A stretch of 64,000 nucleotides of DNA from Gnetum montanum (lineage: Eukaryota > Plantae > Gnetophyta), in NCBI GenBank assembly GCA_015680685.1, contig MNCI01001758.1:1-64000 (forward strand), in the 5' to 3' direction. The translations under genes were made by a program, and so were the position numbers. Below the pieces are notes generated by a model, which was given only the letters and a program-made list of their open reading frames with translations, ran no database searches and was not told the DNA's origin. Positions 1 to 64,000 of the stretch are shown one piece after another (position 1 is the first letter of the stretch; each line of letters starts with the position of its first letter).

Positions 1-637
1 TACTTTTATCCTCACCTTTATGTTCATGGTGGCTACACCTAGATGAGGAAGGATAGGATGAGTGATGTGAAGAAGGGGAAGAAGAAGGGGAACCATCGCC
101 ATGATGATGTTTCTTGCATTTTCTTCAGCTACTACGACCTCGATCGTGGTGACGATCTAAGTGCCCATCCTTAGCATAAGTGGTTGTTCCCTCTATGAAT
201 AGTTGGTGTTCACGGGCATCAGAACCAGGGATATGTATCATTGATCATAGGTTATGATATCCAACCTCCTCATCATCGTTAGGAGGGGGAACATCTTTTG
301 CTAAAAAACCCGTGGTAAGGGGTTCCTCATCTCCTATTTCGCTAAGGACATGCAGGACCTTGTCCTTCAATAGTGCATGTTGACTCTCCTATCGTAAGTC
401 CCTCATATGTTGGGCATTTGTGGGATAATAATACCTCATGTCAAAATCTTCCGCAACATATTCAAAAAATAATTCAGTCATGCCTATCTGTGCCAAGGCA
501 CAGAAAAGCATGTGAGAGATTGATCAATCTAGGGGTAACAAAATTTTACCTTGCAAATCTCTCCATCGCAACTATTCGTCTTTATGGAGAATAAAGGTAA
601 AATTAGGGATATACTCATCAGGATGAGTGCATGTCAT
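1..637 (-). pseudogene. Decayed N-terminal part of the Gag ORF of element A
   Basis: ATG at 637 reads MTCTHPDEYIPNFTFILHKDE*LRWRDLQGKILLPLD*SISHMLFCALAQIGMTELFFEYV..., which aligns without gaps to the translation of 26109-26340. Confidence 0.75.
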
Positions 638-864
638 CTTATATTGTTTAGGACTTGGCTGATTTTGGTTATGTGTTTTATGTTGTCGACTGTTTCGTGT
701 GTGGTCATTAGGTGGTGAGTTTCTCTTATGAGAAGAAGGCATTTTTATCGGTGTGCTAATTCACCATTATATAAATTTTTATCTTAATTAACTTGAAGGT
801 TCGTTAAGGCTCACAACGATGTGAGTGATATCCCTTATGTTCTATTTAGCGCACAAACACTTAG

Positions 865-882
865 TCCCCGGAAATGGTGCAA
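865..882 (-). promoter_or_regulatory. Primer binding site, tRNA-Asp type (degenerate)
   Basis: + strand tccccggaaatggtgcaa versus the plant tRNA-Asp 3' end TCCCCGGCAACGGCGCCA; 1 nt from the LTR end. Confidence 0.85.
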
Positions 883-883
883 A

Positions 884-1903
884 TGATGAGTGGCGAGGTA
901 CCCCTACACTCAACCATATGAAATGAGCGTAGCACACGCGATCTGGTCGAACTCCACAGACTAAATGCCTAAATGCCCCATGGAACACTTGGGGTTAATC
1001 ATTCGTTGTCTTCCTAGACTTACTTGTTATTGTCATGGTGTATGGTTAAGTAAGTTTGAGGTATATGATTTTTATGATCTTTTATGGTTTTATGTCTTCT
1101 ATGCTAAGAGCGAAGGGTTGAGAAACTAACTCTAAGGGTCTAAGTCTAAGTTAACTAGCATCAGCATCCATTCCCACTTACTGTACATACCCTGAACTAT
1201 GCAACTATGGCTACCAAACACTAAACGTTACTAGGATCACCACACGTAACGCATGTGCTCAAAGTGGTCGTACTAAGGCACTTAACTAGAAGGAAAGGGT
1301 TGAGAGAGCCTAACTAGCCTATGTGCGATGAGCAGTCGATTCCTTGACTAACCGTACACATCTTCCGTGCAAGACTACCACTGGGATTACCAAGCATAGA
1401 TTCTAGATATGCCACTGGGTTACCAAGTAGTCACACAAGATGCTCGTAATCAAGTCGTACTCATAACGCATGCCATAAGCAGCCGATTCCTTGACTAACC
1501 TTACACATCCTTGGATGCTCGTAATCATACCGCATTCTAGGAAAGCAATAAATAACATTTAAATAAAATCCTATTCCATGCACTGTAAGGTTTATCCACA
1601 AAGCTCGTCTTTATTGTCGTACACAACTTGCGTTCAAGTACAAAGCTGCTTGAATAAAGATCCATTCACTTGGGGAATCCTACTATGGGCACATGGAAAA
1701 TATTCTATCTTTGGAGTGATCAAACTACCAAAGTTTTCCTACTTCTAAACCAGGATGAGAAATGAGGGGAGTGCTGCCTCTTATTTATAGATTTGGTGGC
1801 AGACCACGATATCAAGTACACGATATCACATGGGATGCGATATCGCAACGTCTGTGATATCGCGTACATGATATCATGGTGCATGCGATATCACGTCTCA
1901 TCA
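884..1903 (-). repeat. 5' LTR of element A (~1020 bp)
   Basis: Inverted termini TGATGAG...CTCATCA; TATA box ctataaataa on the - strand at 1781-1790; terminal sequence shared with LTRs at 37298, 42773, 46897 and 51382. Confidence 0.9.
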
Positions 1904-3434
1904 CCTCTCCTTCCTTTGTATGCATAAGTTTAAGGATATGAGTATAAAAAGAGAGAGGAGAATATATATATATATATATAATAAACAAGAAAGAATCATT
2001 ACTTATGCAAAGCTAATCATTCTCATTCTGAAGAATGTGCTCATAGTTCAATAAGTGTCGAGGTAAGCAAGTGGCACTCCTTGATTCTCCTAAGATTTCT
2101 TCAAGATTTTTACTAATCACTAGAGCATCATTAGGGATAACATGAAAAGGAGATGAACCACTAGCCTACACCAACTTGTAATCACTCTTGAAGTTATAAG
2201 ACTCGCACTCTCTTAAGTGATACAACTCCTCATGGACAAAGTATGAGGTATTCTTTGTAATCTAATCACTCAAATTACCAAGAAGAACAAGATCTTCTTC
2301 TATAGCAACTACCATCAATCCTAAGAAGTAGGCTGAACCCATTATGGTAATTAAAGGTTTCATGCAAATAGAAAGGGATTTAGAAATAGAAAATTCTAAC
2401 ATGGCTTGTGCATCCCTAGATAGTATAGAACCCTTCATTGGAGTCACCCATAGAGATTGCACTTGAGGAGATATTGGAGGTGGGGTCAGAGTCTATTCAA
2501 AATTAGACATGTGCAAAGAATCCTTCTCCAACTTTTGGATAAAATACCCTTGACCTAAAGGCACAAATAATACAAAAAGGGATGTAACATAAAAAAAATG
2601 GAGTATTCAAAAACCATATATTTGATAACTATTAGTTAAGTTACCATTGGTTTATTTCTTTTCTCCTTTTTCTTATTGCTTAAAATTTTTCCACTAGAAC
2701 CTTGTTCTATGCATTGTTTCTAATAAAGAATTAGAAATAAAATAAATAAATAAATAAACATACATAAAAAACAACAACAATAATGATATTATGTGATTGA
2801 TGATAAAATCCTTGAAACTTAGTTCTATTGTTGCGAGATCATCCTTTCCCTTAGCTTTTGCTAGTTTAGTCTGCAACCTAGGTTGTACTAGCAAATAAAT
2901 ACCATAAAGATACATAATCAATAAATAACAAACATAGAATTAAAAAATTTATATATCTCATTAGTTCCTTTTAGATTAAAAGTCTATATGAGAGCTTTCT
3001 AACCTTTTTGGCATCTTCAATCTCACTCCTTACAATTCTTTCTTTCTCAAGAAATTTAGGGTGTAGATTAGAATTAAAATGATCAAGATTGTTGGTCATA
3101 GTATCATAACCTAAGATTAAGGTCATGATTAGAGGTACAAAACATATAATGTAAAGATTTTTATAATTTCTCTTGTTGGAAATACCATGTTTTATGGCAA
3201 GCTATAAAGTTGAAAAACAAGATAAAAAACAATAATAGATCTTACCATTTTTGGTACCATGAAAAATATAGATAGAACAGGCATTAACATAGGAAGACTA
3301 GGCATTTCATAAAACCTTACTGTATATAAACTAACATAATTCATAACTGGATTTATTAATAAAATCAATTGGATGATATTTATTTTGACATAGAGCAAAA
3401 TCAATAAGATAATTAGACAACTTTCTTTAGAAAA

Positions 3435-3602
3435 ATGCTTGAAACTTAGGAGAGTGTACAGTAGGTATCAAAGGATCCTCCCCTAAGTGAAAACCTAGAA
3501 TTGACTAAACATTGGTAGGAGATGCTTGAAACTTACAAGAGTGTACATTAGGTATCAAAGGGTCCCTAAGTGGAATCCCAAAATTGACTAAACATTGGTA
3601 AG
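3435..3602. repeat. Two-copy tandem duplication, ~87-bp unit
   Basis: atgcttgaaactta...aattgactaaacattggta starts at 3435 and again at 3522. Confidence 0.85.
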
Positions 3603-4784
3603 AGTAATTACTAATTGCCCAAAGATCATTTTTGAATAGAACTTTCCCATATGTGATAAACATTACACCATTACCTTACAAGATCTTTACAATAGGAAGT
3701 TTTAAGAATACAAAAAACAACTTATACAACTTAGAAGTTGTGATATATTTAAAGCCCTCAATGCCTAATAAGCTATGAACCAAATCAATTACTACAATTG
3801 CATTATTTTGATGCAAAATAATCAATAATAATTTAGGGCTACTTGAAGTGGTGGTAGGAGCTTGAATGGAATGATTAGAAGGAGTCATGTTGCTACAAGA
3901 AATATCTACAATTGCTACATATAAATATGATGGGTAAAAAAGACTTTTTTCTATGAATTTATAGGAAGATTTTAAACCCTACCTGCAGTAGAACATGGAG
4001 TAGACTAGAGAAAAGGGCAGTTAAAACTTATGTTAATAAATAATTAATTGTTAATTAATTTTAAGGTAATGGTGATTTTTCTTATTTTTTTATTGATAGG
4101 ATCCATAAAATAACGTTATCATAAGTCCAATGTGTAGCACTCTCCTAGACAATTCCAATAGTACCAATTTCATGAAAATCCAGCTTATGGTTTGTGAGAT
4201 ATTATGTTTCTCTATAAGCATGTCATTTAAAAATAAATAAATAAAAATTTGGGGTTGTGAGTTGAACCAAAAACTCCATCTTCAATAAAAATTTTTTCAA
4301 ATAAATAAGAATATTAAATTTAAAAAAAAAATTAGCCACAAAGGCAACATGGCTACTAGCCACAGGCCAGCTATGCTATTGCATAACTAGGCCCTAAAGC
4401 ATGGCCACATAGCATCACAATAGGCAATTGCAAGTTGGCCTATTGCACCTTTGCATGGCAGGGCCTTGCAACTAGTCTATGGAGCATCGTGGTGGACCAT
4501 TGAGGCCTATCATGGTGGATCATGCCACAACATGGCCTCCTATCATGCCACTACTCATCTTTTGCCTTGCTACCACTCACCTCTTGCTATTGTGACCAAT
4601 CTTGTTGTGTGCATGCTACTTGCCATAGCCTTCCTATGCCTACTTTTTACCAACCCTTGCACTACCATTTGTTTCCCAAGCATTTGCCATATACACAAAT
4701 CCTCATGTCGCCATTATTCCTCGCACCATTGTCCATTGCCCAAGCCACCATTGTCATCTGCACAACCCTTACATCATGGAAACT

Positions 4785-5080
4785 GCTAGTGCTGGGAAAA
4801 CCTACCTCCTAGAACACATTGTGGACACCACAGACATTAGAAAAACCTGCCTCCTTCAACATGCCACTAACATTTTGAGCATTGAAAAAACTTGCCTCCT
4901 ACCAACATGCCATAGAAATCATGACTACTAGAAAAACATGCCTCCTCTAGCCTTCCATGGACACTTTTAGCACTGAAAAAACTTGCTTCCTATAACATGC
5001 CATGAACACCATCAGTGCTAGAAAACCTACCTCCTCTGGCAGCCCATGAACACTATCAATGCTAGAAAAACCTTTCTCTC
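4785..5080. repeat. Diverged tandem array, ~45-bp unit x7, in the leader of chromovirus copy 1
   Basis: The core gaaaa(a)cctgcctcct recurs at about 4796, 4840, 4884, 4931, 4975, 5021 and 5065. Confidence 0.85.
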
Positions 5081-5241
5081 GGTGATGGAAAAAGTTTTTG
5101 ATAGTTGATGAAAAAATTTGAAAATTTTGTTAATTTACAAGAAAAATTCATAAAAACATCAAAATCAAAGTGCAAAAGTTAAATATTTAAATATGAAAAA
5201 ATATTTTTAAAAAAACTGACATGTTGACAATAATTGAAATA

Positions 5242-5308
5242 AGAATTCCATAGTTAAGCATGCATGCCCTAGAGTAGTATTGGGATGGGTGACCTCCTGG
5301 AAAGTCTC
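5242..5308 (+). other. 5S rRNA-derived fragment (A box, IE and C box of the internal control region); not a full 5S gene
   Basis: agaattccatagttaagcatgcatgccctagagtagtattgggatgggtgacctcctggaaagtc versus plant 5S AGAACTCCGCAGTTAAGCGTGCTTGGGCGAGAGTAGTACTAGGATGGGTGACCTCCTGGGAAGTC. Confidence 0.9.
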
Positions 5309-5711
5309 AAAAAATGGAAAATTTTCTTACAACTTTAAGATTCCATAACCTTTGACTCTAGTGTCTAGTTTCAACAAAACAAAAACTATTTATAATAGAT
5401 TTAAATCCTTCAAACGTAATGGGAAAGTTAGATTTAGCTTACAAAAACTCAAAAACTAGTTTTATAACTCATAATTTAGTCATCCATAAAAGCCCAAACA
5501 TTGAATTTTTCTTACTAGAGTCTTTGAAGGCCAATTAAGTTCCCATGGAGGGATCTAGAAATAATGAATTCATTAATGGTAGTTCCAACTTCTTCTAGAA
5601 CCAATTAACTACTTTAGAACCTATAAAAAAATCCACAAAGACTAAGAAACCATCACCTTACCTTTTTTCTTTGACTTATCAATGTTTGTAGTCTAGAGAG
5701 TTCATTGGAAA

Positions 5712-6654
5712 ATGATGAAGTCCCAAGTCAATGATCGAATGGATGCCCTTGAATAAAAAATTAATGAAATTAGAGATGTTTAAGAGGAACTCCATCAATC
5801 AAACCAAGGATTTGGGAGAAATATGCAAAATATGTTGGAAGAGATTAGGAAGTTGTCCCAGAGTTTAGAAGGGAAATGGAAAAAAGTTTAAGGGAAGATG
5901 GATTTCTTTGTAGATTCCATTATGTAATTAACTAATCATTTAATGCAACATCCCAATCAAAACCAATATTCACTAAGAGACCATAACCAAAACCATAATC
6001 AGGAACAATTCCCCCCTAGGGATCAGTATTGAGATCAATCCCCACCTGTTGGATGTCAATGTACTAATATTTCTTCATAAAGCCAAAGAATGGAACTTGA
6101 AGGTAAGGGTTATTAAAATTGGAAAAATTCACCAATAGAATCATTAACTTTGGTTCATGCCAAAAAGGTAAAACTAGATCATTATGAGGAAACCCTTGGA
6201 TCTAGTGCTAAGGTGAAAGTTTAGATTGATACCATGAAGAATTATTTCGATATGTTGAATTTATCGAGCTAAGAATATTTATAAGTAGTCTCTTTCTATT
6301 TAAGGGGACTTGTAGTAACATGGTAGAATTAACTACAATCTCAAGGCTTGATTACAAATTAGCTTAATTTTTGTAGAGATGTCAAACAAAAATTTATATT
6401 TGATTCTTTTCTTAAAGAATGTAAGATGAGATTTGACTTATTGAGATTACACTAATGATCAGTGGAGGATCATTTTAAATAATTCTATGATCTCAACTAT
6501 TATGTAAGATAGTGGGATAAGGGTGAATTAGCTTCAAAGTTCATTGGTGGACTGCATGTTCAACTACATCCCTAGACTCATGCACATAACCCACAAACTA
6601 TTGATGAAACATACAAAATTGTTAAGGATTATAAGGAATCAAATCAATTATAAA
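5712..6654 (+). pseudogene. gag remnant of chromovirus copy 1, interrupted at 6660 by the mini-element
   Basis: Decayed retrotransposon-gag motifs (F/YLRGLVVTW*, ASKFIGGL); homologous to 23780-24318. Confidence 0.7.
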
Positions 6655-6659
6655 CTACA

Positions 6660-9144
6660 TGAGGTGAAGCCTACCTCAATAGACTTCAAAAGGGCCCATT
6701 CCACAAGCTTCTTAAGAAAAATTAACTTAGAAGCAAGAACAAGATAATGAATTGGAGAAAATTTTCCTTTTATGAGAAAACTCTTAAAATGTAGAGAAAT
6801 ACATCAAAGATGAGGAGCCAAGCTCAGCTCACATATCTCCCAAGGATCTTAGAGGTCACATATGTTCCCTTTCAATCCTCAATTACCCATAATGGATATA
6901 AAGCTCAAGACAAGACACTTATAAGACATTCTCTCAACCTCTCTCAAGTGCTCTCCCTTGCCTCTCACTCAAACTCTTCTTGCACAAGCTCTCAAGAAAC
7001 TTCTCAAATCTTATTCTCTCTCCATTTTATCAATATAACACCTTGAACTCTTATTTATAGCTTCTTAGTATGACCTTTTATCTTTCCTCCAATTTTCCAT
7101 TTAATTTGATATTTGTTAAAATCCATACTAGATGTCTTGGAGAAACTGTAGACATATTTCCTAAGTGTAGAGATGTCAGAGTACATGTCTTGAAATCAAG
7201 TTAGACATCTAGTATGCAACTTAGATGTCTAACTGTTAAGGTAGATGTCTAACTTGCCAAGGCCAAAATTATATATGCTCATTTTGAGGTTTAGAACCTA
7301 TGAACATCTTTAAATAAGTCCCCATAGCCCTGGGAACCTCCTAGAATCATTAAAATAAATTCAAAACACTTCCCAACATGGAAAAACACCTTGGAATCAT
7401 GATTAAAATATCAACACAAGAAGACATGCACAAAAACAAGACACATGCATATCCAAGATACATTGAGGATTACACAAGGGCTTGGTGATGTTCTCATCAT
7501 CTCTCCCACCATTAAAATGTCATGCTTAATGATCCTTCACAATCTAGAAAGCACCATGTCCCCATGACTCAAGGCCATAACACTTAGCACAACCATCAAA
7601 ACTCAATGTATCACAAATATGATAATGAGTATCAGTTGAGGTTTTGGTTTTGAGCTTTCAATGTTCTCTCCTTAACCAAACCTTTCATCTTCTTCCTTTC
7701 ATTGATGGCTAGAAGATATTCTCTCAATTCTTCTCAAAATATTTCCCAACCTAGTTTTGAATTTCTCCATATCTCTTCTTCTTGGAGTTTTTGAAAAATC
7801 TTGGTGCTTGTAGGCCTTGACTTTAGAAAGAGTTTCTTGCATTTCAGCCACAAATTCCTTAAAGAATATTTTTGGCTCTTGAAGTGCTTGCCCAAGCTCT
7901 TGATTTGTCTTCTTCTTAAGAGTCATACCTTTCATAGGCCTAAAGGTAAAAATTAAAGCAACAAGAATAATGCCCAAAATAAAATGCATAAATATCCATA
8001 ATAATATTCCTTTCATTTAAAGAAAACACCAAGATTCAACATAAAACTGTAAATTTGAATCAATTTACTTCAAATCCTAGCCTTTCAAATAAACTAGTGC
8101 TCAAAAATCATAAAATAAACTTGATCTTACAATATTCAAGCATTCTTTACCAATATTAGGTTCTTTAAATCCTAAGTGGCTATAAAGCTTCACAATTCTT
8201 CAAAATTTCTCCAAAAGCTTGATGAAGATCAACAATTCAAGTGTGAAAACCTCCAAACCAAATGCATATGTGTGGATTCCTCCAAAGAAAATGCTTTGAT
8301 ACTAACTTGATTTGATTACTACCTCAATAGACTCTAGAAGGATCCATTCCAAAAGATTCATAAGCAAAATTTCTTAGAAGCAAGAATAAGATAATGAATT
8401 GGAGAAAATTACCCTTTTTATAAGGAAAATTTTAAAATGTAGAGAAATACATCAAAGATGAAGAGCTAAGCTCAACTCACATCTCTCCAAAGGATTTTAG
8501 AGGCCACATATGTTCCCTTTTAATTTTCAATTGCTTAAAATGGAGCTAAAGCTCAAGAAAAGATACTTATAATAGATTCTCTCTACCTCTTAAGTGCTCT
8601 CCCTTGCCTCTTACTCAAACTCTTCTTGCACAAGCTCTTAAGAGACTTCTCAAATCTCTTTTCTTTTTCTCTTTTACCAAATCCAGGTATTGGACTCTTA
8701 TTTATAGCTTCTTGGTATGACCTTTCATCTTTTCTTCAATTTTCTATTCAAATTTATGTCTATTAAAATTTGGATTAGAATTCTTGGAGAAATAGTAGAT
8801 GTCTTTCATAAGTGTAGAGATGTTAGAGTAGACATCTTGAAATCAAGTTAGATGTCTAGTATGTAGCTTAGACATCTAACTATTAGGGTAGATGTCTAAC
8901 CTAATAAGGCCAAAATTAAAGATACTCATTTTGACGTTTGAAATCTTCAAACACCTCCAAACAAGTCCCCATATCCCCAAGAACCTCCTAGACTCATCAA
9001 AATAAGGCCAAAACACTTTCAAACATGGAAAAACACCTGGGGATCATCATCAAGAGGTCAACATAAGAAGACATACATAAAAATAAGACACAAAATATCC
9101 AAGATACATTCAAGATTACATAGGGTTGGGTGATGTCCTCATTA
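6660..9144 (-). mobile_element. Complete non-autonomous LTR mini-element (2485 bp), CRM-like termini
   Basis: LTRs at 6660-7499 and 8308-9144; TSD CTACA at 6655-6659 and 9145-9149; degenerate tRNA-iMet PBS (+ strand gctttgatacta, 8293-8304); PPT gggagaga at 7500-7507; LTR start TGATGAGAACATC resembles CRM-clade TGATGAGGACATC. No pol. Confidence 0.92.
7699..8016 (-). CDS. 105-aa ORF in the mini-element: hydrophobic N-terminal segment followed by a charged helical region; probably a truncated remnant of a longer ORF
   Basis: Sense to the element and occupies the internal domain. MKGILLWIFMHFILGIILVALIFTF is a ~22-aa hydrophobic stretch. No recognisable family. Confidence 0.4.
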   Translation of the reverse strand: MKGILLWIFMHFILGIILVALIFTFRPMKGMTLKKKTNQELGQALQEPKIFFKEFVAEMQETLSKVKAYKHQDFSKTPRRRDMEKFKTRLGNILRRIERISSSHQ

Positions 9145-9149
9145 CTACA

Positions 9150-12100
9150 ACCCTATGACAAGTAATGGTAGAAGAAACATCTACCAAGAGAACTTTATCT
9201 GGATGTTACACTAGCAACGAAGATCATTTTATGTAGGATTATCCAAAATTAACTGTAAGGATATAAAGAAACAATCAAAATAAGAAAAAAAAATTCAACA
9301 CTAGTGTGGCCAAGAAAAAAGCTAAGAAAATTTTAGCATTGGCTAAGTCAATTTTGAGGAAATTTTAAATTGCTTTACTCATTTTTAAAGTGTTGATTGA
9401 AGGGAAAAAGGATAAATGTTTTATCAATAGTAGAGTAAGTGATAGTTTTATTTCACTAGCTTTAATTAAGTCATTTAATCTAACATTACCTTCCAAAAGT
9501 TATTAAAATAGAACTTTCAGATGGAACAACTGTGATTAAGTATATTAAGTATGGAGAAATTTAATTTTACCATGTAAGATATTACTTTTATTGGTTAATC
9601 AGTTGAATTTGAATTAGAAGATATCGATGTAAACTTAGAAATGTGTTTCCTACAAAAATTTCATGTTACTCTCCATTTTGAAACCTATGTCTTGAAAGTA
9701 TCAACCATGCAAAGATTTAGGGTTTTGATGGAGGTTGGAATAGAAAAGAAAATATATATGATAACTATTAAATAAGCTAAGCTATTAGCCAAGAAAGGTT
9801 CTACCATGTTCATTATTAAACTCAACCCCAGAACCTTTTGACATTGAGATCCGAAAACAACTTATAGAGTACAAGAATTTAGTATTTGGTGATAGTAGAG
9901 ATTTATTGCCAAAGAGAACTATTAACATGCCATTGATGTCTTTCTAGATATAAAACTACTTTTAAAAGCCCAATATAGATTTTCCCCTTCAGAATTAAGG
10001 GAATTAAAAGTATAATTAGACCAATTATTAGAATAAGGAAATATTCAACTAAGTGTCTTACCTTGGTATGCACCAATTTTATTTATTAAGAACAAAGATG
10101 GTACATTGAGATTATGCATTGATTATAGAGAATTAAATAAAGTAATGATTAAAAATACTTATTCCTTTCCTAGGATTGACAACTAGTTTGATCAACTTAC
10201 TAGAGTATGTTGTTTTTCCATAATTGATATGAAGTTAGATTATCACCAAATAAGGATTAAAGAAAAATATATTGAGAAAAATGCATTTAGAACTAGGTAT
10301 AGATTATAAGAATTTATGGTGATGCCATTTGGATTAACTAATGCACTTGGAACATTCATGGCATTAATGAATAATATCTTTCAAGAGTACCTTGATCAAT
10401 TTGTTATTATATTTATGGATGATATACTTGTTTATTATAAGTTAAGAGAGGAAAATGTTAAACTTTAAAAAATTAAAATGGGAATCATCAAGGAACATCA
10501 TTAAAAGGTAAAATTAAGCAAATCCAAACTCTTTAAAGAAGAAGTATCATACTTGGGTCATATAGTATCTAAGCAACGATTTCAAGTAGATCCATCAAAA
10601 TTTACTGTAGTTTGTAATTGGTCAGAACTTAAAGATAATATAATAGTTCACAATTTCTTGGATTTAATAGGCTTTTATCAATGTTTTATTAAAGCTTATT
10701 CTACTTTGGTCATTCCCTTGACTAGCCTCTTGCAAGAACTATGTGTGTTTAAGTTTAATGAAAAATGTAGGGCATCTTTTCTAAGAGTAAAGATACTACT
10801 AACAATGGTACCAATCCTACGAATCTTAGATGAATAAAAGTATCTACAAATTTCTTTGGAGTATGGATTTATGTAGTTCTTTCATAAGAAGATAAAGCAG
10901 TATGTTGTGAGTCTTGTAAATTATGAGAAGCTGAGGTAAGTTACTTAATCCATGATTAGAATTACTGATAATTATTTATGCTTTAAAGGTTTGGAAACAT
11001 TACCTTTGTGGAAAATTATTTGCACTAGAAACAAATAATAAAAACCTAGAATATCGATTGAGACAACCCATCCTAAACACCCAACAATGAAGGTGGATAC
11101 AATTACTGGTTGAATATGATTTTGAGATTAAATATATTTTAGGTAAATAAAATATAGTGGCTAATACCCTTAGTTGAATGTAGAACCTGATGATGATGCT
11201 ATGATAATTCCTATTGAAGATGAGATCAAGGAACAAATGAAAGAAGTTCCTTCAAGAAAATTTTAGCCAATATTTCTTTTGAGACTTGTTGCCACCTTTC
11301 CTCAGATGGTCTATTGATGAAGGGACAGAGAGTATGCATACCAAAATAAAATTGGAGAAGTTATTGTCCAAAGCTCAAAAAGTTCCATATGCTAGACATC
11401 CTAGATATGTTAGAACCTATGTGATGATACATAAGTTTTATTTCTAGCCTAGAGTAAAGAATGATGTATCCACATACATTAAAAATCGTCCAATCTACTA
11501 GAGAGTGAAAGTTAAAAAAAATAAACCAATTGGATTATTACAACCTTTGGAGGTCTCAACATGGAAATGGAAAGAACTATGGATTTCATTGTAGGATTAT
11601 TGCTAAATAAGAAATGAAATGACTCAATATTGGTGGTAGTTTATCACCTTTCGTAGATGCCTCATTTTGTATCTTTGAAATTTACAAACATAGCTAAATA
11701 AGTAGTACAAAATTTTTTACAATGAGTATTTTAGCTACATGAGTGTCCAAAATCAATCATCTTGGATAGAGATCCTAAGTTTATCTCTAGATTATGGTGA
11801 AACTTCTTCAAGGAACTTGAGACTCAATTAAACTTCAGCACAATGTATCACCTAGAAATAGATGGTCAAATAGAACGTGTCAATCAAATACTCAAAGATA
11901 TTTTACAGAGCTAAGTTGGAAGTATACCAAAGATATGGGAGAATTATTTGCATCTGGTTGAATTCACCAATAAAAGTAATTATTATGGATCCATACACTA
12001 GAAGTTATATATAGAAAAAATTGTCAAACACCAGTACCTTGGGTAGATCCAACTCTAAGTACATAGTGAAAGAAAGAAGAAATGAAAATCATGAAAAATA

Positions 12101-12580
12101 TTATTACAAGAGTTAAACACAATTTGAAAGTAGCCTAGGATAAGTATAAGGAATATGCAGATCAACATCATCTTAAGAAGGAATTCCAAATTGAGGATCA
12201 AGTGCTATTGAGAGTAAAACCCATAAAGAGTTCCCTTAAGTTAGAAAAATATACTTAGCCCCTAGACACTATGGACTTTTTGAAGTTTCAAAAAAAACTA
12301 GTGAAGTAGGCTATCGATTAAGTCTCCCAATGAATTTAAGGATTCATCCTAATTTCCATGCAAGTTTACTAAAGATGTTCCATGAGAATGATATGCCTTG
12401 TGTCCTAGATTGAAATACCTTACCCCTAAGATCTAGCAACAGCTTTAAGGTCATACCAATTGCAATTAAGGACCATAAAATGAAGAAAATTCATAATAAA
12501 AGCATTACTAAAATACTCATTTAATGGTCTAATTGTAATCAATAAACTTGGAAAAATAGGCACTTTATTCTCAACACCTA
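9150..12580 (+). pseudogene. Decayed gag-end/pol of chromovirus copy 1 (Zn knuckle, PR, RT, RNase H, INT, chromodomain remnant)
   Basis: [24 protein letters not shown] (~10070-10140); MPFGLTNA; FMDDILVY (~10415); KVWKHYLCG...EYDFEIKY (~10990-11135); DRDPKF and DGQIERVNQ (~11765-11890); many stops and frameshifts. Confidence 0.93.
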
Positions 12581-12791
12581 GAATTAACTTTTGATGATCA
12601 TGATATTGAGCAATAAATTATATTTATTGTCAATTGATAGCAAGAAATTAATTTATGATTTTTTATATGTACAAATCACAATGAAGATAATAAAGGAGCT
12701 AAAATGAAGATTATAGCAAGGATGTAATTGCTATATTGTTGGACATAGATGAAGCACTAAAGGATGAGCTAGATTCTCAAGGAGCATGGAT

Positions 12792-13150
12792 TGTAATGTC
12801 TCATCCCTTGTTAAGGATAGAATTACATATTAGTTATAAAATTAACATTCAAAAGAAGGAGTGACTCATTATGAAGAGTTGTAACTATTCATCCTCGGGA
12901 ATGGGTTTGACCTTTAACATTTAATGTTAGGTTTAGAGGTCATATCAGGATGAAGTTGTAGAACTAAATTGGCAAGTGATATGAGTTGGGTAAAGTGGGA
13001 CAACAAGGAATTGATCACTCCTTTAGTTGGATGGTCTAACTATATGATAGTGCTAGATTGCCTTTAAGATCCTAAGTGTCACAAGAAGATAACCTAGGGT
13101 TGTAACAATGTACCAACGATTTCATGAATGAAGTTCCACTATTATTTCTT
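12792..13150 (+). repeat. 3' LTR (partial) of chromovirus copy 1
   Basis: Starts tgtaatgtc after the purine tract aaggagcatggat; 12930-13095 is homologous to 19490-19650 and 34430-34590. Confidence 0.75.
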
Positions 13151-13199
13151 TTTTCATTTAATTCCATGTTCATTCATAATTATTTTTCAAGTTAAAGAA

Positions 13200-16100
13200 G
13201 TAACTAAGTGATTTTCATGCAATATGACAATTTTATGCAATGAATGATTGTATTTCATCAACATCTAGAAACAGGATATTACCCATAAGAAATAATAATC
13301 ATGTTGTTGTATACTTAAGAAGAGATGATTGATGGTTTCAATGTGTTCCTTACTTATGTTTTAAAGGAAAGTCACTATAATGATTTTATATCCATTGTAC
13401 ATGCAATCAATTTTTATGAAATGTAGATCATAATCATAAAATATCAAATTCATGATTATTCATTATGATCTTCATTCTAGTTTTCACTTTACATATACTA
13501 ATATCTCTATCTCAGTATTTTTGGTTTTTACCTTGTATTAATTATTTGACTTCATAATAACCATTGTATTAATACATAGTTGGGTATTATCATGATGTTT
13601 AAATATTATTTCTAATCTATTTTTTTCACATTGTTATGCACATACTTATATTTCTATTTGTGAGTTACATTATTTTGGATTTATCATAATCATTATCTCC
13701 ATAGACATTCATCATCATAATTTGCATGTTTTTGTAACTTATCAATACGTAGTTGGACTTGTTCATCCTCATTCTAGGGATCTTAATTCTTAACATTGTA
13801 TTGGAGCTAGGTTGGTTCAACCATATATCCTTTATGGCACATTTGCAACATGAATGTAAAGCTTGTTCTTTATAGGCTTCTCTATAGTCATGAAGAGTTG
13901 CATTTGCATTAGGATTTTTGTCATTTTAAGATACTTTATGAATTTATGGGTTAAATTGATTTCTCATTTCTTATTCATCCTTCATCTATACTCTTAGTTG
14001 TTGTACCTAAATTCAACTACAATTCCCAAAACATTCACCATTGCATGTTATTTTATCTTATCCACCCTTCAATTAATGTATCTACTTTGTACAAATAAGT
14101 TATGATATAAAAATGAAAGGACATAATCCCTAGTAATAAGGATTCAACATTGAAGTGCTTGCAAAGTGTGGGCTTAATCTTATAGGTGGATTTATTATAT
14201 GAAGTGTTAACTTCATATGATACTACAATTGATGACTTGTTATAATCCTTGGATTTGGGATTGAGTGTAGAAAAACCCAAGCTCTATATCATAAAATAAT
14301 TCAAAATTTCCATGTAAAATTAAATTCTCAATGATGTAAAGGATTAATCATAGAGCTTTCCAAGGAGTTTTTTGCATCTAGTACTTTGTCATTTATTGCT
14401 TTTAAATAGTTAAAGATTGATTATGAGGTGGTATTTCTTACATATATAAGTTATTACAAAGATTTGTTTTTATATAAATTTAATTAATATTTTTGGATTC
14501 TAAAGTTTTTTTTCAAATGTTTGAGGTTTTACATTAGAACCATCGCATGTGATGGTGAAGTAGATGTATTCAATATTAACCATGTCGATTTGCTTCAAAT
14601 GTTCATTGACATCACTAGTTTTAATAGAGATGATAAGTAGATGAACTTATAGTTTCCATGATCTTATCTATAGGAATTAGGAAGTAGCATGCCATTAGTT
14701 ATTTCCACCCACATCATTGTGGAATATAATAAAATCAATACCACATGTAGAGTTCTTAGATTATTACAATCACAAGTATGGTTGGAAATAGAGATAAATT
14801 AATTTAAAGTCCTCAAGAAAAAAATAACTAAATAAATAAGGTTGTTTTATCATTATAATAAATGGAATTTCTCTCATAGTATTGTTCTTCATTTATATAT
14901 ATTCATTATGTTACATGTTGAGTTTGTGATAATTAATATCCTTAAGAGAACAAGGGATAACTAAAACATTAACAATTTATATGAGGTTACAGTTGCTTGC
15001 ATGAAAGAACAGGTCATGGTTTAAGAAGAAGAAGAAAATAAAATAAAGGAAACTATAACAGTTCTAGAGAATTCATGGTCAAGTCCTTCAAATATGTCAT
15101 TAAAGATTAGCATTGTAGATTTCGTCATGTACCATTATGCCTTGGAGAAAAAATTTCAGGAGTATGAAGCTATAGTTGAGTTCCTTAACTTACCCATTAA
15201 GAAAGATATTCTAGATTATTACATTTACAACTTCTTTTCCTAGAAAATCTTGATGAAGTGTAGTTTTAAGTACCTAAATCCAAGGTCATGGAAAGCATAA
15301 CAATGGATATTGTAGAAGTTTGCAAATAATCAACTATCACCTTTACCAAAAACAAGGTACTCCTCTCTCTTATTTATTCATATTATTATGCTATAACCTA
15401 TTTCATGTTAGGAAAGAAGGAAAATGAGAAGCTATCAAAAGCTTAGTCCATCCACCATAATACTTTGACACAAGTGGATGAGTTAGTTTAGAAGTTAAGA
15501 AGCTTGGAGATCTAGGAATTATCAAATAGCTTGATGTAGAAGAAATTTAAAGGATAAAAAGGAGAAGTGTCACATTGATGAAAAATGAAAAGCAAGACAT
15601 AAAAGATCTATTACTATTGAAAGATCTAAAGATGTTACTTTGACTATGGTTGAGGTAGTAAGATTGTAGTTGGAAGAGGAGCATAATAAGGAATTACAAG
15701 AGAGGATGACTTCAATAACCATTGATCTAAACTTGGAAAAATCTATGAAGAAATTTTCATTAAGGAACTTCAATAAGGTAGAATCTTAAAGTTAAAGTAA
15801 AAGTTAAAGAGAAGCTACAGAAGAAGGATAAGATCCTTAAATGTTTAGAGGTTGAAAAGAGGGTTCACCAATTACTTTAGCAAGTAAAATTGTCAACTGA
15901 ATTTGTACAAGTTTCTAATTATGTTGGTGAGCTTTAAAATGATTTAATTACTAATAACATAGCCATTATAGATCTTTCTTTGATCATGGATCATTTTATA
16001 ATTTAGTGGGTAACTAGTTTAATGTTAAATATCATGGGCTTTACATCTTCTTCCTCTGCATCTTCCTCTTCTACTCCTTTTCATTCTTCTATGGTGACAA

Positions 16101-17543
16101 AGAAAGGATTTCAACTCTTTCCTTATAAAATTTTGAATGAATAAAATATCAAGGATGATTTTAATCTCATTGAATTTAATGATTTGTTAAATTTTAATAG
16201 TTACAAATAAATTAATGAATGATTTAAAGCATGTTGTGTTACATAATAGTTTATGAAGATCTATAGCTTCTTATAATTTTCTACCTCTAATATGCAAGGG
16301 TGTTTTACAATTTCTTGTATTATTTAAATTTCTAGAAAACTATCCCCTATAAAGTTTCATAATAAAAGTTCTTTTTATATTCATTTCAAGGAACAATTAT
16401 TATGTTGGAAATATAACCAAGAAGGTTAGGTATACAAAAAATCATAAATATCAAAACATATGTTAAGATAACTTTGATAAATTGCCTTGCTAGCTTGAAG
16501 AAATATTAAGGTCTTATATCATACTTATAGTTGCCAACAAATCAAAATGAAAATAAAAGAGGAACTCTGAATTGGCACAGTTTAAGTTGTACATAATTGT
16601 TATTTTTGTGAAAATATTTCTTTAAACATAAATATAAGAGAAAGAGAAAGAAAGTTTAATGAACTAAGAACCCTTCCATAGTTTTTTCTAATCAAAGACT
16701 GTTAGATGAAGAAATTTTATAATCATAGAAAAGTTATTATGTAAGTGAAGCTATGATATTTTTAGAGAGTTTTACCATGTTGAGTTTGAGGGGAATTGAT
16801 CATCATTGTTGTCATCATTCTAGTCCTATCCCAAAAAAATGGGTTTTGATAATAATATTTCACAAGGTTTTATAGTTAGCTACCAACATCGTAATAACCC
16901 TCCTCCTTACATATCTAAACTTGAGAGGAAGTATTAAGGATTTTATGTTAATTATTAACCTCAATGTGTGTCATACATATCTAGATGTGCAATCACAATG
17001 ATTTACATAAGCAAGAATAATCATGTTATCATGTGATTAGTTAAGAAGAGATATAACTATTGGTTTAGATGTGTTCCTTAGTTTTTATGTTTAAAAGGAA
17101 AATAACTATGATGGATTTATACACACAATACATGCATAATTTTTCATGTGGCATATAGATCATAATAATAGAATATCTAACTCATGGTTATTCACTATAT
17201 TCTAGCTTTTACATTACATATATTGTGATCTCTATCTCAATATTTTTGTCTTCACATTTTATCTAATTGTATTAATATCTTACTGCATAATCATCATTGT
17301 CTTCATACATAATTGGATATTTTCATGATGTTTACATCCTATATTTTAGTCTATTATGTTCACATTATTATGCACATATTCATAACACTATTTATGAGTT
17401 ATTTTGTGTTACATGTTTGTGGTTTATCATAACTATTATCTCTATACACATTCATCATCATGATTTACATGGGTATGCAACTTATTAATACTTAGTTGGT
17501 TGGACTCAATTATCCTCATCCTAGAGATCTTAATTTCTTAAAA
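13200..17543 (+). mobile_element. Old Copia-type LTR element without recognisable pol
   Basis: Direct repeats at ~13200-13795 and 16932-17543; degenerate iMet PBS ttgtattggagc at 13796-13807; PPT ttgagaggaag at 16921-16931; possible Zn-knuckle remnant near 14710-14760. Confidence 0.7.
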
Positions 17544-18536
17544 AATTCATTTTTATGACCAAAGTAGAAATGCATTGAAAGGAAAAAACATAAAATGAAA
17601 TATATAAAGAGATAATATTCTCATCTAAGATTAATTCTTGTTCCAACTTCTTGTTCATCTTCAAATCATCCTATAATATTTGCATGATACACATATAGAA
17701 AGGATTAAAAGATCTTCATAGCAGAAGAAATCATCTTAAAGATTTCTTGGACAAGACTAGAAGAAGGGATTTATGTTGAAAAGCATACTTTTAAAACCAA
17801 TAGTAATTACTAATTAAGTTACTTGTTAAATATCATTAACCTTACCATTAATATGATAATCTACCATGAATTTCTCTATTGATGGATTTCTCATGATGAT
17901 TCTAGCATTAGATGTTAGAGTAAGTATAAGATTAATACTAATTTATACTAATTACCAAGGTATCTTGGTTGTAAACCTCATCTCTCTAGATCATCCTCAT
18001 GAATGTCTAACTCCAAAGTCAACTTTCATGATTGACTAGCCAATATCAATAACTTAATTATTGATTCCTAGCTTTTCAACATTTTGAATACATCCATACA
18101 TATCTAAATTATCTTCTAGTCATCATCATAAAATTTTATTAGTTCCATCACATACTTTTTACAATGTGTTTTCCTAAAAAAATATGTGAGAATTCCATCG
18201 TGACCTTTAGATTTATTATGACATGGATTACAATGCTCAAAGACATCATCACCAGCATTGCCATAGAAAGATGACAGAAAGTCAAAGAAGATCAAAGAAA
18301 AAGAGAAAGTTTCAAAACATTAAATTATGGTAAGAATAACAACAAATAAATATTGGATTAGTAGATAAAGAATAAGCAAGAAGGTATCTCTAAACAAGGT
18401 TGAACTTTAGGAAAATGTAATGGAAGGAAGACCATTTTTGCTACCTTGAAAGATCAATTGCATATAAAGCTTTACCAAGAAAGAACATGTTTAAATCTGG
18501 TAATCACCAAGAGATTCACCATGCATAGTCATAAAC

Positions 18537-18538
<2 letters not shown>

Positions 18539-18572
<34 letters not shown>
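18539..18572. repeat. (GA)17 microsatellite
   Basis: Perfect GA run. Confidence 0.97.
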
Positions 18573-18573
<1 letters not shown>

Positions 18574-19479
18574 GCATAATTGATACCAAGAAAGTTAGTG
18601 TTACCAAGTATTTATAGGCATAAAATAGGATTTGAGAAATCCCAAGAATAACAATCTAATTTTGAGATCAAGTCACATGTATGCATAAAAGGATTTAATT
18701 GGTTAATAAATGAGTTCAAGTCACAAAAAAAATATTAGATATAGTTGTTGAGACTAGTATGACATGAAAGGAAGCTTCATCATATTCCAAAGAAAAAGAC
18801 AATGAAGACATAAAAAATTAACATTCAAGTCTTATTTATCAACTTCAAATGTTGACTTATGAATCCATTTGTTATTAAAAATATGAGAAGTTCAAATTAG
18901 GAAAGTTAAATATTTTTTTGAATTTTTTGAATTGATGAATGGATCTATTCTTAAATGGCACAAATTCATCAATTTTTTCTTAGTTTTTAATCACAAGCTA
19001 CAAGGAAATGTTGGTTTATATTCCTAAGTATGGTTGCAATATTTCTACATAAATAAGAGGGTCTTTCTAGCTTGTGATACTTTGGTTTCTTAATTAATCA
19101 TGCTACTGTACAAATTTTTAGTTCATTCCATCATTCACACCTTATTATCTTCATAATAGCTCATCATATTCTAACATTTTTGATTAATGCATAAAATCTC
19201 TCCTTCATATATAAACATCATCAAAGCACTATAGCAATTCTAACTCTTTTCCAACATCAATCATTTCAGTAATTATTTTTTTATTTAATCTCTATTTTCC
19301 ATCCAAGAAAAATTCAACATCAATTTACAAGTCTACCATAAATATAGAAGTTGAATAGCCTCCATTAAATAAAATTGAATCTATCATTAATCATGAGTGC
19401 ATTCATTAGGTATTATTGTTTCACATGAAAGAGCTCATTAAGGCAACCTTGTGTATAAAAATTTATCAAATCTAGACTT

Positions 19480-19829
19480 AGAGTTCAAAGACTTAGGGGT
19501 AGTGCCAACATGAAGTTGGAAAGCTAGTAATGTTGAGCAACAAGAGTGAAGTGAAGTGGGATAAGAATGGATTTATCACCCCTTTAGTCTTATGGTCTAA
19601 CTATACTAGTAGTGCTAAATTACCTCTAAGGATCTTAAGTGTCATAGAAAGAAAACTTCAAGCACTCCCATGTTAATATTGTTTCTATTATCATCATCAT
19701 CATTAATAATTTTTTTTCTTCTTCTTTTTTCCTTTCTTCGAAGTGCCATTGTTCTATTTGACACATATTATTCAAGTTATGGACAACATAGCATAATTTA
19801 TTCCTAACATTTGAAAATAGTATGTCACA
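19480..19829 (+). repeat. Putative 5' LTR (alignable part) of chromovirus copy 2
   Basis: Colinear with 34420-34765, both ending tagtatgtca(c/t)a; followed by PBS-like ttggtactcaag. Confidence 0.7.
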
Positions 19830-22800
19830 TTTGGTACTCAAGAAAATCACAATCCATAGACTAGAAGTAGAATCAAGAAAAATATAAGAATCCATGTTTT
19901 ATTATGTATGTTAAATCAAGTACATCAGTGGAAAGAAGTATGATAATAATAATAAAGAAGAATGAGATAACAATGGAAAGGAAATAATAAAGAAAAAAAT
20001 TAGCATGGAATAAGGATGAATTTAAAATTTTAGACAAAATGACCAAACCAATTCTTTTACTATTTTTTCCTGAGCCTCACCTTCCTCCTTAGTAGCTCAT
20101 CCTTCTAAAGTAGATTGCAACATGTAGCTAATCAACTACCTAGTTGATATATGTATCTTGCATTACTTTTGGTAGCTTCCTTAGCCTTTGAAGCCTTCAA
20201 ATTTTCTATGTTTAGCAACTCAACCTAGATATCATGTTGAACAATGTCCTTCTTCCATTCTTTTCCTGCTCTACACACAAAGAAACCAATATGGATGTTA
20301 AGAAAAAGGAAAAAAAGGATAAAAATATAAAATAATAAATTACCTCTTGCATGAAGGTGATAATTTTCCAACTAGAGTAATCATTCGTAGTTCAACAAGT
20401 GGCATGTCAAAAAAGAGAAACTCTCCAACTCTCCCAAGATTTGCTCAAAAGTTTTGATTACTTCTAAAGAATTCTTAAGAATTAAATGATAGTCAAAAAC
20501 ACCACTAGACTACATGAACTCAAAATCATTCTTGAATTCTTAGAACTAATAATCTCATAGATGGAATAATCCCTCTCAAATAGAACTCAAGGTGTTCTTA
20601 GTAATTTGATCATTACGATGATGAAACAAAAGGATCTCCTCTTCATTGTTAGCAACCAACTATGTAAGGGAGAAGGAAGAATCCTTGATGGTAACCAATC
20701 ATGATATAGTGATGGACACTAGACCAAAGATTTTTTTCTACAAAATGGAGAGAACCAGTAAAACTAGAGGTTTTGATGGAAGTGGTCCATGAAGACACTA
20801 GCTTATGAGACTTAAACAAGTTTAATGTTGAAGTAGTGGTCCTATGAGGTTCATGATGAAGGATGGAATCCAACCCTTCCATTTCTATTTGTTGAACAAT
20901 GAACCACCAACTTAGTGATACCTACCAAAGAAATAAAGTGTCAAAACCACAAATAAAAAAGGTAAACAAACTCAATAAATAGATAGGAGTTACCTTCAAT
21001 TATTTCTATTTTTGAATCCTATTAGGACCTTCACCATCTATACATAACTTCAAATTAATTGAAAAGATAAGATTATTAGAAAAGAGGTAAAGATTAAAAG
21101 GAAAAATATTATTATTATTATTCTTTTAAGATAGTAAGAAAGTACCTTGGAGGCTAGTTCAACCATTTCATCTTTTCTTGAATCCTTTTCATTAATGCTA
21201 GATATAGGATTGGTTTGCACTCTAGAGTTCAATACTACATAAAAATATAATAACAAAAAATTAATAATAAATTCAAAAATAGAAAAGAACATGCAATACC
21301 ACTTCTATAACCTTAGGATTTTGAGCCTATGAGATCATTTATCAACTCATTTTTAAACTTTTTAAGGTGAAATCTTAGGATTTGTTCATCTTTAAGGAAT
21401 GAGGAATATCACCTAGGGTCATAAGGGAGGAAACAAATATTGTCAATATCATAACTTAAGATGAGGGTCATTAGCATGGACACACACTATATTGAGAATT
21501 TAGTGGCATGAGCCTTATGTACATAAAAAAAGTATTTTATAGTAGTGAATAAGTAAAAGAAACATGTATATGAGTGGTCATATACCCTACCATTATTGGC
21601 ACTATGTGATAGAAAAATATGAAATATGAAAACTTGGTATGTGTGAGGTTTCTAGAACACTCTACACTCTAGAAATAAACAAATTTAAAATTCAACACTA
21701 TGGTTAAATTCCTTCTATTCAAAACATGTATGAGGAATGCTGGATATGTTGACATACTCAAGAAGTCATTTGCAAAAAAATCATAAAACTCTTAACATTT
21801 ACAATTGGTTGTAAGGGTATTTCTTATAATATCATGAGTAATTTTAGCATGTCCAAAAACTAGTTTAGAACCATTACTTAACTTGGAATTATACAAATCA
21901 TCCCATCAAAGAATAGGTTCTACACATAAAAGATAGGCTTGAAGGAAGGAGAAAACTAGCAAATTGGATATGTGGAAAGTATTTAAAAATTCATAATTAT
22001 CAACTTTAAGTAAATATTGAACAAATTCAATAACCTCTATAACATTATTCTAATACAAAATAATAGTTACTTGTAGGAATGCCATGTCACTACTTAGAAG
22101 GGCATATAGTAGGTTGATTGAAATGTTTAGGAAAATTCATATCTACTACCTTCTTCTAATATTATATATCTCTTTACCTACTTTAATCTTTCCTTATAGC
22201 TTCAATGTAGAGTAAATCCTTATAGATTATCACAATTTATAAAAAAACCAATATCAATTAGATGCGAGGTCAACATAAGATGAATAGTTTATTTCTATAA
22301 TGGTCACTACCAAGTAGAAAAGATGGGGCATTTCAAACAATCAAAAATGTATTTAATTAGTTAATTAATTAACTATCATTAATTAAATTCACATGATTTA
22401 TTTTTCTTTTGGGGATTTTTTGATTCAAAAGAGTAGAGTTTTTTAATCTCAATACATAATATTCTTCAAGATAATTTCAATAGCACCAATTTTGTCATGA
22501 TATGATATATGGCTTGGGAGATATCACGATTCTCAATAAAAATTTCAATTAACTTATTTAAAATAAAATTTTAAAAATCATTATTTTAGAAAAGTCAAAA
22601 TTCTAAAATTGGGGATGGGAGTTAAGCTCATAACCTCCTAGTCAATAATCCCAAATATTAAGTGTTTTTCTACTGGTTCACTAGTGCCAGCTTGCTAGTT
22701 GCTTCTAGTAAGGGTGATATTCCCTAATTAAATAATATTTTTTATAAAGTGTAATTAGAAAATTTTAAATTTTTTTTCATGCCCATAGTAGTAGCTAGTA

Positions 22801-23283
22801 TGGTTGTGCAACATAGGCCTAGCCACTATGTCATGACTAGGCTGTACCTAGCTACCATGCATCATGTGCCTTCATTGTGCCATAGTTAGCCTTTTCTTGT
22901 ATTTTGTTCACTTGCTCACTACATCACCACCATCACTATACTCCTTGCATTTCCACCATTACTCTATCTCACATGCTTTACCATGTGCCCTAGCTCTACT
23001 ATCATCTCTACCCATTGCAAGTTGTTCCTTGCCTCATAAAAATTCCTTTAGGAATTTCATAGAGAAGAAGTACTAGCATCAATAGGCACCACAAGCACCA
23101 ATGCCCCATACTACCAAGCTTCATGATGGTAGTAAGTACTAACATTGGTAGGCACAATAGGTACCAAAGTCCTTTGGTAGGAAGATTTAAAATTTTTGTT
23201 AAAAAATAAAAATTCAAATTCAAATATAAATATTCAATTCTAGTTAAACCAATGCCTCATAGATGTAGAAATAAAAATTTGAT

Positions 23284-23338
23284 AATTAATTATACTAGTT
23301 TTGGAGTAGTATTAGTATGGGTGACCTCTCAAAAACTC
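23284..23338 (+). other. More decayed 5S rRNA-derived fragment at the equivalent position in chromovirus copy 2
   Basis: gagtagtattagtatgggtgacctc (23304-23328) matches 5S GAGTAGTACTAGGATGGGTGACCTC; ~450 bp upstream of gag, as in copy 1. Confidence 0.75.
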
Positions 23339-24318
23339 TTGAGATTCATGTAACTTTTGGAAAATATAAAACTACCATAGCTTCTGATCTTGGAAGCCTC
23401 TTATGATGAATGAAGAATCATTTCCTATAGATTTCAACCTTTTGAACATATTGACATGGTCAAAATGGCCTTATGAGATCCTAAAAATTAGTTATAAAAC
23501 TCATACAAATGATTATTTGAAAGTTCTTAAAAATTTAATTTATATATACATATTAAGATTTGAGATGGGTCTTAACAACCAAATATTTATTTCTATCTAA
23601 TTCCAATCCTCCAAACCCAATTCCATTGAAGGTTTTGGTTAATTAGATGGAGAAAATTTGTTGCTAGCCATTCCATATCCTTTAAGAAACTATATAACAA
23701 TTTATGATCTTGATAAAAAAGAGTCATAGGGGTAGTTATCTTCCCTATCTTCTCAGCATAGAATCAAAAGAGCACATTGGTAAATCACAAGCGACCGCAC
23801 CAATGATCAATTGGATGTCCTAGAATAATATATGAGATCAAGGATGCTCAACAAGAGCTCTATGATATAAATCAAGGGTTTGAGAACTATATGAAAGCTA
23901 TGTTAGAGGAGATTAATGTTTTATGAAACATTTCCAAATATAAATGGTCCAAGGTTTAAGGAAAGATGAACTCTTTTACTAATTCCATCAAAAAGTTGAT
24001 AGAACATTTGTTCCAGTCCCATAACCAAAACCAAAATCAACATCAAAATCATCATCAAGATTATTCCCAACTAATTAGGCATATAGAGAATGAAAATCCA
24101 TGTCAAAGATTAAGATCTAGACTAGGGGAAGAAACCCATTAGATTTAACTAAGCCAAAGAGGAAAATCATTAATTGAATTCCATGCTAAAAAGTTAAAAC
24201 TAAATTCTTATGATAGAGCCCTAGGATCTAGTACTAAAGTAAAATATTGGCTTAATACTTTGAAGAACTACTTCAACATGTTAATGCTATTGAGCCAAGA
24301 ATGCTAGGAAGTTATTGT

Positions 24319-26105
24319 TGTAATGGAAAATCTCATTTTCTGGAAGAAAATAAGGATTCTTAGTCATAGGTAGCCTTAACTCCAAATCTCCTAGGGCCTC
24401 CACAAGAAAAAATGGGATTCAAGTTGCTTGGATGGTTCAGTAGTTCACCTAAGAACTTAAGAAGGGTGCAAGATGGGGGGTGTAACAAGTAGTATAAAAA
24501 TATGAAAATCTATGAAATGATGCATTCAAAATATAACAATTATTATTGAAATTGTACACAAAATTAAATCATAAAACTTTATTAAATAAACAAATAATGA
24601 GTTCAAATATGTGTACAAAATTGATGCACAAGAATGGGGGCGAAGTAGGGTTCACTTGCATAGGGGTTCAGAGTCCATTGAAGCCACGATCAACTCCACG
24701 ATCTAGTATCTCTACCACTCCTGATGCTATCAAACTTCCTTTGTTTCCTACTTAGATCTTCAACATTGGTTGATGCTAGGGGATATGGAAATGTGAAGGA
24801 TTGGGATGTCTAAAGTACACCATGTTGGGATTTGGTGATCCCAAGGGGGTAATGTAGACACCCAAAGCTCACAAATCCAAAGGGGGGAAGTAATAGGGGG
24901 TAACAAGTTGTAGGGGTTCTACATTTCTAGGCACCAAGAAGCTATTTTTTTGCTAAGGAAGTAAGAGCTTTTGGATGCCAAAATGCCAAGGATGCTGAAT
25001 TGCAAAAGTGTGGAACCTTTGCATGATTCCAAGATGTGGCTTCTATAGGGTTATGTCCATGATTTATGTTGCAAATTGACTACAAATGGTTGTCTAATTG
25101 GCTGGAAATTGGCTGCCAAATTGTTGATTGATTGGATATAAATTTGCTACCAAATTGCTAGAATTAGCTACATGTTCAAGGGGGTATGTAAGGTTCACCC
25201 CTGATGCATTCTAGTCGTATGCTCCCTCTACACTATCTAACCCCCTCCTCTCCTCCCACTGGGGAGAAGAGTGTCAATATTGAAGGGGTGGGGTGTGGAG
25301 GATGGATGGTCAATGCTAGGGTTGGGAGTTAACCTCCTCTAGGATAGGTCACCCCCTTTTCCATGTTGGGTGTAGGTGAGTTCTACCCCTCTTGCACTCC
25401 TCCATGTTAGTCTTGAAGTCTCTTAGCTATCTTAGCCCCCTGTAGGGGGTGTGTCAGTGTAAAGAAAAGTATGGCCCCCCATAAAACCCATCAAATTGCC
25501 ATTTTGACATTCCAAAAGGCATTTTTGACTCCCCCAAGCCTAAATATAGACACTAGATGACTTTTTTCACTTGGGAAATGAGGCTTTGGTCACTTATGAA
25601 GCATTTGTTAGCCCCAAAAGTATGAAATATGTGAGATTTACCCTTTATGAGTTACAACCTTCACATTTATAATAAAATATTACCTTGGGTTTCATGTGAT
25701 GGGATTACAAAGGTTTCAACATGAAAATTTGATGGTGTTTCATTTGTCCCTCTTTTTTGGTGTCTAGAGGACTAACCCAAGAGACACTAACAAAGAATAC
25801 AAAACATCATTATAGGTCCACCACTGATGTCCCTTCTCCATGCTTGCTCTAGTCGTGTTGAATCATGTCGAAGAGTGCTTGTGATGATGGGATTGGATTA
25901 TGACAATGGAGGAATGGTAAGGGTAGTTAGGGAGATGATCATGGAGGTTAACAATGCATTACAAGTGTTTTAATCATGGTTGTAGCATGGTACTAACATA
26001 TTTTGAGTGTTGATTGCTTGAAAAATGCATTTGAGGAACCAACCACTTTTTTCCAAGGGTTTTTCAGCCATTGGGCTTTGAAGATTTTTTTGCCATTTGG
26101 CTTCC
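24319..26105 (-). mobile_element. 3' ~1.8 kb of a giant Tat/Ogre-like LTR inserted in the gag of chromovirus copy 2; truncated on the right
   Basis: The reverse complement matches 62430-63090, 44570-44850 and 45550-45927; terminus tgtaatggaaaatc at 24319. Confidence 0.8.
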
Positions 26106-26108
26106 TAG

Positions 26109-29100
26109 AAATTTACCTTTATCCTCCATCAAGATGAACAACTGCATTGGCAAGAATTAGAGGGTAACATAGTGTTACCTCCTGATCATTCAGTTCCAAG
26201 CATGCTTCTTTGTGCTCTCACACAAATTGGCATGCTACACTTACACGTAGAATACGTTGTGCAAGACCATGAATTGAGAGAATATTGTCCCATAGAGGCA
26301 TAACATCAAAGGGACTTGCAACAGAAGAGACATGATAAGTCTTTGAAGGGTAAGTGGTCCTAGGATGCCTCACATGTCTTAAGTGAAAATGAGGGTGGTG
26401 AACCTACCTCAGGCAGTTGGCCACACAACGATGTTCCTTCCCTTGCCTTTGGCCAAGGGTTCATGTATTATAACCTTCATTCCACTATTCATAACCTAGG
26501 TTCTAATACCCATGGGCACAAAGGATTTGAAAAAGGGACCTGAACTCATGATAAATGTGGACATTCTTATCGCAATCGCGATTGGGGCTGAGACTGCAAA
26601 AGAGAAGGTAGCAAACACCATCATGGTGATGGTTCTCCTTATTCTTCACCTTCATCATCTCCTTCACCCTCTCCTTCAATATCTAAATGTGGTCATAAAG
26701 AAAAATACCATGGGGATAAAGGTAGGCAAAGTGGATGTCATAGACGAAATAGCCAAGAAAGGGGACAAGGGCACTCTAGAGAGTCACGACATAGAAGAAG
26801 GGAGATTAGGGAACAACGTAGGCATCATAGATGCCATGGATGAGATGATAATGATGAACCCCTCCTTGCTACTCAAAGTATATTGAACTTAACTAAGGCT
26901 ATTAAAATTCCAACAAGGCATCAAAAAGATAGTAGGATCAAGAGATTAGATATGAACAACATCCCTCGATTTGAAGGGGGATACAATGATGATCCTTAGA
27001 ATCATTTACAAGAATTCCATGATGCATGTGCCTTACAAAACATAGAGAAAAAATGGAAAAAACTTAAGTTGTTCCCATAGACATTAGTTAAAGAAGTAGA
27101 AAGCTGGTATTGGTCTTTAGAACCGGAATTCATTCGTAGGTGAAGTACTATGTTAGAACTATTTAATGACAAGTACCAAATGTACTCCCAAAGGTCTAAT
27201 TGGCAAAAGAAAATCTAAGGCTAGAAATAAGGAGGATATGAACCCTTGGATGCTGCCAGTGGCTGATACTATGCACTGTTACATCATTTTCCTAGCCATG
27301 ATTATTCACAAAGGGATCAACTACGCCATCTCGTGGATGGGCTTAGGCATGAAACGAGAAGAACCCCTGGGAATTATGCCCAAGGAAGACTATCCGAGCT
27401 TAGGTCCCATCAAATTCAAAGACTAATGGAGCAAGTTGCTAAGGAAGAAGGTGAGCTATGGAAGACAGAAAGTGTAGAAGAGTATAATCAAGATCCTTCC
27501 CTTTGGAAGAGGGATGTAATATTTTGTGAGGATGAAGAAGAGTCACCACTTGAAGAGATGGTGAATAGGAAAAATTTTCCTATCCAAAAGATGACATCAG
27601 AAGTTTCAGTAAAGGTAGACCAAATGTGGGATTCCCTGATAATAGATTTCAATCTATTCTTAAAATAGTAGAGGAGTCTAGAAAGCAAGGTAGTGATCAA
27701 GAAAAAAGAAAAAAGAGATAAGTTGAACATGAACATAGCAAGGGCAAGGGCAAAGTTTCCATCATTGAAGAGGTTGTGGAGTCAGAAATAGATAATGATA
27801 GTGGATGTGAAATATGTCAGTATGACCATCCTAAGGGATGTGGCCCTGTAATCTCACATCTGTAAGAGTTTGGGGTGTATGCACTCAACCCATGATTGAG
27901 AAAAAGGAAAATACCCCAAAGATTACCTTATCCTAAATGTAACCTAAGGCAGTTCCACCAACCCTTAACATATTATCCCAGTGGAACTCCACCACAATTG
28001 ATTAAGCAATATCAACAATGGAAACACCCACAATCATGGAGAATGCCACCACCAAGGCAATAGTATCCTTACTGAAAACCTAACCTGTATGGATATTACG
28101 TGCAATAGCTAGTCTACCCACATGACTCTACTGGTCACATCACTTCTCAACCTTATTACCAAGCCTGTGAGTATTATGGGACTCCCTCTTCTAGAGGTGA
28201 TATTCCATAAGCATATCATCCTTCTCATTCGGCCACATCTCTTCCACCAATAGCTCCACTACCACCTACTCCAACTATGCAAGGTGAAATCCCTAATCAG
28301 TTGTAGCAACGTAATGCCACAAGGGCTATTAAGTCTCAACCTATTGTTGGTTCCAACAACCACATGAAAAAAAAGACCTTTCTTTAGAACCAATAGACCA
28401 ACCAAACCCTTGTAATCACAAGTGGCTAATTCCTTAGAAGCCTCAGTATCAATCAAAACTTTCGAGCCTCCTTCAACTCAACCACCACACTCAACACATA
28501 TGGTCATGCTAACACATGTTGTCATTGATTGGATCAAATCTGGCCACCTTCCTAAAAAATTATTTGATCCTAGGAGTCCTCTAATATACTTACAAATCAT
28601 TGGAAATGCACCATGCAAGGCTCTTTTGGATTCAACTTTCAATTTCTCAAGAAATGTACAAGGCCTAGAACCTACCTCCATTGAAAAAGAGCAACATCCA
28701 TCTAGAGTTGGCCGACTAGTCCATCACTGTCCCATTGGGATTGGTGAAGACATTGTTACCACTATTTGTGGATGGTCATACCCAACTAACTTCCTAGTGA
28801 TTTAGATAAACAAAAGTAAGGGGGACATCCCAATCATAATGGGAAGAGCATGGCTAAGCACCATTGACACATGCCTAGGAATCCATGATCTTTTCCTATA
28901 AATATCAAAGGAAAATACATTCAGAAAGATTGAGAAGAAGAAAGTTCCATGCATCACATATAGTGACACAGGGTGTAACTATGTGTAGAGGTCATGGTTT
29001 GTGTAATGTTTAACATTTCCTGCATGCAATTAGTATGCATAAGTGATTAACATACAAAGATGCTTGTATGTATGAGCCACACAACAAGAAGGCACCTAGT

Positions 29101-30600
29101 GGCTAATAGCTGATCAAGAAAGCAATTCACTCATATGCATGGAACCAACTAAGGGTTTGACTTGTGCTTACATTGATAGCATAGACGCATTAGACAAAGT
29201 ACACCACCAACTTCCAAGTCTTAACCTTGAAAATATATCCTGGAGGAAGTTGGAAATCCTTGAGAAATTTAAGCAAGAGCTCCTTGAGCTGAAACCATTG
29301 CCCACTGGTATGGAATACATGTTCCTTAAAAATGGGAAGCTGGTAATTATTAATGCTAAGCTTGCTTCACAACAGAAAGAAGAACTACTGAAGGTAATTA
29401 ATAGATGGTCAAAAGCCTTCGCTTCATCATATCCCAAATTAACTAGAATAGATCCTAGGATATGCCAACATAGGATTTACACCGACCCCTCCATGAAGCC
29501 TCGAAGACAACCACAGAGGCATTTGAACCCAAAGCTAAAGCAAGTAGTCAAGGAAGAAATCAAATAGCTTCTCAAGGCTAGGTTCATATACCCCATTGCT
29601 GATAGTGAATGGTTTAGCCCCTTAGTTATCGTGCCTAAAAAGGGAGGCAAATGGATGATGTGCATAGATTTCAGGCTACTAAATATGGCAACATTCAAAG
29701 ATCACTTTCCGTTACCATTTGTTGACCAAGTCTTAGACACCATCGTAGGGAATCACTACTACAATTTTTTGGATGGATATAGCAGATATAGTCAAATACA
29801 AATAGCCCTAGAATATTAAGCCAAGACTACATTCACCAGTCCTTGGGGAATGTTTGCATACAAATAGATACTTTTTGGCTTGTGCAATGCCCCTGCAACA
29901 TTTCAATGACTAGTTCTAAGTATCTTCCAACAGTAGATAGGAAATGGTATAGAAGTCTTTATGGATGATTTCTCCACCTATGGAGGAACTTTGATCAAGC
30001 CTTGGACTGATTGGAGCAAGTGTTAAAAAGATGTGTAGAAATCAACTTGAGGCTCAATTGGTAGAAAATCCATTTGATGGTCCAAGAGGGCATAGTACTA
30101 GGGCACAAAATCTCACATACAAGGATAGAGGTAGACCCCGAGAAAATTAAAGTTATCCAAGGAATTACTTGTCAATCGAAAACTATCAAAGATATTTAGT
30201 CATTCCTTGGACATACTGGCTACCTCCATACACTATCCATGGCATGTGACCTCAACCTTGACCTTGATCTAACATAGAAACAATGGTTAGTAACCCTTAA
30301 CTTCCTAGATGAAAATCGACTAGCTACCTTGTCATCTAACAAATTGCACAAGGCCTTCAATAAACAATGTCATGACGTAAGGATTAGGAAAGTTAAATAT
30401 CAACCAGGAGATAAGGTTCTCTACTAAAATCCCACACATGTGCCACAACATACTAAATTTCAAACACTGTGGGAAGGACCTTATATTATTTATGCAACTT
30501 TTCATTCAGGGGCCATGACAATATACAAACCTAAGAGCCCAAACAAGAAATTGTTGGTCAACATACAACAAATCAAACCTTTCCATGAGCTTAGGACAGC
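26109..30600 (+). pseudogene. Decayed gag-pol of element D
   Basis: Gag KKLKLFP*TL...WYWSL (~27060-27120); CEICQYDHPKGC knuckle (~27805); protease ALLDS and PIIMGRAWL; RT PKKGGKWMMCIDFRLLN...DHFPLPFVDQ and FMDDF (~29960); jumps from SFLGHTGY (~30225) to the INT tail WEGPY (~30470). Confidence 0.93.
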
Positions 30601-32628
30601 TAGTACACANCCCATGAGCTTAGGACAGCTAGTACACATGATACCTCTCTTGATGGACAATCTTGCTCACTATTTCAGATCTTCTCCTTCCAACTCAGTC
30701 ATGGGGGAGATGGCCACCTATACTAACCATTTTAGGCCCTTAGTGCTTTTTGAATTTTTGTTTTACACATTTTTTGTTTTACACATTCTTTCAACTTTTC
30801 TTATTTTTTTTTTACACCATCATTCATGTTTTTACTATTTCTTTGTTTGCTTGATTTACTTTTATTCATCATCCAATAAGTGCTCATGATGGTGGATTGA
30901 ATTATATCATATTGATTACTAATGTTTGGTTTTTACCTTTGAATTATGATGCTGATATTAAGGTATGGTTCTTTTGGTAAAATAGGCAATGAGTCCACGT
31001 CATCCACTCATCCATACGACTCTATGGTATCCTTTGATTTGGAACTGTATAGTCCCCTTTTTCTAAGTAAACTTGTTAATGAATTGGTGGCTGGGTATTT
31101 TTCAAACCAAGGAAAGACTCAAAGGATGAAAAGGGTGTGAATTCAAGGGGATTTGATGCATTTTTTCTAGTCATTCTCTTGGGTGCTTGCATGCTTTTTT
31201 CTTAGGTTTTCTGCCATTCTAGCAATGTTCAAAAATTAGAAAGCTAAGTAAATAAAAATAAGTCTTTGCATGGTGTGGTTCTCACGCAAAAAAAAAACAA
31301 CATGGGAATTTAAGGCACACCCCTTAGACCAAATAAAATGGCTACAAACATTGGTTATTGAACTAGAAAGATATGTTACCCTTGCTTGAAGGTTTCCTCT
31401 AACTAAGGTCCTTTCTTGCTTCCTGCTTCTCCATCTCGCTCTCCTCGGAATGGTGGTGACTCTTTGTGGAAGCATTCTTGTTGCTTCAAGAGGATGGATT
31501 GGCCAAGTGTATTGATGTGAGGTCACTGAATGTGGTTGGTTTGAGTCTGGATTTGGGATGAGTTCTACTCAGTTATCTTAACCATAAAATATACAAAGAG
31601 CTTTACACAACCTTGTTCTTGGGATTCCATTCCATTCTCTCCTCTCCATCTTTCTTTTCATTTTCCACCTCATTTCCAATTTTATCATTAATTTTTTCTA
31701 GGTTGATGCATTATTTTTCTTTGGTGAATTCTTGTGGGTAAGTTTTTAACTCTTTCTTCCAAATGACATTCCTAGATCTTACGGACTCTTTGGCTTGTGG
31801 GTTTGTCAGGGCATAAAGGGCATGAGCTTGCTTTGGGGAGGACCCATTGGCATTCCTTTTTGGTATAATTATTAAGTTATTTTTCTTAAACATTTTCTAC
31901 AATCAATAATTTCTTATTTCATCCCCATCCATGACATCCATTTTATTGACATTGCCATTGTTATTTTTTCTCATCTTTCTTGTTCCTCATATTTTTCCAT
32001 CTTATAGCTACTAGAGGTTCACTCTTAGTCATGGGGGCCTTGGCACAAATTTTTCAATTTTCTCCATTTTACTATTCACCTAACCCCTACACCTTGGGTA
32101 GTCACATGTGATAAATCTCTAAACTAGTTTCTGCCATAACCACAACTCAACCAATGCACTTCATATCGAGGCAAGGTATCAACTACATTATGGTTTATCT
32201 ATCCTTGCTCATTTGTGACTGTGTTATGTGTGTAGATGACGATCATACAAATAATGGAATGGGCTTGGAGGAAGCACTCAGGATGGACTAAACCTAGACC
32301 ATTTACAAAAGAAGCAAGTTTAGTGGCATGGCTATGGATAAACAATGGAAGGCACAATTTCGACATTGGTGGCAACATGCTCCATCTTCTTTCTCTTTAT
32401 CTTTCTCCCTTCAAGCTTCCAAATAAAGGCTTGGATGTCATTTATGTACAAATGTTTACCACAATGGTCATAAACACTAATGTTTTAATATGCTTATTGA
32501 TCTTTTCATTGGGTACATTGAGTCTTTCATCCCATTCCACCGTCAATTATCAATTAGTCAATAATCCTATACCTCCCAAATATTTTGTAAGGAACATGAG
32601 GATGAGTTTTCATTCAGTTGTGGGGGTA

Positions 32629-33226
32629 TGACGAGAGCAGTTACTCTAGTGGGTTATTCTAATTATTTGAGTAGTAGTTTCTCTAAAATTAGAGTGGCAG
32701 TTTTTCTAATTATTAGAGTAGTTGTTCCTAAGCCTATAAATATAGTGCCCAGGCACATAATTAGGGGGAGTCTTTCTTACTTATTTCCTTTATTTTATTT
32801 TCTTCTAAATTTATTTTATTTTATGCACTTTACATCTCTGTTATTAGCACACATAATACGATCACTTCGAGCATGCATGTAACACTTGGTAACCTAGTAA
32901 TGATTAGCGTTTGGTAATCCTAGTAGTGTTGCACTAGTTTGGGATGTGTACATAAAGTGAGAATAGATACTGGTGTTAGGATTAGTTTAAAGCCTAGTTA
33001 ATCAATGGTTAAGTTAAATTAGTCACTTAGTTATCTCTCTCTCTCCTCCCTTATTAGCAGCAGGACATAAAAACATAAAAGCTATAAAAATCATATGCCT
33101 CAAACTTACTTAACCATACAATCATGACATACAAGTAAGTTTGGGAAGACAACGATCAACCAACCCATCCTTGTTCCACAAAGGCGCATAGGCACTTAGT
33201 CCTTGGAATTCGACTAGATCGTGCGT
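32629..33226 (+). repeat. 3' LTR of element D, missing its last ~50 bp
   Basis: Starts TGACGAG right after the PPT; TATA ctataaata at ~32734; stops at gatcgtgcgt before the family terminal sequence. Confidence 0.85.
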
Positions 33227-33228
33227 AA

Positions 33229-34090
33229 AAACATGGATGTCCCAAATTAATCAAATTTAATTGAGACCTAATATTTATTTTTATATGTTGGTAGAACATT
33301 TTCAAGGAGCTTAAAAATCAATTAAATTTCAACATGGTGTACCACCTAGAAATGGATGGTAAATTCAAATGAGTTAATTAATTCTTGGAAGACATTTTAA
33401 GGAGTTATATTAAGAGCAATCCCAAGATATGGAAAAATTACTTACACTTGAAAATACTTACCTACAATAATAGTTATCAAGGATCAGTTCATAGGATCCC
33501 ATTTGAAGTTTTTTATAGGTAAAACTATTGAACATCATTATCTTCGGCTGACCCTACCTTAAGAGTAGAATGGAATAAGGAAAAATTTAAAATAATAAAA
33601 ACATAGTTATGAAAGGAAAGAAAAACTTGTAAGTAGACCAACAAAAATACAAGGGACACATAGACCAACATCACCTTAAGAAAGAGTTCCAAATTGATAA
33701 CCAAGTATTGTTAAGAGTTAAGTTAATAAGAGGTTTCCTAAAGATAGGAAAATACACGATATTGGACCATTGATACTATGGAACATTTGAAGTTTCAAAA
33801 TGAATTGACAAACTTGCATACTGACTAAACCTCCTAGTGATCCTAAAAATCCACTCTATCTTCCATGTCATCCTATTAAAGAAATTTCATAAAAATAAGA
33901 AATCCTATGTACTAGACTAGAAAAAATTATTCCTAAGGTAAAAAGTGAGTTAAAAATATTTTTATCAAAGAATATAAAATAAAGAAACTTTGAAATAAAA
34001 CAATTATGAAAGTATGCATTCAATGGTCAATCTATGATCAAGAAACATGGAAAAATAGGAATTTCATTTTGAACTCTTATCCTCTTCTTT
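33229..34090 (+). pseudogene. Integrase C-terminal half plus chromodomain remnant of chromovirus copy 2
   Basis: HGCPK, YHLEMDGK, YNNSYQ, YYGTFEV, IFHVILLK, CIQWS...ETW; homologous to 11737-12590. Confidence 0.85.
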
Positions 34091-34280
34091 TTGAATATAA
34101 TGATAATTAATATAATTAATTATTAAATTAAATGAGTGTTAGAAACTAATATAAATAATTTTATGGAGATGCTATTAATTTTGGAGTTAAGAATGAGGAT
34201 AATATGGAGAATATAATTACTAAATAGCTATATATCCAAGAGAAGAATGAGAATGAACAAGATTCTAAAGGGAGGTAGAT

Positions 34281-34765
34281 TGTAATGTTTCATTCTCAAT
34301 TATGGAGTAGAATTGTATTATATGTAAATAATGTAATTAGGTTTCAAATGAATGGGTGTCTCGTTATGAGGAGTTGTAATCTATTGTGCTACCCTGTGGG
34401 TGTTTGACCTATGATATATAAGACTGAGGACTTAGAGGTGTTACCAACATGGAGTTGGAAAGCCAACAATGGTTAGTGATGAGAGTAAAGTAAAGCATGA
34501 TAAGAAGGGACTAATCACCCTTTTGGTCTTATGGCCTAACCTTGGTAGTAGTTCTAGATTGCATCTAAGGATCCTAAGCATCAGAAAGAGAATCCAAAAG
34601 GTCCTCCTATTAAAATTTTTTCTATCATCATCATCATCATCAATAAAATCATTTTCTTCTTTTCTTTATTAATTTTAAGTGTCAATATTTTATTTCAAAT
34701 ATGTTATTCAAGTTATCAATGATGAAAGATCATTTATCCCTAACATTTAAACATAGTATGTCATA
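34281..34765 (+). repeat. 3' LTR of chromovirus copy 2 (~485 bp)
   Basis: PPT aagggaggtagat then tgtaatg; homologous to 12792-13100 and 19480-19829. Confidence 0.8.
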
Positions 34766-37297
34766 AAAATAGTTTCATTCTAACTCATGGCATTATAGGC
34801 TTAAGTTTTCTTTATGTCATAACTCATAGTCAAAATGTGGTATGAACAACGACCCATGGTTAAGATGTGGCTAATCAAAATTTTTTACGACAACTTATGC
34901 TTGAATCATGAATAATTATCAAAGTAAGGTAAATTTATCATAATATGTGGTGCACTCATGGTATCCTTAATTAAAATTTTCTCTGTATTTTGGCATACCA
35001 CAAGTCATGGGAAGATCATGGTATCTTGATCATGACTTGTACTATGATAACATGATTCATGATATTACTAACCATGACATATGGTAAGAAAAAGCTTAAA
35101 ATTTAATCACTAACTTAAGATTTTTAATCTTGATTCTCATTCATAATCCAACAAAATTGGTATCAAAGCAAGGTTATTTTCTTATCAATCAAAATGAATT
35201 TAAAAGATATGCTTAATTTTTCATCATCATCATCCTAGGCTTATTTCAAGAAAATGAGGTCAGCTACATGAGTTTTTTTCTTACAATTTTCCTCTATGAA
35301 TATCTAGATTTTTTTATCTACAAAAAAGGTATGCCTAAATGCTCAAAAATTTTCATGAATCTCAAGACTTTAACCCTTGGATCATTCTTATGCAATGGAT
35401 CTTGAAAATTAATGATAGCTAGAAAATAATATAAACTAGATTTGAATTTATCCATGACATAAAAAAATTGACTAAAACATAGATAAGAGAATATGAAAAC
35501 AAGAAGAATTAAATTGATTTTTCCTCCACTATTATTCTCAATAGTATGTTAGAAATCATTTTAGCAAAATTAATTATTTATGAATGTGCCAAAGATATGT
35601 GGGATTCTCTTCAACTAGAGTACATGGAAAGTCATGAGATTAGACAAATGTAACAACTATTATACAAACAAGAATTTAATTAATTAGAGATACATCCAAA
35701 TGAAGATATAGAAAAATATTTTTTAAGAATGCTCATCAGTATTAGAAGAATAGATAAATATGACTATGGTAATCCAATAGATAAAAGGTACAAAAAGCGA
35801 TTCAAGCTCTTTCAATAGATCTAAGCTTTGAAAACACTAGAGAAAACATTATAATTTGAAAGAACATGAATATTCTTAACATAAATAAATTACTAGCATA
35901 AATTATAATTTTCTAGATCTTAAAGGTAAGAAAGAAAAATTATACAACAAAACAAGCCTTCTTTAACAATCAAAGAGGCTCAAGAAGTAGATATAGAGGA
36001 AGAAGAAGGTTCAATCAGTTTAGCAAAAGAAATCCTTTATAAAATGAAGAAAACTATACAAATAAAAGTAGTATTGAAATTTTATAAAACATTAATGGAG
36101 GAGGACAAACAATAGAAAGATAAAATGATAGTCAAAGAAATAATAACAACTTAATAGTGCCATGTTGCTGATTTTGTAAGAAGAGAGGACCTACTATTGG
36201 AGCATGTTGAAAAAGAATTAGGTTTGAACCTTTACAACTATAACAAAGAAAGAAAGAGAAGAAATAAAATGGAAAGTACTACTATCAATGAAGATGTACC
36301 ATAGCAAGGTAAAAACATTATTTTAAGATTTATCATAAAAATAAAAAATGACTCATGGGTAGTGAATAGTGGTAGTTCCAACTATATGGCACCCCATAGA
36401 AATTGTCATCTCAATTAGAAACATAGCATGCTTGGAAACATAAAGATAGAATATGAAAATGTTTTGAAAATTGAAGAAATTAGTGAATCTATTATCAGAT
36501 CTTTGAATAGTAAGATTATCATAATCATTCAAGTCTACTACATTCCCAACCTCTACAACCATCTACTCGTAGTTGGATGAATGACAAGAAAAGATATTAA
36601 TATAAATTTCATTAATGATATATGTTTCATAGTGAATCCCAATAAATAAAAATTCATTAAAAATATTATATTTAATAATAAAATCTATTCTTTGAATTAT
36701 GACTATTTTTACCTCCAAGGGAAAAAATTATTAGTCTAAAACTATAGTTGAGATAAATAATCATGAAGAATCTTTAGATACCAAGAAAATCTTAAACTCA
36801 ATACATAGAAATTTCAAAGCTAGTGAAAGAAGTCAAGTTATGGCATAAGAGACAAGAATACATCTCATTCTCCAAGGTTGAAAAGATAGTAAAACTTACT
36901 ATGGTAATTGGTCTATAAATCAAAGTAATACCTAAAGATAAATGTGATGTATGCATCCATGGTTAAAAAAACCAATTCCTCTCACACACCTCCCATGTAA
37001 AAAGAAAAAGCCTTTTGAGCTTCTCCATCTTGTTTTATAGGATTAATGCCTATCATATCAATTGGAGGAACTAGCTATTTTAAGGTAATTATGAATGACT
37101 ACAATAGATATACTTAAACTTATAACCTAAGAACCAAATATGATGCATGTAAATTTCATGAAATCATATAATTTGATGACAAAAACCATGAATTATTCTA
37201 TTGTTACAACAATCAACATCACCATGGAATAGAAAAAATTAGATTTATTGGGTTGATTTCAAAAATTCTTAGAAGCTTAATTAATTAACATGGTATG

Positions 37298-40200
37298 TGA
37301 TGGGTGGCGAGGTATCCCTATGGTCAATCATACAAATATGACTGTGTACACGTAGTCTGATCGAACTCTGCAAATGGACTAGTTGTAGCACCTAGACAGT
37401 TATACATTGATCATAGTTGATTATCTTCCCACTTGGACTAGTAGTAGCTTTGTGACATATGGTTCAGTCAAGAGTGAGGCATAAAATTTTTATTATTTTA
37501 TATTTTATTAATTTGATCACCTAAAACAAAAATAAAAGTAAGAGTAATTAAGTGCTATGTAAACTATTGCCTAATCTAGCCTAACACAAGTAACCATCCC
37601 CACTTTCTGGACACATTGTGAACTTTGAGTAACATTGTTGGGTTGTCAAATGCTAATCATTTCTGAGCAACCAAGTGTCACATGTATGTTCGAAGGGGTT
37701 GTGCTTGTGTATTTTAACTAATTTCTTGATTAATCAAAACTAATTACTGAATGAATAACATTAAATTTGAACTACATGAAAGCATGATATATAAATGCAT
37801 AAAGAAAGAAAGTCTCAAGTGCTGCAAGGATGAATCAAAGAGCTTGTCTTTATTGCCAACACAATGGTGTGTTCAGGTACATCAATGCTTGAATAAAGAT
37901 CTGATCACACTTAAACCTCCTATTGTAGGCACTTGGAAAATATTCTAACTTTCAAATGGACAAATTACAAGAGTGTCACTACTTAACTTCAAAAACTACT
38001 CAATCATGCACCCGGGTGCTATATTTATAGACTCGAGAGAAACTCTACGATATTGAATGTACAATATTGCATCTTGGGCCATGATATCACCTACTTGATA
38101 TCACAGCCACTCTAATATCGAAGCTCATGTAAAATGTGATTCATCATACCCCCATGACTAAATGAAAACTTGTCCTTGAGTATAGAAGAAGAGAAACAAG
38201 TCCCTTACAAAATATATTAGGAGGTATGGACTATTTAACTAACATGTAGTAGGACATAGAGAAAATAGACAAATATAGAAGTGCCCAAGCATACAACATT
38301 ACAATTGTGTACAAAATTGGATGTTCATGACAATAGGAAAGAACACCCTTGGATCCAATGACATCCAACCCCTCTCAGTAATAGAAGAATGAGGGAGAGG
38401 TAGATGAGATCCAGTAGTCATGAACAATCTCCCATGAGTGATATTGTTGCATCCTCCTTGGTGAAGAAAATCCTACTTCCAGTCCATGTTATCCACTAGA
38501 ATCACAACAAAATCAAGTATTAGTATATAAAGTGTAATACATAGCAGTTGAATACCTTGTCTTGTCAGTGATTTTATTTAGCTAAGTTGTAATTCTGGTA
38601 GATTGGTTTCTTAGTAATGTTAATGGGAAGACTAACAAATGGGTTAAGTAAGAGAAGCGCTCCATAAAATTCAGAAAAAGCTTAATACAAGGAATACTAA
38701 AAAGAGGGTATCTAAAGTCAAAATCAATAAAAGAAATAATTCACTAAAAAAATTATGAAGATGTGCACAATTCAATGGCATTGATGGCTTAAATAAAAAG
38801 AATTTGATTGTAACAATGTCTAAGGGTAAAGAACTTAACTTAACCAAACCAAAAGATATGTAAGTGGGTCCTCCCCAAAGTAGGCACAAGCCTTTTATGC
38901 CCTTACATAACTTCAAACCAAGCAGTCCGTGGGCACCATGGATGATTAATGGTTAAAGAAAGTTAAGTAGAAAAACCCAAAAGTAACTGAATAAGAAACC
39001 CAACACATCAAACTAGAATATTGAATCAAAACATGAAATCGACAGTGAGGTGAGGCATGAAAAGCATAAATGGATGAGAGAGAGAATGGAATGAAGTTCC
39101 TAATTATCGTCACATGAAGTCCCTTGTGGTTTTTGTGATTAAATGACTTGCTAGGATCCATCCTTAGTCTAGAACAAAACCAATGACTTCTAGTGATTTC
39201 GCATTGACATTCTAAGACTAATCCATCCCCTGAGATACAAGAATGGTCACACAAAACAACCACCATTTCAAATTGGAGAGAAAGTAGGAAGTAAGAAAGG
39301 GCCTTAGTTAGAGGAGACAAGACAAGTCCCATAACCAATGCTTGTAGCCCTTTTATTTGGTCTAAGGGGTATGATATGAGTTTCCATGTTTTTTTTTGAA
39401 TGGGAACCATACCATGCAAAGACCCATGCATTTTTGCATTTATTTTGTCCAAGGGGTGTGCTTTGAATCCTCATCTCTCTTTTTTTTTCTTTTTTTCTTT
39501 TTTCTTTTTTTGATGAGGACCACACCATGCAAGGACTTATATGACTTCCTGTTGTGAAATGACATAGAATAGTGAGAAGCTTACTAGAACACTCCCACAC
39601 ACATGAAAATAGAAAAGCATGAAGAATACCACATCCCTTTGAATACACACCATTTCTAAACCTTTGATTCCTTCCCAATTCTAGAAACTACACCAGTCAC
39701 AAAATTTATTAAAGTTGCATTAATGAAGAAGGGACTACACATTTCCAAAACAAGGAAAATCATAGAGTATGTGGATGGGTGGATGATGTGGACTCACTAC
39801 CTATTACATGAAAAGAAACGATGTCCCAGTTGTCAGTAACAACATTCAAAGTAAGAAACTAGACATCAATAATCAAATTACAAATGAAACATACCACCAT
39901 CGAGTAGCACATTACCATTGTACCTAACACCTTATTAGCAAAAAGAGTAGAGAAACACATCAAACACAAGAAGATATATGAAAGAAAGTAAAATATTATG
40001 CAATAAATATCAAATATATTAATAATGATGTAAAAAAAATACCTAGAAAAAATCAATAACCTGAAAAACAAAAACATGTAAAAGAAAGAATATGAAAACA
40101 AAAATTTGTAAAACTAAAAATGTGTAAAACAAAAAGTCAAAAGATACTTAAGAATCCTAGAAATTAGAATGGGGGGTAACCCCCACAACTAAACATTTGA

Positions 40201-43200
40201 TCATGGCTAGTATTAATAAGTGGATGACTAGGATCCATGCATGTATGAAACGTTAAGGGTCTGTCATGCCCCAACCACTAGGTGTCTATTGGTGGTATGG
40301 TGGCTAGGTAGAGAAATCATTGATCACACACTTGATTATAGAAAGCATAGTGGGATAGGTTAGATTATGTGTGTACATTATGATGGAAATTTGACCCACT
40401 ATAACACCCTTGACTAGATGGAAGTATGCATGGATCTATGTGTCCCTTCACATTGGTGAATTCACTGGATGTTGGCATGTGATGTGGATGCCTGGGTATG
40501 GTGACAGGGGCTATTGATGGGGCTAAGGAAGGTGTGGCACCAGGTTTTCCTTGGCCTGGTTTAGAAGGTGAAGTAGATTTAGAAGTATGATTCTTCTTCT
40601 TACGATCATGCCTAAAGAAAGGATGCTTCCCATGTTGCATAGGGAACCTACTTCCATTAATCAAAAAAACACAAGTTACATTAATTGGTTGGCATGGTGG
40701 TGTAGAACCATCTAATGCATATGATGGTGGTGTAGAAGAAGGTGAAGGATGGGAATACCAAGGGTGATGAGGAGTGTGAGAAGTATGAGGTGGTGATCCC
40801 TCAGGAGAAGACATGGGTCGATGGTACTCAGGAGAGTGATAACGGTGATTGGAAGTAGAGGATTTAGAACTGGTTGGAGAAATGGGATGTTGGACATAGT
40901 AGGCATTTGGTTTTGGTGGATAGGAAGGATGTGGCTGACTAGATGGTGGCCTTCCACATGCCTATGATTTTTTCCACTGCGGTGGAGCAAAGTGTTAAGG
41001 TTGGTAATAGTTCCCCCTAGGATAGTATAACGGGTTATGGGGTTGTCCATAATTACCTTGTGGAATAGGGATGCACCTAAATCGATACCTTTGTATAACT
41101 TTTGGGTGCAGCCTCCTTGCCCAATGCTCATATAGATGTGATAAGACTGGGCAACAACCATTTGGATGGTCATATAAACAGACATCACATCCATCCTCAT
41201 TATCTGTAGTTGAGCCTTTGGCCTCATTACCCTTAGCCATACTCCTTGGTTTCTGAATAGTGTCCCTAATTGTTTTTTATTTCTATGCCCTCTATTTGTT
41301 TTAATTGCTAGGTTTATTTTGGATGACCCTCTCCTTAACAATGTCTTCTAAGTTCACACTTTTTTCATTTGCCCATGTGGTCATCTTATTATGCTTTGCC
41401 TCAATTTCATCTATTAATTTCTATATTGGCAAAGGTTTGGACCATATCACTCTTTCAGAATTAATTGTTTCCTTTTCATTGTGGCTTTGGACCCTTGTTG
41501 TTTCTAGAGTTGGGTCCTACTCAAATGCTTTGGCATTCTCCCATTTAGATAATTCTCTCTCTTCTTTCACCAGATGCTCTATTAGTTCTTTGACCTAGTG
41601 ACCTTGGAGCTTATATAGTTGTCCTTGGGCATACTTTCCAAGGTTCACCCTTGTTTCATTGCTAATCCCATCTATAATGTGGAGTATTTGCTCTTTCTCA
41701 GAGAACCTATGACTTGAAAATTTATTTAGTAGGGCATAGTATCTATCTAAGGCCATGTCCAAGGGTTCTTGTTGTTCTTTTTTTCATCTTTGGATTTCTC
41801 TCCTCAAGGTGGACACTTGTACATAAGTATAGTATCTTTTAGTGAAAATTTCTAGCATGGTTGACCATTGTCTAATCAAGTTTGATTCCAATGATCTATA
41901 CCACATTTTTTCTTTATCGATTAGTGTCCTAGGAAAGAGCTTAAGCTTTTTCCATTTACTATTTACATTGTTGAGCACACAAGCATCATGGAAGGCTTGT
42001 AAATGATGTTGTGGATCTAAATCATAGCCCCCTGAAAATTTTGAAATATTATTCAGGTCAAGCTTAGGTAGTCAACTCTTCCTATGATGCCTATGAGATA
42101 TCTTAACAGCCTCTGTAATGTGCATTAGGCTTTTAGGGACTAAGAGGGGTTTATGATCATCATCAAACAAGTGGTGATTAACATATCTATTTAATTGATG
42201 GTGATGATGGGACTTGTATTCATGTTGATGACCTTGAGTATGTCTGTGGGTTCGATTTTTGATTTTACTTTGACCCTTTCATGGAGCTCTATCTTTATTC
42301 CTACATTCATCTTTGTCAAAACTAGATGTTGAAGTTGAGGCAGAAGATGAAAAGGAAGAACTAGTAGGATAGCCATGTCTTCTATAATGGTTCCTTGGTT
42401 TATCATTTCTAAGTATTGAGGAGGTCTTAGGCCTTCAGTCCTCCCCTAATTTAGGATTGATGTCATCTCTTTTAAGATTTCCTAACTTAGGTGAATGTAG
42501 TCTTCAATTGTTGTTAGGGTGGCCATGGTCATGAAAAATCCCTTCATAAGATGGATCACCCCAATCCTTTTCATTGTATAATTTGTTAGTTCTCCAATGA
42601 ATAGTTGCACTATGTAGTTCATAATCATTTCCACATGAGTGAGACATTGTTGTTGATTCATGGTGTGTGTTTGAATACTTTTTTAAAGATATATCATTAA
42701 TACCCTTTTATAGTGATCTTGTATAATATAGCTAATCTAGATAACTAGCACCATCCTCGGCAATGGCTCCAATGATGAGTGGCGACGTACCCCTATGCTC
42801 AACCATATGAATACAAGCATGTACATGCAATCCTTTCAAACTCCATAGATGAAATAGTTGTAGCACCTACACAATTATACATTGATCACAATTTATTGTC
42901 TTCCGACTTGGACTAGTAGTAGCTTTGTCATGTATGGTTTATTCCAAAGTGAGGCATAAGATTTTTATTATTTTGTGTTTTATTAATTTGATCACCTAAA
43001 ACAAAAATAAAAGTGAGAGTAATTAAGTGCTATGTAAACTATTGCCTAATCTAGCCTAACACAAGTAACTGTCCCCACTTTCCAAACACATTGTGAACTT
43101 TGAGTAACATTGTTGGGTTGTATAATGCTAACCATTTCTGAGCTACCAAGTGTCACATGTATGTTCAAAGGGGTCGTGCTTATGTATTTTAATTAATTTC

Positions 43201-43635
43201 TTGATTAATCAAAACTAAGTACTAAATGAATAACATTAAATGTAAACTACATGAAAGCATGATATATAAATGCATAAAGAAAGAAAGTCACAAGTGCTGC
43301 AAGGATGAATCAAAGAGCTCGTCTTTATTGCCAACACAATGGTATGTTTAGGTACATCAATCCTTAAATAAAGATCCAATTACACTTAGACCTCCTATTG
43401 CAGTCACTTGGAAAATATTCTAAATCTTAAATGGACAAACTACAAGAGTTTCGCTACCTAACTTTAAAAACTATCCAATCATGCACTCAGGTGTTGTATT
43501 TATAGACTTGGAAGTAACCCTACGATATGAAATGTACAATATCACATCTTGGGCCACAATATCACCTACCCAATATCGTGTACTTGATATCGCAGCCGCT
43601 CCAATATCGAAGCTCATGTAAAACACGATTCATCA
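37298..43635 (-). mobile_element. Athila-like element B: complete, gag-only, non-autonomous (6338 bp)
   Basis: LTRs 37298-38146 and 42773-43635; TSD GTATG at 37293-37297 and 43636-43640; tRNA-Asp PBS 42754-42771; PPT from 38147; decayed gag (WKKLKLFPRTL..MWYRSL; CDVCLYDHPNGCCP); no RT or INT. Confidence 0.95.
40230..42647 (-). pseudogene. Decayed gag of element B
   Basis: ORF fragments 41784-41978, 40995-41240 and 40365-40814 are homologous to the gag of elements C and D. Confidence 0.85.
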
Positions 43636-46600
43636 GTATGGCTAGAATGAATTTCTCATGCTATGTAAATGTCTACTCTCATTAACATTAAAAAAAGTAT
43701 TTTTAATGAATTTATATTGGATTCTAGCCCATAAGCTATATGCAAATATACAAAGAAAGAAAAAAAATCCCATATTGAAGCATACAAGAGTAGCAACTCT
43801 ATGGAAATGCTAAAAGATTTAGCTTATTTTAATAAGGATCTTAGAAATAATGGAAATATTAAGTATGGGAATAGCTCAAAAAATATTTGGTAGCTAAACA
43901 CATTAGCTTGCTCATCAATTTTTAAAAAATTGACATGAAAAGCCAAGATTTTGAGCTATATTTGATTATATAATACACTATAATACAACATTAGATAATC
44001 AAGAACATATTAATCAACTCCATATAAAAAGATCATGGGGGAAAATAAAATCTAAAATATTATTCCTTCTTATCTTTTAGATTAATAAAAATAGATTTGT
44101 GAAGCTAAAAGAATTGGTTTTAGCTTAAAATAGGATCAACATTAATGCAAATAATTAATCATAGATCACTAAGTTAAAAATTTATTATAAAAGCTTTATA
44201 GAATGAATGAATTAGAGAAATTAGTTTAATATTAATGAGCTATGTCATCTTGTGGAGTTAGAATGGATTCATAGAATCAAATATTGGTTCTACAAAGAGC
44301 TCTTAAATTAGTTATAGTAACTACATTAGCTTAATTAAATTTATGAAGTAAAGGAAAATTATTTAACCAAAGGACCAGTTAGCTCTACATGCCATGTTAG
44401 CTTGTAGAACTATGAAATTTTAATAGAATTAAAAAGTAGTAATACAAGTTAGTTCTATAAGTGAGCCCTAAAATAGCTCTGTAATCCATGTTAGTAAATG
44501 GAGGAAAGTATGTATAACCAAAAAGTATTTCTATAAAGAGATTTTAGATTAGTTCTACCATGTTAGTTGAAACACCACCAAGAAAACTCATGTTGAAGTC
44601 TTCTTGGCCTTGTAAACTTCACCCCATGAAACTCAATGCTGGAATTTCATTGTAAAATGTGAAGATTGTAACCCATGAGATGCAATTTCACATAATTTAA
44701 CTTTGGGGGTTGAAAAATGCTTCATAAGTTGTTATAGCCTCACTACCCAAGTGGGGTCCTACCATGTCTATATTTGGGCTTAGGAAGGTCAAAAATGCCT
44801 TTTGGACTTTCCAAATTGGCATTTTCATGGGTTTTGTAGGGGGTATGACCTTTGCTATGCTAGAAGCACCTATGCCTAGTGTTGTGGGGTTCAACTGTCA
44901 TTCCTTCAACTATGGTCGACATAGTCACCATAAGGCTAGTGTTGCCACATCAAGGCCAACATTAGAATGGTTGGGGTTTCCATCTTTAGTAAATCTCAAC
45001 ATTGCCCCTACAACTCTAGCATTGCTACTAGAAGGTCAACGTGGATGGAAGAAGCTAGTGTGGATGAAAAGTCCATTTACTATTTTTAGTAACTACAATG
45101 GTTTTGGTGCCTTGTGGGGTGTCAAAACTTACCACAAATAGTAGATATGCTAGAATCAAACACCTGCCATACCTGCATGTGACATCAATTAGTTAGAAAT
45201 CATGGAAAAAGTTTACAGCCAAAATTCAGCAATTCTATAACCTATATAAACCAACTCCAAAAATTATGAAAAGGTTCCACCCCTTTTGAATTCCTAGGTT
45301 TTTTGAACTTAGAGCAAACAAAAATATTTTGAAGAAAATTCTTGAAAATGGAACTTGAAGTTATTTTAGACCATTTATAACCTTGAGGCTTATGTGAGAT
45401 ATTTTGAAGTAATGTTGGGCTACTTGGGCATCAAGACTCCCGATATAGTACCCTCCTTTGTCAAAAAAGTCCTTCACATACCTTACCTCTTTGTAACCAG
45501 TGATGTAGATCTGTGGGAGAAACCTATGAGGTGTTTTAGTTTTGGGAGTTGAGAAGTATTTGGAGTGTGGAGTTAACTATGATGTATGAAACTACAAGCT
45601 TCATAGGCTTCAAGCTACATCAAGGCAAATCCCTCATGCCCCCAAGCACTACTTGTATACTTTTCAAACTCTATTTATTCATAATATTTTCATTGTAATA
45701 AATTCCATAGTTCATTTGCTATGCAAGTTATCAAAATTTTTTATTATGCACATTATTGTACATTAGATTTGCATTACTTTTTATCACTATTTTACCCTTG
45801 TTTACACTCTTCAAGTCCTTGGGTGATTGGTCAAATTGTCTAGGGTGCCTCGGATCCTCTTTCACATAGGTCCTTGGGATCCAAGGTCAAAACTATTTTG
45901 TGCCTATGATTTTTGATTTTCTGGTCACTGGATTTATCAGGTGGAGGGACTTTGCCCAAGCTCTTAACCAAATCCTACTTTTCCTTTTTTGAAATATTTT
46001 TTTCTTTTTTTCTTTGACCAGTTTGAACCCTAAAAATTTACATTAAAATTTTTGCTAAGAAAAACCAATGTTGTTGCCCATTTTCCTACAATTAAAACCC
46101 AGTGTAGGGGTTGCAAGTGATTTGGGATTTTATAAAATTTTCATAGTAGTTGCTGGACTTTTCAAAGCCAGCATGGTTGATAGTTAAACTTACCTTTATA
46201 TGCTTCAAAGGCCAGCATTGCTCTACTCTAACCACCTATACTTCCCTACTGTGAAATTTTGTGACAAAGCTAGCATTACTTTCTTTAAGGTCTACTGTAG
46301 CTCTTTGAAAAACACAAAATTTTACATCCACTTTTTCAAAAAAACAAACATCATTTCTGGGCAAGAGGGGGAACCATAATGTAGTGCAAGTGGGTGAGAT
46401 AATTGTTTATACCTTATCCTCTTTCCCCTCCTCTAGCATAGCCTTTATTGGTAAAGCTAGCATAGTTGGTTGTTCCAACATCAAAATTGTTGTATTTTTC
46501 TCAAGTGCAAGGCATACCCCTTGTCACTACAATTTGCACTACACCTTACAACATTTTTTATAGCCATATCCCTTTTAAACCTTACAAAATTCTACTTGCT

Positions 46601-47094
46601 ATAATTTTTGTTTAATTAATTAAAAATTAAATCAAACACTACCATCTTTCTTCTTTTACCAAACTACCCAGTTTAGTTTTTCCATAAGGGGAAACATGCT
46701 AACATACTTTTAAACAAGGAAAAACAAACTTGCCTTTTATAATACCTAGCTATTTTTGGAAAATTACCAACGTATCTTTCCAAAACTCAACATATTACCA
46801 ATAATCATTTTTTTCACATTTTAATTTTCACATCTACAACTTAGTTTTTCAAAGCCTAGCTTGATTTTTGGTAGTCCAATATAGTTTTATTAGTGCTGAT
46901 GAGCAGCTAGGTACCCCTACACTCAACCATACAAATACAAGTGTTCATGCACAATCTGGTCGAACTCTGTGGATAGGCTAGTTGTGGTATCTAGATAGTT
47001 ACACATTGATTGTAGTTCACTCTCTTCCCACCTAGACTAGTATTTTCTTTGTCACGTCTAGTTTAGTCCAGAGTGAGGCGTATGATGTGATCCT

Positions 47095-47178
47095 NNNNNN
47101 NNNNNNNNNNNNNNNNNNNNNNNNNNNNNNNNNNNNNNNNNNNNNNNNNNNNNNNNNNNNNNNNNNNNNNNNNNNNNN
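47095..47178. other. Assembly gap (84 N) within the left LTR of element C
   Basis: The sister LTR has 211 bp (51580-51790) between the same flanks. Confidence 0.95.
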
Positions 47179-49329
47179 TGTGATTAAGTCGTACTCATTC
47201 CGTAGTTAACAACAAGAATAGTAAATGATGGTAAAGAAATATCAACTAAGAAAACAATAAATAATAATAATAATTAATGATAACAATTAAATAATTAAAA
47301 CTAAGTGAATGCTGCAATGATGAAGTAATCTCGATCTTTATTGCCGATCATGTACATGTCCAAGTACATCACACTCGAATAAAGGTTCCATACAATTACA
47401 AGCATCACATTGCGAGCATGCACTTGGGAAAATATTCTAACTCTTGTGGAAACAAACTGCAAGATCTTCACTACAATTGATCCAAAAGATGCCTAGGTGT
47501 GGTGGAGGGCCACTTATTTATAGGCTAGAATAGACGTTGGGTAAAGGGGGTTGTGTATACGGGGCCTAGTATATGCAATCCCTGAAAATCATGATTCATC
47601 ATACCCCCACAACTGAATAACAACTCATCCTCAAGTCAAAGAAAGTGAGGAATAAGCTCAATTGAATACATAGTGGATGGGTATGAGATTATTGACTGAC
47701 TAGGAATTTATTCATGCCACAGTGGAGAATTAAACAAAATTTGGACACAGACACAAAAGACAAAACTTGTGGAACTCATGGGGTTCCTAGTAGCGGTGGC
47801 TCCTCCATGGGTGCCTTTTCTTTGTTCCACATGCTAGGCTTCTAAGATTGATATCATTGAAGAAGCACCTAACATTGCTCCTCATCTATTTGAGGATTAC
47901 AAGCCGTTCATGCTAATGTTCCAATGTTTGATGAGGTTGGCATTTTTCATGGGCACAACAGCTGCGGGAACACATGATTGGCCTTAACATGCATGCCACT
48001 GATAGCCATTGTTCCTCTTCATACACTCTAGCCCTGACCTCTCCTCCTTTTTCTTGGATGTATTATGTAGTAATAGAAGTTTCATGATGGATGCTGAATG
48101 ATTGTGCCTTCTACTCTGCATGTTTTGCATGAGGTCCTTGGCCTCTGCCTCCCCAGGTCATTCAGCTGCACATTGAGAAGGTCCTCCTTGTTGTCTTCTT
48201 TTAGGGGCCATCTATAATCACACAAAGATTGATTATTAGTAAGGTTATTGAAGAAAATTTCAATGATTTCATACCTTACTCATTGCCTTTAATAATACTG
48301 AATTATTTACTAAGTGTGATTTCAGAGTTAGAAATTTTTCAAGGAAGTTGCCCTAAAAGTTTAATGTCGGACCTGGTTTTGAGGAACGTTTGATAAAATG
48401 ATGACAATGAAAAGAATAGATTTGGAAATGAAGTACTCAGAGGGTATAAGATGATGTGGTGGTGTGTAACAAGTACAAATTACAAAATTCACGCATGTGG
48501 GTCCTCCCCAAAGCAGGTTCCAACCTATATGCCCTTACGTAACCACACCTTAGGATGTCCGTAGGCACTAGAAGGGTTAAATGTAATCTATAAAGATGCA
48601 ACAAAACACATACATGTTGATACCACTATGATGAGGTATGAATTCAATGCTGTACATGACACGAGTCACAAATACATGAACAACGAGATGGAATGAACTG
48701 GAGAAGGGATTGCAGAGATTGGAATGTGAGGTAACTGACTCAAGGCACAATGAAACTTGAGTGTAGGGCATGATTAATGTGTCATTAGCCTATCATTCCA
48801 AAATCAAGACCAAGTCCATTCCTCTGATTAGTGACATCATATCATTTCATCCAATGATGGACAACCATAAGAGCACCATGATAGCAAGGCATATGATCAC
48901 TTGGCGTTTTGTTCAAGGGAGAAGTAACTTGGAACTTCTTTGCGGCATACTTTTTGTTTGGCCGCTTTGGCACACTCTCTTATTTCTTTCTTTTTTTGAT
49001 TTTTTGAAAAGCTCATCTTTCTTTGGTGCCTTTAATACTCTTACTCCCATTTTCTATTAGATCTACAAGGATCTTAGTACAAACAAGCTGCATGATAGCA
49101 CCTACAAATNATGAGTCACATGAGTGTTTTATTTGTAGAGGAGATTACTCATAAAAAGATAAAAAGACAAAAGGATAAAACAATAAATTAAAAGGTGAAA
49201 AAATGGAAAACAAAAAGTTGAAAAATTAAAGAAACAAGAAAAACATTTATTAATTTTGTGTTGTTAGAATGGAGGATACCCCCCATAACTAAATGGTTGA
49301 GCATGTCTAGAATTAATAAATGGAAGGTG

Positions 49330-51242
49330 GGGATCCTTTCATGTTGAAAATATTGGGAGCTAGTCATACTTACCCCATTGGGGTTCACACACTTGATTAG
49401 AGTTGACATAGTGGGACAAGTTATAAGATGTGGTTAATTTATAAGAAGTTAGCCCACTATGGTACTTGTGACCGTAAGATGGTATGCAAGGATCAACATA
49501 TCTCCCCATGTGGCAATATTCATTAGGCCCCATGGTTGTTGGAGTATTGAGTGGTGGCCTTGATAACGTAGCATGAGGCATTGGGTTTGAAAAGGAAGAT
49601 GCACCACAGTGTTGGATTTGTGTTGAGTTGGCAGATGCAATGGTTTTTGAACTGTGGTGTCCCTTTTGATGGTCACTTCTAAAGAAGGGATGCCTTCAAT
49701 GTTGTGGAGGACCTCCACTACTATTGATAGTAGTAGCACAAGTAACATTTGTAGGTTGGTCCTGTGGTGCAAAATCTTCTGGCATAGCTAGCGGTGATGT
49801 AGAAGGGGGTGAATTATGAGAATATTGAGGTTAAGGAGAAGTGTAAGGCACATGAGGTGGGGATTTTGTTGGAGAGGACATGGATGGATAGTATTTAGAA
49901 GAATGATAATGATGAGGTGAGGTAGAGGATGCTGATCTTATTAGAGAAATAGGGTGTTGAACATAATAAGCATTTGGTGCTAGGACATACGAAGGGTATG
50001 GTCCAGTTGGCGGTGGCCTCCCCCACAACTGAGGTTTTTGCCACTGTGGTTGGACACAGTATTTTTGTATGAACTCTGGATGTAACATTCCTCTCCAATG
50101 CTCATATAAATATGAAAATATTGGACATTGACCATTGGGGTGATTGTACAAGAAAATATTACATTGATACATATGATTGGCAGTTGAGTTCTTATCCTTA
50201 TTATCTTCTACCCTTTGTTTCGATTGTCGTATGGTGTCCTATCCTATTTCTCGATTTGGCATAGTTTTTCCTCTAATAATGTTGGCATATTCTCCACATA
50301 TTTCATGTACCCAGTCTATCATCTTATTGATCTTTGCCTCAATTTCATCTAGTGATTTTAGGATTGGCAAAGATGATTCCACTTCCTCGAAGTGAGTTAA
50401 TTTCTCCTCTTCAAGATTATGGACCCTTGTTGAGTTAAGATTTTGGCCCTATTGAGAACTTTCAACATTCTCCCATTTGGCTATTTCTCCTTCTTATTTT
50501 TCTATCTTCTTAATAAGCTCTTGGAGTTGATGGGTTCATAGCTCATTTAGTTGACCTTGGGCGTAGTTTCATTACGGAGCCCATCTATGATATGGTACAT
50601 TAGCCTCTCCTCGGAGAACCCATGGCCTGGGCAGTTGTTTAACCGTGCATAATATCTTTCTAAGGCCATTTCCAAGGGTTCATGTTGCACTTATTTCCAT
50701 TCTTGGATTTGTCTCCTCAAGGCTGACACTCTCACATAGGTTTGATATCTTTTGTTGAAAAGTTCTACCATTGTCGACCAACATCAAATTGATTTTTGTT
50801 TTAACAACCTATACCATACTTTTGCTTGGTTCATGAGTGTCAGAGGAAAGAGCTTAATTTTTTTCCACCCATTATTAATATTTTTCCATGTACAGGCATC
50901 GTAGAAGGCTTGTAAATGTTGTTGCGAATCTGAATCATAGCCTCCTAAAAACTTGGGAAAGTTGTTTAAATCAAGCATGGGTAGACTACTTTCCTTACGA
51001 TGCCTGCGGGCTATTTGAATAGCCTCTTGTATTTCTGTTAAGCTTGTAGTGGCCAGTAGGGGTTCATCATCACTAGGTATGTTATGCTTTCATGCATTGG
51101 GACAATTTTGTCTTCATTTATGTTTATAAGAAAGCCCCACCTCAGGTTGTGTACTCCAATCTTCATTGTCATAATATTCATTTTTTCTCCAATGAATTGC
51201 CTCACTAGATGTGGAATTATTATAGTCTTGTAGGAGAGACAT
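49330..51242 (-). pseudogene. Decayed gag of element C
   Basis: ORF fragments 50784-50978 and 49831-50172 (CNIFLYNHPNGQCP knuckle) are homologous to elements B and D. Confidence 0.85.
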
Positions 51243-52299
51243 GGTTGTAAATTTATGTGTGATTTAATTACAATTATTATTATTATTTTTCTGAAAGATA
51301 TATCATCAAGGCTTTGTTACAGTGATCTTGTATGATGTAACTAATCTAAATAACTAGCACCATCCTCGGCAACGGTGCCAATGATGAGTGGCTAGGTACC
51401 CCTACACTCAACCATACGAATACGAGCGTTCATGCACAATCCGGTTGAACTCCATGGATAGGCTAGTTGTGGTATCTAGATAATTACATGTCGATCACAG
51501 TTCATTGTCTTCCCACCTAGACTAGTATTTTCTTTGTCACATCTGGTTTAGTCCAGAGTGAGGTGTATGATGTGATCCTAAATTAGTGCTACTCCTAGAG
51601 ACAATGGAAAATAATATTGATTAAACTAATGAGTAATAGGAAATGAAGTCTAAACTAACCTAAGTGCGATGAGCATCCATTCCTTAATCATCCGTACACA
51701 TCTTGAACCTTGTGCACAACTACTATTGGGATTACCAAGCGTAGATCCTAGGTATGCTACTGGGTTACCAAGTAGTCACACTTAAATGCTTGTGATTAAG
51801 TCAGACTCATTCCACAGTTAACAACAAGAATAGTAAATAATGGTAAAGAAATATTAACTAAGAAAACAATAAATAAAAATAATAATTAATGATAACAATT
51901 AAATAATTAAAACTAAGTGAATGCTACAATGATGAAGTAATCTCGATCTTTATTGCCGATCATGTACGTGTCCATGTACGTTAGACTCAAATAAAGGTTC
52001 CGTACAATTACAAGCATCACACTGCGGACATGCACTTGGGAAAATATTCTAATGCTTGTGGAAACAAACTACAAGAGCTTCACTACAATTGACCCAAAAG
52101 ATGCCTAGGTGTGGCGGAGGGCCACTTATTTATAGGCTAAAATAGAAGCTGGGTAAAGCGGGCTGCATATATGGGGCCTAGTATACGGGGCCACGTATAC
52201 GAGGCCTAGTATATGCAATCCCTAAAAACCATGATTCATCAAGTGCCAATTAATTCCCTTTCACAAATCAACCATTCTACCACTAGAATTTGCATACAT

Positions 52300-55200
52300 G
52301 GCCTCAAGCCAAGATGCAATTCATGTCTATCACCCAAAAAACCCCATAGTCATATAACAAAGATAATCACCGTGACAAAAGAGTAAGAACCTAGACTTCA
52401 CAGTTGTTAATAATAAGTACTACAACTTCATTTATGTGAAGATGCAAGCTAGTCTCTTGATAACATGCTTCAAATCTAACATTAAGTGTCAATTCAAAAT
52501 TATACACCAACATCGGAAAGAATGCATCCTATATCCTTATGACCAAATCCCCCTTACTAACTTATATGGACAAATGCTCATATAACTCATAGAGGTTGAC
52601 AAGTTTAGTGAGGAAATTATCTTAAAGGATTTCTTAGAAGAGAACAATGAGTTTGAGGCCAAATCAGAACCAAACACCTTCATTGGGAGCCTTTTCCAAC
52701 AATTGGCTTCCCGAACAACTACTTCCAACTCCACATTACCTACCTCATCAGTGGGACAAGTCCCTTAGTCGAATTCCCCTCTTGTTCATCCTACTATGCT
52801 TGGGTTTATGCCCATCATCGCTACACATTAGGCACAATTCTTACCTTAGTCTACTTCCTTGTTCTCATCAATGCCCTTTTCCACACAACCTCACTTTGCT
52901 CACCTAGCCTTGATGATGTCTATCTCACTATCTCCCTTTATCATATTAGAAGTACCCTCATTGGGGCCACAAGCAATGCAAACCTCTCATAATTCCTTTG
53001 ATCCCTTCATACCACATATTCCAATCCAAAACTCATTCTCCTTGTTCAACCCACTTGCAACAATGGTCACTCAACCTCTTCCATCTATGTCAGTGTTAAT
53101 TGTACAACTTCATGACTCACAAATCCCTCCTCAACTATTAACACAAATACCACAACCGACAGGGATGCCCCAAGACTTGCATCAAGCCTTTCAAATGATC
53201 CAAGACCTTACTGAAGAGCTACAGAAACTCAAGGCCAACACAACTCAAATAGCCAAGGTTCTAGACTTTTTAAAGATGATCCTATAAGTCCTATGATTCC
53301 TCAAATAACCTTACCTATGGATATTCCCATAACAAACTTCACCAAATACAATTGTGAAGGGGATCCCAACACACATCTAGTTACCTTTTAGTCTAAGTGT
53401 CTCTTTTTGCAAGCTTGAGCTCATACAATATTATAGATTTTTCCCATGTCCCTCAAAGAAAAGGCCTTAGATTGGTACCAAACCTTTTCTAGAGGTTTAG
53501 TCTCTTTTCTTAGAAACCTAATCAACTAATTTTTCAACTACTTTAGATACAACATGAAGTCAAATTCCACATTCGATTAACTAATGAAGGTGAAGTAGCG
53601 ATCACTTGAACTAGTTAAAAGGCTCATTCAAAGGTGGAATTCAATGCTTAATGAGATTCTAGAGCCTACCTCTAAACCTCACCTCTTGGCCATCTACAAA
53701 GGAGTAGTAAATGACTTTATCAAGTTAAATATTTATTACTTAGAGCCCCAGTCACTAAGCCAAGCCTTCTCACAAACTAAGCACATTGAGGAGGTAGCTA
53801 AAGAATGCAATGATCTAGTTTATGTGGCCTATAAAAATGAACACACAAGGAGGGATGGCAATAAAACTAAACAAGAACATAAAACCATAGTTGTAGTATC
53901 TAAGGAGTCAAAACAAGGGGAAAGATAGGGATCACCTCCATGCAACACATCTTTTGACTCGTCACAACGATCCACTTCCTATGCTCCAAATCAATCAGTA
54001 TCAAAATTTGGATGGAAGTATAGGTCTAAGTACATAAGGTTACCTATGAAACCCTCTAAGCTTTTATAATAGTTTCTTAAAGACAACCATATACAACATA
54101 AATAATTTTTTGAGGATGTTCATAAGAGGCATGATCATCTTTGTGACATAACTAGAGATCCAATGNCTCATAAGAGGCATGATCATCTTTGTGACATAAC
54201 TAGAGATCCAATGATAGTGATCAAAGATGATTCGAAGCTACCAAAGTACTTTAGACTAGATAGGTTTTTCCATTATCATTAAAAGGCTAGTTCTGACAAT
54301 AATTTTTGCCTAAAATTAAAGGATGACCTCTAGAAGATGATTGACTATGGAGAGTTGGTATTGAATAAGTCCAAATCTTCAAACACTAATAACAATTCCT
54401 ACAGTGTAGCCTCATTCACAAAAGCTAAATGGTCTAATCCTTCTAGAAAATTTTTTTTCATCAAAGAGACATGACAACCCAAAAACACAAAGCCTAAAGA
54501 AACCTTCTTCAAAAAAGTACCACCTCCTTTAGCTCCTAAGAATTCTTTCATCATACATTTTCCCCCTTTAGTGGCATCAACTTAGCAATCCAAACCATGA
54601 CTTACCAATTCTCCAATGCCTAGGAAACCATTTGTTATTCAGGCCCCTCCATCTTCAACAAGTAAAATCATGACAAATCATAACCAAGGCCTACCAATAG
54701 TGGCCTACAACTCATAGGTAAGAAAGAAATCATCATTCAACAGTGACTAAACCAACCTATCTTCAAATCAACAATGAAGCCCACTGAAGGTAACTGACAA
54801 CAAAGGGCTTGAAAATAAGCTACACCTATGGACAAAGGGCCAAGGCACATACATCAAACTCAAAGCCAAAAACTCTAAAAAAATGGAGGAAATTAAAATT
54901 ACTAAGGTTGAAAGGTCACATGCTAAGGGAAAGAGCCTCCTTGGAACAATGGAATAAGCCAAACAATTCCTCAAACAAAAGAACACATCACTAAACTTGT
55001 ATGACTTGGTCATGATCTCTTCTGCCCATAGGGATGCACTAGCTCAAGTGTTGACTTCTATTCCTATGAGTAGAGACATACTTGCGAACAAAGAATCAAT
55101 CCACTCTATTGTTGAGCAAGCTTCACTTAGACAAAATGGACATCAATCCATGCTCAAATTTCTTGACAGTGAAGTGAAGATTGACTCTCAAAATGAGGAA

Positions 55201-55560
55201 ATGATATATTCTTCTCTTCTTATTACTATATGTGTTGGTAGGTACAAGGCTCATTATGTTCATGTAGATGATGGAGCAACAACTAACATGGTACCATTTT
55301 CTATTGTTAACAAGCTAGGATTAACCAAGAACATCCGAGAAATCACTACCTTAGCACTCAAGTCATTTAATGAGATATGAGTAGCAGTGCAAGGTTCCAT
55401 CTCCTTGGATTTCATGGCCAGTGAGCAATTCCCTACATCTATCAACTTCCTAGTGGTTGAAAAGATACCTAGCTTCAACTTGATCTTAGGAAGGCCATGG
55501 TTAGCTAAGCTTTATGTGGTCTCATCCCTATACATCAAGAGATTCACTTTCCCTATGAGG
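52300..55560 (+). pseudogene. Decayed gag plus aspartic protease of the Tat/Ogre-like element
   Basis: KYNCEGDPNTHL...FPMSLKEKALDWY (~53345-53480); SSAHRDAL; protease VHVDDGATTNMVP; FLVVEKIPSFNLILGRPWL. Confidence 0.85.
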
Positions 55561-55981
55561 GAAGTGAAATTTTCATTTGTGGAGACAATTTGTCACTACC
55601 TTCGGTTAACTATGTTAGCATCAACCGAGGTTTGGAGGTGGAGTTCCAAGAGGAAACTCCTAACACTCAAATTGGGGCCAATAACAATAAGAAAAGTAAT
55701 GATGCCAATAACACCAAATCTATAATACTAAATGTTCAATGAAAACACCTACTAATTACCATGACAAACAAGCAACATGATGAGAATGTGATCATACAAA
55801 GGAAACCATTTACTTTAATAAAGATTAAGTAACAAATGCATGGCAGATATATTATCCCTTCTTTTGCTAACAAAAGCTTGTTCATATATGTAACCTTATA
55901 CCATATTACATGGTTTTTTTTATCCTTATACACCCTTTTCATATTGTTCCATAATTTCTAAGTACGTATGGACCTCGGTCC

Positions 55982-56075
55982 ACTAAGGCCTAAAACTAGC
56001 AACATCATGACCTACTAAGGCCTAAAATTAACAACATCATGACTTGCTAAGGTCTTAAACTATTCACCTACAATG
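55982..56075. repeat. Tandem repeat, 32-bp unit x~3
   Basis: actaaggcctaaaactagcaacatcatgacct and variants at about 55982, 56014 and 56046. Confidence 0.8.
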
Positions 56076-56352
56076 GCCTAAAATCGACAATATGTTTATG
56101 ACCTATTTATAGCCATTATGTCATGCCTAGTTAATTTACATTTTACCTTACCAACTATAGCCTTATAATTATGTGTTCTAGCCAACATAGCATCATGACC
56201 AAAATGTAAAACATATAGTATGCATGAAATCAAAAGTGCTAGAACATATATAAAAATACTAAAACTTTAAATAAATAATAAGAATTAAAATTTCCATTAA
56301 CTAATAGCCATGATCACACTATGTGACACCAATCCAATCAACAATAACAAAA

Positions 56353-56633
56353 AAACATAAATCAAATTTCCAAAAACCATAGATACACTATGTAGCAATA
56401 ATAATAAAAAATAATACATGTCTCACAAATAATAACAACAAGAAGTAGCCATAAGAACAAAAATAAATAAAATAGCCAAATAAATAATCAATAAACATAA
56501 ATCAAATGTCCAAAAACCATAGCTACACTATGTAGCAATAATAATAAAAAATAATACATGTTTCACAAATAACAACAACTAGAAGTAGCCATAAGAACAA
56601 AAATAAATAAAATAGCCAAAGAAATAATCAATA
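56353..56633. repeat. Two-copy tandem duplication, 140-bp unit
   Basis: aaacataaatcaaat...aaataatcaata at 56353 and 56493, with a few substitutions. Confidence 0.92.
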
Positions 56634-58382
56634 GATGGTACTAAGGTGTAACTGTAGGTGGTAGAAAGTCAACACCAACATCGTTGTCATTGAGGCCACT
56701 ACTATCACCTAGAGCTTGCAATAACCAAAATACAACATGTAAATGACCTTAGGGGTTTTTGACATTCTCACAAAAAAATACAAGAAATAGACCAAAGCTA
56801 TCCATGTAGTCTATGGGGTTTGTAGTTCCAGCAGTTCGGATTGCAACTATACAGGGTAATTAATATCAACTAAAAAAATGATACTTTTTTACTGAATATT
56901 TTTTTGAGACTGGGTAATGAAATAACACATTAAGTAATAACAAATCCCATGCAAGTACTATCGTTACAAGGTTAGGAAAATTTTTCAAACTAGTCTAAAC
57001 TCAATTCTAAAATTTTAAAGAAAAAATCCAATCTAGATAGAAACAACTATAGAACTAGCACTAGAAAAACTATGAAATTTTTTTAAAAAATATTAAACCT
57101 AACATCAAAACCTCCCTAACACCTATAAGAATCCCCAAGAACCTTGGACATTGGCTAAAATTTACCCATTTTCATAGGGGAAAGGCCATGGAAACCAAAA
57201 ATTTCATTATGCACTGGTTCACAAAGAAATTCATAGAAAAATAACCCTGAACCATAATTTAGTGATTCCACTACCATTTGAACTAGTGAACAATAGATTA
57301 TAAATTCAAAACCAAAGAAACTAAAAAATATTAGCCATTTTTACATGAAAAATTATCAAAATGGCATGAAAAAACAACAAAAAACTAAAAACCCTTATGA
57401 AGTGGCTTATGAAAACATTTATAAAAAGTTCACTGTAAGTCAGAATCTAGTCGTTCAACCACCATTTTGACCATTGAGAAACATGCTACAACCCCATAAT
57501 GTCAAAAACCACAAAATATTAGCTATTTTCATACCAAAAAAATACAAATATGGTGTTTCCTTTTAGTGGGAAAATTACAAAAAAACACATAGAAAAGACC
57601 GGAACAAAATTTATAATTTAGCATAAACTAGTCCCAAAACAAAAGAAATTTTAAAAACTCATAAACATGGCCAAAATAAAGTGTGGGATTTCAATGAAAT
57701 TCAATTTCATGCCACACACAAATAGAGACAATCCAAAATGCCCAAGCCCTAGGCAAGAAAATTGCAAAACATATCCAAAAGAACTAGTTAAGAATGTGTA
57801 CCTGGTAGTAATGGAGGAAGGTCGTTCCCCTAACAGAGGATGTGGCAGGTGTGAGAGCCTAATGGCCATAACATCATCATCCTCCAAAGCAAGATTCTTG
57901 CTTGTGGCTACCCTCCTCTTCAAAATTATAACAAATAGTGTTGAAAACCTCTAAAAATATTTAAACTTAGGACAAGAATGCTACTCCTTAAGGAAGAATA
58001 GCAAGCAATGCTAAGAACTAGAAAAGTAGAAGCAAAGATTATTGCAAGATCTCTCCACCTATGCACTTCCTTGAGAAAATGATTTTGGTAAGGTGATTTT
58101 TGAAAAATTTACAAATGAAAACCATTCCAAACCTATGTGCCTTCTTCACAAACCACTTACCCAATTTAGTCATTAAACTCATAGTGAATTGATAATGCAA
58201 AAGAGGGAAAGTTATAGCTATTCTGGGATGGTGAAAATTGAACCAAGAACACCATTTAAATTTGGATGGTCTCCATTAGGCACCTCCTAAGTAACGGTGT
58301 TTACAACCCAAGTTCCATCTAAGCTAGAGTTTAACTTCCATGAAGCATTAGGATGCGTTTTTAAACTTAAAACACACCTCAT

Positions 58383-60672
58383 CAATGTTGGTCAGCATGG
58401 ATCTAACATGGGTCCAACCATCCCTATCATAACACATTAAAACCAAGAAACCCCATACCAAAATTGGAAGTTGGATGTCAATATTAGCAAGTATCAAGCC
58501 CTGAGAGAGGAAAAAACCCATAATGAAACATACTAGTTTGGGCAATAATGCTAGCTAAAACTCCATCCACACTGGCCAACATTTCTCTAGGTAGATAGTA
58601 CTTCCAAACATTAATCAAACCTCAATTCGACTTTGGAATAATTGCATAAATCCTAAAACCCTAGTAGAACCCTCTAGTAGCTCTAAAACTTAGTCAAACC
58701 CAATAAAAAGTGGTAAAAACCATGGATTTTAGTGGAGCCATGTTGGGGGGGGCACTCCAACCATGCTAGCCAACATGTTCCTAGCATGGTTAGATGGGGT
58801 GTAACCATAAAATACCAAAATAACCTCTAAATTAATACTTCATGGCCTCTAAACCTTTCCAAAGTCTTTCGCAACCAAAAAACCAACTAAAAATTAGTCA
58901 AATTACACCATAAAACATCTTTCTACACTAGGGAAGGCCTCACCTACACTGGCCAGCATGGGTACTTTGAGGGTAACCCCTAAAAATCCATAAATGAACC
59001 AAAAAGACCTCAAATCTCATCCCTTTGACCCTAGAATCCTACTAGAGCCTCTAAAGACTACCTAACCTTAGAAACTAAGTCAAAATGACAACAATATATC
59101 ATCCCCCTATCATCCATACTATAGCTATGCTAGCCAACATAGCCTAAGGGGGGATGACCACACAAACTATCAAAAGGCCTTTAAAATTGATAATTTTAAG
59201 GTTAAACCTTGGCCATTGGTTTGATCAACCCCAAGAACTCAATAACTTGGTCAATTCCACACCAAAACCTACCAAAAGAAAAATCCCAAGTTCACCCATG
59301 TTGAGGAAGGCTACAACCATGCTGGCCAGTGTGGCTCTAGCATGGGTGAGGTTTATTACCAATTTTGCCAATTCCACAACACATCAAATAGCCTAACATT
59401 TGACTAAGAAAGCCTAGAACCTCAAGACCTTGCAATCAACTATATTTTATCCTATTTTTAACCATAAAATATCATATTTTTCTCATCCACACTAAAGGGG
59501 GCCAAAGCTATGCTACCTAGTGTGGCTTTAGTATGGAAGAGGTTTCAAACCAATTTTGTGAACAACCTAGCACTCCAAATGGCCGAGAAATAGATTCTAA
59601 AATCCTAGAACCTTAAAAACTTGTAACCAACTATGATTTGGCCTCATTTTGATCATAGAAATGTCAAATTTTACTTATCCATGTTGGGGCCATCTCCAAT
59701 CACACTAGCGAGGATTGATTTTGGGGATAAGGCCCTAAGATCCACTCTTGGTTGCAAATTATAACTTCAAAATGACTAATTTCAATCCTAGGACCTTCCT
59801 GGAGCCTTTAAGAACTATTAAACCCTAGAAATAGAGTCAATAAATGCTAAACAAAACTCATCATACCTCCTCATGCATGATGGAACTATGCTAGCTAGTG
59901 TAGTCTAGGGGGTATGACCATGCCAAGACTTAAACCACCATCAACATTGACAATGATAAGTCTAAACATAAACCATGAATACTAGTGATACTAGGGGCCC
60001 AATAAATTTTCAAGTTTCCTTCAAAACTTACTAAGAATAAAACTTTTAATGTGACTATGCTCAAGAATACCAATTACATGTTGGCCAGTGTGGCTCTAGT
60101 GTAGTTGGATCTCTAAAAGGGTTTTACTAGCATAACCTTTACCAAATGTCCTTAGAGCTTGATTGTGGAAGGATACAACTTCAAAACCATAAAAAAACAT
60201 ATAATTTAATCCTATTTTATTCATAAAAATACCAAATATAGCCTATCCACACTAGGGCCACCCCTAGCTATGTTGGCTAGCATAGATTTGAGGAGTAAGA
60301 CCCCAAAACCCACTTTTGTTTGCATATTTTGACATCAAAATTACCCACTCCAATTCTCGGGACCCTACATTACCCTTGGAAGTTCATAGAACATAAATTT
60401 TAACATAGAAAAATCATAAAGTCAATTTTTTCCATGCATCCACACTCAGGCCATGCTAGCCAACGTAGTCATAGTGTGGATGGTAGTTCCAAGTTGCATT
60501 TATGGCTTCCAAAGGATTCACTCAATATTAAAATTGACAAATCTTCATCCTTGGTGCATTGCATTGAAGATACAAGCTAGCAAGACCAGAAAGCTAATCA
60601 TAGTCAATCATGAAAGCCACATTTCTACCCTATCCATGCTAGAGCTTACTTCACCCATGCTAGCTAGCATCG
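58383..60672. repeat. Array of 13 decayed 18-bp palindromes (consensus CCACGCTGGCCAGCGTGG) with a ~189-bp period
   Basis: Copies at 58383, 58567, 58761, 58944, 59125, 59317, 59508, 59700, 59886, 60076, 60268, 60451 and 60655. Confidence 0.85.
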
Positions 60673-60864
60673 GTCCATTGTGGGTCTAGCATTTGTGCCC
60701 AGAAAAGCCTTATTTTCAACCTTAAATAGCCTCAAAACAACCTCCTTAGATGTCCAAACTCACCTATCAACCTTGTAGCCTCTTACCATGGCTTGCTAAG
60801 GTCTAAACTCACAAAATCCAACCCTAATTAATCCATATTCAACATGTTTTACCCCATGTTACTC

Positions 60865-61300
60865 ACCTTGACTAATTTGGCCTTGATTCACTATGTTGTG
60901 ACTTGATGTGACCTTGTTTTACATTTTTGACCATCATTGTCATCATTTTTGCATCATTTGGCCATGTTTGACAAAATTCCTTCATTGTTTGGCATCACTT
61001 GGACCTTAATTGGCATGATTTAACATTATTTCATGTCATTTGACATCATTAAGAGCTTATTTGACCTTATTTGATACCATTTTATGAGGTTTTGATCATC
61101 CTTTGGCCTTCATTTGATCCTATCATACATCATTTGGCCTTTGTTTCACCTTGTTTACTTTAACCTACCCCTTATGACTTTTGTTGACCATGTTCAAACC
61201 TTGTTTGACCTTTGATGTAGTGAATTTTGGCTCATTTATGTATTATGACTAAAGTATTTTACATTACTTTGACATTATTTAATCATTTTATCACATAGGT
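60865..61300. repeat. Degenerate ~10-11-bp minisatellite (tttgaccttg / tttggccatg-like)
   Basis: Recurrent ttt(g)(a/g)c(c/a)t units over ~430 bp. Confidence 0.6.
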
Positions 61301-63560
61301 GCCACTTGATGTGCTTATGTTGTCATGTAGGATTAAGCCAAGAGAACAAGCAAGCAAGTTCAACCAACATTAAAGCCTAAATGGATCCCTATCATGATGT
61401 TTTTAGACCAAGTTGACCTTACATACCCAAACCTTAAGCCTCAAAAATGTTCTACAATACAACCTCAACATCCCAAAGTAGCCTAATTACCATTGACCTT
61501 AAAATCAGAGACATCATGAAGGGTTATTTGATCAAAGTTTCCATCTAAACCATGATGGTGAGGAGAAAGAACTTGAAACCAAGTTCCTCAATAGAACCTA
61601 AACTTGCTCAAGATAACATCAAACCCTTATTATGTAACATTGAAGCCATTACATAACCCTAATTACATATAACACTCACATGTTTTCTTGTAGTGTTATT
61701 TAACATTGTTGATAGGTTGCAACAAATGACTAATGTTGATGACTCTGATGATCTACAACAAGCAAGCCTACATGCTCTCTTCCTCTCTCTTCATCTCACT
61801 ATTTGGCATAAAGAATGAACTAAAAAGCTTTGTGAATACAATGCACAATGCATGAATCTCTCTCTATGTTATAATAATAATGACCCATGGTAACTTGGTT
61901 TGGTGGTTTTCTCATATGGCCCTATGTATTATCTTGTAACAACATGTTTTTCTTTGTCTTGTTTTCTTGTCCTCTTGGAGTTGTGCTTATAGGATAGAGC
62001 CTAAAATTCATCATGAAGGTGTAACTCATCATGGCAGCAAGTTATCATGTGACCTTAATGCATGAGATTGGTTTAGCTTATCTTGTCATACCAAGAGTGC
62101 TTGTTTCGCATCATTTCCATTGTCATGCCTTAAGCCCAACCTTGTAGCCTAATTGTAAGCCTCCTTAGGTTGAATAACAATGATGAATTATGTTTTGACA
62201 CTCATGCATTATGTCCCTATGACATCTCCATCTTCATGCTCTACCATCAAGTTTGTTGGATGTAATACATCTCATTCAATGAGAAAACCAAATCAAACTC
62301 AACCTTGGCAACAAAACCAAATCAAAGTTTTACCTTGAGAAAAAAGGAGGGAAAAGCATGTTGTCAAGAAGTTGAAAGGCTGATGAAGCTCAAAAGGACA
62401 AACCAATAGCTTCAAACATGCAAAGGGAAGAGCCTAATGGCCAAAGAAACTTGGAGCAAAGTGTTGGTTCCTCAAGAACATTACCAAGTGATCAACACTT
62501 TGAAAGCACGAAGTGTGAAGACTTCATTGATCATGCAATGTATCAATGTCATAACTTTAACCATGACATCAACATTTAAAAATCATTGTTAACCTCATGA
62601 CTATTTCTGCATGACCTAACATAACCTTTAGCCTATATCATCTCATTTATCTCAGCATCGCACGCACTCTTTGGCATGGTTTGACACTATTAGATCAAGC
62701 GTGGGAAGAAAATGTTGGTGATGGACCTATAGTGGTGTTTTGTGTTCTTTTTTGTTCTCTTTTAGGTCAATCCTCAAAACATCAACAAAGAGGGGCCAAT
62801 GAAACACCACCAAGAAAATGCATGTTGAAGCCTTCTTGCCCTTGTAATGTTCACCCCATGAAACTTGAGGTTGGAATTTCATTGTAAAATGTAAAGATTG
62901 TAATCCATGAGATGCAGTTTCACATACTTTAACTTTTGGGGTTGAAAAATGCTTCATTAGTTTTTATAGCCTCATTTTTCGAATGAAAATGGTCCTACCA
63001 TGTCTATCTTTGGGCTTGAAAAGGTAAAAAATGCCCTTTGGAATGCCAAAATTGTCATTTCCATGGTTTTTGTGGGAGGTATGACCTTTACTACATTGGA
63101 AGCACCTATGCCTACTATTAGGGGGTTTGCCTATCATTCTCCTAACTATGGCCAACGTAGTCACCATAATTCTAGCATTACCACATCAAGGCCAACATTG
63201 TAGTGATTGGGATTTCCATCTTCAACAAATCTCAATGTTGCCCCTACAACTCTAGCATTGCTATTAGAGGTGTTGGCACACTTTGGCCATTTCATGGAAT
63301 AGGTTGGCATGATAAAATTGATTAAAGGTTTTTGAAAAGAAAAATGTAGGAAGCCCTAGGTAAATCTAGGGCAAAGATTTCAGGCCGTTAGAACCCTAAA
63401 CCACAATTATCATTTGCTCCTAGAAATTTTCAAAGAAAAATAAGATCTCCTTGAATAATTCGAAGTATACAGAGAGTGGAGTCTTCACATAAAAGGGCAT
63501 TTGACTGACCAAATGATGTCAAGCTTGCACAGACCATATTTTCTAATAATGTATAATTTA

Positions 63561-64000
63561 AAGATTTTCTGGACGGAGCTCTTCGGTGTGAAGAGGTTTG
63601 GAGGTGCTGGCGAATATTAGAGTTGAGGAGGTCAAATGCACCATTTATGCAATTTATGTCGACCGCAGTGGGCCAATCAACCTACCAGTTGAAATGTCGA
63701 TGCTGAGTAATAATATTATCAGTTGCATGGTTTTCAGGAAGAGGTACTTGGATGAGAAGGCTGGTCATAGGATTGGGCCGTAGGAGTTCCAAGAGATGAT
63801 TGAGGAACTGTTTGTGCTCAATGGTGTGCTGAATCTTGGAGATTTTATTTCTGTGCTTAGGTTGTTTGATTTTTAGGGTTATGTCTGCTGCATGAAAAAG
63901 GTGAGCAAGAAGCTGAACATACGCATGGACGAGGTAATAGACGAACACTGAAAGCATATGTAGAGCATAGAAAAGTACACCTCTAAAGATGTTCTCCTAC
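63561..64000 (+). pseudogene. Cytochrome P450 pseudogene fragment, CYP71 clan, CYP92-like; 5'-truncated and running off the window
   Basis: KIFWTELFGVKR/LEVLANIRVEEVK...NIISCMVFRKRY...EFQEMIEELFVLNGVLNLGDFISVLRLFDF*GY..MKKVSKK...VIDEH...KDVLL; +1 frameshift at 63597 and in-frame stops (e.g. 63781-63783). Confidence 0.88.

What the first reader, a model, noticed from the sequence alone, without database searches (positions are those of the whole stretch)
5242..5308. 5S rRNA internal control region embedded upstream of gag in two copies of a gag-pol chromovirus family
Seen: a ~65-bp 5S match covering A box (agttaagcatgc) to C box (gggatgggtg) lies ~400 bp before gag in copy 1, and a more decayed match lies at the equivalent position in copy 2 (23284-23338). 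It is therefore part of the family, not a chance pseudogene. Established: Cassandra TRIMs carry this same 5S segment, but in their LTRs and without coding capacity. Inference: here it is internal, sense to gag and kilobases from the LTR in an autonomous-type element. It could act as an internal Pol III promoter, a TFIIIA/TFIIIC-bound insulator or tether, or be related to the origin of Cassandra-like 5S capture.
Basis: partly seen in the sequence, partly recalled or inferred. Interest (0 to 1): 0.75.

Follow-up and report, generated by a model that had tools for sequence, protein, structure and literature searches.

The report
5S promoter inside gag-pol retrotransposon
An old family of protein-coding jumping genes in a plant, likely a gymnosperm, carries the core promoter of the 5S ribosomal RNA gene in its interior just ahead of gag, a placement I found described only in the terminal repeats of tiny non-coding elements, where it likely served as a docking site for RNA polymerase III factors rather than as the promoter of the element's own RNA.

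Summary
Window 5239-5305 is a gapless copy of 5S rRNA nt 37-103 (55/67 identical; A box to C box). A more decayed copy sits at 23271-23337. Both lie 410-450 bp before gag in dead, collinear Ty3 chromovirus-type elements. In copy 2 the block is 3.4 kb behind the 5' LTR and primer site, past a decayed antisense ORF, and it is in none of the three LTRs. Contigs of two runs show element-type flanks on dozens of other 5S-block contigs, and three joints tie the block to gag-proximal sequence, so it is a family part. Non-deamination changes cluster between A box and intermediate element (p about 0.02), as in Cassandra, which points to past selection on promoter boxes and spacing. It cannot drive gag or genomic RNA: there is no primer site downstream, and a T4 run lies at +120. 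A DNA-level TFIIIA/TFIIIC site is the likeliest role; its benefit is untested. In a more distant species the A box directly follows a tRNA-Met primer site, a second undescribed layout. Eight literature searches found no precedent. No genome, young copy or expression evidence was available.

The parts
5239..5305 (+). 5S-derived internal control region module, copy 1 (5S nt 37-103): A box about 5252-5263, variable linker 5264-5271, intermediate element, C box 5282-5291
   Evidence: 55/67 gapless against L036 5S; 8 of 12 differences are C>T or G>A; RF00001 24.3 bits. A-box limits are recalled; the C-box motif is from PMC10853983
5322..5325 (+). T4 run at 5S position +120, where the terminator of a real 5S gene begins (candidate Pol III terminator; the predicted start would be near 5203)
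   Evidence: about 4-5% of 5-nt windows in the leaders hold a T-run start, and the two copies are not independent, so weak
23271..23337 (+). 5S-derived module, copy 2 (more decayed)
   Evidence: 41/67 gapless; 17 of 26 differences are C>T or G>A; nt 70-94 are 23/25 identical to copy 1
23355..23358 (+). T4 run at +121, copy 2
5306..5471 (+). Gapless 166-bp non-coding segment after the block, shared with 23338-23503
   Evidence: 93/166 identical without gaps; no stable fold in 5326-5471 (z -0.46)
5712..6650 (+). gag, copy 1, one frame broken by stops
   Evidence: profile from 21 fetched relatives, E 2e-9; no Pfam gag hit
1968..4130 (-). Decayed antisense ORF in the 5' leader of copy 1 (limits approximate)
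   Evidence: tblastx 36% over 136 codons with 20312-20719, gapless; low stop density in successive minus frames; no Pfam hit in 1949-3600
4793..5054 (.). 45-46-bp tandem repeats in the copy 1 leader
6657..9142 (.). Nested LTR element (two 840-bp LTRs, 82% identical) that splits gag from pol; sets a minimum age for copy 1
   Evidence: K2P 0.20
9171..12569 (+). pol of copy 1: protease (weak), RT, RNase H, integrase, SH3-like and probable chromodomain; broken
   Evidence: RVT_1 E 3e-25, SH3_Tf2-1 E 1e-10; tblastn to P0109; protease E 0.003 and chromodomain E 1.4 by own profiles
12779..13229 (+). Polypurine tract (12779-12791) and 3' LTR (from 12792; end about 13229, uncertain) of copy 1; no 5S inside
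19480..19843 (+). 5' LTR of copy 2 (5' part not recognisable; ends 19829) and decayed tRNA-Met primer-site-like sequence 19832-19843
   Evidence: 76% identical to the 3' LTR, K2P 0.30; primer-site call by eye
23784..24310 (+). 5' part of gag, copy 2
   Evidence: 63-70% identical to copy 1 gag
33232..34765 (+). Integrase end, probable chromodomain, polypurine tract and 3' LTR (34281-34765) of copy 2, behind a nested element at about 24480-33230

Best explanation
The block is a 67-bp piece of a 5S rRNA gene (A box to C box) that sits inside the leader of a gag-pol Ty3 retrotransposon family, and it was likely kept by selection as a DNA binding site for TFIIIA and TFIIIC while the family was active. 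Shown: 5S origin, internal position 3.4 kb behind the primer site and about 0.4 kb before gag, gapless box spacing, shared non-5S flanks, and presence in other copies. Inferred: one capture in the family's ancestor from a non-angiosperm-type 5S gene; TFIIIA binds the boxes, recruits TFIIIC and TFIIIB, and would at most fire a short transcript of about 120 nt (near 5203 to the T run at 5322) that is neither genomic RNA nor gag mRNA. The least certain step is the benefit: an occupied Pol III complex between the leftward antisense ORF and the rightward gag-pol would hold this junction open or shield it from spreading silencing. The two window copies are long dead.
For: (1) Sharp limits at 5S nt 37 and 103, the same roughly 70-bp core that Cassandra keeps (PMC10853983). 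(2) Changes other than C>T/G>A against 5S fall in the A-box/IE linker (nt 62-69): 7 of 16 cells against 3 of 92 elsewhere in nt 50-103, permutation p 0.0012; counting shared changes once gives 5 of 8 events, p 0.021. This is the region of Cassandra's variable MotIE, with no indels. (3) Between the copies the core is 23/25 identical against 93/166 in the next flank (p 0.0003, window chosen after the fact); boxes 35/46 (p 0.017). K2P block 0.40, integrase 0.44, leader 0.57, flank 0.72. (4) In runs X1 and X5, 69 contigs each carry the deaminated letter at 5253, loose ends with element-type flanks occur in 21-40 contigs per row, and summed depth is about 1,600 there and about 2,400 at the gag start against 30-150 in the flanks. 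(5) Joints 5294-5703, 5296-5726 and 5304-5583 put block and gag-proximal sequence on one contig at the right spacing (3 of the 15 joint rows shown, 24 rows not shown). (6) The A box is kept although its RNA pairing partner (5S nt 14-32) is gone, and neither copy folds like 5S (z +1.1, +0.5): this favours a DNA role over an RNA role.
Against: Only two copies could be read in full, both decayed. The whole block against its flank is not significant (47/67 vs 93/166, p 0.055; transversions p 0.066), and other 27-nt leader windows reach the same or higher identity in a gapped alignment. Contig depth is not a copy number, and true 5S genes and pseudogenes swamp the C-box bins. The joints have short sides (23-28 letters) and the sequence between the sides is not known. 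No binding or transcript was seen: 27 of 12.6 million RNA reads were laid, none at 95% or more, with no start-site pile-up (oligo-dT library). The insulator benefit has no direct evidence.
Confidence: 0.5

Rival explanations
1. Relic or passenger: the 5S piece was captured once (template switch onto co-packaged 5S RNA, or left over from an ancestor in which it followed the primer site and drove transcription) and has been carried along without a function at its present place.
For: Whole-block conservation is only borderline (p 0.055). Organism F has the A box directly behind the primer site, a layout in which a Pol III promoter makes sense; a later gain of the 3.4-kb antisense-ORF cassette would have stranded it.
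Against: Box-versus-linker pattern and fixed spacing; the 5S sequence on both sides of the control region has been replaced entirely while the boxes remain 82% like modern 5S in a copy older than K2P 0.20. The module starts at nt 37 in organism A but at nt 49-50 in F, so the captures may be separate.
Confidence: 0.25
2. The block is the middle of an ancient Cassandra-like solo LTR or a 5S SINE that inserted into the family's ancestor and whose ends have eroded.
For: Same roughly 70-bp core and variable linker as Cassandra. Chance-level TG...CA pairs with 5-bp duplications can be drawn around both blocks (5 and 2 candidates).
Against: None of those candidates is shared between the copies; there is no second 5S block nearby, no tail and no 5S 5' end. 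Cassandra is reported absent from gymnosperms and 5S SINEs unknown in plants (PMC10946416). Flanks are collinear for kilobases. The test has little power at this age.
Confidence: 0.12
3. The block works in the genomic RNA: helix IV and loop E of 5S (nt 73-102) bind TFIIIA or ribosomal protein L5 and help export or packaging, next to the gag-proximal packaging region.
For: The best-kept part (nt 70-94) is also helix IV/loop E; sense orientation; copy 1 still folds the helix IV hairpin.
Against: The 3' strand of helix V (nt 104-109) is lost; the A box is kept without its pairing partner; copy 2 does not fold the hairpin.
Confidence: 0.1
4. One old segmental duplication of a chance 5S pseudogene next to gag, not a family feature.
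For: The two copies lie 18 kb apart in one window.
Against: The copies differ more from each other (K2P 0.33-0.36 in LTRs, 0.44 in integrase) than copy 2's own LTRs do (0.30), which fits separate insertions (the LTR margin is small); dozens of other contigs carry element-type flanks.
Confidence: 0.03

Closest known systems
Cassandra TRIMs (PMC10853983, PMC7215508, PMC10946416: passages read; Kalendar 2008 not held, seen only as cited)
   Same: [quoted passage not shown]
   Different: Cassandra has the module in the middle of both LTRs, is 565-860 bp and non-coding, and uses it to transcribe its genomic RNA. Here it is single, internal, 3.4 kb behind the primer site in a roughly 12-kb gag-pol element, and cannot make the genomic RNA. 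Cassandra is reported absent from gymnosperms.
Ajax and Helenus (TRIMp3; PMC10886601, parts 1-4 of 6 read)
   Same: Ajax keeps only the three 5S promoter motifs and no 5S fold.
   Different: Animal, fungal or Selaginella TRIMs with the promoter inside the LTR. The paper argues that autonomous partners must use Pol II and knows no autonomous family for Cassandra.
SINE3 (5S-headed SINEs; as summarised in PMC10886601 and PMC10946416)
   Same: 5S internal promoter in a retroelement.
   Different: SINE3 has the 5S head at its 5' end and a LINE tail; none is known in plants. No head 5' end or tail here.
Tekay-like chromoviruses, nearest rows Pinus taeda PITA proteins (P0106, P0109, P0111)
   Same: gag-PR-RT-RH-INT order, SH3-like and probable chromodomain; integrase 50-52% identical to the pine rows against 37-42% to the next; RT in a 95% clade with pine and angiosperm rows.
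   Different: A 3.9-kb leader with an antisense ORF and a 5S module. Whether the pine elements carry 5S could not be seen. The label Tekay is recalled, not from a call.

Membership tests
Cassandra | 5S-derived region inside the LTRs | tested here: not met
   No 5S match in any of the three LTRs; both matches are internal
Cassandra | Short, non-coding element | tested here: not met
   gag, RT, RNase H, integrase present
Cassandra | About 70-bp core over A box, IE and C box with variable linker and no indels | tested here: met
   5S nt 37-103, gapless; changes cluster at nt 62-69
Cassandra | Pol III transcript starting from the 5S region | not testable with these tools
   One oligo-dT run, 27 reads, no start sites
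Nested Cassandra-like solo LTR | TG...CA ends and a 5-bp target-site duplication around the block, shared by the copies | tested here: inconclusive
   Only unshared chance-level candidates; low power at this age
SINE3 | 5S head from the gene's 5' end, plus a LINE-like or A-rich tail and target-site duplication | tested here: not met
   5S nt 1-34 match 9/34 and 7/34; no flanking repeat of 9 bp or more shared by the copies
5S rRNA gene or whole pseudogene | Full 120-nt sequence and fold | tested here: not met
   24.3 bits against gathering 38; folding z +1.1 and +0.5
Ty3 chromovirus | PR-RT-RH-INT order and RT grouping with plant chromoviruses | tested here: met
   (quick tree, long branch for the window row)
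Ty3 chromovirus | Chromodomain at the integrase end | tested here: inconclusive
   Aligns to the chromodomain residues of P0109 at the right place (32-34%, E 1e-5 in a small search); Pfam Chromo and an own profile give no significant hit
Ty3 chromovirus | Named lineage (Tekay, Reina, Galadriel, CRM, Tcn1) | not tested
   No labelled reference set was on hand
Autonomous LTR retrotransposon | Intact gag-pol in living copies | tested here: not met
   Both window copies are broken; copies with intact frames could not be looked for (no genome)

The most novel reading that the evidence does not exclude
Gymnosperm LTR retrotransposons evolved their own way to use the 5S promoter: placed directly behind the primer site, as in organism F, it would start Pol III about 32 nt inside the 5' LTR and so supply a primer-site-bearing genomic RNA with no promoter in the LTR. 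The gag-pol family here descends from that design or is its autonomous partner, which would make it the first coding LTR element with a 5S promoter and a candidate source of the module that Cassandra moved into its LTRs.
Probability: 0.17. Interest if true: 0.87.

Novelty: new variant of a known kind. Interest (0 to 1): 0.63.

Why it matters
5S promoters in LTR retroelements are on record only in the LTRs of tiny non-coding TRIMs, the autonomous partner and origin of Cassandra are open questions, and gymnosperms are said to lack Cassandra. A coding family with the same core module in its interior, plus a primer-site-adjacent layout in another species, gives concrete candidates for how the module enters LTR elements and shows that it can be kept for something other than making the element's RNA. 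Many dispersed internal copies would also inflate 5S copy counts and FISH signals in such genomes.

Tried and rejected
No genome is held, so no copy census was possible. Rfam at window scale: 0 matches. No tRNA genes. Protein search with the broken gag: 146 candidates, none significant. Metagenome scan for primer site plus 5S boxes: 0 stretches. Metagenome scan for the non-angiosperm C-box: 18 loci, all 5S arrays or lone 5S pieces, none with similarity to the window beyond 5S. Viral contigs: 0 in four scans. Prokaryote genomes: 31 short contigs; the 20 tested by Rfam are plant 5S genes, used only as references. No RNA holder listed. A second read lay over the copy 2 leader was not obtained, so depth along the leader and any LTR-to-block joints in organism A remain unseen. 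The antisense ORF stayed unidentified: no Pfam hit (the single frame tried for 3103-4130 also gave none), and no homology search of it was completed. A second LTR inside the leader was sought and not found on the + strand. Earlier scan notes: none on this genome or sequence; 8 of 21 word hits were shown and all concern LINEs or SINEs in other genomes. A primer-site-like remnant just upstream of the block in organism A was considered and rejected as too weak (5 of 12 letters in each window copy, by eye). Pol III as the gag promoter was rejected.

Full report
1. Observation. A C-box pattern finds two sites in the 64-kb window, 5274-5296 and 23306-23328, against 0 in 100 shuffles. Plant 5S genes fetched as contaminant contigs place copy 1 at 5S nt 37-103 (window 5239-5305; 55/67, no gaps) and copy 2 at 23271-23337 (41/67, no gaps). 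The best 69-nt score in 100 shuffled windows was 38 against 55 observed. Outside nt 37-103 the likeness falls to background. Rfam gives 24.3 bits, below the gathering score, and only in a narrow search. Copy 1 has T68 and G80, the letters of the L032-L049 type of 5S, not of the L001-L031 type; overall identity to the two types is equal. I read the L032 type as conifer-like and the L001 type as angiosperm-like from recall.

2. Anatomy. Copy 1: leader from about 1949, block, gag 5712-6650 (profile E 2e-9), a nested LTR element 6657-9142, pol to 12569, polypurine tract, 3' LTR from 12792. Its 5' LTR was not found; another repeat family lies at 865-1875. Copy 2: 5' LTR ending 19829, primer-site-like 19832-19843, 3.4-kb leader, block, 5' gag, a nested element of about 8.7 kb, the integrase end, polypurine tract and 3' LTR 34281-34765. 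The two leaders are collinear at about 57-60% and share a decayed antisense ORF (36% over 136 codons). The block thus lies between a leftward ORF and rightward gag-pol. The integrase is nearest to pine elements (50-52% against 37-42%), and the RT falls in a 95% clade of pine and angiosperm rows on a long branch of a quick tree of 113 rows (RT hits under 190 aligned residues were left out). The chromodomain is only weakly supported. A gymnosperm host is inferred from the 5S letters and the integrase.

3. Age. Copy 2's LTRs differ by K2P 0.30; the element nested in copy 1 by 0.20. Between copies: LTR 0.33-0.36, integrase 0.44, gag 0.40-0.53, leader 0.57, block 0.40, flank after the block 0.72. 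These are old, separate insertions. Most differences from 5S are C>T or G>A (8 of 12, 17 of 26), the decay expected of methylated dead copies.

4. Family membership. On 4950-5850 at 80% likeness, X1 and X5 laid 1,326 and 1,327 contigs. The C-box bins reach summed depths of 350,000-550,000 against about 8-9 for the locus's own contigs; true 5S genes and pseudogenes probably dominate there (some gymnosperms have over 100,000 copies; PMC6526317, abstract and passages). The element signal is separate: 69 contigs per run carry A at 5253 (depth about 1,600), the gag start reaches about 2,400, and the flanks 30-150. Loose-end rows of 21-40 contigs resemble the window's own non-5S flanks on both sides; other rows are the true 5S 3' end. 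Only 23 of 612 loose-end rows and 15 of 39 joint rows were shown. Three shown joints join the C box to 5583, 5703 or 5726, and one (61 letters a side) to 5419. Depth is no copy number, but the order of magnitude is one to a few hundred copies.

5. Signs of selection. Changes other than C>T/G>A fall in nt 62-69, between A box and intermediate element: 7 of 16 cells against 3 of 92 (permutation over all 8-nt windows p 0.0012); with the shared changes at nt 65-66 counted once, 5 of 8 events, p 0.021. Cassandra shows a variable motif at this place without indels (PMC10853983, passages). The loose ends show further linker variants. Against this: the whole block is only marginally better kept than its flank (p 0.055), the transversion contrast is p 0.066, and other short leader windows score as high in a gapped alignment.

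6. Mechanism. By established knowledge the 5S control region binds TFIIIA, then TFIIIC and TFIIIB, starts Pol III about 50 nt upstream of the A box, and Pol III stops at T runs. Here the start would be near 5203, and the first T4 after the block begins at +120 (copy 1) and +121 (copy 2), with 4 and 3 such runs between block and gag start (both copies also have one T run upstream or within the decayed linker). The product would be about 120 nt, without primer site and unable to fold like 5S. It cannot be genomic RNA or gag mRNA. A role as a bound DNA element at the junction of the antisense ORF and gag-pol is my reading (0.5); openness or insulation as the benefit is inference. Rivals: stranded relic (0.25), eroded nested solo LTR or SINE (0.12), RNA motif (0.10), chance duplication (0.03). 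RNA run X14 gave 27 reads, none at 95% or more, six with an element-like upstream flank, and no start-site signal; it neither supports nor refutes.

7. A second layout. In X10 (organism F, which shares next to none of the stretch's words), 304 contigs were laid, nearly all on the 5S block. The two upstream loose-end rows shown (9 and 15 contigs, agreement 0.71 and 0.60) end in the tRNA-Met primer-site motif plus 4-5 letters, directly before the A box, both in the same register; the four downstream rows diverge from 5S near its 3' end and show no T4 run within 30 letters. Counting back, 5S +1 would lie 32 nt inside the 5' LTR, so Pol III could make a primer-site-bearing RNA from an internal promoter. 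I saw 30 letters a side only: size, coding content and kinship to the window's family are unknown, and the 5' limit differs (nt 49-50 against nt 37). A scan of metagenome contigs for this layout found 0.

8. Prior art. Searches found 5S-derived promoters only in TRIM LTRs (Cassandra, Ajax) and SINE3. PMC10946416 (passages) and PMC10853983 (passages) state that Cassandra is not reported in gymnosperms. PMC10886601 (parts 1-4 of 6) states that no autonomous family is known for Cassandra. PMC7025596 (passages) reports Ty1 remnants inside Musa 5S units, the reverse arrangement. PMC7215508, PMC12222929 and PMC8312256 (passages) added no precedent. Kalendar 2008 was not held. No supplements were read; Repbase, REXdb, subscription papers and genome-paper supplements could hold an annotation of this family.

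9. Verdict. Real, a family component, and apparently undescribed in position and host; works like the Cassandra module at the level of promoter boxes but fails Cassandra membership. New variant of a known kind; interest 0.63, limited by dead copies, no assembly and no functional data.

Noticed in passing
run X10 (organism F), loose ends at window 5251-5252 and 5297-5310: 5S A box directly behind a tRNA-Met primer-site motif in 9 + 15 contigs: an LTR element with the 5S promoter at the very start of its internal region.
   Followed up: partly
window 1968-4130 and 20312-about 21780, minus strand: Decayed antisense ORF of possibly 600-700 codons in the 5' leader of both copies; no Pfam match; unidentified.
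   Followed up: partly
runs X1, X5 at window 5260-5321: 5S-like sequence at a summed depth tens of thousands of times that of single-copy contigs, with T rather than C at 5S nt 95 in most of it: a very 5S-rich genome.
   Followed up: partly
window 6657-9142: Nested element with 840-bp LTRs (K2P 0.20) and an internal part of only about 800 bp; a primer-site-like motif near 8290-8305 suggests minus orientation; probably non-autonomous.
   Followed up: partly
window 24480-33230: Large nested region with a second, distant Ty3-type gag and RT (RT 29394-30223), related in inverted orientation to 38746-42164 and 49177-51072.
   Followed up: no
window 35158-35900: Primer-site-like motif followed by a decayed frame that looks like a Ty1/copia gag (by eye).
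   Followed up: no
window 4793-5054: 45-46-bp tandem repeats just upstream of the block in copy 1, largely absent from copy 2.
   Followed up: no
window 865-1875, 37298-38146, 42754-43635, 46897-47573, 51288-52185: Another LTR-like repeat family in five or more copies.
   Followed up: no
L001-L031: 31 short contigs of plant 5S rDNA inside named bacterial genome assemblies: contamination.
   Followed up: partly
L034:1393-1505, L041:1604-1722: 5'-truncated 5S copies in non-rDNA context, both beginning near 5S nt 14-17.
   Followed up: no
window 5335-5470 and 23370-23500: The gapless segment after the block recalls a CATAAC-type motif that I remember from plant LTR retrotransposon ends; recalled only, no reference on hand.
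   Followed up: no
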